Origin: Orbicella franksi
Lineage: Eukaryota
Assembly (NCBI GenBank): GCA_964199315.1
Contig: OZ116711.1
Span: 19,840,001-19,904,000 of the forward strand
Direction of reading: 5' to 3'
DNA length: 64,000 nucleotides
Shown: positions 1 to 64,000 of the stretch, piece after piece
Numbering within the stretch: position 1 is the stretch's first letter
Layout of the letters: the number at the start of each line of letters is the position of its first letter
Position numbers and translations under genes: made by a program
Notes under the pieces: model-generated
Database searches by the model: none
The model's input: the letters and a program-made list of their open reading frames with translations, nothing else
Told to the model about the DNA's origin: nothing

Positions 1-111
1 CTCTGTTTGGAGTGACAAACTGTGAGAGTCAATTGTCTTGTGAAAATGTACTACACAGTAAGCTCGGTAAGCGGTAGAACTCAGACCGCTCTTTTCAGTC
101 TGTAATCTTTA

Positions 112-472
112 AGGCTGGTTTTCACTAGAGCATATCAATAAAAAGCACAAGCGAAAACAGCCGCGACATAAACATAAGCATAACCAGAAACATAAGAAGA
201 ACAAACTCACTTATTTGTCTTGTGCAGTTTTCATTAGTAACGCGCTCGACATAAGCATAAGCATTGGCACAAGAAGAACGAACAGTTCTGTTTTTCTTGT
301 GCTTATGCTTATGCTTATGTCGAGCGCGTTACTAGTGAAAACTGCACAAGACAAATAAGTGGGTTCGTTCTTCTTATGTTTCTGCTTATGCTTATGTTTA
401 TGTCGTGGCTGTTTTCACTTGTGCTTATGCTTATGTTTGTACTTAAGCTTATGCTCGAGTGAAAACCAGCCT
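112..472. mobile_element. Fold-back MITE, PIF/Harbinger-like
   Basis: TIR AGGCTGGTTTTCACT...AGTGAAAACCAGCCT. TTA target duplication at 109-111 and 473-475. Nearly the whole element is palindromic and built from CATAAG/CTTATG units. Confidence 0.8.
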
Positions 473-675
473 TTAGGTTTACGCATTTCAACTCCCCAAA
501 CAGGATCAAAACCTGAAGGCCATCAATTTCGCTTAGACATTTACTCCGTTATTTGCTTTTAATAAAGGTATAATTATTTCACTATCGAAATTTCAAACGA
601 TTTTTCCTCTCCGTTTACTCAAACCATCCACTCACCAAAATATAGCTATTAAATTACACTTAACAATATTTACCA

Positions 676-790
676 ACTAGATTACGAGCTCGATATTTCT
701 ATGCAGTGATAGTTGGTGAGGCCGAAGGCCGAATCAACTATCCCCTCATAGAAATCGAGAGCGAATAATCTAATTGTTTTAGTAGAATTC
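676..790. repeat. Hairpin-type dispersed repeat
   Basis: Imperfect inverted arms (TAGATTACGAGCTCGAT..TTCTATG..GATAGTTG / CAACTATC..CATAGAAATCGAG..AATAATCTA) around GGCCGAAGGCC. Followed by AATTGTTTTAGTA, as in the repeat at 11670. Confidence 0.55.
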
Positions 791-1086
791 TTACTAAGAT
801 TTTCTTCAGCTAACCATTTCCAATTGTTTAAGTACATTGTATTTAACTTTATGCTTAAGAAAAATCGCGCGGACTGAATTGTCGTCTGGAGTTTCCTGTT
901 GTGTACGCGCGCTCTTCAGTTTTTTCAATTTTTTTTCTAGTTTTTAAGAAATGAAACCGTGAATGTCCTTCTTTTAGTTTTCTCAAGGATTTAGTTATCC
1001 ATTTGTATCTAAATGTTGTTCCGTACCTTCGCGAAAACAAGAAAACGTCGCGATTTCGCAGAACACCTCCAGCCACTGCACACCAA

Positions 1087-1805
1087 TGACTGATAGTATA
1101 CGAGTAGCTCAGCTAATTAGATTACAGCATTTGCATTAGTATACCAGAAGAGTTCTACTAATCGCTGATAGTGTACGGTCACGCAACCAATCAGATTGCA
1201 GCATTTGCATTAGTATACTAGTAGAATTCTACTAATGGATGATTTTTTATTTTATTTTAATATTTTATTTTATTGATACAAACATATTACAGCATTGCAA
1301 CAAATTACAAAAGTAGTGCAAAAAAAGATGGGCGTTACAACTGATAATATTCTTTAAAAAAAATAGTACATAATGTTTACGACAATAAATATCACAAGCA
1401 ATATGTCTCTCTAGCTTTGTACAAATGTATATTGCTGGGGGAAAGGGCAACGTCAAGTCATTTGTCTATTTCAAGCTGGATAATAAATTTGGATATGAAT
1501 TCAGAAGTATCTTGTTTCTTTTGCATTGTTTTGCAAGCATAGTGGTATTGCTTTGCATATAACAGAAGAAGACCTACTAATGGTTAATAGTATATGAGTA
1601 GCTCAGCCAATCAGATTGCAGCATTTACATTAGTATACTAGTAGAATTCTACTAATGCCTGATGGTATACGAGTAGCTCAACCAATCAGATTGCAGCATT
1701 TGTATTAGTATACCAGTAGAGTTCTACTAATCGCTGATAGTCTACGGTCACTCAGCCAATCAGATTGCAGCATTTGCATTAGTGTTCAAGTAGAATACTA
1801 CCAAT
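1087..1805. repeat. About 78-bp tandem repeat (about 5 units), interrupted by an insertion
   Basis: The unit CTACTAAT..GATAGT..CCAATCAGATTGCAGCATTTGCATTAGTATA..AGTAGAATT recurs near 1087, 1157, 1574, 1650 and 1725. Confidence 0.8.
1239..1573 (-). mobile_element. 5'-truncated non-LTR retroposon fragment
   Basis: 10-bp direct repeat CTACTAATGG at 1229-1238 and 1574-1583. T-rich tail on the plus strand at the left end. The sequence is unrelated to the surrounding tandem repeat. Confidence 0.55.
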
Positions 1806-1820
1806 AAAAATTCTCCCTAC

Positions 1821-4800
1821 CGTAGAAGCCACATCCAGTAAGCCACTGCTTGGCAAAACAGAGAAATAACCGACCAGCAGTTCACACAGTCCTGACACAA
1901 GACTACCCATGTGATCTCTTATGGTGCCTATCGCTCTCTCCAGACAAAGACAGAATTGCTACCAAAACGAGAAACAAAACAAAAATAAAGTTAAATGATT
2001 AAACTCCCTTAAGTTTGAGCCAAGCACTAACGAAACGCTGATTTGCCTCTGCAAATATTGTATGAACAGTATGAAAGATTTCATAGCAGTGGAAGTAACT
2101 TTGAAATAGGTCAAATATTGAGCGAACACAGAATTTGAAAGGAAATTTGACGACAAGTGATTAACAAAAAATTAGAGTTCCGAAATATTCAGTTTGCAAA
2201 CAAAAAATACGTGCATCTGACAAACAATTTACTGAACAGTAATTCTAGATCTATCATTCTTCCATACTTTTTTGTCTGTAGACCAAGTCAACTTAGTAGC
2301 TGTAGGCAACAGTCCTTATCTCTGATATTCTTGTAAGGTAATTTTGGCTTGTGGACGAACCTCGAGTTTTTTCCCTCGAAGAGGTATCATGATTTTACAG
2401 TGGCACGTAATTCCTGATATGTTTTTTTTTTTCGCCTTAACACCCTAAAATGAACTGGGATACCTCTAACAGAAGTCTTTTTACGTTTACACACACAAAG
2501 CAAACCAGAAGTTGTAATTAACCTCTAAAAGGTACGACGCTCACCCTATCTCTTCAGATGAGAGACCCCTCCCCACCCACCCTATTTCTTTCATGTGAGA
2601 GACCATCCCTCCCCACCCACCCTATCTCTTTCGTATGGGAGAACCACCCTCCCCACCCACCCTATCTCTTCCATATGGGAGACCCTCCCTCCCCACCCAG
2701 CCTGGAGTTATGCTTACTTGTTGTATATCGTTATCTTGTATCCAGTGCGTCATGGACTTCAATGATGGTAGAATATCATTCAGTATAACTGCAGCCTACA
2801 AACCACAAGATAATTGAGATAAAAAAGTAGCTTTCACTTACCATATCTGAACAAAAAAATACTTGACATTACAATTCAAATATTTAATTAACTCGCAGTG
2901 TCGTTTTCTTTCATACTAGCTGATTGACTATTTCAATTCAAGACTCTCAAAGTCCAGAATTAAGAAACGCTCAAATTTCATTTAAAAAATTTCAGGGAAA
3001 ACAGTTAGTTGGTTCGTCATAGCACATGTTCAAATCTCTTGAAGCAATTAGGCCTGGTTCACACCAGCGACATAACGACATAATGACATAATCTGTTATG
3101 TCAATAATGTGAACATCGACATAACGAAAATGTCAGTTTGTTTTCCTTATGTCGTTATGTTCATGCTGTTTTGTCGCTATTTTGTCGTTATGTCGGCATA
3201 TTCACACTAAAAACTTGACATAACGTCCTTCTTGTATCGTTATGTTTATGTCGTTATGTCGCTAGTGTGAACCAGCCTTTACCAACGATGAACACATACT
3301 CACAGGGTGAGGTTGATTCTCAACATTGTCAGGATCCAAACATTTGAACAACACCACAAAGATCCGCAAATGAAACTGAAGATTAGCTTTCATTTCTGGA
3401 GCAGGCTGGAAGGAGGAAAAAAAAATAAAACTATCAAAAAAAGAAGAACTACCACAAACGCTCAATCAAGTCCACGAAGAAGTGCACAACATCTCAAAAC
3501 AATTGGAGGATCAAACAACTGAGGTCTGCATATACCCAGCATGTTCCGTCAGTAAACAGTACGTCAGTACCTCCATTTGAAAACGCAACAATCACCGGCC
3601 ATTTTGGATTTGTATTTGCGGAAAATTCTGGCAGCGAAATCACATGATTCTCTTGACCCCATCGTTTTCGAATAGCTCAGTTTTTCTAAATGTTTTCCGT
3701 TCACACGAAAAACGCAAAGCCAGTGTTTTCAAATTTCTCCGGTTTGAAGAACGTTTTCGAAACGCTCCGTTTTAGTGACAGATTAGTGTGGACGGTTGGC
3801 CTAACCGTAGAAAAAAAGCTGTGTTTTCAAATTTCTTCAGCGTAGTGTGGACTCTATCTTAAAAATATAGCCCCGACTGTTCAACTTAATCGTTTGGTAC
3901 GTTTGTACTGAGCAAAAAAGGTTAACAAACCGTCAACCACGGAGGTTAACATTACCTGTTGCTGGACCAGCCGAGCAAAGCCTTCCACATACGGATTGAA
4001 TATCGCTTTCACTTGTTCCAATGCGCCAGCAGTGTCTTGTACAGATAACACATGTCCAATACACTCAACACAACGGATACGTTCTCGCTCCTGGAGATAA
4101 AATCAATATTATAAAACTTTAAGGCAAAAAGCTGTTAAAATTATGAGTCTAAACGTTTTCGATCTGTTTGATCATCATCATACGTTTCATACTATCATCA
4201 ATCGTTTCATCATAAAACGTTTAGAATTATAATTTTAACGGCTTTTTACCTTAAAGTTTTATATTTTACTGTTACCCGCGAAATGTATAAAATCAATATT
4301 GCTGATATAGTCACGTATATAGAAAAAACACTTTCAACGCCTTCACGAATATTGCACAAACATTGCTGAGATAGATGTACGTGTAAGCTGGAAAGATAAG
4401 TCCGTTCTAATTCTCTGCATCAGAGTAAGCGCTTAAACCTGATTTCTGTAGCATAAAGGGAAAAGGAGTATTGCTTCTCCTCCCACCCCGGATTGGATGC
4501 TAGCCCATCGCAGGCCACCCTCCGGCATTTTGATTTATTGCCCCATACTACTGGGGGTGGGGGGGGAGGCACTGTTAGAACAAAGTGCCCCACCACAAAT
4601 ATTTCACAATGGCCTTAACCAGGACTCAAGCGTTTCCAACTGCCTGATGACACTTGAAATTTTCTTATTTCACTATTGGTTTTATAGGACTAGTGGTTTG
4701 AAGCAAGAAGAAAAAAATCACAGACTCACCTTCATACTAGCGCCTGATAGAGCAGCCTAAGAAAGCAGGAAAAATGAACTCGTCAACCTTCATTAATAAG

Positions 4801-7800
4801 ACAAAACTGGCTTACTTCTCTACAAAAACACAAATTTAAGATTGTTCTGTAGCAAGCAAAGAAAGAAGCAGTTTCCCCAATTCAAACTGCAGCCACAATG
4901 TTCATAAATCAGTGCAACTTTACCAACCCTTCTGCAACGTTAGTGTCTGAATTTTGCTTCTCAAACTCATTAATAATTCATGATGTTTAAAGAAAGGAAA
5001 TCATGAACGTGACAGTGTTCGGATATCTGATCTTAATTAGCACGGATTTTTACGATTTTATTTCTCCGTTTTCTCCTTAGTTTTGGTTCCGATTGAGGAG
5101 ATTTATCAAACAATCAAGACAGTGTTTGACCACATTTTCAAACACATCGAAGTTCGTCAAAAATACTCCGCTGCGCGTCGTATTTTCAACTCTCTTCTCG
5201 GTGTTTGGAAATGTGGTCAAACACGGTCTTTCGTGTTTCATATATTACATACAAACGCCATGACTACAACCATAAACACAGATGTGAAGCAAATTTTATA
5301 ATCACTTAATACGTTTTTACGTTGGGACTCTTTAGAAATCACCAGTCACTTATGAATTATCGCAATTAAGAATTGAACGTCCGTAATAAATGTACTCCTG
5401 TACGAAAACTCTTGCTCAATTTTTCTGAAGATTTTAAAACGTACAAGAAAGAATGTAATGAAAGAAGAGGGGAAGGAAGCTAGCAGAGACCGAGAAGGTA
5501 AACAAGGCTAGAAAAGGCAGAAAAAAGGCACGAAGTATAGAAATACGTGGGCACAATTATCTACTTGGTTGCGCCAATCCACTTTCTGTTATCAATTGAT
5601 CACCTGACAGTGTGACAGAATTTCCATCAAGGCACCAGGCTCCAAATCCTGGACACACTCTTCACAAATGCCACGCAGGGCCTGGGTAGAAGCCGATGCG
5701 AGATGTTCTTGAGATAAGCCTCCCAGCAAAACAGGAAGAACAGAACGGAGGTGATCAGGATGACACTTGAGCCATTCAGAGTAAGCGCCTGCCAGGATGT
5801 AAGATTCCAAATGTTACAAAATACAGCACTGTACACTGCACTTTTACAGACCCCCAGTTCTCCCCCCCTCAACCCACCTGTCAACCTCTTTCCCTTTACG
5901 CTGTATAGGCCCAAGGAATTATCGTTAAATATCAGGTAGTATTAAGTAACTTCTCCCAGTTCTTCCAGTACTTATTTTTAAGTGTACCATACCATGCAAT
6001 GCATACTCGAAAGCTGCCAAAGCTGGATCAGTAAGTAGGAAGGTCAATGAACAAAAACGGCACAAATTTTACAGCAAAAAACTCATTTCACTGCAACACC
6101 TCAGACAACAAAAATTTGTCTGGGGTAGGACTGCAAAGGACCTAGCCCTCTTTTTTCAGTTGCTTTTTCAAGGTGATTATGTGACGCACAGACAAGATGT
6201 CAGACGCCTCTCAAAATTTCATTCATTTTCATTTCATTTTATTTATTTATTCCATTCTAAAATTACAAAGATAAATATAAAGTAAACAAGTAAGAGGAGA
6301 AATGGAAAAGGGCAAAAGTATAGCAAGCTAATTAGATGCCCTTGTTTAATTGACAATAATAATTAGGGTAAAAAAGGTAACTTAACATAGAGGAAGAGGT
6401 ATGAATTAATTAATACTGAGCAAAAGTGCTGGAAGAGTGCTTTTTTAAAACGTTTTCTAGTCGCTAAGTTACGTATAGATAAAGGAAGGTCATTCCAATA
6501 GTAACATCCAATAACAGTGGGGCAAAATTTCCTTATATTTATTCTGGAGAAACCTGGATTTAAGTGTTGTAGGGATGCACTTCGAGTAACGTAGTTACGT
6601 TGCTCAGATACCAGAGATAAGGTGTAATTAGACGGTTTTTCATCAATAAGTGGTCATATAATAGCTGGCAGGTATATAGTTTAACAAAATTACTGCCCAC
6701 AACTGCACTCTGCCAAAACTGGGCTAACACTTTTTTACCCTAATTATTATTGTCAATTAAACAAGGGCATCTAATTAGCTTGCTATACTTTTGCCCTTTT
6801 CCATTTCTCCTCTTACTTGTTTACTTTATATTTATCTTTGTAATTTTAGAATGGAATAAATAAATAAAATGAAATGAAAATGAATGAAATTTTGAGAGGT
6901 GTCTGACACATTAATAAAGTTATTGATTGATTGATTGATTGATTGATGGGAAGTGTATGTGGAAGGCACGGTGGCTTCATGGTTAGTGCACTTGTCTCTG
7001 GATCAAGGGGTCTGGGTTTGAGCCCAAGCTGAAGACATTGTGTTGTGTTCTTGGGCAAGACACTTAACTCTAACAGTGCCTCTCTCCGCCCAGGTGTATA
7101 CAATTAAATGGGTACCGGCAAATTTAATGCTGGCAGTAACCCTGTGATAGACTAGCATCCCATCCAGGGGGGAGTAGAAATACTCCTAGTCGCTTCATGC
7201 CATAGAACAAGGAGATAAGCGCCAGGCTGATGGGCCACTGGGCTTGTATGGAGACTTAATCTTAGTGAATGGGAAAACACAAATGCCTACAGTGGTATTT
7301 ACCGAGGCCGTAATTATTGTAAATATACCTTACACACACATACCGACCATCAGCAGTGCCGTCTGAGAGACATACGAGTGAGCAGGTAGTCTTGGTAACA
7401 AGGAAAGAATAGCAGGGATGAAACTTTCTTCATTTGGTTCAACATATTCAGCAACAGATTGAATTAAATACAGAGTAGCATCTAATGACTGAAACAAAAA
7501 CATCCCGAAATGAGGCATGACATGGCAACATCTGTTAACTGCAACCAATAGCCAAACTGGACTGCTATTAATATTGTAAGTAGCTTTGAAACCAAAATAA
7601 TTCAGCCACATATTGTTTAATAATGTGTAATTCCAGAAAATATCCATACCTCCCCCATGGAAGGGGGAGGTATGGAAGACCCTCCCACCCCATGGAAGAC
7701 CCCCCAATCCCCTCGGGAAATTCCAGTTGAGTTTGATACATTTCTTTAAATGTTTTGGTCTTAGAGAGCCCCCCCCCCCCCCCCAAGGAAATTCCAATCC

Positions 7801-10800
7801 CTTCTGTGAGTGGAGTATGTTAATAATTACAGTAACAAATGGCATGCCAATGCTGATAGCACACTCACATGATGTCGCCCTTTGACTACAACTGTACCAG
7901 AATTCATCTCGTTTCTCCTTTATTAAATTCAAATTTTCGAACCACACTGGGGTTTAAATAACATAAAATGTCATAATATTATTATGCCAATTAGCATGAG
8001 AAAAAAATAAGGCCATCTTGCAAATTGCTTATTGATGAAGTCATGTCATTTTTTTAACAATGTTCTGTGTCCATCTGTTTTAACAAGCCAATCAAAATGC
8101 ACAATTTGTTCAAGGCGAACCTGTCAATTACAGTGTACAGGTAGATTACAGCCTTAACTGTGGTCAACTTCACCTCACAATAACAAAACTGATCAAACAG
8201 TGATGCTCATTTATTTATTACATAATAAATTAAACATTAGATTGTTAAGATCATTGTTAAAATGTCTCAATGATCTTACAAGTCCATGGCCTAGCTCCCA
8301 AGTCTCCTGAGAGTAACTCACGCTTCTATAGTGACCAGAACTTGCTGACACGACACTTGTCTTCGATTTACATGACTCATTACAGCCACAATGTTTAACT
8401 GCACAATGACAGAATTGCTCCCAAAAGTACACGCCTTTGAACACACCTGCCAGGTAGGTTCTGTTTCTCCAGATAACAATGTCGACAGCATGTGATACAG
8501 TTGTTGTAAACAATGAGCTCTCAGTAAACAGTAGACATACATCTGAAGAAAAATCAAATAGAGAAATAACATCACCAATACTCCATCATTTCTGAGAGAA
8601 ATTAAAAATTTACTTCTTTGTCCTCCTCTTCTTCTTCTTACATACATTAATCATTAAAATGTTACGCAAACAGGGGAAAAAAATGGAGAAGGTTATTTTG
8701 ATCTTAAGCGCAACACCTGAGCTATATTTACTGAGGCACATTAAATAAATTACAATATTTAGAGAGGAAGCCACATGCAGGTCCTCTATCATGGTTTAAC
8801 TGACATGACACATTCAGAGGCTACCTGCGTCATACAGTATGTGCCAATTAAAATGAAGTTCTTGTAAACAGGTAACATTTCAGAAGTGAATATTGTTTCA
8901 ATAATCAGTGCATGAACATGATTATCCTTTTACCACTATCAACGATGGGCTTGTTACTTCCTAATCTCTTGTGAGAACAACGATATTATCATTAAACCAA
9001 TGCATCAGGTTCATGTATACCCACCACAGTGTCAGCTATGTCCTGACGGTAGCATCGAAACTGTTCTTTCTCATCTTAAGTTAGGGAGACAAAAACCCAA
9101 TCAGATAATACATGAACACTTGAAATAATATGCTTTGTGAAAGGGCTAGCACTCAAAACATCAGCTTAAGAAACTCCCTACGGCTGTTAATTTACCTCTA
9201 TCAACTTCAAATTGATAAATGGCTACGGTCTAACTTGTTTTACTTGGCCACCAATGCAAACCAACAGTCTCTTTAGAAAATAAAAGCTTTGCCCAGTCTT
9301 GGAATAATAGTTTGCCACTTTGTTGTTTGTTGTTCAATGTTATTTTGCTCATGTGCATGTTTCAAATTCAGCCTTTTTCACCTGTACAGGAAAGCATCAT
9401 TTCTAAAACAATACAGGGAACGTATTCAAGACTGAGGCACCACATGATTTGAAATGGACAATTTAACATGCAAAGCTAACAAGCTTTACTGACGCTGAAT
9501 TACAATGCGTAAAACGATTTACAAAAAAAAGTAAGCAAAGTTCAAAATCTCTTTAATTCATTTCTCACCTGTAGAAAATCCCTGCCAAACATTTTCCGGT
9601 GGATACTGCACCTTCCTCATGAACACCTACAGTGAAAGGATAACTAGATGTTTTGAAGTCCACTTTGTCTTACCTACTTAAGGGGTGTTTAACACATAAT
9701 CATTTAATTTATTACAAATAATTGTTGTAAATTTTGTTTATATGAACTATATACACATAATGTGTAAGAAGCATAAATTACATGTTCAACAATACCTGAC
9801 ATAGAGATAAGAAGACAGGACCATACATAGCCTTGTGTTTCTCCATAGCACTTGGTTCTTCACTACTTATATCATCCTGAAGTTTCAAACCGGTTCAATA
9901 ATTAATTTAATCTCACATTAAATTAAGATAACCCTCAAAAGGCCACAAAAAGAAATAAGAGAAAAGTGGATTCCCAGGGGTGGATTGAGGATTTTTCAAG
10001 AGGGGGTATGGGTGGTACTTTGAGGTTGCAGAATCAATGGATTGCAATTTGAGAATAGCAGATTTTCAAGAATGATATCATCATTTGACTACAACAACCA
10101 GAATTCCTTTCGTTTTTTTTCTTTATTACCGGCATTTAAATTTTGAAGCCCCAATGAGGTTTAAATAACAAAAGTGAAGGATTCTGGTAGTTGTAGTCAA
10201 ATGACACCATCATGCAAATTGCCTATTGGAACCTACATGTAACTGAAAACTGTTACACCAGAATGAGACATCCATCCAGAATGTTTGCCTTATTTCTGCC
10301 ATGTTCACAATATTTTTCAACTTTTTTTTATTTTTTTCGCTTCTCCAAAAGAGGGGAGCCAATCCACCCCACCCAATCCACCTCTCCCCATCTAAATCTA
10401 CCCCGATTCTCTGTGACACAGGGTAAAACAAACAGCAGAGCCCACCTGTAAAGTATACCAAAAGTTGAATGTTATTTCACTGCATTGCTCATCCACAGGA
10501 TACCAGCCTGGTGCACCTGTGCACTCCTACAAACAAACAAATAACCAAACAACTTTATTGCTGTGTCAATCATGTAACAGAAACTACATGTTATAAATTA
10601 TAGTCAAACCTCTCTAATATGGACAATGAAGGGACAGTACAAAATTAATATATAAATTTGCTCTCATCCAGATTATTTCAAACCTCCAAGGAAAGAAAAA
10701 TTGAAAAATTGGGGAGTTCAAGTCTGTTAGTCATGTTCATGTCTGTCCATCAATCAGTCCATCTGTCTGTACATCTGTTTGTGTCTGTCCGTCCATCTGT

Positions 10801-13800
10801 CCATCTGTCAGTCAATTAGTCAGTAATTCCTCAACAAGTTTGTTTATTCACTTGTGTCATTGTTTGTTCATTCAGTTAGTCATCATTCCATCAAGTTTGG
10901 CTTGTGGTCATGACTTCTTTATCTTTAGAAATTTAACAACTCTTTCCATCCTCACCAGTAACAACTGAACAAGTGTAAATCCTTGTAATTCTCTTTCTCC
11001 CGTGTCAGCTGACAGCAACAATTTAAGATGTGTCTCAGTTAATGAGACCATGACTCGGCATAAACCTCTTGATGCGTCCTGTCACAATTCAAAACAAATT
11101 CCAAACAAGTAATATTGCTAGTTACAAAAACCCCAGCAGAATGGAAATTGAAATGTACAGTTGTATCTAGTATGCATACAGTACATTTGGATCAGGAGGG
11201 AAAAATATGGGAAACATTTTTAAAATTTAAAATAACTTAATGTTAAAATGCAATATCACCAGCAAGTACAAGGAGTAAATGGGAAGGGGGGAATCCAGAA
11301 GTTTTCATTGACATTATTTTTCAGCAGGAGGGAAATTGGTTTTCACAGGCAGGAAAAACGTTTTGAACTGAACTTCGTTGTAACAAGAACTTTCCTCTAG
11401 ATGGTCAAACCCGGCAGGCAAAATCATCCTCAAAGCTGGTCAATTTGCCCAGTGCCTGGCCCTTAATGAAACCCCTGGAAATCATCTCAGAGGTACCAAA
11501 GAAACAAGTTAGAATACACTGTAGTTCAAGCCCTAAAACAGATTATATACTCACCGTGTCTCCTGATTGTAATGCAGACCTCAATGTCTCACCAAGCCTC
11601 AATACACTGGAGACAAATTTCCACATGTAACTGGGATACCTTACAAATTAAAATACACAAGGTACTAATTAACAATTATTCCATGAAACCGCGTTGGATA
11701 TGAAGTGATAAATAACCAACGAGCGCGTAGCGCGAGTTGGTTATGATCACTTCATATCCAACAAGGTCGAATGGAATAATTGTTTTAGTATATTCTTAAT
11801 CGGGTTTTTGCCGCCGATTTTTATTTCAACAATTTTACAGAGCGGAAAATTTTTAAACTTGGCGCACTGTTTTCCATATAAGGTAAAACTCCGACTAATG
11901 GCTCATAGTCGGAGTTTTTGAGCCAATCAGAGAGCTAGAAATGCAATAGTCGGAGCTGAGAATATACTAATTGATGTTAAACATGACTATTAATGCAGCA
12001 GTGGTCAGTACGCCAAGTAAAACCAGCTACCAATAACAGTTGAACAAGAGGGAGTTAGGGTAGGGAACAACCTCTAAGAAGAGCACTATGCAAGAAAAAA
12101 TGCACGCACTAAGCAAACAGCTAAAACACCTTGGTCCAAGACTTGGAACCCTGACGTGAATACACACATATATGTATCTAAATGAGCTGACTGCAACATA
12201 CATTGTAAGGCTGCGGCTCTTTGTGGCAGTATTTTAACTGAGAAAATGCTGTAATCGAGCAGTGTTCTCAGGCAAGATGTGCTTCTCACAAGTTTGCTAA
12301 TACATACATGTAACTGAGGGACCTGCCAAAGTGCTAACTAGTGGGGTTATGGGTTGAGTACAGTCAGTAGCTTTTTTTTCCTTCGAACAGTTTGATTTAA
12401 GGTAATTCCTCTGAAATAAAAGTGACAATAGATTTTTGTTCAAACTTTGTCCACTGAATATTTGTCATATGATAACTTCAATTTTGAAATAAAAAAGGGG
12501 GGTGCCCATGCTCATTAAGGAGCAGTGAGGCATTGAAAATGCCCCATTTTTGCATTATTTAATGCTTATTATAAGAATGCATTCCCAGTAATTGTAACAT
12601 CTTTACAAGCCCGGACTCATAAGAACACGTATTAAACTACAGTCAATAGATTGTGTCGGACCACAAATAAACGTTTAAGTTTGATTCAGACAGAAAGCTA
12701 AATCCTTGATTAAAAATTTGAACCAAATTTCTTGACGTGGTTACCGACTGCAAAATAGAAAAGACCACAATGTATTTGCTATTTTTCTTATTTATTCAAT
12801 TTTCAGCAATAGAAATTAGATCAGTCTTTTCTCACGCAAAGCTTATGATTAGTTGATTACAACGATTGGAAAAAAAATTGGGGTGCCCATGCTTGTTGGT
12901 GAGCTAGAGCCATTTTTCAACTGACAGAGCTCAATATCAAGGCAAATCCGTCATGTTTTCTATGTTCGCGTGCACAAGCGCACGCCAATGACCCCCTAAA
13001 TTATGCGCAGTAAGGATGCGCAATGTAAATGTGAGGAATGACCTTAAATCAGGCTGTTAGCATTCATGTAACATACTAACAAAACTGTTAGGAAAGTGTA
13101 ATTTTCTAATTACTAGTACTACTCTGAAGAGCCCAAAAAACAACATTTTTTAATCATGTGTAGTTTCTTTCTTTCTTTTCTTTTTTTTTTTTTTTCAAGT
13201 ACAAGAATTCCTTATGTGCCTACTGGCACCTCGAGAACTGATGACAAGAATTCCTTACTTTATTCCAGATGGATGAGTGGCGACCTCGACCATCAAGTCC
13301 ACACTTGTGTCAAATAACTCAGGATTGAGAACTGACTCAAACACCTGAGGTAAGACATCATCAACCTCAGTGATTGTTACTCCAAACTGCACCCAGCTAA
13401 TCAAACATTTCAGTGCCTTGGAAGTGTTAAAAGAAATAATGTCAACACTACAAAACAACAAGAATTGTACCAGCCTTCCTTTCTCCCTGGGGAAGGGGAG
13501 GGGGGGGGGTGGGGGTGGGATGGCTACACAGGAGAAAGCATCTTGTTCCAGGTGCCCTCATTGCATTGCATAGTGTTTTTCAACAGGTCACTACTCTTAC
13601 AGTGCCTCACTCCCCTCCAGATGGTTAAGATGGTACCAGCAACGATAATGCTGGGGATATATGCAGCCCTATGATGACTAGTATCCCATCTAAAGGGCGT
13701 TGGAACAGAATTGCTCCTAGTCCACAGACAAAAATCAAGATCAAGTTCTCAGACTGAAATTATGGGACACTTTGGTCCAATTCAAGCTTAGCAGCAAATC

Positions 13801-25433: not shown

Positions 25434-26976
25434 CCGACTTGGGAGATAGTGTTACTTTGAGTAATTCAGAACAAACAAAGGTTCCAGGTGCTCAAAGGCG
25501 GGAGAGCGGCAAGTAAAAATGGGCATAAAACTAAGCGGCTTGTTCAAAAAACACACTGTATGTGTTAGCTAGTAAACCGGGACCGGCCGTGGACAGCACG
25601 CTTTAGCACGGTGCACTATGTTCGTTCAAGATATGGACCCCAAAATGGGCCCCAGAAGGGTCAAACGGGCCCAGTATGGTGGAGGCAAAGCGGCCGAGAA
25701 AGATAAAGTCCCCTACCCGAAGTAGACACTGCTTAAACAATACTTTGAACAAGACATTCTAGCATTATTTGGTATACAAGGAAGGATTCCAAGATCCGAG
25801 AAACAAACCACGTAAAGTTTAACGGGTAAGCTCTTGGCACAGATTTACTCAAGATTGTCGACAGATTTTAAAAGGTAAAAGTAGAGACAAGGTGAAAATG
25901 TCTACTTCAATTCCCTTATATTTTGCAGATTTAATAAAAAGAACTCTTTTATGTCCCAGTTAGATGCGATAACTTTTGTAATCTTGGAATCAAAAGAAGT
26001 TTCAAAATTTAATGAATAGAAAATGTAAGTGGGCGTTACTATTTTAAGGGGCTTGGGAACAACATATATTTTTGGGATAAATTTGAGGGAGCAAAGAATA
26101 TCTCTACTATGAAAGGGAACGTTGCCGAATTTTAAAGGGAATAATGGAATTTATTAATAGGGCACAAGCGAGAAATTTTCCAGGGATCAATAATTTGTAG
26201 CTCCCATTTTAAAGAACACGGACTCTTTTGCTTGGGATTGAAAGGGAGAAACCATCAGAGATGAGAGTTATGCTATATTCAAACAGCGACTGTGGAAGGT
26301 AGCAGAAGCTCGGGACTAAGTAATGAGGTCACTTCGGCTTCATTAGCTCCCGATACACGGGTAGGAGGGCGCAAAACTTAGTTAGATATGAAAGCGAGAA
26401 CACGTTAAACACCATAAGTAAAGGTTTCTTTTAAAATGTTGCGTGCTGGGGTAAGAGAGAGAACAAAGTTTTCCGGTAGAAATTAAATACAATAGGTGCA
26501 CTTTTTTTAATGCTCTTTTTTTATTAATTTAAAATCCCCCCCGAAACACGCTGCTGTAGTTGCGTTCTTTCATCAAAAGGTAGACCCACCGGGCGCTTTT
26601 GTCTGCCTTCTTCATTTACGAACGCTAGTAACAACGCAAAATATATAATAAAATAAAACCAAATACTACAATTCTAACAACCGAAACCGATCAAACAAAT
26701 ATCAGTTTTTGCCCTTGCACGAGAGGTCGGGCTGATAACAATCAATGTTCCGATTTTCATAAAAATTCATAGCTGGTTGTCCCAGAAAAATAGACTTGAC
26801 TTAAATAACGTTATACTTCAATTGTCATATTGCCTAAATACGGAGGAATTAAGGCCAGGTATCTACCCGTAACCAGCTAGCCCAATATTAACTTATCGTA
26901 CTCATGTCCGTGCCTCAACTGCCTCTTCGAAAGAAATTAGGACCAAGAAGGCTCACTGTGATAAGGCTTAAATCTT

Positions 26977-26982
26977 TTTATT
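26977..26982 (-). terminator. Candidate poly(A) signal of the LLTP gene
   Basis: AATAAA on the minus strand, about 660 nt past the stop, followed by a T-rich downstream tract. Confidence 0.35.
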
Positions 26983-27316
26983 AAAACAGTGTAAATTCTC
27001 AATGAATAAAATTAACGCTTGTTGTAAATTACCAATACTTGGCGATAACTTCAACCAACTTCTATATGTTCTATTAATGCTGTTTCTAACTACATGAAAA
27101 CAAAACGAAAACATATTTTGTACAGTTCAGTGGGCGAAACTGGGCATTCTACTTCACTGGCCTTTACAGGAATTGTCTGAAACGAAAAAGAAAGGAAAAC
27201 TTTAGTTTTGAATGAGCCAAAAAAGCCAGCTACAATAAAAGTATGAGCATAAGAACTTCTTGTGTCCTTCACTGCGCTAGTAGAGGATGCAATGATATCT
27301 AAAAACCCAACAGATA

Positions 27317-27442
27317 AAAAGCGCGGGAAAACTTAAAACGGGTGAAAAGCGCGGGAAAACGAGTAACGGACAACCATCGCGGGAAAAACATGAAACGGGT
27401 AATACGCGCTGGAAAACATAACCTATCCTAAGCGCGGGAACG
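27317..27442. repeat. About 31-bp minisatellite in the LLTP 3' UTR
   Basis: AAGCGCGGGAAAAC-type unit repeated about 5 times. Confidence 0.7.
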
Positions 27443-27642
27443 TATACATATGAGTGGCGTCAGTTTTGCGCCGAATTGGTCGATAAGTACAGCGTCTTCA
27501 CTCTGATTGACCTGAGCACCTGAGGCAATAATAATGCTTAAACTCCTTGTTCTGGGTTTTACACTCCTTTTGTCTCCCCCCGTTTCTACATGAATATATT
27601 TTGGTGCGTTATATCGCTTGATACTCACCATCCCTGCTTCCC

Positions 27643-30600
27643 TCAGCACTTGTTGTGGAGCGAGTTCTTCTTGCAGATGGTCTTGCCTTGACCGGCGTCT
27701 CCACGTGCACAGAAACACTCCTTGCATATGTACTGATCACGCTTGATTTGTTCTCTCCACGCGCTTGCACTGGCCTGTTGTAAAGCTCCAAATTTATCCT
27801 TATTCTCTGAACCCAAGAATGGCAAACCAAAGACAGATCCTTTAGTAGCTTTCATCAGGGATACGTATTCGCCTCCTGGTAGGGGAGCTGCGCCGCTTCC
27901 TGTTTCGGGCTTCTTTCTGTAGAACACGTTTCCTCTGAAGTTTTGTCCGATCACCTCGCCACGGAATTTTCTGTACTTGCCGATGACGTTGAGAATGATG
28001 TCCTTGCTTTCCAGCATGTTGCTGATACTCTCAAGGGAAGCGAAATCAGCTAATGGATTGCGGTCCGTGCTGGTCAGCAGAAGGAAGATCTTGGTAGCAC
28101 CTACGGAAGAAACACGAAAGTTGTTTAGCATACTTGTAGGGAAAATGAAGATTTTGAAGTCAAGTATGTCGTCCTGGATTCAGAGTTAGTTTATGGCAAA
28201 TATTCGTTGAATTATTCCGATTCCAATAACGCGCCGTCAAAACAAGGCAACGTCGCGCTTCTTAACAACACTCACCAGGTCTGAATGGATATCTATAAGC
28301 AGCGGCCGCCATGGCTTCCAAAGCATCACCAGTGTCATTCTCAGAGTTCTCGCCAGCGAATTTGAGATGCTCAAACGCAAGCTCCACACTGGCTAAGTCG
28401 TTCATCAGCTGACCGTTAAGTGTAATGGCATGCGGGTGCTCATGTAACAAGCGACCACCGAATCCCATGACGCCGAAGCGGAATGAGAACTTGGAATCAA
28501 GCGATTGTGTTAAACTGGTCAGGAACGTTGGAAGCTTCTCTGCATAGCTCTTCAAGATCGAGGTCTCGTGTACCAGAATGACAACATCCACTGCTCTGTC
28601 TGCCTTTTGGAACCATCTTTGACCGATCTGTTTGCCACCGCAGCGACCTATAGGCAATTAACAAAGGAAGACTGTTAGTGACTTTTGAATTCTTCCTGAT
28701 TTTGTTGTTGTTATTATTGCTGCTGTAGTTGTCGTGAGACTGCATTTTGATTGACGTCACGTTCGTCATTCAGGTTTTCTCGATGCATCAGTTACCAGCC
28801 ATTCATCGGATTGTTTCGCTGCTCGCGGACAGCTCTAGTTTTTCTTTAACTGTACTTTTTGAAGCCTACCATTTGTACATCAAGACAGCTTCTTTCCTTA
28901 AACTAAATTCAAGGGGTTAAATCTGAAAAATACGTCTTCGCAAGTCGAGTTAATGATTAAGATTAAAATCATTAACACTTACCACACTCAGGCAGATATT
29001 CGGCCCATACTCCTTGCAGTCTAACGAGCTCGATGTAAGCAGCAGTTGTGTTACAATGCTTCATGTCTTTAGGCGTGCTGGTGTCGCATTCCTTGTAGTC
29101 AAGCTCACAGGCCTTGACGAATGGCTCGGGGTCAACAACTGAAGAAAAGTGACTGAGTGGAGAGTTCTTGTCTTTGAACAATGCTCGGCAGCGCTGGATG
29201 TAGGTACTCTCCTTGCACTTGGGTTTCTCATTCTCGAGTGTAGAGACTTTGCATTGTGGATCACGAGTGACTTCCCAAGAGTTCACAAACTCGGTCAGTT
29301 TGGAGGTTGGGGTGTTGTAGCTCGTCATCATCTCATCATGGAACTCGTTGTTGTTGGTTCCCAGAAGACCTGCCGGAAAAACGTACATTAGAATGTAGGA
29401 ATTGTACGCGGGATGTGCTTTAAGTTGCCTTCTAAGGAACAAGTTAACGAAGGTCAACAAATAAATTAATTTATATGTAAGGTTTCTCATGGGACCAATT
29501 GAGAATAAGCCATAACACCGATAAACCCTAATGTTAATATTGAAATTCCCATTACTGGTCTCGATACTTTTTTATAGTGCAAGTTGGGAGAATTGATGAC
29601 GTATAGGTTTCGCATTGGACCAATTGAGAATAAGCCATAACTCCGATAAACCCTAATGTTAATATTCAAATTCTCATTACTGGTCTCGATACTTTTTTAT
29701 AGTACAAGTTGGGAGAATTGATGAAGCATAAATGTATTATCCCTATAAATTCTAATGTCAACATTCAATTTCTCCTTACTCCAACCAACGGGGAACATTC
29801 ACTGGTCATTCTTTTGTATAGTGCTGGTTGATGGCGTATGACAATTTAGCCTTTTTCGGCCCTGATGTCAAGGAATAATTTTAGTTCTCTTCAGTCATTT
29901 TAAAACATTTCTTACAGCATAAAAGAATTGGCAACAATTTCCGTTTTGGCTAGATCTACACTTCTTTCGATCACGTCTGTATTCCTCACTTCACTTAAGA
30001 TTCAACTGATGTTGAAGTCTTACCTGCCATTCTTCCATGATACCACTTGGCGATGTTGAAAGTACACAAGAAATGCTCGACATCGCAGATGATCTCCAAG
30101 CCCAAATCGTGTCGAAGCACTATGAAGGAACCTTCTCGTTGGATCGTCGTGTTGAACGTCTCGACAGGCAGCTCACTGTGGTAACCGTCTGAGAGCTTCT
30201 TGCCAGACGAGGTAACCTTCACGATTGTCTCTACTCTGCCGTCTTGGTGGATTTTCACGCTCGAGTCCTCCGTGACTACGATGATGGCGGTCTCCTGACT
30301 CAAGATGGTGAACTTGTTATCACGGACATCTCTGGCTAGGACATACATACATCCGGACTTCTGATAACCGGGGAAGGTGTAGTAGGTTCCATCAAAGGTG
30401 TACACGTGAGGTCCGCCAAAGATCATGGCCGTGCCTGTGGAAAATGAAAATCACAACATGGTCAACAGAGTGTTCTTGAACGGCTTTTAAGGTAGTCGAC
30501 GCGTTATAAACAATCAGAGCGAGGGGATTCTCCTCTTAGCCAATCAAGACGTGCTTTACTACACTCTCTGGCTACTGTAATTTGTGGCTCTGTGGAATTG

Positions 30601-33600
30601 CTAATGAAACTTGCTGTAGTCATGTTAAAAAAAGTGACGAATTTCTACTAATTTCTTGTGATCAATTTAAAAAGATGTTCGATTTAAACTTACTGTTGAA
30701 TGGTGGAATCCAATTGATGGGGTTCAGCAAGTGGGACATTCGCGACACTTGGTGGTTAATCCTCTTCTGCATGTACCGTTTAGCTCCATGCAGGTTTCGC
30801 ACTCGCATTTTCATCATCTTCTTGGAGTGCTCGAGATAGGAACTAGCATCGGTCATGAACTTCACAGTTGTTTCGTGTTCACGAATCTTCTTGTACAGCG
30901 CTAGTGAGTAGTTGCGAAGCTCAGCACATCTCTGCAAAGTCACGTTGTAGACTCCACGATACAGCTTAAGGCAGATCTTCATGGTCTGATTAAAGGCGAT
31001 TCCTGAGTAGTTTCTGGCCTTACTCCAAGCTTGTGGCAAACTGGTGGAATTGCAGATATCAAGAGTGACATTCAGCGCGACTTCATACACCTGGACAGTG
31101 AAATTTCGCGTAGCATTGAATCCAAAACTGCACCATTGACGAGAGACGTTCAAAGCCATTGGGATATATTCCTTGATCATGGTACTGTTGTAAACCATCG
31201 TCATGGCCTGACGAGAGAGGTTCAGAGCCATTGGAAGGTATCTCTTGGTAGTACAATTGTAAACCATCCCGATGGCCTGACGTGAGAAGTTCAAAGCCAT
31301 TGGAAGATATTTCTTGGTAGTACAGTTGTAAACCATCCTTATGGTCTGACGGGAGATGTTTAAGGCCATTGAAATATATTTCTTGACCATAGTACAGTTG
31401 TAAACTCTACTTATGGCCTGACGAGAGAAGTTCAAAGCCATTGGAAGATATTTCTTGGTAGTACTGTTGTAAACCATCTCTATGGTCTGACGAGAGATGT
31501 TCAAAGCCATTGGAAGATATTTCTTGACAATAGTGTAGTTGTAAACTCTCCTTATGGTCTGACGAGAGAAGTTCAAAGCCACTGGAAGATACTTCTTGCC
31601 CACAGAACAATTGTAAACCTTTCTTAGGGTCTGACGAGAGACGTTCAAAGCCATCGGAAGGTATTTCTTGACCATAGTACTGTTGTGAACCATCCTTATT
31701 GTCTGACGAGAGAAGTTCAAAGCCATTGAAAGGCATTTCTTGACTAGGGTAGAGTTGTAAACAATGCTCAGTGTCTTATTTTGTAGGCGTTGACAAAGCT
31801 GGATGGTCCTGTTGAAAGCGATCATCGAGTAGTTCCTGGCCTTAGCTAATACTTCTCGGTAACAATGGACGGTCTTGTTCAAAGCTGTTATCGTGAAGTT
31901 CCTGGTTAGATTCAATGCTTTCCTACATAGTTTGAGGGTCTCGTTGAAAGCTATCTTGGTGTAGTTTCTGGTCTTACCCAACGCCTCGAGTAGACAGGTC
32001 GAGTTGTAAATATCAAGACTAACATTGGCGGCTACCTCGTACGCTTGAACAGTGAAGTTCCTTGAGACGTTTAAGCCAAAAACGCACCACTGTCGGGCCA
32101 TTGGAAGATACTTCTTCACCAGGGTCGTGTTCTTAACAATCAAAATGGTTTTGTTGTAAAGATGATGGCAAAGCCTGAAGGTCTTGTTAAAGGCAACAAT
32201 GGAGTAGTTCATGGTCTTCCCCAGTGCTTCTCCAAGACAGGTTGAATTGTAGATATCCAGAGTAACGTTAGCAACTGCCTTGAATGCCTGAACGGTGAAG
32301 TTTCGGGTGGTATTAAAGCCAAAAGAGCACCACTGGCGGGCTACTGGAAGATACTTCTTCGCCACGTTGTACGCCTGGACGGTGACGTTCCTAGTGGAAT
32401 TAAAGCCAAAAACGCACCATTGGCGGGCTATTGGAAGATAGTTCTTCACCACGGTCGTGTTCTTCACAATCAACATGGTTTTGTTGTAAAGATGATGGCC
32501 GAGCTTGAAGCTCTTGTTAAAGGCAATACGGCAGAGCTTGAGGGTCTTATTAAAGGTAATCATTGAGTAGTTCCTGGTCTTTCCCAGTGCTTCTCCGAGA
32601 CAGGTTGAGTTGTAGATATCCAGAGTGACGTTGGCAACTGCCTTGAATGCCTGAACGGTGAAGTTTCGGGTGGTATTAAAACCAAAAGAGCACCACTGGC
32701 GGGCTATTGGAAGATACTTCTTCGCCACCTTGTACGCGTTGACGGTGTAGTTCCTTGTGGTATTCAAGCCAAAAACGCACCATTGGCGTGCTATTGGAAG
32801 ATACACCTTTACCATGGTCGTGTTCTTAACAATCACCACGGTTTTGTTGTAAAGATGATGGCCGAGCTTGAAGCTCTTGTTCAAGGCAATACGGCAGAGC
32901 TTGAAGGTCTTGTTAAAGGCAATCATTGAGTAGTTTCTGGTTTTACCCAGGGCTTCTCCCAGACAGGTTGAGTTGTAGATATCGAGAGTAACGTTTGCAA
33001 CTACTTTGTACGCCTGAACGGTGAAGTTCCTGGTGACATTAAAACCAATACTGCACCACTGACGAGAAAGATTCAAAGCTATCGGAAGATACTTTTTCAC
33101 CATGGTAGTGTTGTAAACAACCAGTATGGTTTTGTTGTAAATACACTGGTAAAGCTCGCGGGTCCTGTTCAAAGCGATTGTTGTGAAGTTCCTGGATTTG
33201 AGCAACGCATCTCGATATAGTCTGAGGGTCTTGTTCAAAGCTATCGTTGAAACGTTCCTGCCGTGACTCAGTGCCTTTAGGTAGAGCTTCATGGTGACGT
33301 TGATGGCAATCTTGGAGTAGTTCTTGGCTTTACCCACTGCCTCTCCCAGACAGCTTGAGTTGTAAATATCCAGTGTGACATTCTCAGCGACTTTGTACAC
33401 TTCAATAGAGATATTGAGTGTTTTGTTCACACAAACACCGTACCAGTGGCGGGACAGGTTCAAAGCATTAGACAGGTATATTTTGGTGATATTAGAATAG
33501 TGACGTGACAGGTTCAAGGCACGAGATAGATATCTGTTGCTAACGTTGTAACAGTGACGTGACAGGTTCAAAGCACGAGATAGGTATCTGTTGGTAACGT

Positions 33601-36600
33601 TGTAACAGTGACGAGACAAGTTCAACGCCCGAGACAGGTATTTGTCGGTGACATTCTTTACATGCGTCATGTTCAAACTTTTAACGAAGTTCTTGGTGAT
33701 GTTGAAGTAATGGACAGTCATGTTAACATACCGTACAACAACGGGGTGATTCTTGATATGTCTGTAACCACTTCTTACGAATCTTACGAACCTACCAGTC
33801 TTCTGGCGATAGGCAATGGCGAGGTCCTTCGTCATATTCAAGTAATGAAGAGTGATGTTAACGTACCTCTTTGTAAGAGGGTGGTTCTTCGTCAGGTTGT
33901 ATGCGTTGATCAGGAATCCTTGTGTCTGGTTGCGGTAGAAGACAACCAAGTTCTTGGTGATGTTCAAGTAATGGAGAGTTGTGTTGATGTACTTGCCAGT
34001 GAGATTGTGATTCCTTGTCAGGTTGTAAAACTTCATTACGAAGCCGTACGTCTTCTGACGATAGAAAACTGTTTTGTTTATGGCTACTGCAACCCACGCT
34101 TTGCCGATAGTCCTGACGCGGATAGACATCTTCTTTGCTTTGGCCTTAACTTCATCAAAGGTCTCGATTGCTTTTGCCTTAACTTCATCAAATTTCTGGA
34201 TTGCGTTCTGTTTCAACGTCTCCATCTTGGCCACAGCTTGCTTTTTCAGCGACTTCATCATCTCCAGAGCTTCCTTTTTCAACTTTTCCATCTTCTCCAA
34301 AGCTTTAGCTCTCAACTCTTCCATCTTCGCCAAGGCTTTGGCTTTCAATGTTTCAATCTTCTCCAAAGCTTTGGCTTTCATTTTTTCCATCTTTTCAAGG
34401 GCTTCCCGTTTCATGGACTTAAACTTGATTATAGCCTCGCGTTTTAGAGACTTCATCTTGATCACAGCTTCCTGTTTCAAAGACTCCATCTTCTCAAGAG
34501 CATCTTGCTTGAGGTTTTTCACTCTTTCCACCGAGGCTAAGGCAAACGACTTGATGCTTCCATCAAAGGGTCTTGGGTGTGGGAAAACAACAGTAATGCC
34601 CTCGTCTGTCACTTGGATGTACTTGGGAATAGCAGCACGGAGGTCAGTGATGGTTTTCTTGACGGCAATACGAGCATTGCGAATCGTGATACCAGCATTA
34701 CTGATTGAGATGTAAGCTCTGTTGATGGTTTTGTTGAAGGCAACACGGACATCTTGGACTGTTGTGTTGACAGCAATGCGGACAGTTTGGACTGTTTTGT
34801 TGAAAGCAATGTGGACAGTTTGGATTGTTTTGTTGAAGGCAATGTGGACAGTTTGGATGGTTCTGTTGACAGCAGTGCGGACAGTTTGGATGGTTCTGTT
34901 CATGGCATCACGAGCTTCCACGAACCTTTTGTTGATAACCAAACGAACACCGTGGACGGTCTTGTTGAATCTGCGTGTTATCTTGATGAAGGTGACGTTG
35001 AGGTATCCAACGGTGCGATTAACATATCCAATGGTAGTGTTGACGAATTCCGAAGTCTTCATTGCCAATTCGTTGAGCAAGCGAGGACCATGGTTATTGA
35101 CAACTGCCATTGTAATGTTCCTAGTAATGTCAAAACCTCTGCGTACTCGCTCTTTGACAGCATCCTCGAATCCATAGTACTTGCTGATGAAGATTGCCGT
35201 CTTTATCACCTCCACACGCGTTGCGTTTAAGAAGCTAATGACGGGTTTGGAATTGTCCAGGGTTGTATTTAAAGCCAGTAGTGTTGTATTCAAGGCACGG
35301 ATCAGCTGCAGCTTAGTGTTGTTAAACTCCTCCAGCGTCACGTTAACAGCCAGGCGAGTCATGTTCAACGTGAAGTTGTAGGCACGGATGCATAGAGCAC
35401 GTCCCTCAAGGATGGACTCGCGGATTGTCATTTTGCCGAACTTGCGAAGCATGGCATATGGCTTGCTGTCAAGTGTCATTTGGACCGCTTGTCTTGACAT
35501 ATCCATCGCACGGGTTTTCAGGTCATTTGCACGCTCGAATGCCTTCTCTTTCAGCTCGAGTGCCTTCTCTTTCAACACGAGTGCCTTCTCTTTCAACTCG
35601 AGTGCCTTCTCCGTGATGTTCTTCTTCAGTTCTTTTACTAGCTTGCTGCAGTTGTGGTACATCGGTACAATAGTGTTCTTATAAAATGGTAGGACTTTGC
35701 TGTAGTACAAAGGCTTCAGTTCTTCTCTACAGAACTTCATGCATCTTTCCAATTCGTTTCTGCAATACTTCATACCGCGTTCCAAGGTCCTGTTTATCCA
35801 CACACGGGTAAGATTCACTTTTTCTGTGGTCCAGTTACGAGCAATGGCAATAACTTCTTTCAAGGTCACGTTCTTGTAACGATTGATGTAGCGTTCAGCA
35901 ATGGCTCTGTACATTTTAACCAGCCTGGTGTAATTTCTGTATAATGGGGCGAGGTGACTCTTGTAGATGCGTTCGTAGTGACCTCCCAGAATCAGGGTAT
36001 AGTTCTTCACTGCCACTTTAATAATCTTCGTGTAATTCTGGACTGTCGCATTCAGGATCTTTGTATACTTCTGGACTGTCATATTGAAAATCTTTGTGTA
36101 ATTCTGGATTGTTGCATTCAGGATCTTTGTATAGTTCTGAAGAGTCGCTTTCACTATATTAGTGTAATTCTGAACTTTCGCTTTCAGAAGGATGGTATAA
36201 TTCTGAACTTGTGCTTTCAGAAGGATGGTATAATTCTGAACTTGTGCTTTCAGCAAGTTTGTGTAGTTCTGCATTTTCGCCTTGAGAATGGTTGTGTAAT
36301 TCTGGACTTTCGCTTTCAGAATGGTTGTGTAATTCTGGACTTTAGCCCTCAGAATCGTGGTGTAGTTCTTAACTTTCGCAGTCATGTTCTTGTAATAGAT
36401 CTGTCCAATGGCCACAAATTTGCGCGTTAAGTTCTTAGCTTCTAACGTGATGTTCTTGATTTTAAGAGTGACGTTTCTGGCCAAGTCAATGGTCTTGAAC
36501 ACATACTCGTGCTCCACGATTTCACGGAGTTTCATCGCCTTGAATTGGTCAAACTTTTCAAGTAACCTCTCGCGAGTTTCCTGCACCTTCGTTTTGATCT

Positions 36601-39600
36601 TCTCTGCCATCAATTCACTCCTGTCCATAAGTTTCTCCACGATCAGTTTACCCTTCTTCAGTGCCACCTGAACGGCCACTCTCAGCTTACTAGAGGAATA
36701 CTTTACAACACCTTGCCCAGCGTCAACAAGTTCGTGTTGACGAACCTCTTCAATAAGCTCAACCCACATTTCATGATATATGACTTCCTCGATTGGTGTA
36801 TCCTTGATGGCGGCTTTGATCTTCCTCAGAACCTTCTCGGACAGTCTCTCGATGAATTCCTTCGGGTTAGCCATGATCTTTTGGATCTTCTTCTCGAGGA
36901 AATCATACCTTTCCTTGAGCAAAGCATACCTTTGCTTGATTTGGGCTGGGAGTGTTACGTTCAAGTAGAAGATAGCTTCTTTGACCTTAGCCTCCACTTT
37001 GGGTTTCATCTGCTCGACATATTCAACAATCTCGTTGTACTTCTCACTAAGGAATTTTTCAGTCCTGGCGTAACGCTCCTTGAGCTGGTGTTTCTGGATG
37101 TACTCCTGGATGTCTTTATGGGCCATGATCTTTTTAAAGCTGTCGTTCAAAAACTTTCTGGTTTCATTGAGTTTCAGCAGAGTGATGTTCCTTGCTTTTC
37201 CCAGGAGTGGCAGGGAAATGTTTATGGCTTTTTCCAGAAGTGGCAGAGAGATGTTTTTGGTTTTGACGAGGTAAAAGATGGTCTGGTTGTGCATCAACTT
37301 TACATAAGGATGGAAGATAGCAGCAAGGTCCTTGGCAGCGATACAAGTGATGTTGGCGGTTTGGTTGTACAGAGAGATGGCTTCTCCTGTGATGATCATC
37401 ACGGTCTTGTTCAGCTTTTTCAGCTCCTTTTTCCATTCTTCTACTTTAACCTCCAACTTTGCTTTGGCGTCCTTGATGGTTTCTTTTATTTTCTTCTCAA
37501 TGATCTCTCTGTTCTCATGATACTTGTTCTCTACGAGCGCTCTGACCTCGCTGAACTTGCTTTCTGCCAGTTCATAAGCTTCGTAGTACAGCTCCTCCAT
37601 GGTCTTCTCTTTGTTCTCATCGTACCACACTTTAAGAGCCTGAGCGTTCTGGTTCACAAACAACACGGTCTTGTCAGCATATCTCAGCACCAAAACTTTG
37701 CCTCTGAGGTAGTTTTCCTTGACCAAAGGCACAACAGTCACGTTTACGTAACGGATTCCTCGAAGCACCAGAGTACGGGTCTTGTTATAGGCGCCAACAG
37801 TGATATTTCGCGTCACGTTGTAGATGTGCAGCGTGTAGTTGCGGCTCAGGTTGTAGAACTTGTGGTAGTATTGAAGAGTCAAGTTGCGAGTTAAGTTGTA
37901 GTACTGAAGGGAGTACTTGCGGGTGAGATTGTAGTAGTGCAGTGTCAAGTTACGAGTCGCGTTGTAATACTGAAGGGCCATTAGCTTGGTGCGGTTGACC
38001 AGGACAAGGGTCAAGTTGTACGCCCTCAACGTCGCATTCTTGGTATCGTTGAAAAGTTTCACTGCAGCTAAGGTGACGTTCTTGTAAAGTTTCACTGCAT
38101 GGATGGACACGTTCTTGTAAAGTTTCACTGCATGGATGGACACGTTCTTGTAAAGTCTGAGTACATGGAAGGAGACGTTCTTGTAAAGTCTGAGTGCATG
38201 AAAGGAGACGTTTTTGTAAAGTCTGAGTGCCTGGAGGGAGACATTCTTATAGAGCTTCACTGCTTTTAAAGTGACATTGTTGTAGAACTTCACTGCTTGG
38301 AAGCTGATGTTATTGTAGAGTTTCACTGCTTGGACGGTCACATTCTTGTAGAGTTTCATCGCACGAAGGGTGACATTCTTGTAAAGAGCCAGTCCGTGCT
38401 TGCTGGAAAATTCATAAGCTTTGATGACAATCTCCTCGTACGTCATGTCCTCGTACTCTCGCAACTTAGCAATCAATGCATTCACTTTGTTTGTCAGCTT
38501 TTCCCGATAGACGTTGAATTTTTCCAAGGCCTTTTCTTTCGTGTCTTCATAGATCTTCTCCAACATTTCCTTGTACAGGTTGTACATCTTAAGTCCTTCT
38601 TCTTTGTGCTCGTTGTAACACGCCAACGCGAACGTCTTCGCCATGTTGTAAGCTTCAACGGTTTTGTTAACGGTGATGTTTTTGTAAAAGCCAGCCATTT
38701 CGTACGAAACATTTCTCAACTTTCTTTGGCAGTCGAAGCTGATGTTCTTAGCCAATATTCCATACTTGACGAAAACGCTCCTTGTTTCGTTTCCAATGGC
38801 GAGGAATTCCTTCACTAAGGCCTCTTTGGATAGTTTCATGAGGACGAGATCACTTGTAAGGTTCAAGACACGCTGCGTAAGGTTGGTTATGTCCTGCATC
38901 TCTTTCAGTACTTTCACTGTGACGTTTCCAATGCGGTATTTCGCAAGGAGTGCTCTCTCCGTAATGTTAAAAGCTCGAACGCGCGCCAGCAGTTTTTCCC
39001 ACTTAGCTTTAAGTTCCAAGGCTTCTAGTTTACCTTTCAGATCCATCTCCTTCCACGCTTCTTTGATGGGACGAATGAGTTCGAGGGCGCGTAGTTGTTT
39101 TGTAACATTCAAGACCTCCGCGGAGACATTTTTGGCAAGGACTTGGATTTTCTTGATGGAAATGTCCATGATCTCCCTAGGACGCAATTTCAGAAGCTTT
39201 TGGAGAGACTTGTTCAGGGCTATTAAAGACCTGTTGTATATCAGAGGGGCGCGTCGGCTCAGGTTAAATCCAAGTTCAATCGACTGATTCAAGATCTTCT
39301 TGGAGAGGTTAAAGTACTCAAAGCTCTTTCCAATGGCGAAATCCACGATCTCGTCTGGTGTCTTCTGTGAATGGTCGCTGATAAATGTAATGACAGCGGA
39401 GATGTTGCTGTAAAGAGTGTGGTTGAGTGATGTGAGCGTCTCCGATGCGATCTCCAGGGAAAGAAGAACAGCCTTATCCAGCGCTTTGCCGATGGGAACA
39501 CGACGAATCGTGATGTTTCGTACTTGGTACATTATATCCAATGCCATGGGAACAAGCGGTTTGACAATAGGCTTCAAATAGTTTGTGACGTTGCTCTTCA

Positions 39601-42600
39601 GATCATCAGCAAACTTGCCAATGGGTGTGACAGCCTTAAGTACCAAAGGATACGCTTTCTCCTTCACTGAGATGAAAATGTTTCTGCCAAATTTAATGAG
39701 AGGGCGGTGAGTCTTCATCAACTTTCTGTAAGCAACCAAGGACACCCTCCCGACACGAATGTATATGGTCCTGATTTGTTGAGTCACGTTCCGAGCCAGA
39801 TGAATGGCTTGAATGGTAGCATTTCTCATGAGCTTGGGAAGAACTTTGGTCAAATTCTTTGTGAAATTCAACGCTGTTTGATGGATCAGACAGGCCTTCT
39901 TCCTGAGAATCTTGATGTTCTTCCAGGCAGTCTTGTTAAGCAACTCGAACTTCTCCCGGAAGGTCCTGTTCAGCAGCTTGAAATGCTCCTCGAGTGTCTT
40001 GTTTAGAACAGTGATGTTACGAACGCTCAAGAAATGTTCCCCAAGGGTCTTGTTTAGAACAGTTATATTACGAACAATCAGCGTCAAGTTCTTGGCAATG
40101 ATGGTCACATTCTTCAGGGTGCAAGAAGCATTGAAGTTGCATGTAAATTCCTTTACCTCAACCATGTACTTATCATACAGAGGGCCTACTTTCTGTCCGC
40201 GGATCTCAACTTCTCGCATCTTGATGATTAGCTGGCGTGTCTTCACCTTCATTTTCTCGACAAGTTCTGCGGTAGTAACTTCAACCTTTTTGGAAACGCG
40301 CTTGGCGATATCCCCAAGTTTTTCTCCACGAACCGTTACGGTGCTCACCATAATGGATACGTTATTGGCCCAGACTCTAACATCTCGGCTGATGTTCTTT
40401 AGATGGAGGGTGATATTTCCAATTATGGGTGGAAGCACCTCTGTGCGGAACCTTTTGTAGGCGATTGTGACGTTCAGACGAATTCTCTTGTAAAGTTCGG
40501 TGGCGTTACCCATCATCTTTGGAAGCCTGTTGATTGTGTCATTGAGTGTCTGAATAGTGACGTTAAAAAGACTCTGCGTCAAGTTCTGGGCCTTGATTGT
40601 GGCATTCTGGAGCAGTCCTGTGTAGTTGTAATTCTTGACTTGGGCGTACAACTTCAGAACGACAGGTTTGATCTTGGCTTCGAGTTTCTTGACAAGCACT
40701 TGGACCTCTTTGGTAAGGTTTTGCCCCATAAGGATTGTCAGATTGTAGTACCTCAGGGTTACATTTCTGATTAACGTCTTCAGAAGTTTAACTCGGTTCA
40801 TGAGCGTGGTTATGGTCGAGGTATTCCAAGTCAGCGAAAGACGGCTTGCCTCAGCGTTTAAGAGGTACATCAGGCGAGACTCGTTCACCACATTCTCACC
40901 AAATTTGCTTTGGATGGTCACCTGGAGGCGATAGTCATCTGGCATCTCCCCGACAACCTGCCCTGAGATTCTTGGAGTGACGGTTACATTGAAGACAATG
41001 CTTCTTGAAGAGGGGTTAAATCTCAGGAACCACCCTGCTTTGTGATTTTCATAACTGACGAAGGTGCTAACGATATAGTTCTTCCAGTCGAACCTCCCGG
41101 AGAAACCAACGGTACGTTTCAATGCTGAGAATGTCAAGAAGAGTGTCTTGGTTTCCATGTCCAGCTTCTCAGTAAATGTTAGTGTTCGCTTGAAGATCGT
41201 TACGCCAGAAGTGAAGGACTTCGTTAACTTGTCATACTCCCAGGCCAGCGAAAGTGACTTCTTAAACCCTTTCAAATCCATAACTATTCCCATGCCTTCA
41301 GTATTGTCCCAACTAACGTCAAGAACCACTGGTGCATTAGGCAATACGTCAATCGAAAGATGAAGTTTTTGTTCGTCCCACTTTAAGTCGATCTTATGAT
41401 TCCATGTCCTATTGAAGGCTGCAATCTCCGTCGTGAAAAGCAGACCGTGTTCTCTGCTTAACACACCTCTAACTTCCAAAGGAAAAGCGGGGAAGATCTC
41501 AAAGTGGCCTTCGTATTCCCCTGTGCTTTTGCTGTATTGAAGCCAATTTTCAATCTTCTTATCGAAAGCGGAGACCATGCTACTTACTGACAGACCATCG
41601 TAAGTGTTCCAGCTAGTCGTCCATGTAATTGGTCTTCTTGGAATGAATTCGACTCTGACATCAACGGACTTGCGTTCCTTGTACCAGATTAGAGACTGTG
41701 TCATCGTTTTTTCAGGAAGGTACTCGACGGTAAGAGTATTGGAGAGTTCCTCGGAGGTGTTTCTATAAATACCAGTCAGTGAAACCTCCTTGCCCTTGGT
41801 GTAAATCAGCGATACCTTGGCCTCATGATAAGAATCCTCAGCATTGGAGTAGTTGTTGTAAGAAGCATCCCAGCCATACTCGAAGGTGCGGCCCATCGTT
41901 TTAACAATGTACTGGTAGCCGAGTTCGTGACTCTTCTCCGCTCTGGAGTACGTAAGTTTGGAGCTATCAAAGAAAAGACTTTGACTTCCATTTCGAAGTA
42001 TACGGAGCATGACAAGTTCTTTTAGGCCCGTTTCCTTGGTGATAAGGGTGTTCTGCCATTCACCAACAAAGCGACCAATGTGGACGCGATACTCGAGCAT
42101 CTTACGGTGAGCAGTGTTCAAACACATGACAGATGATTTGGCTGCAATTGTTTTGTTCCAGAACAGGACAACAGCAGCTTCTTTCAAGGTCTTGCCGTTG
42201 AGCCAGACGCCTTCCACGCCGACCTGCTTCTTGAAAACGGTGGCGTTAAATCCGATTGCTTTCTCAGTGTCGTTGCGGAAGTAGAGTGACGCACCGACTG
42301 ACTTGTTCACCACTGTTGCATTAAAATGGAGGCTCTTCAACTCGTCGGTGTGGAAGGAGCTCACCCAAGATTCGAAGAAGATTGTCTTGTTAAACTTGGC
42401 AGTCAGACGAATACCACAACACATGGGATCCTCAAACCTTTGTGTTTTCAATTCACCAGTTCGGTTAAGGACGGTCAAGTTGAGGGCCATGCTCCTCTCG
42501 GCCGAGCTATTTGTGAAAACAGCGCATAGTTTCCCACGCGACTGACCGCGGTATTCGGGGTAGATGCAGGCACTTTTCTGCGAAGGTGAATTCTGGAGGA

Positions 42601-45600
42601 GTCCAACAAGAGCGACAGTGGAATTCTGATAAGCAGCCCTAATGACAACCTTGCTCTCTTTCTCTTGGAAGACGAGTTTGCTTAACAGGTCAAACGATTT
42701 GTTGCAGCATCTCATGTTTAGGTGTAAGCCCGTGCTAGCTGAATTACGGAAATAAACTAAAGAGGTATTCATGGTCTTGTTCATAACTGCAAGATTGAAC
42801 TTGAGTCCTTTCTCGCCATCGAGGTTAACCAGGGTCCAGACAGCTTCCATAGTCTTGTTCAGGGCTGAAGCATTGAACTTGACGGATCTTTCGTTCTCGC
42901 TCCTCATGTAACTCCAGACAGCTTCAACTGATTTGTTCACGGCAGAGGTATGGAACTTGATGGCTCTCTCATCCCCATTCTTCAAATACGTCCAGAAGGC
43001 TTCTACAGTATTGTTCAAGGCTGAAACATTAAACTTGATGGATCTTTCATTGTCACTCTTCGAATAACTCCAAACTGCTTCAAGAGTTTTGTTCACGACG
43101 GAACCGTAGAACTTGATAGCTCTCTCGTCCTCAGTCATTGCATAACTCCAGACAGCCTCGATAGTTCTGTTCATGGCTGAAGCATTGAACTTGATAGCTC
43201 TCTCGACGTCGCTCCTCACATAACTCCAGACAGCCTCGATAGTTTTGTTCAAGGCCGAAGCATTGAACTTGATCGCCTTCTCATTCGTGTTGCTTGCATA
43301 ACTCCAGACGGCCTCGATACTTTTGTTCATGGCTGAAGCATTGAACTTGATAGCTTTCTCGTCTTCGCTCATCTTATAACTCCAGACAGCCTCGATGGTT
43401 TTGTTCAAGGCTGAAGCATGGAACTTGATAGCCTTCTCATTCTTGTTGCTTGCATAACTCCAGACGGCCTCGATACTTTTGTTCATGGCTGAAGCATTGA
43501 ACTTGATAGCTCTCTCGTCTTCGCTTATCTCATAACTCCAGACAGCCTCGATGGTTTTGTTCAAGGCTGAAGCATGGAACTTGATAGCCTTCTCATTCTT
43601 GTTGCTTGCATAACTCCAGACGGCCTCGATACTTTTGTTCATGGTTGAAGCATTGAACTTGATAGCTCTCTCGTCTTCGCTTATCTCATAACTCCAGACA
43701 GCCTCGATGGTTTTGTTTAAGGCTGAAGCATGGAACTTGATAGCCTTCTCATTCTTGTTGCTTGCATAACTCCAGACGGCCTCGATACTTTTGTTCATGG
43801 CTGAAGCATTGAACTTGATAGCTCTCTCGTCTTCGCTTATCTCATAACTCCAGACAGCCTCGATGGTTTTGTTCAAGGCTGAAGCATGGAACTTGATAGC
43901 CTTCTCATTCCTGTCGCCTGCATAACTCCAGACAGCCTCGATTGTCTTGTTCATGGCTGAAGCATTAAACTTGATAGCTCTCTCGTCCTCGCTGCTCACA
44001 TAACTCCAGACAGCGTCAATAGTTTTGTTCATGGCTGAAGCATTGAACTTGATAGCCTTCTCATTTTCGCTCCTCTCATAACTCCAGACAGTCTCAATAG
44101 TTTTGTTTATGGCTGAAGCATTGAACTTGATAGCCTTCTCATTCTTGCTGTTCAGGAACGTCCAGATAGCTTCTACAGATTTGTTCGAGACAGAAGCATT
44201 AAATTTGATGGCTGTCTTGTCTCCAGTCTTCACGTAACTTAAGACAGCTTCAGCAGTTTTCCTCATGGCGGAAGCATTAAATTTAATGGAACTTTCATTC
44301 TCCTTCTTCAAGTAACTCCAGAAGGCCTCGGCACTTCGGTTGAATCCAGTGGCGTTGAATTTGATCAGCTTCTCGTTCTTGAAATTAATAAAGGTCCACA
44401 TGGTCTCTATCGTCTTGTTTAAGGCAGATCCGTTAAACTTGATGCTCTTCTCAGTGGCAAAATTCAGGAACGATAAGGTCGTTTCGATGGATTTATTAAC
44501 GGCGTTGGCCTTGAACTTCAAACCCTTCTCGCTCGTGAAGTTAAAGAAGGTCCAAGTGGCTTCAGTTGTCCTGTTTAGAACACTAGCCCTGAACTTCAAA
44601 CTCTTCTCGTTTCGTGAATTGAGGAAGGTCCACCTGGCTTCTATGGTCTTGTTTAGAGCGCTGGCCTCAAACTTCAAACTGTTCTGGTTGTCCGATTTAA
44701 GCAGGGTCCAAGTGGCATTGACGGTTTTGTTAACTGCACTTGCCTGGAACTTCAAACCTTTCTCGTTTTCCAGATTAAAGAACGTCCAAGTGGCGTTAAC
44801 AGACTTTTTTAAAGCACTTGCCTGGAATTTCAAGCTTTTCTCGTTTTCCAAGTTAAGGAAGGTCCACGTGGCATCCATAGTTTTGTTAACTGCACTTCCC
44901 TGGAACTTTAAACTCTTCTCGTTTTCCAAGTTAAGGAACGTCCACGTGGCGTTAACGGTCTTCTTCAAAGCACTTGCCTGGAATTTCAAGCTCTTTTCGT
45001 TTTCCAAGTTGAGGAAGCTCCAGGTGGCATCAACGGTTTTGTTCATAGCATTTGCCTTGAAGTTCAAGCTCTTCTTGTTTTCCAAGTTTAGGAATGACCA
45101 AGTGGCATTGATGCTCTTGTTTCCAGCACTAGCATTGAAAATCAAACTCTTCTCGTTTGGCAAGTTAAGGACACTCCATGTGGAATGGATGGTCTTGTTT
45201 AGAGCAATGGCCTTGAACACCAAACTCTTCTCAGTACTCTGGTCGATGAAAGTCCAGGTGGCATCGATGGTTTTGTTTAAGGCAGAAGCATTCAAACGAA
45301 GTCCTTTCTTGCTTTCGAGGTTGAAGTAGGACCACATGAGCTCGGCCGTTTTGTTCAAGGCAGTGACGTTAAATAACAATCCTATCTCTTTTCCAGCGTT
45401 GACATACGACCACACAGCCTCCAAGGTCTTATTTAAAACGGTTGCATTAAGCTTGATGCTCTTTGCGTCTGAGAAATTGCGGAAGGTAAGAGCACTTTCG
45501 ATGGTGTGATTCAAGGCCATGGCGTCAAATCGCAGTCCTTTCTCTTTGCCCACGTTGACATACGACCAGAACGCTTCGATGGTCTTATTGATGGCAGTTG

Positions 45601-48600
45601 CATTGAACTTTAAGCTTTTTCCGCTTGTAAGGTTAACCAATGTCCAAGCTGCTTCTATGGTCTTGTTTAAACCTCTTCCATTGAACCTCAGCCCCTTCTC
45701 TTGACCAATGTTAACGTAAGACCATACAGCGTCCATGGACTTGTTCAGGAGCAATCCGTGGAACTTGATTCCTTTGTTCTGCGTGAGGTTGAAGTACGTC
45801 CAAACAGCTTCTGCTTTGCTACCAAGCACCGTGGCGTTTGTCTTTAGGGACTTCTCGTTGGTTGCGTTGACAATACCTGTGTACCATCTGATGACACGGT
45901 TCTTGTTGTCATGGCTGGCTGTGAAACGGATACCCTTTTCGTCTCCAGCCTTGGCGTAGGATCCACGAAGGGTAAATGACTGATCGCGTGGACGGGCAAA
46001 CAAGCGGAGAACACCTTCTTTCTGAGCTTTGAGAAGTCTGCCTGTTAATTCAATTCCAGCCTTCGTTGGTTCGTTGCTGAAGCTAAAGACGAAGTTGTCC
46101 TCCTCCTCTCCGAGATTACCATTGAAGCTGACCTCTGTCTTTGTGCAGGTATGGTTCGCCAGGAAGTTGACACTCTTCTTGGGGATGTTCAGTTCTCCAG
46201 AGGCGTACAGATACTTGCCTGTCCAGTACGTCATATTGCTGACGAAGCCATACACACCTGACCTGTTGTAGAGCTTTGTCAGCTGCTTGATGGTGTAGTT
46301 TTTGTACGATGCGGACAGTTGAACGCCAAGCTCTCGGGTGAGGCCACTCAGTTCCGTGTTGTTGAAAAAGTGACCATTTAGGACGATGGGGTGACCATAG
46401 ACAACGTCTTTGGCGGAATACGTCAGGTTCACAGCGTGCGTTATGTTGTTGTAAGTCGCCTCGAACTTGCCAAAATTTACGCCAACAGCACCGGTAGACA
46501 TGCTGAAGAGTTTGCCGTCTTTCTTGAGCCACAATGTACCGTTAGCCTCAAAGTTCCGCTCCCACATTGCTCCAGGAGTAGACATTTTGGCGATAACATC
46601 GTATTTGTTGTCATCCTCGGTTTCCAGGCGTTCTGCTATCAACTGATATTTCGTAAGCTTAGGATCCGTTCTTTGCATCGACAGACTGAAGGAAGCTGGG
46701 CCAGAGAACGGGAAGAATGGCGACTCGTAGTCACGATAACCCAACGGCAGAGAGAGTTGACCACAGAATGTTATTCCAAGAACACGTGTCATGTTCAGGC
46801 AAGGTGTTGGCTGCAAGAAACAATCAAATGGTTTATGGTTACCAAGGTTACTTAAAGGGACAATGCATAAACGACTTGTCTTGATGCATACATAACGATA
46901 GCTTCAAGACAGACAAATTTGAATTTTCAATGCTCTCAAATCAAAAGGTGTCTATCAGAAATAGGCTCTATGTGAGAATAGAGCAAAACACTTGACATCG
47001 CGGGTTCAAGTATCTTTACATTGTTTCTTTTGTTCTTTATCCAAAAGCAACCATGAACTCTACAGTTTCGCTAGCAAATACTACTTACACTTTGTCAACA
47101 AATTTGAGACAGTGTCACACAACAACAAATCGGAGACAGTGACATACAACATAATTATTAACTTACTTCGATCCTCCTTGGTGTTCCTTCAATGGGCAGT
47201 TTCTCGTCGTTGAGAGTGGTGAAAAGCGACGAACTGTAATGAAAGTAAAGGAGCTACGTCACGGTTAACGCATCGTGAAACGTTTAGCCTAAATTTTCAA
47301 ATTCGTTGTTTGTATTAAATCAGTGTTAATCTTTTCCATCCTTTATCATCCTTGCTCGTGTCTTTCTGTCTTATTCAACTATTATTTTAAAGATTCTTTT
47401 AATCGCGGACAAAATAACTCAAAATACTGTGGCTGAATTCCTTGCGTTTATCATAAGCTCTAAAAATAATCAATTGTACTTACGATACGTTGACAAACTG
47501 AACTGGCTCCTCAGGGACGCCGACTTCGAACTTTAAGATTTCTCCTTGAGTATAAGTGGCGTTTCCTTTGATCTGAGTAACAGTGTACAAAGATGAGTTG
47601 ACAAAGATACCAGCCTCCGCGTACAAAGCGCTGACTCCCATGCGACCAGTGATGTCAACAACGGCACTACAGGAAAGAAAAACACCACGAAAAATGAGAT
47701 AGAGTTGAACAAAATTAGGCTGCCACCACCGGCCATTATTAGGAAGTAGTCAGTAGCTGGATGAACTCTTGTCAAGCCAACTAGACATTGTAATATGGAT
47801 GTGGTCATCGAGTTTAAGGTTCCATCATAACTGACTTGGTTTATACTTGAAGGGTCCTCATCCCCGTGGACGAAATATAAACTCTTCTCAGAGACTGTCA
47901 CACGCGAAATAACAATTTCGGCTATTAGTTATTAACATTGTTCACTCTCGCTGTCTGCATTACAAATAATAAATGTAGGAGAAGTAAGAGACTTATATCA
48001 ATTAATCTACAACTTCTATGTACTCCTTTTTTATTAAATTTCGACAGTATTACACATGCAAGTATAGGAGCGCTTTTGGAATATGCCAAATTAAACGTTG
48101 CAAAAGTTGTGTAGTGCAATTCTACTGTGAGATAAAGTATCTAGTCGTTTACGTCTTGCGTTACCAGCCGTCCGAGCTATAAACAGGGGTTATTTTTAGC
48201 TTATTACGCAATGTAGTGAAAGGATTACGTGACCAGGTAAAAGAAGCATTCGTAGGTATTATTAGTAACTTTTCCGAAGACATACCTTGGTTTGACGTAG
48301 CCTCGTACATCAAAGTTCATTTTTCCCCAGAACATGTTCCTGATGTCAAACTTTCCAGCGAGTTCTACCGCGGCCACAGTGGTTCCCTTGGCGCTCAGTT
48401 TGAGTGGAAGACCAAGGATGGTGGGGACAGTAGTCTCGGCGTCTAGGAACATCATGCTCTTGCTGAAACTCTTCTTGCCTCCCTTGGCCAATGCGATCAA
48501 GATGTCAATCATGTTGATTTTGTCCACTTCGTCATTCAACCAGCTGATGTCGTCGAAACTGGCAAGTCTCATTTCGTTACCAAACATCTTCACAGAAACG

Positions 48601-51600
48601 GCTCCTGATGGATTATGCTTTCTCGTGTCCATCTACAAAGGAGAAAGGAAGTCACGCATCACGCATTACGAATTGATTAGATCAAGTCACAGCGGGGTGA
48701 TTCTTGCATTCCTTCTCAGGTCAATATTTTTTAGCAAAAAATTCCCGCTCAATTATGGATTATTATGGAAACAGTTACATGATGATAAAAGAGGATTGAA
48801 AAACATCGATTCAAGATTCCCGACATGCATCCTGTTGAACTGTTGTCGTGAATAAATTACGATATTATGGTAATAATTTTTGCTTCTTAACCTTTTAAGA
48901 GGTGTGTTGCAAAGCATAGACAGCCTCTTTATTTCTCCAGTATTCCCCAGTCCCAGAAGCGTTTTCCCGGACTTACCCTTCGGTGCAGTTTATTCAAATG
49001 GTTCTCTACTTTGTTGATGTCGTCATGAATGCTCCTCGTCCTCCTGAGTGGCAGATTTCTCACTGATTTCTCCTCCTTATCCCTCTCCTCGTGGGGTTTC
49101 AGGTTGAACATCTTCATGATGCGGTCGTCAGGGTAGTAACCATCTTCTCCAAACATCTGCTCAATGAGAATCTCGAATCCTTCAAAGCGTGCTGCGGCCT
49201 CGAGGACATTGATTGATGCACCCAACACGTCCACTGTCAAGTTGACCATGGCACTGCGTGGGAAAAAGCTGTTTGGATGGTAGATAAGATGGCTCTGCGC
49301 TGAACCGCCGAATCTCAGGACATCTGTAAGGTTGTGCAAGAATAATAAAATTATGAGATGACAGACAACAATGTTCGTGTAAACCATGTTTCCAAGATCA
49401 TTACGAAAACTGACCTCGTTTTCTAGTTAAATCTCTCGAATGGCTACATTGAGTTCGTGTACAGCGCATTAAACGCGGTGTAACAATCATGGCTATTGGT
49501 TTAAACCTAAGCTAGGTCACGACGTTGTTTTATATGCTACATAAAATCCTTTTGAACAATGGGCCCTGTTTGTGGGATACACTCTCTGTGTTGGATCTTT
49601 TCGTTGGCTTTAAAACGCGCTGCCAAATGCATTGCCTATTTACAACGCTTGTCCATGGGAGAGTTTATAGTTTGCATCAAAACACCAAGTTGATCAAGTC
49701 CTACATTTTCATAACTTGCTTCTCCTGTTTAGTTAGGGTTGGGTAATAGGAAGTTAGCACAGTTATCTTACCACTGTAGAATGACCCTTCCCATGCACGT
49801 GAGAATCTCAGTCTGTTCAGATTGAACTCTCGCAGCTTCATTCCATTAAGTGCGTCTTTCATCATCTCGGCCTGAGGCAGACCATGGACTGGTTCGGTCG
49901 AATCCATGGCATTCGTCATGTGCGACCACACGAATGATCCCACCTGATTATTAACTTCGTTCTTGAGGATACCGGCAACGCGTTTGAAGACCTCTGGGCT
50001 TGGACACTTCATGAGTGCCAGGTACGCTGCGATACGGATCTCAACGTCTAGATTGTACTCGCCATAGATCTGCAAAATCTGATCCGTCATTTCTTCATTG
50101 CAGGGCAAGCGTCGGAAAGCCTCTAGAGCTGCGATGCTCATGTTGACTGGAACATCTGGGTTAAGGGCGCATTTCAGAAGGACATTTTCGGCAGCAACGG
50201 GGCGACCCGCGTTTCCAATGGCTTTCAAGGTGATAAGAATGTTTTCGAAATCCTCTGGAGTTTTGCCTTTGCATTTTGTGTTCAAGCGAGACAGCAAGAA
50301 ATTTTCTGCCTTGGTGATCGGGTTCTCTTCATCCTGACGGAGAAAAAAGAGCAAAATACCTTATTTCACTATTGAAGGCTGCTAGATACAATATTAATGA
50401 AGAGCCCAGTATAATACAAGTTAAGTAAGACAACCAGAACGCCAGAAAAAGTACCATCTACTGGTTTCCTAATCAACATTTATGCAATAACGTTTTTCAT
50501 GGTATCATGTCAGGGATGAAACCAAGACATCATTACCTGGATGTCTTTCTAACTTTTTCTGCCCGTAGTCCTTCAGTTATCCATTAAATTACCCAGTCAA
50601 AGTATAAACTATCACCAGTCTCCATAGATTTCGTATAGTAGTAGTTGGCAGAATTGGCTCTGTTATAAACATACATTTTCTCTCGTCCAACCAACTTCTT
50701 TACATTTCGTATAGTACTTGGTAGAATGTGTCTGACCATTTATCTCCATCCTCTAAAGCGTCAAGTTCTCTTGACGCTGTTTTAAGTTCTCTTTGAACTG
50801 AAAAGAAGCGTTTAAAATAGTTGTTAAAACTATACCTCATCATTGCACTCCTGTGGGCTGTTCTCACAAACTTTGTGAATGAGTGTTCCGAGAGTCAACA
50901 TGGCGGTTCTGCCAGGATGCTCTTCACAAAGCTCCAGTACATGTCTAACAGTCTCCTTAGAGGGATTTGCTGCCATGGCCAAGCCTGCCAAGAACATGTT
51001 TCCACGTTCATGGCTGACCAGATCGTTTCTAATGGCATGGCTCATGACTTTAGCACATCCGCCGTTGCCGCAGTGAGGCAGAGCGTCGTAGAAATACTCA
51101 CTGAAAGGGGAAAAAATACCAGAAACGGGAGGTTAGCATTTTGACCTTTAAACTGGCTGTGCAAGGTGGTTCTGTAGATATTCATTACGCTGTACAAGGT
51201 GGTTCTAACTTGAGATGAGGATAGAAGCCTAGTGCATGATCATTCAAATAAAAGCTACTGAGCAGTACTTTCATGTGGTACTGTTTATTATGCTGCACAA
51301 ACGGGTTCTAACTTTGAAATCTGAAGATGACAGCCTACTTTGTGACCATTCAAATGAAACTATCAAGCAGTTCTTTCAGTTGCTACTGTTTAATAGGGAG
51401 TTTTAGCGATGACGGTGGCGACGGCGGGGACGACGCCTTGTAAAAAATGAATTAATATTTTATCTTCGAATATCGCAACTGTGTAAATCAGTTCAGTACG
51501 CCTATCGGTCTAAAAACTTTCTCAGGCTAAACATGCACCGACGTCGTTCAATTCCAAAAGAATATACGAAATATTAGCCATTGCGGTTCGCGTTCTCCAA

Positions 51601-54600
51601 AATACGTAGAAATTAGTCATTTCACGTTGTTGTTTTGCAGAGGACGGCAAAGAAATGTACCAAGATTCAAAATGCACGTGCACAGCCATTGTTCTGCTAA
51701 TTGTTTGGTGACACTCTCGTCGCCGTCGCCGTCGTGGTTTGCTAAAACTCCCTATTATGTTGCACAAGGTGGTTCTATCTAATAAGCTTGTGGATGGAAC
51801 CCTAGTGTCTGACCAGTCAAATGAAAGCCATTGAGCAGTACATTTAGGTAGTGGTATTTAGTTAGTTAGCTTGCAAAGCTGTAAAACCACTTACTGCATT
51901 TTGTTGTCTTCCTCGTTATGGACCTTCTGCCACAATGACTCCATTGCTGGTGTGTTAAGCTTGCGGATCTTGAACACGAGGTCTGAGAAGTGCTGGGCCG
52001 AGTCAGGTTTGGTTGACTGTTTCGAGTCCTTACTCAGACGGGTTAATAAGTAGAAGGCATCGTTGATGGCTTTCTGGTTAGATTGGGGTTGAGCGTGTGC
52101 GTACTTCAACGACACAGGCCTTAATTCCTCTGAAAACAAACAAACACAGTTTACGATCAATTCCATCAATGCTATTAAAGGCATTTGCAGGATAAACAAT
52201 GTCAGAACCTAACAAGTTACTGAATGGGCAGAAACAAAGAAGGTATTGTCCAAAGTAAACCGAGCTACTACGAAATTAACTCTGAAAAAAACTAACGTCG
52301 TAGGTCGTTAGTTCGCACCTGTCAGGTGATTTCCTCAGACAAGTAAGTCACCTGATGTCCTAAGACTACATGAACATAACTGTTACGCCTTTATATTTTA
52401 CAAATCCGATATAGTCAGAGAAGTAAATTACAAAAAGCCATCTTTCTCAAGACACAGTGAGACTGCGATTTTAACTCTTTTTCAACTTGTATAACTAGTC
52501 TAGCTTTTCCTTCATTAAATAGGAGGACGTTTCTATCTCATAAAAAAGTTATATGATTACGAAATGAGAGACTAGTTAATAGCGCAAAACCATATAAAAG
52601 TGTGATGGAGGCCAAACACATACCTGCAACAACAGGTTCACTTTCAGATGGCGTGATAGACTGCAGTTCCAACTTTTGCCTGAGACAAAAAAAGGGAAAT
52701 TAGCGACGTGAAAAACAAGATGAACTTGTCGACTCACTGTATTCAAATTGATAGCTAGGTAATCGAGCTGTCCTATGATTCAAAGCAAGCATTGCTTCTT
52801 TGATTGAAAGAAGGCTTAACGAGCGAAAACACACGCCAAGCAATTAAAAATGTAGTTCCTACCTTGTCTTGGTGATTGCTCCAGACTTGTTTTTGTAGCC
52901 CGCGGAAAAAGGTCTGAAAATATGTTCTTCCTGACACAAGACCTGCTGGGTACGTTTCTTGGCCGTCAAAAGGAGCCTACATGTGCTGTGGGAACTCAGC
53001 AGGCTTAAAGGCTGTGAACAGAAACAGACCACAATGTTAAGCAACCACGACTTATCGTTTCCCGCCGTTGTTTGATATTTCAACCGCATTCTTCACATTA
53101 TTTTGTAGTTTAATTTTTCAAAATGATTTGTTAATGTACAATTGTGAGAAATGAATCAACTAAAAAATACATCACTAAAAACTCGTGTCGTTTCCCAGTT
53201 TGATATTCTTAACCACATATTTCACTCCTTAAAATGACTTGCAAAGTACAATTGTGGAAAGTAAATAAACTTTAAAATGTTTCACTTAAAACTCGCCGTT
53301 TCCATCCAGTGACCGCGTGACAATCAACAATGTATTATATGAAAACTATTTAACCCTTGCGTGACATCCAACGAGATATTGCATATTGCGTGACATCGCG
53401 ATATACACTACAACTCTTTAGATCGCCATGAATTGATCCGAAGACGTTGTAAGTCATAATAGCAAGAACTGTATGAAAGGTGAAATTACCTTTTTTATCC
53501 CCCGTAAAAACGCTGGCTGAACCTCTCCATTACCCCCCATGCCTTTACCATACAACCCTTCTCCCTCCCCCTCCCATTATGTTACTTCTGTCGGTTCCTA
53601 CCTTCTCTTCGTAAGAGTGAACATGGATGCCGATGTCTGACTGAGCGCGGTCTGTGCACTCGGTTAGATTCCTGGTCTTGTAGACAACCTTTGGGCGTCT
53701 GCTGAGGTGACGAGATTTAACTTCGTAATGCACCTTGCATTTGCCAACAACGTCGTCCTGCAAATCAAAACAGATAACGAGAGTCAAAAGATCACTTCTC
53801 CGTACGGTTCGGCTACATTTCACCCTTGCTAGTTATGAGAATTTAATGCCGGAAACATCAAGATCATTGTTTGTACACAAGTGAATATACGAAAGGTACA
53901 TGAACTTTCCATTCCTGTTGTATAACATAGCATAACCGTGTTCACATTTTTCGCCTTTGGGTCGTCACGCTATGTGAAAGAAAAGCGTTGCGTTACAACC
54001 CACAAAACCGTTGCTAAGAGACCATGTTAACATAGTCCCACGCAAGCGACAAAGCACGTGTTAATGATTTGATATTATTCCAAGGCAAAACAACCTCTCG
54101 ACCAATCAGAGCGCGCGTATTATGATGTAAGTTCTAAATAAAAAAAAGTTCTACCAAACAAATAATAATTCCGGACATTGGCACTAAATCTTCTTGTGAA
54201 TCTAGTGTTTTTTGTTTACTTTCAAAGCTATTTAAATAATGTTAAAAAGGGACAAGAGAGGGTGATCTCGGCGAAAGTGTATAGCGCTTTCGTGTGTGTA
54301 TATGTTTTTTGTTTACACAATTTCACCTTTCCTGTAGTTTCCAGGTTCTGTTTAAGACGTTTTTGAACATCACAAAAAAGGTTATAATAAAAGTGGAAAA
54401 GTGAAATAAAAAAGTTCTGTATGAAGATCTCACCTCCTCCAAGGTGGCATGCTCATCAACAAACTGCACTTGCAGCGCGCTAAGAATGCCCCTTTTGATG
54501 TTTAACACGTGAGATGGGTCCTCTGGATGGGCGAGGACGTCGGTGATAAGTCCACCGTTTGTTCTGAAAACAAGGTCTTGAGCTTGAAGCTCTTCAGCAA

Positions 54601-57600
54601 ATGCTGTGGTTCCCTGGGACAGTTGATATCCCAGGGGACCGGGGTTCTTGCTCTGGGCTTCCCAGAGCTCAACTTGGTCGATCTGCAAGACAAACGGGTA
54701 TGACAAGTTAATATTCACTCGTAGAATAAACCGGTTTTCTTCGCGGCCATATGTCGCATCAGCATAAGAACCGACGAAAGGTTGAACGTGTTAAAAAAAT
54801 ATAAAAGCTAACAGTAGGGAAAGTAGGGTCAAAGGAATCAACTACTCACTAAAATCTGCTTTTCTATGATTACTTAAGAATCTGGAAAAAAAATTCTACA
54901 TTGATGAATTGATGAACGTGTCATAGAACAAGGTCGGAATTTAGGGAACAACAACGATTTTAATAATCTTTGAAAATAAAACCCAGCTAGCTATGGTTCT
55001 TTCCATTCAGTTCAAATTTATACGAATTATTTAACGTGAATAATATTTTCTGACTGTTTGAGGCAACAAAAAGGTGTAAGCTTCAACAAATGAGTTGTGT
55101 GTGTTGTTTGTATGCGTTGAGGATGGGTATTGGTAAGAAAGCGCTCCTAATGAACAGTATCTCTTTCAATATTTAGTCTTCTTTCAAGTGATTTTCCTGG
55201 TTTCAGTATGTTTTTGGTGGGAAGAAATGGCTTCTGGAAAAACGTTTCTTAACAGAGCATGGTGATATTTCTAAACAAAATTGCTCAATGAGAAACAAAC
55301 GTCACAAAACAAGAATTGTTTGCTTGTTTTCGTCGGGGTTCGTACACATTTTTTTACGCAAAATTCAGGACATTTCCACCCCTTTACCAAGCGCAAAGAT
55401 GAAAGTTACATGAAATTCGACAAGCTGAGAATGATTTCTTGTTAGCAATCGAAGACCTTGGAATTTGGAGTAAACCTTAGAGTTTTTCCCGACTTGTTAA
55501 GACTTCATCTTTTCATGTTTGGAAAACTAGTTTCTAAATTGCCACACCTCCAGTCTAGATCTGTACGAAGGGGGGCTTGAGGGCTAAAATGGGAAATGGG
55601 AATGCCAATTCTCCACTGGACAATGGAATTAGGGTTACTGGGACAGGGAAGTGGGATTTTGGGCAGAATTTAAGCTAGGAAAAATGAGATTTAAATTCTC
55701 CAACCCCTGTTTCACAGAAACCTTAAAGAACCCAGCAATTGTTTCTATTTTGGGAACTCGACCAACTGTTAATACACTCTTCTTTCCAGCTGTGTTTAAG
55801 TTGTTTCCTTACTAGCCAAATGCCTTCGAGGTGGTCTAATGTGTAATAAATATTACGAATGGCATTGATTGTATTTTGACTTTTTCGCCACGTTTTCCGC
55901 GGGTTTCGTGCTGCGGTAAAACACGGCAAGCATTTTTCTTTGGCTTTGTGATTTTCCGAGGTCAAAATACAGACGTGCAGCAAACCGCTTTCCGTGGATT
56001 CAGTTGCATGCAGGGATTTTCCTCTCGTCGGATAAAACCACGAAAGGGGTCTTGACCTTAACTTGAATGAAATTGAGATGTCTTACTTACACTAAGGTTT
56101 TCATTACGAAAAGCTTTTTTAAGAAACATGCACCGGAAATAATTTGCACCAAGCAAAGCTGTCCTGCTGGGTTAGTCCGCTGAACTAAGTCGCCTTCGAT
56201 GTTTTATGTAAAAAAACATTATGTTGAAACTACAGGTTGCAGGGGCAGAAACTTTCGTTTCGTTTCGTTGCGTAGCGAACCGAAGTTTGCACTGATTAAA
56301 AGTTTAATTTAAACGTAAAAACAGATGACCGAAACAGTCTTTAAGCTCACATCTTTCCTTCTCGATCTCGTAAAGCGCATTAAAACATCGCTGTTTATAG
56401 CTGTTGCGTTTAAGGAGACCCCTCCCACAAGAACACCCATCTTTACTTATATAAACATCGAAGGTAATCTGTCTTTTGAGTATTGAAGCAAAACACGACA
56501 ATTGCCTTGACTAGCTATAACTTAGAGAAGAACAAAATTCGAATCAAGTTTGTGCATTACTGACTATCTGTCCTAAGCGATCTTCATATTTATTTTAAGA
56601 GAACCGTGAAAGAATTTGAAACATTTGAAGCTTAAAATGATTTGTATCGGTCTTTCATTCAGTAGCAAGTTGCGCCAAGTTTGGTTACGTAACCTTTGGA
56701 CTATCCTTTAGGGCTTTAAAATGATTTGAATCGGTTTTTCATTCAGTGGCAATTACTCCAAGTTTAGTTATGTAACCTTTGGACAAACCTGATACGCTGG
56801 AATGTTTGTCTCAGGGGAGATAATTGCTTTCAGTTGTGTTTATGGGGAACGGAGAGGGGAAGATTTGGGGGCCGGAATAAATAGTAAAAGGGCAAGAAAT
56901 TGGACAAAACAAGGGGTTAACACAGTGTGTGCCTAAAGCAATTGAGCTTCGTTCTGTAGTTGCCATCACTATTCGTGTCTGAGGTGCTAAATACTGTAAA
57001 CTTCTTTGAATTTATGAGGGAGGGACGGGGGAGGGTCATGGGAGGGTAAGGGCGTCGAATAAGATATCCCAGGGGCAGGAAGTGAAGAGAAAAGGAGGCA
57101 AAGCAAGGGTTTAGTCCATTGTGTCAACGCCGCATTAAAGCTTCGTTTTGTACTTTCAGTCAAGAAGAACGTTTAGATTGTTTTGTACCAATTTGTCAGA
57201 ATAAACAATTCATACGAAATTATTAATAAAACGCAAGTATTTCAGACTACGCAATCAGCCGCATTACCCGAGCTGTTGTATATCCCACGGGTTGTCCTTT
57301 ATTCTGGCCTAGAAATATTGCTTTAGCATCTAGAGCAAAGGCACTAGCTTGGCTATAGAAAACGAAACGAAATCTATCGAACGAAAGTGAACTAAGGTTT
57401 TGATATTTTGTTAGCTATACGTGTTGGTAAATTCAAACGGCAGGAAATAACAATAAGCTCTATTCACGGGATAAGGGGACATTGTACCCCATAACTAGAT
57501 TAGTCCACCTCTACACACGAAACCAAAACAATATGCAATATTTACAAAACCCACGCGAAAAACCCAAATATTTGAAGTGGTCAATCGAGTATGGTGGTCG

Positions 57601-59793
57601 TAGCTTGTCACAGAATGTTTTATACGAGGAAGTATTTTAAATAAACATAACAACTTGAAAGCCGCGACATGTCATTCAATATCAAAGTTCTCCAGGAGTC
57701 CATAAGAAGTTTGTCTTACCTTCAAGACGTGCTGACATGGTCCAACAGCCTTGACGACACAACGTGCGCGGATTCTTAACCCTGAACGGGCTGACGAAGC
57801 TCCGGCTACACTGCTCACGGTTTCTCCTTCATAGTTGTAAGTAAAATCTTTCGAATGGTGAAATCTATTGAACTCTGCGAACAAAAGATAAAGGGAAAAC
57901 GTTAACCGTGTAACACCCGACACGTGCCAGTGTGACTGTTTGTGCTCTCGCGCGCGTGCTCCCCGCGCTTTTTAATCCAATCAACGAACTGCTTTGCGTC
58001 GTACGCGCGAGGATGTGTTTGTCAGCAAGTCCCTCGGAAATTTGACGTCATTTCCAAAATTTGCTCTCGCTTGCGCGATGTGAACTGTGAAGAGGATCCC
58101 GTGATTGAAACTTGTGCAATACGGAAACGCAACACAGCGAAAAACATCACTGGGGTGGTTATTTCAAAGCCAGGAGTAATAACACATAAATAAGACCTTT
58201 TTACAGTTGAGAAAAGTATAGTCAAAGACTGACCCGTGGCAATCCGCCAGTTCTAAATGGGATATTACTTATATCATGGGGGGTCGCAATCTCCGGTCAA
58301 AAAAAAAATCTACAGTGATAATGCCACACAAATCCTCCCAAGGAAAGATAAATACTGACTTGTTTATAAAGTAAACATTAATACGATATAATGCAAGATA
58401 AAATTGCTTCATGGGCAACTTGCACTGTTGTTCGAGGTTACATTTTTTATATATGTCCTTCAAGTGCCTTACATCAATAATATCATGACCGCACGAACAG
58501 AAAATAAGTTTGATACTTACTTGTGTCACAATTTGGCGGCCGATGTCTCTCTTTTGACACGGGCGCTGCAGATAAAATTAAAAAGGTTAGTACAACACCC
58601 TCAAATTTACAGATCTCAAAGCAACCAGCAAAGCAATGTTGATCTCTGACATAACTGAAAACAGATTGGACGATGAACAATGCAGCAGTACAAAAACAAG
58701 ATCAACCAAAAATAAACTTATTATCAGGAATTTTTCTTTCCAATTCCGCACCACAAGCTACTATGGCTTAACGTCAATCAGTTCTCGTGAACCCCGCGTG
58801 CGGTTACAATAACCTTCAAGAAAATTCCTCAAGGTAGCGATGTCTGGCGTCGTAAAACGCCGAAGGAAAAATCTACTCGAGGTTTTTCGAGCTCCACTCT
58901 GAGGTAAAAATACGGAACTCCCCTGAATACAGACTGTTCTATTTTCGAAGCCAGTCCAACCAATCGAACACAGAATTGCTCTCCAGGGATTTAGATGCCT
59001 TCGTGAAAGCTGTCCTGGCACATTGCTTCAACTGAACTAGTCTCAGCGTCATTATAGTTTTTGACAATTTGACAGCATTGAAACGTTTGCAAGAGTTATA
59101 GTTGTCTGGTCTGGGAGACAACAGGAACTAGGGAGCAAACGGCGATTTTATCTTCGCGAAAGGTAAAATTTTCAAATCGAAGGCAATCGCGCCGGAAGAT
59201 GCTGAAACCGGGCACTACGAAAAAAAATTCTGAAACGGAGTGGAGTTTTTTAAGAGAAATACTGATATGACTGCGATGAAAAGCGCTTTTGGGGGAAAAG
59301 AAATCAATAATACGTACCCGCTAATGTCCCAGTGGCCAACAACACGAATATTAAGGATCTCATTTCGCGTTGAAGATCCGAGGTGCGACTGGAGGTCTTG
59401 CAATTAGAAAATTTCTTTTGTAGTCTGCCACTCCTTTCGTCCCGGGGAGAACAAAAGGTCAACTGACCATATCAATTAACTCCAACTGATTTGAGTGACA
59501 GCCGGAAAAGAGCCGACCAATCGGAGTCTAGGTTAGAAACAAACATGTAGAAATTGTCCAATCTAAGACACGATACTATAAATGTAAGGCAAAGTTCGAT
59601 AGTGCTTACAACAGATGAGCCAATAACAAAGCAGTTTGCACTGATGCCGACAACGTTAGATAACGATTAAATGACATTACTATGTCAACAACAGGAGTCC
59701 AAAATCCGCGCTGAAGACACGATATCTTACTTCCATTATTATTACCTACAAAACTTGCCAAAAGAAAAGCGAAGGAGAAACCTCCCACAGCTG
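27643..59793 (-). CDS. Giant apolipophorin/apoB-like large lipid transfer protein (LLT/Vitellogenin_N module + repeat-expanded lipid belt + VWD/C8 + vWA-like tail), about 6,870 aa
   Basis: Exons: 59793-59746 (tentative signal-peptide exon), 58565-58521, 57874-57720, 54682-54434, 53757-53602, 53011-52863, 52679-52624, 52129-51895, 51100-50836, 50333-49772, 49323-48977, 48632-48286, 47666-47484, 47233-47167, 46810-30694, 30434-30024, 29369-28983, 28647-28276, 28100-27643 (TGA). Phases chain correctly. LLTP motifs: FTYNYEG, NIKRGILSALQ, DVVGKCKVHY, ITLKAIGNAG, EIRIAAYLALMKCP, NQVGSFVWSH, LIYHPNSFFPRSAMVNLT. VWD motifs: HVYTFDG, GLLGTNNNE, FVNSWEV, VDPEPFVKAC. The start codon is unresolved. Confidence 0.88.
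29479..29770. repeat. 125-bp tandem duplication (2 copies plus a partial third)
   Basis: GGTTT..GGACCAATTGAGAATAAGCCATAAC...GTTGGGAGAATTGATGA starts at 29481 and 29606. A related motif lies near 50615-50730. Confidence 0.8.
30694..46810 (-). CDS. Single 16,117-bp internal exon of the LLTP gene
   Basis: Open for 5,372 codons. Acceptor TTCTTGCAG|CCA is phase 0 and matches the upstream exon. Donor AACA|GTAAGT is phase 1 and matches the VWD exon. Confidence 0.9.
51150..51870. repeat. About 100-bp satellite-like tandem repeat
   Basis: CAAGGTGGTTCTA...GACCATTCAAATGAAAGCTACTGAGCAGTACTTT..GGTACTGTTTATTATGCTG units, interrupted by a MITE. Confidence 0.75.
51393..51755. mobile_element. MITE nested in the satellite
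   Basis: TIR ATAGGGAGTTTTAGC / GCTAAAACTCCCTAT. Subterminal GACGGCG / CGCCGTC repeats. Confidence 0.75.
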
Positions 59794-60143
59794 CTGCAGA
59801 GAGAATATTATGACTACAAATATCTAAAACCACCAACAAGTGTGCATGTTAGGAGCATGTTGTCTGGTTTTCTTAGCATGGCGTCTTCAGGCAACGCCAG
59901 ATTTCAAAAACAAGTTTCGTAGTCATGTTTCATTGACTGAAAACCGAGTTTTTTAATAACGGTACAAAGATCACTGATTCGGACGAGATTAGGGCGGGCT
60001 GTCTCGCGGTGGAGTAGAAAGGAAAATATTCCCGCGAGGTCAACTGGTCAAACGGTCACCAGCTGATATTTTTAGCTCGTGAACGTGTGTGACAGAAACC
60101 TGAGCGCACTGTGCAAGTACAAAACATTTCAAGTGATCAAAAA

Positions 60144-60151
60144 TATTTATA
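60144..60151 (-). promoter_or_regulatory. Candidate TATA box of the LLTP gene
   Basis: TATAAATA on the minus strand, with an Inr-like CACAGT about 35 nt downstream. It lies about 350 nt upstream of the putative signal-peptide exon. Confidence 0.3.
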
Positions 60152-61633
60152 AGAGCTGACAAATACCCAGGGTTGATAAAATCTGCTCTTTAGCGAAGGA
60201 ATCTTGGTCAAAAAAATTAACATTTGTGCTTCCTGGAAAATCCTGCACAATTGATGATGATGATGATGACGAGGGGGATGGTTACGTAACCAAACTGTGC
60301 TGCCCACGTGGAAGGTAGACAGCGTCTTGTTAGTTTATTCCAGAAGTGCATCAAACGCAAACAATGCAGAATAACGGGTTCCTCCTGTGGCGCTAACAGC
60401 TTGTACATTGTGTATTTGAGCAGGGTGGGGGGGGGGGGGGAAGGTGACGCTCTCTAACTTTTCTTCAGGATCACAAGCAACGCAATTTTCATCCTGTTTG
60501 TGTAAGTAGCGTTAAAAGTCAACCTCATGTTGAAGAAAGATAGGAAATAACATTATTTTTATTGCTGCTTTTTGGCATTGAAACTCCATTTGTATACAAG
60601 AAAAGCGTAATTCACTAAAGATACTGAAATTGTACATCCCTCCATTCCCCCGCCGGTTAATCTCATTGGCTGAATGTTTTCTTCCCTTTTCCATTCCATC
60701 GATGTTGAAAGCAAGCATTCGTCGAATGCGAAACTGTCGTTATTTTAAGCCTCTTGCGTGCATTCTCTGGGAACGCAAACGAGAAAAAATACGCGTTCCT
60801 CACGAAAGAAACAAAAGTGACGACATAGCTTTTTCAGTGATGAAAAACAAATTTCGCCGCGGTGGTCGAGCGCGCGGACACGAGATCGTCCTATTACTTG
60901 CGTCATATATTTTCATTCAGGATTTACCCGGAAATTCGTCTGATTATAGGCTTATGACTTCCTTTCTGCTCCTGCTTTGTTTTCTCATACAACTTTGATC
61001 TGTTTTTCCTGCGCCTTGAAAGCCCGTCTCACGGTAATAGCTGGATCAGATCGTTGACCTTATCCCTCACGGCTACGGAAATCCAAACATAAAAGAAGCA
61101 TAAAACACGCCCCGAATTCTAGTCTTATTCCAACATGGTTTTAGACGCCTCGTACGTGTTTCTTCCACTGGGTACATCGCATGAAAATTGCCTAATAAGA
61201 GTCGAGAAAGGGGCATAACTTTGGTAAATTGGATAATCCGGTTATAAAATTGTGAAAATGCGTATTTCCGGGATCCCGAGTAAATACTTATTCGTATATC
61301 CTTTCATGAGACTCCATTTTTGTAATTCAAGAAGTTGTAGTGAATGAAAATCAGAAATGATAACAACCATTCGACTGAGAACGTGAGAGTGTCGATTTTG
61401 AAAAGTCAACCGCAGGAATTTCAAACAAGCTTTTTCAAATTGCTGATATCAGCAAAAAAACAAACAGGTTCTAAAACAACTTGCTCCAAATTCTCAACAG
61501 TGCGTCAAAACATCACTGATAATTTTGGTGTGTAGCCTTGGGCATAAATAACCTATGCACTCCTCGAAAAAAAAACCCAAGATCACATGAAGGCAGAGAT
61601 GAAAATCTTTAACAACCTAAGCGGATAGCTCGG

Positions 61634-61669
<36 letters not shown>

Positions 61670-63932
61670 ATAAAGTTAAAATCTTAAAGTTAACATCAGG
61701 TTTCAACAGAAAACAGTTCTCAATATCGTGAAGTATATTCTTATCCTCAAATTTTTAAGGTGAATCTGTCCAGTCACTTCTGAACAGCAAACGTGTAAGG
61801 GTTCGAAAATTTTCAGTGAACAATCTCCCACGCTGCCATATAACAGTTGGTGGTGGAACTTGATTTCCGACCAAGAATTAGTCTGTCCAAACTTCACTCC
61901 AGACCGGCAGGTAGTCAGGATTTTTTCTGAGACCCATGAGGTCCTGTGAGTCAGCAGATATTTGAGGTGCTTCTCCGTCAACACGCGGCCGATTGCTGGA
62001 TTCGCTTCCTTGATTGATTTCCCTTTAGGAAGTTGCGCAAAAAGAATTGGTCAAAGTTCTCTGGCTGCGCTACCCGGGCTGCGCAAATCCAAAAACTAGT
62101 GATACTCGGAACTTTAAGGGTGTTATCCAGATAGAGTGAAAATTTCATTCCATGAACTAATCGTGGTGTAACAATTCACCTTAAAACTAAGACCATTTTG
62201 GCTAACTTTTGTTCAGTGTCCTGGCAGTTTTAAGCTCATTGCAAAGAATCGTAGCTCGTATTTCAATTAAGGATGTGGTTAATCCATTATTCTGAAGTCA
62301 CCCTGTATCAGGGTCGGAGAGATTGAGAGTGTCGAAAACTGAATATGAGGAAGAACCAACTTAAACTTCAAAACACGTTTTAAAATGATAGTCTTAGAAA
62401 AACACAGAGGAAGTACTAATGAACCGAAAATAAACAAGGATGAATACAAGTAAGGTAGATTAGAAAGGATTACGAACGGAAAACTTGAAAATTTCGCCGT
62501 CGGTGACGTTGCACGTTTTACATAAAAATACTTAAATTTCATTCAAAGTTTCCGGTTTTATAAACTTGACACACTGAATTGGCTCAGTCACGGACAATTT
62601 TACTCGAATTTAGAAATACTAATTGAAGTACTGCCAAGAAAGAAACCGCTAGATAAGTTCTGTCTGTGACTCACTTTTGCCTTTTATCTTGTGCACGTTG
62701 GGTTACAGCTAATAAAGCTTTCACTGTCTTCTACTAATAAAATAAACACAAGCAAAAAGACCAGCCGATTGTTGAGCGGTAGTAACAAACGCTACGATCC
62801 CCATTTAATCGCTACACCTGCTGAGATCAGCCATAAAATCAACGAACTGAGTTCAAGCAAAGTCCTAATCCTTGGCATGTCTCTGGTTTTAAACTATTTA
62901 AGTAGGGATTATTGCCACGAGAAGATTCACAGCCATGATATAGCAACTGTAACTAAATTTGTCAGTCGTGACTAGCGATTTTTCAAGTTATCAAGTGGGT
63001 CAGTGCGAAGTATTGAAGACCAAACAGTTTACAGTCTTTACAGTTTTGCGACCAGGGTCAAATCCTGGAAGGATGAAAAGTAAACATTAAATTGAGCCCT
63101 GCAGCTAGCGGCTTTGGCTGGTGGGTGGTAGTGCACGGTTGAAACATGTGATAAAGCTTTGTTTGGTCTCCATTTCTAAAGCTATAATCTTTGTTATAAA
63201 ACGTACAATGAGTTCTTCTGTCTAGACAGGAGCGTTCAGATTTTTTTTTCTTTCTTTTCCGTTTCTTTCTATGGCAAAAGGTCGGATTGAATGATGTTTT
63301 AGTGTGTTTTAACGCCACAGTTTTCCATCTTCCATCATATCTTTTAGGTTTCTTGTAATTCAGACGACTGAATGTCGCCGGAAAGGATTTGAAATGGAAG
63401 GCTTCTTAATAACTTCAACATTGTAGGGAACTTGCAGGAGCCTGTATCCACTATCAAAAATCAACCATCTAGACTTCTCAGGGGAACACCTCATGTGATA
63501 TAACGAAAATCTTTCCCTACATTACAAGTGTCCTGATCGACTACCCCTTACAGGAAATTTGCAGTTATTAATAAGGGGAATTAAAATTTCAATACCATTA
63601 GGGAAGCTTGAAGTTCCGCAACGTCAACTCGCCACTGAATTTAACATGATACACACACTGTTTTATATAAGAATATTGTTTTTCCGGCCGAGGCTGAATA
63701 TTCTTATTTTTCTGCCGATTTTAGGCTGAAAATATTCTTGTAAATATTCTTAGATTACAGCATATGACATTTCTGTTTTCGAATGTATTTAAACCTGATA
63801 TCACACACACAACGTCTTGCAGAAATGTTACACGGGCTAGTGCTGTTTTAATTCCTTTTTGGCTAATTCTGCCGTTTAGAGAAAGGAAGAATTTTACAAG
63901 TAATCGTATTGTATTTACAAATTTTCAACAAG

Positions 63933-63970
<38 letters not shown>

Positions 63971-64000
63971 CTTCTTGGAAACTTCTTAAAATCTCGCAAA

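Follow-up and report, generated by a model that had tools for sequence, protein, structure and literature searches.

The 64,000-nucleotide stretch of Orbicella franksi DNA analysed here (the window) carries on its minus strand a giant exon which, judged by its sequence, belongs to the coral's apoB/apolipophorin orthologue, a gene of the APO branch among large lipid transfer proteins. Taken as a whole, the evidence makes it likely that the product is a secreted scaffold that wraps lipid and is built from an LLT module, a beta belt, a helix zone and a VWD/C8 terminus.

Gene structure and transcription

The giant exon lies within a reading frame that stays open on the minus strand for 5,384 codons (30662..46816) and is bounded by an acceptor at 46810 (...tttcttgcag/CCA) and a donor past 30694 (...AACA/gtaagt); frame and splice sites agree exactly with the single exon open for 5,372 codons that had been proposed in a preliminary description of this DNA, and the LLT module and VWD which that description placed before and after it are found by Pfam on the exons of the window. 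The whole gene has ~18 exons and runs from 59363 to 27643 (Table 1). The gene model is without internal stop and gives 6,816 aa when the count starts at the position matching residue 31 of the orthologue, to which two small 5' exons add ~29 aa, for a total of ~6,850 aa, with an uncertainty of ~22 aa at the junction near 52863/52119. The predicted polypeptide is of ~780 kDa and very basic (pI 9.75), its N-terminus was judged by eye to be hydrophobic and lines up with those of orthologues P0001, P0006 and P0007. In the LLT block Vitellogenin_N is followed by the open beta-sheet domain and the last donor is at 47167, the acceptor of the first exon being read by eye as below 57974, near 57875. A bacterial-style reading of two plus-strand ORFs (36713..37894 and 44340..45329) was rejected, since the exon to which they are antisense is coding, conserved and transcribed.

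Table 1. Features of the gene in the window, in order of transcription
Feature	Position	Strand	Details
Exon 1	59318..59363	minus	start codon, hydrophobic signal-peptide-like N-terminus (MRSLIFVLLATG...), donor GTACGT
Exon 2, small	58521..58565	minus	...PVSKERHRPPNCDT; acceptor tgcag, donor gtaagt
LLT-module block, ~11 exons	47167..57974	minus	Pfam, tblastn, junction search
LRRTR/S, dibasic furin-type motif in LLT-module loop	49031..49048	minus	motif only
Giant exon	30694..46810	minus	16,117 nt = 5,372 codons + one base; canonical splice sites
DUF1081, apoB/apolipophorin-specific	46496..46801	minus	exon aa 4-105; PF06448
26-aa unit array	42782..45898	minus	~41 units, exact register, no indels
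Amplified 156-bp (52-aa, two-hairpin) unit	42835..44134	minus	8.3 copies, recently amplified
Non-repetitive region	40811..42781	minus	exon aa about 1344-2000; 36-80% identity to orthologues
Helical zone	30695..40810	minus	exon aa about 2001-5372 (~3,360 residues)
RVRR motif	35138..35149	minus	helical zone
121-aa units	32167-33061	minus	363-bp × 2.5; helical zone
23/24-aa units	31137-31762	minus	72-bp × 8.8; helical zone
Intron 3' of giant exon	30435..30693	minus	259 nt, GT..AG
Four 3' exons	27643..30434	minus	tblastn, Pfam, junction search
VWD exon	30024-30434	minus	PF00094
C8 exon	28983-29369	minus	Pfam
Third 3' exon	28276-28647	minus	
Last exon	27643-28100	minus	stop codon

RNA contigs from four independent studies have a sole intron removed, the one predicted immediately 3' of the giant exon, and no splice joint was seen in them across the last 5.3 kb of that exon, which supports its being one transcribed piece. 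In RNA runs 96-97% of sampled words were present for the exon middle and 81-89% for its 5' part, the lower share being due in part to the ~7% of that query that is intron.

Family membership

Vitellogenin_N and Vit_open_b-sht were matched by Pfam on six upstream exons of the window, and by tblastn the LLT exons are 73-93% identical to orthologues. The LLT module of one orthologue matched residues 19-943 of the apoB-100 chain 9bd1_A with E=6.3e-71 (243 bits), as against 9.3e-33 (116 bits) for lipovitellin and 6e-5 for MTP. DUF1081 scored 30.4 bits on the giant exon (cut-off 25) and was recovered again by a whole-genome search, and the C-terminal VWD (E=4.1e-11, on exon 30007-30432) has C8 on the following exon. 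With the LLT module nearer apoB-100 than lipovitellin and DUF1081 present, membership of the vitellogenins was rejected. A genome search for MTP with PF19444 was without match, as were its controls. The motif LRRTR/S aligns with RRRR, RGRR or KQKR/S in cnidarian orthologues and with RRFR/S in an ant apolipophorin; in insect-type apolipophorin-II/I a furin-type site within the LLT module is cut to yield two subunits. The LLT module, DUF1081 and an apoB-like belt model thus support the secreted apoB-type lipoprotein scaffold of the preliminary description.

The beta belt and its hairpin array

Two segments of the giant exon were folded with AlphaFold2, exon aa 1-700 and exon aa 2750-3650. The first is modelled as an all-beta meander of 50 strands and no helix, with pLDDT 80-88 over exon aa 100-380 and ~50 deep in the array; the second (901 aa) is about 95% helix with a pLDDT of 39 and therefore only its secondary structure is usable. 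These models, together with repeat periods of 26 aa (first zone) and 11 aa (second zone, as far as the end of the exon), agree with the earlier view of a beta zone followed by an alpha zone. When a composition classifier was trained on these two segments, it placed a step at aa ~2000, although it discriminates weakly and gives a hint only. A hydrophobic-moment scan (100° versus 170°) was ambiguous, calling aa 800-1400 helical and failing to set the 26-aa zone apart as beta, and AlphaFold2 was used instead.

Foldseek with the model of exon aa 1-700 returned human apoB100 structures as the top PDB hits (9ea7, E=3.2e-6, probability 1.00). A profile of the same residues found no match among PDB sequences. 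The case for homology between this belt and that of apoB is one of fold and context, and it is with moderate confidence that the modelled long amphipathic beta-sheet region is said to resemble the apoB belt. Each 26-aa unit is predicted to form one beta-hairpin, with a 12-residue strand, a 2-residue turn, a 10-residue strand and a further 2-residue turn, the inter-unit turn carrying a near-invariant NK[TS] sequon. Four adjacent 156-bp units at about 43303-43926 share 96-99% DNA identity, their copy number being that of the assembly alone. The well-conserved non-repetitive region that follows is probably a continuation of the belt, which on our own estimate would have ~2,000 aa, roughly 145 strands and a length of roughly 73 nm, about half of it made up of 26-aa hairpins.

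The helical zone

Many independent 11-aa arrays are found in the helical zone, as are 18-aa units and the 23/24-aa units, in which a proline is fixed. These 23/24-aa units are reminiscent of the proline-punctuated 22-mers known in exchangeable apolipoproteins. The zone is like apolipoproteins A-I/A-IV/E (PF01442) in its 11-residue periodic amphipathic helices and weakly matched apoA-IV in the PDB with E=0.0024, yet it scored 48.9 bits against PF01442, under the cut-off of 90, and the likeness is therefore one of design rather than shown homology; unlike the exchangeable apolipoproteins, the coral helices carry polar-face sequons and lie covalently within an apoB-type protein. The motif R[VM]RR is kept in 9/9 stony-coral orthologues examined and absent from 4/4 anemone-type sequences.

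N-glycosylation sequons

The giant exon holds 320 N-x-S/T sequons where 64±8 would be expected (5×). The enrichment is limited to this exon, which has 5.96 per 100 aa, while the parts on either side have 0.78 and 0.55. Among orthologues, identity at sequon Asn is 0.83 and 0.64, compared with 0.53 and 0.25 at other Asn. Sequon Asn of the helical zone lie on average 130° from the hydrophobic moment. In predicted strands a polar-face bias was not significant (11 versus 7), with 15 of the 33 sequon Asn in the beta-model test sitting in turns, and a turn/edge position is therefore claimed for the NK[TS] site only. Since the putative glycan sites lie where hairpins turn and along the helices' polar side, they would face water. 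Studies of Nematostella (10.1101/2022.01.24.477498) and Oculina cover, in their available text, expression and localisation and not the repeat or glycan architecture; the 320 conserved sequons are apparently an undescribed part of the coral apoB family. A second, compact paralogue (contig C1) has 12 sequons per 100 aa and there is also a sequon-rich starfish relative.

Some LLTPs serve as clotting or pathogen-binding proteins, and it could be argued that the coral product is a VWD/C8-multimerised glycoprotein which acts outside cells in mucus, matrix or defence, with hundreds of N-glycans and lipid carriage secondary. About 320 conserved sequons would fit such a role, as would VWD plus C8 at the C-terminus, the very basic polypeptide, a helical zone of >3,000 aa that is fold-less in a low-confidence model and the immune roles reported for vitellogenin domains in the available part of one source (PMC7949091). 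It would seem unlikely, however, that a protein of this kind should have kept and conserved DUF1081 and all of the LLT module together with an amphipathic belt like that of apoB; VWD is moreover ancestral in the family and also present in insect lipid carriers, and expression data, as far as the available sources go, point to gastrodermal nutrient-handling cells.

Orthologues and growth by repeats

Among other stony corals and among anemones there are orthologues of 4,900-6,200 aa, and a 14.3-kb exon without interruption is found in a further coral genome. The present copy is the longest among the orthologues retrieved because its internal repeats have multiplied: in comparison with three coral orthologues, all of its large insertions fall within repeat arrays and amount to whole numbers of units, and the excess over Oculina (~810 aa) consists entirely of whole repeat units. 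Amplification of the 156-bp unit matches an excess of 312 aa (12 × 26) over Oculina and Stylophora, and about 500 aa of excess lie in other, more diverged arrays. Anemones have 12-15 hairpins and other corals 26-37, compared with 41 in the present exon. On these alignments the exceptional length is the outcome of lineage-specific tandem duplication of repeat units, much as the preliminary description had proposed. That description would have counted its reading as refuted if orthologues of the same size and architecture were universal and characterised, and this is so in part: orthologues of similar size and architecture are general in Hexacorallia, and the family is named and partly characterised, being already known because Nematostella ApoB and Oculina "apolipophorin" have been studied.

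Short-read contigs cannot count near-identical 156-bp units such as the four described above, and the lower RNA word share falls over the same part, so that the units might be over-counted by the assembly and the true exon be nearer the 13-14 kb of other corals. We regard this as very improbable; most repeat copies differ by 10-25% and each occurs in RNA contigs with zero mismatches, the excess in the more diverged arrays stands apart from these units, ORFs of 5,279-5,348 aa run without a break in contigs of other corals and the intron in the query partly explains the lower word share.

Likely role

As a coral apoB/apolipophorin, the predicted polypeptide would run from a signal peptide through the LLT module, DUF1081, a ~2,000-aa beta belt and ~3,360 aa of helix to VWD and C8. 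By analogy with apoB and apolipophorin, the LLT module would nucleate lipid in the ER, the belt would then wrap a neutral-lipid core and the helices would spread across the phospholipid surface; lipid binding, secretion, glycosylation and particle formation are all attributed to the coral protein through family membership. Published data on relatives point to production by gastrodermal cells and to transport of dietary or symbiont-derived lipid through the mesoglea: in the available text of the sources, apolipophorin/APOB is a gastrodermal marker that is higher in symbiotic Oculina (10.1101/2024.06.20.599951; PMC8551165), and Nematostella ApoB is located in endocytic gastrodermis and mesogleal cells (10.1101/2022.01.24.477498).

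Coral eggs are very lipid-rich, which counts for a protein that mainly loads eggs with wax ester and triglyceride in a vitellogenin-like role. In its favour, too, LLTPs with a C-terminal VWD include, in the available part of PMC1783640, vitellogenins and crustacean apolipocrustacein. Such a yolk precursor has little probability, however, given an LLT module far nearer apoB than lipovitellin, the presence of DUF1081 and the gastrodermal marker in Oculina; in Nematostella, as far as the available text goes, ApoB is below immunofluorescence detection in oocytes and at a low level in mass-spectrometric analysis of eggs after spawning, which argues against yolk loading, and a separate Vtg performs that task (10.1101/2022.01.24.477498). 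Among the candidate roles first put forward, lipid transport out of gastrodermal tissue that bears symbionts is supported by the literature and yolk loading is not.

Comparison with known lipid carriers

Human apoB-100 (9bd1, 9ea7; PMC11839476) is similar in its LLT module and DUF1081, in a long antiparallel amphipathic beta meander with strands of about 11 residues and in having most of its lipid-binding part encoded by one very large exon. In total length the coral protein exceeds it by about 50%, yet its beta part is only about 20% longer than the human belt (1,774 residues, 61 nm; PMC11839476), most of the excess being helix; the unusually large particles put forward in the preliminary description gain no support from this belt length. 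Coral helices form one contiguous ~3,360-aa block after the belt whereas the human ones are nine inserts (1,779 aa) within it, and the apoB analogy may therefore not carry over. Further differences from human apoB-100 are the exact 26-aa repeat in half of the coral belt and the dibasic motif in the LLT loop. The C-terminal VWD/C8 is listed for 0/7 fish apoB entries, and the fish apoBs retrieved have 3-9 sequons, depleted relative to composition, as opposed to 320 in the coral. The vertebrate apoB-100 layout, with a belt to the C-terminus, helical inserts and no VWD, was rejected, as VWD/C8 is present, helix takes up all 901 aa modelled from the second zone and the 11-aa period continues to the end of the exon.

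Insect apolipophorin-II/I and apoLTP (for example Acromyrmex 'Apolipophorin' P0030, about 4,270 aa) share the order Vitellogenin_N, open beta-sheet, DUF1081, ..., VWD and have a basic R-x-x-R/S motif at the same LLT-module loop, and the Stylophora orthologue is named 'Apolipophorin' in the database. Their LLT identity is nevertheless 25-29% (with an anemone orthologue as query), they have no 26-aa hairpin array, are at least 2,500 aa shorter and have a sequon density of about 1.3-1.7 per 100 aa as against about 5-6. The ApoB of Nematostella vectensis (Lebouvier et al., 10.1101/2022.01.24.477498) and the 'Apolipophorin APOB' of Oculina arbuscula belong to the same orthologous family in Hexacorallia. 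The anemone orthologues retrieved have the whole architecture in common, including the 26-aa unit and sequon enrichment, but their length is about 4,950 aa and their helical zone takes up about 2,150 aa, compared with about 3,360 aa here.

Implications

A tentative reading, which we hold to be possible though somewhat doubtful, is that hexacoral apoB constitutes a structurally distinct 'glyco-lipoprotein' scaffold with a modular hairpin belt, a helical mantle and an N-glycan shell. The number of identical 26-aa hairpins (12 to 41) would set particle circumference in each lineage, a mantle of >3,000 aa would follow the belt, and where vertebrate lipoproteins have a charged surface, much of it would give way to a shell of carbohydrate made up of >300 conserved N-glycans, placed at the turns of hairpins and on the polar faces of helices. 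That the glycosylation motifs are conserved and phase-locked suggests a surface that differs in its chemistry from vertebrate LDL, and the C1 paralogue and the starfish relative suggest that marine invertebrates more broadly share this solution, in contrast to fish apoB with its depleted sequons.

The gene itself is ordinary, being the coral copy of a lipid carrier that was recognised earlier in cnidarians and already serves to mark symbiotic gastrodermal cells. What makes it valuable is that it offers a natural experiment on how lipoproteins are designed, in that identical hairpins can be counted and their number varies by lineage, and the proposition that apoB length sets particle size is therefore directly testable across species. 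Lipid from algal symbionts underlies reef nutrition, and the structure of its carrier may be of use in work on bleaching and coral nutrition.

Gene structure and transcription

The giant exon lies within a minimally longer open frame and has canonical splice sites at both ends, a polypyrimidine tract and cag before it and gtaagt after it, which makes it 16,117 nt long, exactly as the preliminary description had it. Searches by tblastn with three coral orthologues placed about 11 short exons upstream and four downstream on the same strand; translated from the window DNA these match Vitellogenin_N, Vit_open_b-sht, VWD and C8, with DUF1081 lying at the start of the giant exon itself. A gene model built on these exons is stop-free over 6,816 aa, and two small 5' exons add an ATG and a hydrophobic leader. 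The whole product comes to ~6,850 aa, ~780 kDa and pI 9.75, so that the 6,870 aa first proposed holds within the uncertainty of one junction.

Features of the apoB/apolipophorin gene and its surroundings (window positions unless stated)
Feature	Position	Strand	Length	Remark
Two small 5' exons	ATG at 59363	-		
Short upstream exons	57875→47107	-		gene-model donor 47167
LLT-module loop motif	49031-49048	-		LRRTR↓S
Open frame	30662..46816	-	5,384 codons	
Giant exon	30694-46810	-		
RVRR motif	35138-35149	-		helical zone
Antisense open frame	36713-37894	+	393 aa	within giant exon
Antisense open frame	44340-45329	+	329 aa	within giant exon
Intron	30435-30693	-	259 nt	GT..AG on coding strand
Downstream exons	30432→27646	-		model stop-free to 27643
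Phosphatase frame	22496-24031	-	511 aa	single open frame
Second APO-family exon, same genome	G000:C1:23600033-23603704 (L004:3033-6704)	+	1,224 aa	

The exon is transcribed: 96-97% of sampled words from its middle 6 kb are present in eleven RNA runs, polyA libraries among them, and this segment is contained in 20 runs from 13 studies. Over 42500-47300, a query of which ~7% is intron, 81-89% of words are present in fourteen RNA runs. Contigs from four RNA runs of four studies, aligned to 30000-35999, contain a single joint, the removal of the intron next to the exon (its placement ambiguous by one base), and they match all the diverged repeat copies in that interval with no more than 1-2 differing letters. 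As the intron is excised these contigs represent RNA and not contaminating DNA; as none of them has a joint within the exon over that interval, the idea that most of the exon is spliced out is unsupported, although rare isoforms with in-exon splicing, to which short-read contigs are insensitive, may exist.

The two antisense open frames most likely reflect no more than the bias and repetitiveness of the coding strand. The frame downstream of the gene matches a NIF (CTD-like) phosphatase domain (1.9e-55) and is an unrelated neighbour gene.

Family identity and relatives

In Oculina the orthologue's LLT module, which is 73-93% identical to the window exons, aligns with residues 19-943 of human apoB-100 (9bd1_A) at 6.3e-71, compared with 9.3e-33 for lipovitellin and ~6e-5 for MTP; this ranking, together with DUF1081, assigns the gene by sequence comparison to the large lipid transfer proteins, on their apoB/apolipophorin branch. 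The initial reading as a lipoprotein scaffold thus gains support from the apoB-100 match, from DUF1081 and from a belt model that resembles apoB100.

Relatives in Oculina patagonica (6,042 aa), Montipora (6,215 aa), Stylophora ("Apolipophorin", 5,522 aa) and sea anemones (~4,950 aa) are likewise very large, and uninterrupted ORFs of 4,760-5,350 aa occur on other coral contigs. On a 93-kb genomic contig one of these ORFs is flanked by split LLT exons, and therefore the giant single exon is shared by at least one other stony-coral genome; its occurrence is probably wider still. The nearest bilaterian LLT modules are those of insect apoLTP/apolipophorins (~4,300 aa, VWD kept), a 6,367-aa whitefly protein, a 5,031-aa starfish protein and fish apoB. 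Universal orthologues of the same size had been named as a point against the initial reading: giant size is indeed general in hexacorals, and the window protein is the longest among the 59 relatives retrieved, by a margin that is not categorical.

Records P0018-P0023 (JGI/ENA/Logan) are LLTPs of 4,460-6,250 aa with 30-38% identity to the anemone LLT module; they lack the 26-aa unit and are very poor in sequons (0.13-0.53 per 100 aa). The same genome also holds a second APO-family gene, whose open exon begins with DUF1081 (E=1.4e-9), aligns collinearly (21-24% identity) with the giant exon in condensed form and has 146 sequons (11.9 per 100 aa).

A predicted hairpin belt followed by a predicted helical block

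The first zone (exon aa ~305-1343) is built of ~41 26-aa units that keep perfect register without any indel. AlphaFold2 on an orthologue alignment gave, for aa 1-700, 50 strands and zero helix, each unit forming a 12-2-10-2 hairpin, with a pLDDT of 80-88 over aa 100-380 and ~50-57 deeper into the array. The top PDB matches of this model are human apoB100 cryo-EM structures (E=3.2e-6, probability 1.00, 460 columns). The non-repetitive, conserved stretch aa ~1344-2000 probably continues the belt. The human belt has 1,774 residues, 120 strands and a length of ~61 nm (PMC11839476); by the same arithmetic a coral belt of ~2,000 aa would have ~145 strands and measure ~73 nm. The unusually large particles of the initial reading are at this stage a conjecture. 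Among the relatives retrieved the 26-aa unit is undetectable beyond Hexacorallia.

The second zone (aa ~2001-5372) contains many separate arrays with 11-aa periods and, near its end, units of 18, 23/24 and 121 aa. The model of aa 2750-3650 is ~95% helix, with single helices of up to ~250 residues, and since its pLDDT is only 39 no defined tertiary fold is implied. Against an apoA-I/A-IV/E profile the zone scored 48.9 bits, below the cut-off (apoA-IV E=0.0024), a weak likeness that fits amphipathic helices on a lipid surface and does not imply homology. Whilst in human apoB the helices are inserts within the belt, in the coral protein they are predicted to form one block ahead of VWD.

In pairwise alignments to three coral orthologues all insertions of at least 15 aa sit in repeat arrays and the largest are whole units, which bears out the proposed growth by tandem duplication. 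The excess over Oculina comprises 312 aa (12 × 26), 44 and 55 aa (4 and 5 × 11), ~220 aa in the 121-aa array and 176 aa in the 23/24-aa array, and hairpin counts run from 12-15 in anemones through 26-37 in other corals to ~41 in the window. Identity among four neighbouring 156-bp units is 96-99%, which means very recent amplification or homogenisation; this array is also the sole place where the assembled copy number is provisional.

Conserved glycosylation motifs

The exon carries 320 N-x-S/T sequons (229 NxT, 91 NxS) against 64±8 in shuffles, taking up 70% of its Asn, and their density per 100 aa is 5.96 compared with 0.78 in the LLT part and 0.55 in the VWD part. All hexacoral relatives are enriched 3-6.5× (2.4-4.9 per 100 aa). 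Sequon Asn are the best-conserved residue class, with identities of 0.83 and 0.64, whereas other Asn reach 0.53 and 0.25. In the helical zone their mean angle to the local hydrophobic moment is 130°, a stronger polarisation than that of Lys or Glu, and in the modelled hairpins the Asn of an invariant NK[TS] occupies the inter-unit turn; inside predicted strands their polar-face preference is not significant.

Within the family sequon density spreads more than 30-fold. The starfish Acanthaster (P0043) has 188 sequons, 3.7 per 100 aa and 3.2× expectation, octocoral and insects have ~1.3-1.7 per 100 aa, and fish apoB (P0051-P0059) has 3-9 sequons, 0.1-0.24 per 100 aa and below expectation (0.1-0.3×).

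Probable role, possible processing and significance

Nematostella is described as having one ApoB only, with expression in the somatic gonad and the trophic gastrodermis; its tagged protein appears in endocytic tissue, in mesogleal cells and in spermaries, and its level in eggs is low (10.1101/2022.01.24.477498). Oculina arbuscula "Apolipophorin (APOB)" is described as a gastrodermal cluster marker that is higher in symbiotic tissue (10.1101/2024.06.20.599951; PMC8551165). From these expression data the protein is most likely secreted to carry lipid, both dietary and symbiont-derived, away from the gastrodermis. Of the roles first suggested, transport of symbiont lipid is thereby favoured by the Oculina data, and yolk loading of eggs becomes less likely given the low level of ApoB in Nematostella eggs.

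Two basic motifs may be sites of processing. LRRTR↓S aligns with RRFR↓S in an ant apolipophorin and RRRR/RGRR/KQKR↓S in the cnidarian orthologues, which suggests that a putative apolipophorin-II/I-type cleavage may be older than the cnidarian-bilaterian split. R[VM]RR↓S is kept in 9/9 stony-coral orthologues examined where anemone-type sequences have RV[SGK]H, and could be a coral-specific processing site.

As the gene falls in a known, named family and giant size is general in hexacorals, its novelty is modest; a belt whose hairpins can be counted and glycan motifs that are conserved are the part that is apparently undescribed.

Follow-up and report, generated by a model that had tools for sequence, protein, structure and literature searches.

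A coral apoB lipoprotein, probably coated with sugar chains, and its sequon-dense lipid-binding belt

Animals universally transport lipid in bulk on apoB-type lipoproteins, on which charged residues normally form the side facing the water, together with a handful of glycans. The human protein, apoB-100, carries about 19 sequons along its 4,536 residues, or some 0.4 per 100 aa, and is not known to have a C-terminal VWD/C8 region. It is a secreted N-glycoprotein with an LLT module and, behind it, an amphipathic belt of great length (PDB 9bd1, 9bde, 9coo and others). Insect apolipophorin II/I and Nematostella ApoB have the domain order of the coral protein described here, including a VWD domain near the C-terminus. 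Nematostella ApoB is reported to be a lipid carrier of endocytic mesentery tissue and mesogleal cells, a tagged ApoB knock-in is available in a sea anemone, and the paper that describes the Nematostella protein reports no sequon or glycan density (bioRxiv 10.1101/2022.01.24.477498). When we searched the literature for work on how densely cnidarian apoB is covered with sequons or glycans, expression and localisation studies were all that came up, and a prior description of a dense-sequon apoB belt was not found.

Here we analyze an apoB-type gene in a 64,000-nucleotide stretch of Orbicella franksi DNA (contig OZ116711.1, hereafter the window). Like that of human apoB-100, its belt is encoded largely by one giant exon, its product contains a DUF1081 domain, and this product is predicted to be a secreted N-glycoprotein. 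In contrast to the human protein, it includes several tandem arrays of recent origin in its belt and carries 6.0 sequons per 100 aa there.

Architecture and identity of the gene

The gene lies on the minus strand and is a spliced apoB/apolipophorin orthologue of a scleractinian coral. Its giant exon (30694..46810, ~16 kb), part of a 5,384-aa ORF, encodes the 5,372-aa apoB-type lipid-binding belt. The 5' boundary at 46810 is defined by a CT..AC (= GT..AG) joint in spliced RNA contigs from 4 runs, and the 3' boundary was inferred from the orthologue join of '...PPFNS' to 'TAMIFGG'. RNA contig joints from 4 runs also connect the last five exons of the LLT module (47167..50335, minus; 47167-47233, 47484-47666, 48286-48632, 48977-49323 and 49772-50335) to the giant exon. 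Besides these spliced contigs, transcription is indicated by at least 10 RNA runs that contain at least 94% of the sampled words. Further upstream (50836..59363, minus), tblastn with the Oculina orthologue and the Pfam Vitellogenin_N model placed additional LLT exons (about 50836-51099, 51897-52130, 52847-53014, 53602-53760, 54434-54775 and 57711-57875) and exon 1 (about 59316-59363, with approximate splice sites). The first 12 residues of the exon 1 product are the same as the N-termini of annotated orthologues; the short hydrophobic stretch after its start Met is signal-like, and the protein is thus predicted to enter the ER via a signal peptide. The C-terminal exons (27727..30432, minus), found by Pfam search and orthologue tblastn, comprise a VWD exon (30007-30432), a C8 exon (28975-29373) and two further exons (28274-28648 and 27727-28101).

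Domain assignments follow the same order along the protein: putative signal peptide, LLT module, DUF1081, belt, then VWD and C8. Three exons matched PF01347 (Vitellogenin_N; E values from 3.6e-9 to 1.2e-23) and one matched PF09172 (Vit_open_b-sht; E 1.9e-21), all of them above the curated cut-offs, as was the match to PF06448 (DUF1081) at aa 6-107 of the giant exon (31.9 bits vs a cut-off of 25). PF00094 (VWD) matched 30007-30432 with an E value of 4.1e-11, and C8 matched 28975-29373. The Oculina orthologue is 79-81% identical to the window protein, and its LLT module (first ~1,000 residues) stood in for the window LLT exons when we compared closeness to apoB, vitellogenin and MTP. Among solved structures this query matched human apoB-100 best (E 1.4e-72), followed by lipovitellin (E 1.3e-32) and MTP (E 9e-5). 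The Stylophora orthologue is labelled 'Apolipophorin' by NCBI.

Number, phase and sidedness of sequons in the belt

The ORF contains 320 N[^P][ST] sequons, all of them inside the giant exon, in agreement with the several hundred that a preliminary description of this DNA had estimated by eye. Shuffling the whole sequence (n=2,000) gave 63.8±7.0 sequons (maximum 87; observed z=36), and shuffling within 40-aa blocks (n=1,000) gave 68.6±7.1 (maximum 87), so that the observed density, one sequon per ~17 residues, is about five-fold over chance and well above the shuffled expectation. Sequons account for 320 of 460 Asn residues (70%), and direction controls remained at chance level ([ST]xN, 58; Nxx[ST], 40). 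The excess was confined to the belt: over its ~1,000 aa the LLT module contained some 8 sequons vs 6.8 expected, close to the roughly 7 reported earlier, and the C-terminal VWD part held 3 vs 3.0 expected. Within the belt, NxT was found 229 times and NxS 91 times although S is more frequent than T outside sequons, NP[ST] occurred once, NxC and Pro at +3 were absent, and Glu occupied the X position 5 times. This preference for NxT, avoidance of Pro and scarcity of Glu resemble OST-like rules. Spacing between sequons had modes of 4, 5, 7 and 11 residues. The belt is also Lys/Arg-rich, as first described, with 10.3% K, 5.3% R and a net charge of about +417.

Much of the belt consists of tandem repeats on the minus strand, which we delimited with TRF and tabulated by phase. 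The largest array (42782..45901) has ~40 units of 26 aa (78 nt, with younger 156-nt dimers) in which 35/40 copies contain NK[TS] and 21/40 an NAS-type sequon. Both sequon types proposed for the 26-mer occur, but copies average 1.65 sequons and not the full two; some young copies have H or Q in place of the N of the NAS site, indicating that not every site is needed. One sequon per 11-mer had likewise been proposed, and this applies to array A (LYKNV[ST]..A.K, 38024..38386; 10/11 copies), array B (KVQNYT.ILKA, 35981..36376; 11/12 copies) and array C (NKTIQTV.IAF, 34703..34933; 6/7 copies), but not to the K/E-rich array D of the phase table (aa 4099-4230, 34127..34522), which has none. Array D lies within a 218-aa stretch that is free of sequons and has a net charge of +25, and would leave a gap of bare, charged surface in the predicted coat. 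Units of 18 aa (54 nt; 33440..33655, TRF) have two sequons each, NLS and NV[TS]/NIT, and units of 121 aa (363 nt; 31973..33061, TRF) have Cys pairs and 11-12 sequons each. The units previously read as 22-mers with two sequons are really 23/24 aa long (72 and 141 nt; 31137..31762, TRF), and exactly two sequons per copy were found, N[FIVL]S and N[SCY][TS]. In all, at least eight unrelated repeat families in the exon each bear sequons.

To assess the sidedness of these sites, we combined hydrophobic moments, helical wheels and AF2 models. Of 225 sequon Asn residues in the helical part, 80% deviated from the direction of the local hydrophobic moment by over 90 degrees. On 11-mer wheels, which were moderately amphipathic (muH 0.35-0.40), the Asn was 104-146 degrees from the hydrophobic centre (array A, 132), placing it away from the apolar side but on the flank of the polar side and not in its middle. 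These wheels were without a clean class-A pattern, and we rejected a class-A helix with glycans in place of the central acidic cluster. AF2 predicted aa 3-722 as all strand (pLDDT 57.8) and aa 2760-3100 as all helix (pLDDT 44.8; used for secondary structure only). In the model of the 26-mer array (pLDDT 57.8), each unit forms two strands of 8-9 residues, with NAS in mid-strand and 15/18 in-strand sequon Asn residues on the polar parity, although strand alternation was only moderate; at the low confidence of this model, NK[TS] sits in a tight hairpin turn of 3 residues. Thus, the earlier proposal that Asn falls on the polar face is supported by the model for NAS, whereas NK[TS] would occupy a turn and not a strand face. 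Parity on model strands replaced a crude 170-degree beta moment, which was uninformative for aa 1346-1990. With the beta-array model as query, Foldseek found nothing in the PDB at E<=0.001, and as the model is too uncertain and flexible, this result says nothing on its relation to the apoB-100 belt. The sequons occupy fixed phases of the repeats, at positions that are predicted to face the solvent.

Conservation of sequons and their relation to charge

For a test of selection we used the non-repetitive part of the belt (aa 1341-2810, 1,470 aa; 38387..42796, minus). It contains 66 sequons vs 14 expected (4.7-fold), and the excess of sequons is therefore not an artefact of repetition. Across 11 orthologues, 33-61 of these 66 sequons fell in the same alignment column, and anemone orthologues at 35% identity retained 33-35. 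The identity of sequon Asn (0.83) was the highest of all residue classes in this part (P, 0.81; W, 0.77; other Asn, 0.50; overall, 0.56), and that of the X position (0.57) was near the background of 0.56. The +2 position remained S or T in 86% of alignment cells, and exchanges between S and T made up 54% of the changes there vs 22% at other S/T positions. Position-specific conservation, S/T exchange at +2, an X position at background level and N-to-S/T directionality support selection for sequons as such, and to that extent the selected glycan brush suggested earlier, which is also in line with the secreted LLTP context of the protein.

The same enrichment was observed in hexacoral orthologues, each 3-6 fold enriched in the belt only, and a belt-only excess was found in 5 full-length coral and anemone orthologues; the hexacorallian scope of the trait is that of the named rows Oculina, Stylophora, Montipora and Actinostola. 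The anemone orthologues in this comparison, a set that does not include Nematostella, share the dense-sequon trait. In about 30 more distant apoB-like belts, sequons did not exceed the chance number. Members of a second deep clade (P0015, P0020, P0026 and others) are homologous in DUF1081 and belt and similar in length, but their sequon density is 0.1-0.8 per 100 aa, or 0.2-1.4 times the expected value, and their charged residues amount to 28-31%, compared with 21-24% here. Where a sequon column is conserved, homologues poor in sequons show K in 24% and N in 18% of cases, and hydrophobic residues in 14% vs a background of 45%, in line with a position of these columns away from the apolar side.

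The more sequons, the fewer charged residues, above all acidic ones. Across 30 homologues the Spearman coefficient of sequon density with charged residues was -0.79, a statistic that ignores shared ancestry and may rest essentially on one evolutionary event. Within this protein, 60-aa windows gave -0.69, of which part is simple dilution, and acidic residues dropped from 16% to 3%. In a second coral paralogue, sequons reach 12 per 100 aa and charged residues make up 12%. The hyper-sequon fragment P0033 from a TARA metagenome is not a protein of another phylum, as considered at first, but the orthologue of a paralogue in this coral genome.

A predicted N-glycan coat, its alternatives and comparable systems

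We consider it rather likely that the belt has been selected to carry a dense N-glycan coat that replaces charge as its hydrophilic cover. Upon entry into the ER, oligosaccharyltransferase would meet one sequon per ~17 belt residues, at sites that are predicted to point away from lipid (mid-strand polar parity, hairpin turns and the polar flank of 11/3 helices). As ER entry and outward-facing sequons are combined, the secreted lipoprotein would be expected to have a near-continuous, water-facing N-glycan coat in which only a few K/E-rich, sequon-free patches stay bare. If most sites were used, up to about 320 glycans would add roughly 0.4-0.6 MDa of sugar to a polypeptide of about 0.78 MDa, so that sugar would make up between roughly one third and almost one half of all mass other than lipid; many sites could, however, stay empty because of close sequon spacing and lipidation during translation. 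In this lineage, glycans would stand in for the charged and in particular the acidic side chains of other apoB-like belts, with salt-insensitive steric solubilisation and shielding as the likely benefits, both during ER assembly and outside the cell.

Other accounts of the sequons differ in how much of this evidence they accommodate. It is highly improbable that the sequons are largely unoccupied and functionless by-products of repeat amplification and an Asn/Thr-rich composition. Much of the exon does consist of tandem repeats that copy the motifs of a founder unit, and loss of a site in some copies seems to have been harmless, but sequence outside the repeats is 4.7-fold enriched and the eight or more families that bear sequons are unrelated. 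Composition-matched and local shuffles yield only 64-69 sequons, reversed and shifted motifs remain at chance, and sequon Asn is the most conserved class, with sites persisting at 35% identity. A better though still unlikely account is that glycans act mainly inside the cell, in the calnexin/calreticulin cycle and against aggregation during ER lipidation, with the coat of the mature particle as a by-product. The sequence evidence for selected sequons serves this account equally, the only enriched region is the aggregation-prone belt, and human apoB is assembled and secreted with the help of N-glycans in its N-terminal part. However, the ~30 apoB-like belts of similar size that manage with sequons at or below chance argue that folding assistance alone does not demand such density, and the drop in acidic residues as sequons increase speaks for a property of the surface once it is complete. 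Such an ER role is compatible with a mature coat.

We regard as improbable that the glycans serve chiefly as an address label, that is, a multivalent ligand for lectins, receptors, symbionts or microbes that steers the uptake or exchange of lipid cargo. Regular spacing in several arrays would suit periodic multivalent display, and ApoB co-localises with fed fatty acid in the mesogleal cells of Nematostella (bioRxiv 10.1101/2022.01.24.477498). In the facultatively symbiotic Oculina arbuscula, APOB/apolipophorin is a gastrodermal marker with higher expression in symbiotic cells (bioRxiv 10.1101/2024.06.20.599951), a pattern that also fits a label. Yet a label needs no hundreds of sites spanning the whole belt, and as the trait is common to sea anemone orthologues, these data do not tie it to symbiosis. 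For the N-glycan coat that we favor, the raised expression of this marker in symbiont-bearing cells of a related species means that the coat could bear on the movement of lipid derived from algal photosynthate through the animal.

More tentatively, hexacorallian apoB particles might as a group be 'glyco-lipoproteins' with hundreds of occupied N-glycans, the shell having been swapped from acidic side chains before the scleractinian-actiniarian divergence in favor of steric stability, protease resistance and lectin-readability; we think this broader proposal possible but doubtful. If a glycan coat is present, it would be a previously unrecognised build of the water-facing side of a lipoprotein, which the second coral paralogue would push to near saturation. 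The belt pattern implies a different physical way to keep a lipid particle soluble and intact, and that the animal spends a great deal of sugar on each one.

The belt can also be compared with systems outside the apoB family. Coral arrays share an 11-aa periodicity with exchangeable apolipoproteins (PF01442), but in arrays A-C, unlike PF01442, a sequon stands at a fixed position of the 11-mer. Matches to PF01442 (Apolipoprotein A1/A4/E) were weak (E 1.6e-7 and 7.8e-5; 31.7 and 22.9 bits) and far under the curated cut-off of 90, so the coral belt is not a member of this family; the best match was the sequon-free K/E array D. At about 5 sequons per 100 aa, gp120 has a density in the range of the coral belt. 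Viral glycan shields, such as that of HIV Env, and mucins would share the principle without homology, a dense hydrated layer of sugar that hides the polypeptide. Mucins carry O-glycans on disordered Pro/Thr/Ser tracts, whereas the coral belt is predicted to hold N-glycans on one side of amphipathic strands and helices, with lipid on the other.

The apoB-like gene and its giant exon

An ORF scan of the window returned a single open frame of 5,384 aa on the minus strand (30662-46816), with DUF1081 at its start (Pfam). Pfam matches to Vitellogenin_N and the open beta-sheet domain lie on small upstream exons, and those to VWD and C8 on downstream exons; using the closest orthologue as a tblastn query, we traced the whole gene layout from about 59363 to 27727. 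Exon 1 opens with a start Met followed by a short hydrophobic stretch, and its first 12 residues are the same as those at the N-termini of annotated orthologues. In contigs from four RNA libraries (three studies), the five exons before the giant exon are spliced to it at 46810, and the introns are canonical minus-strand GT..AG. Because these contigs fix the joint at 46810, we place the giant exon at 30694-46810 (5,372 aa), its 3' end being inferred from the junction in orthologues. Words sampled from a 3.5-kb unique part were recovered to 94% or more in each of at least 10 RNA runs, which come from at least 8 studies.

The closest protein comes from the stony coral Oculina patagonica (79%), with the 'Apolipophorin' of Stylophora pistillata at 66% and a protein of Montipora capricornis at 58% (both stony corals). 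The LLT module (the upstream lipid-transfer part) of an orthologue matched human apoB-100 (E 1.4e-72) far more strongly than lipovitellin or MTP. By sequence, the gene is a coral apoB/apolipophorin and the giant exon its predicted lipid-binding belt. Two long antisense frames within the exon, at 36713-37894 (+; 393 aa) and 44340-45329 (+; 329 aa), most probably reflect the repeats and codon bias rather than true genes. A separate single-exon ORF (22496-24031, minus strand; 511 aa) lies downstream of apoB and has a NIF (NLI-interacting factor-like phosphatase) domain at its C-terminus (E 1.9e-55).

Sequon excess, repeat phase and conservation

We counted 320 N[^P][ST] sequons in the 5,384-aa frame, a density of 5.9 per 100 aa. 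The expected number was 63.8 ± 7.0 from 2,000 composition-preserving shuffles (maximum 87; z = 36) and 68.6 ± 7.1 when shuffling was confined to 40-aa blocks that keep regional composition, confirming the excess claimed in the preliminary description. The first residue of a sequon accounts for 70% of all Asn. Control motifs occurred at chance level (mirror [ST]xN, 58; shifted Nxx[ST], 40; N[ST], 45), NP[ST] occurred once, Pro never followed the motif, and NxC was absent from the frame. NxT outnumbered NxS (229 versus 91), yet Ser is more frequent than Thr outside sequons. As the controls are at chance, Pro is avoided and NxT is preferred, the motif is directional and fits the known preferences of oligosaccharyltransferase (OST). 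Elsewhere in the same gene, the LLT module has about 8 sequons versus 6.8 expected, close to the 7 or so originally estimated, and the VWD tail 3 versus 3.0. Five full-length coral and sea-anemone orthologues have 107-269 in the belt (expected 31-56), 6-8 in the LLT module (expected 5.6-7.2) and 3-5 in the tail (expected about 3).

Tandem Repeats Finder reported arrays of 78/156, 33/66, 54, 72/141 and 363 nt. The preliminary description had assigned two sequons to each 26-mer, one to each 11-mer and two to each 22-aa unit. In the 26-mer array NK[TS] is indeed regular (35/40 copies), with the NAS-type site present in only 21/40. One site per 11-mer holds in three arrays (10/11, 11/12 and 6/7 copies) and fails in one array that has none, and the C-terminal units do carry exactly two sites, although they measure 23/24 aa. 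The 18-mers have two sites each and the 121-aa units 11-12. RNA contigs from three runs show a backward joint of 209 nt (45108 to 44900) and other rearrangements within the 26-mer array (44900-45669), which suggests either that individuals differ in copy number or that the assembly or the contigs have collapsed or expanded the array.

The non-repetitive part (aa 1341-2810; 1,470 aa) is also enriched, with 66 sequons versus 14 expected, and the excess is therefore not a repeat artefact. As a test of selection, this part was aligned colinearly with 11 orthologues. Sequons occupied the identical column in 61/66 cases at 80% identity and in 33-35/66 cases in sea anemones at 35% identity. Sequon Asn had the highest identity among residue classes (0.83; Pro, 0.81; Trp, 0.77; non-sequon Asn, 0.50; all residues, 0.56). 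Identity was 0.57 at the X position and 0.69 for the exact residue at the +2 position, where S or T filled 86% of alignment cells and S-T swaps in either direction made up 54% of changes, versus 22% at other Ser/Thr positions. Such a pattern would be expected from selection acting on the sequon as a unit.

Sidedness and charge of the belt

For aa 3-722, AF2 yielded a low-confidence model (pLDDT 57.8) that is all-beta throughout, with two strands of 8-9 residues per 26-mer. The proposal that the Asn falls on the polar face holds in this model for the NAS site, which lies mid-strand (15 of 18 in-strand sequon Asn have polar parity); NK[TS] instead occupies the three-residue hairpin turn of the 26-mer. 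For the 11-mer region, AF2 predicted long helices at pLDDT 44.8, and both structural models are weak. Of the 225 sequon Asn in the helix-rich two thirds of the exon, 80% point over 90 degrees away from the local hydrophobic moment, more than charged residues on average, and 11/3 wheels of the array consensuses put Asn 104-146 degrees off the hydrophobic centre. In sequon-poor homologues, the columns of coral sequons are occupied by polar residues such as K (24%) and N (18%), with only 14% hydrophobic versus a 45% background; these polar replacements indicate that sequon sites mark solvent-side positions of the belt. In P0018, a sequon-rich homologue of 1,287 aa, two loops of the 26-mer hairpin array contain inserted runs of 8-12 His, at the same place as a variable acidic loop in the window protein.

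Among 30 homologous belts, those richer in charged residues have a lower sequon density (Spearman -0.79, uncorrected for shared ancestry). Within the giant exon (net charge about +417), 60-aa windows without a sequon are 37% charged and 16% acidic, versus 16% and 3% in those with 6-7 sequons (rho -0.69 over windows), a fall that exceeds dilution by motif residues. Where the helical part lacks sequons, it is rich in K/E. One such stretch, of 218 aa (34079-34732, aa 4029-4246; 19% Lys, net +25), includes a perfect K/E array of 11-mers together with a weak match to Apolipoprotein A1/A4/E; this bare basic patch amid dense sequons might bind a receptor or proteoglycans.

Distribution among homologues and possible role

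The DUF1081/first-beta region yields a tree split into two deep clades. All 21 sequon-rich rows fall in the first (12 scleractinian-type; 7 actiniarian-type, including Actinostola sp.; 2 others), which also contains one long-branched pair poor in sequons. Sequon density in all 27 rows of the second is 0.1-0.8 per 100 aa, often under expectation. The tree is compatible with a single origin of sequon richness. Many second-clade belts (P0026, P0061, P0063, P0066, P0068 and others) have 0.2-0.6 times the sequons expected from composition, an apparent avoidance opposite to the coral state.

The same genome contains a second apoB-like gene, a paralogue (L006:4019-7705, a piece of contig 1 at about 23,600,018-23,603,704, plus strand). 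Its 1,229-aa exon, with DUF1081 at the start, bears 146 sequons against 35.5 expected, a density of 11.9 per 100 aa. Lys makes up only 3.8% and charged residues 12% of the exon, which looks like a sequon-saturated, nearly uncharged belt. It was found in at least 8 RNA runs and aligns without gaps, at 76% identity, to P0033, a TARA metagenome protein whose scaffold has Vit_open_b-sht exons upstream.

Site occupancy, coat geometry and benefit we infer from these sequences. The chain would enter the ER, where OST would act on the sequons co-translationally. Glycans would be confined to the side of the belt not binding lipid, so the assembled particle would have a sugar shell with a few bare charged patches. 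By our estimate, which uses standard dimensions for strands and helices, there would be one site for every ~165-190 square angstroms of their surface, close enough for this shell to be continuous. The benefit we favour is a charge-independent hydrophilic cover with shielding; alternatively, the glycans might act in intracellular folding or as a lectin address. That the sequons are a neutral by-product is strongly disfavoured on the conservation data.

Expression of cnidarian ApoB and its co-localisation with lipid have been described (10.1101/2022.01.24.477498; 10.1101/2024.06.20.599951), and we found no mention of sequons or glycans on cnidarian ApoB in the papers searched. Membership of the apoB/apolipophorin LLTPs is ordinary, as relatives are already annotated so; unusual are the density of sequons, their restriction to the belt, their conservation and their apparent replacement of acidic residues.
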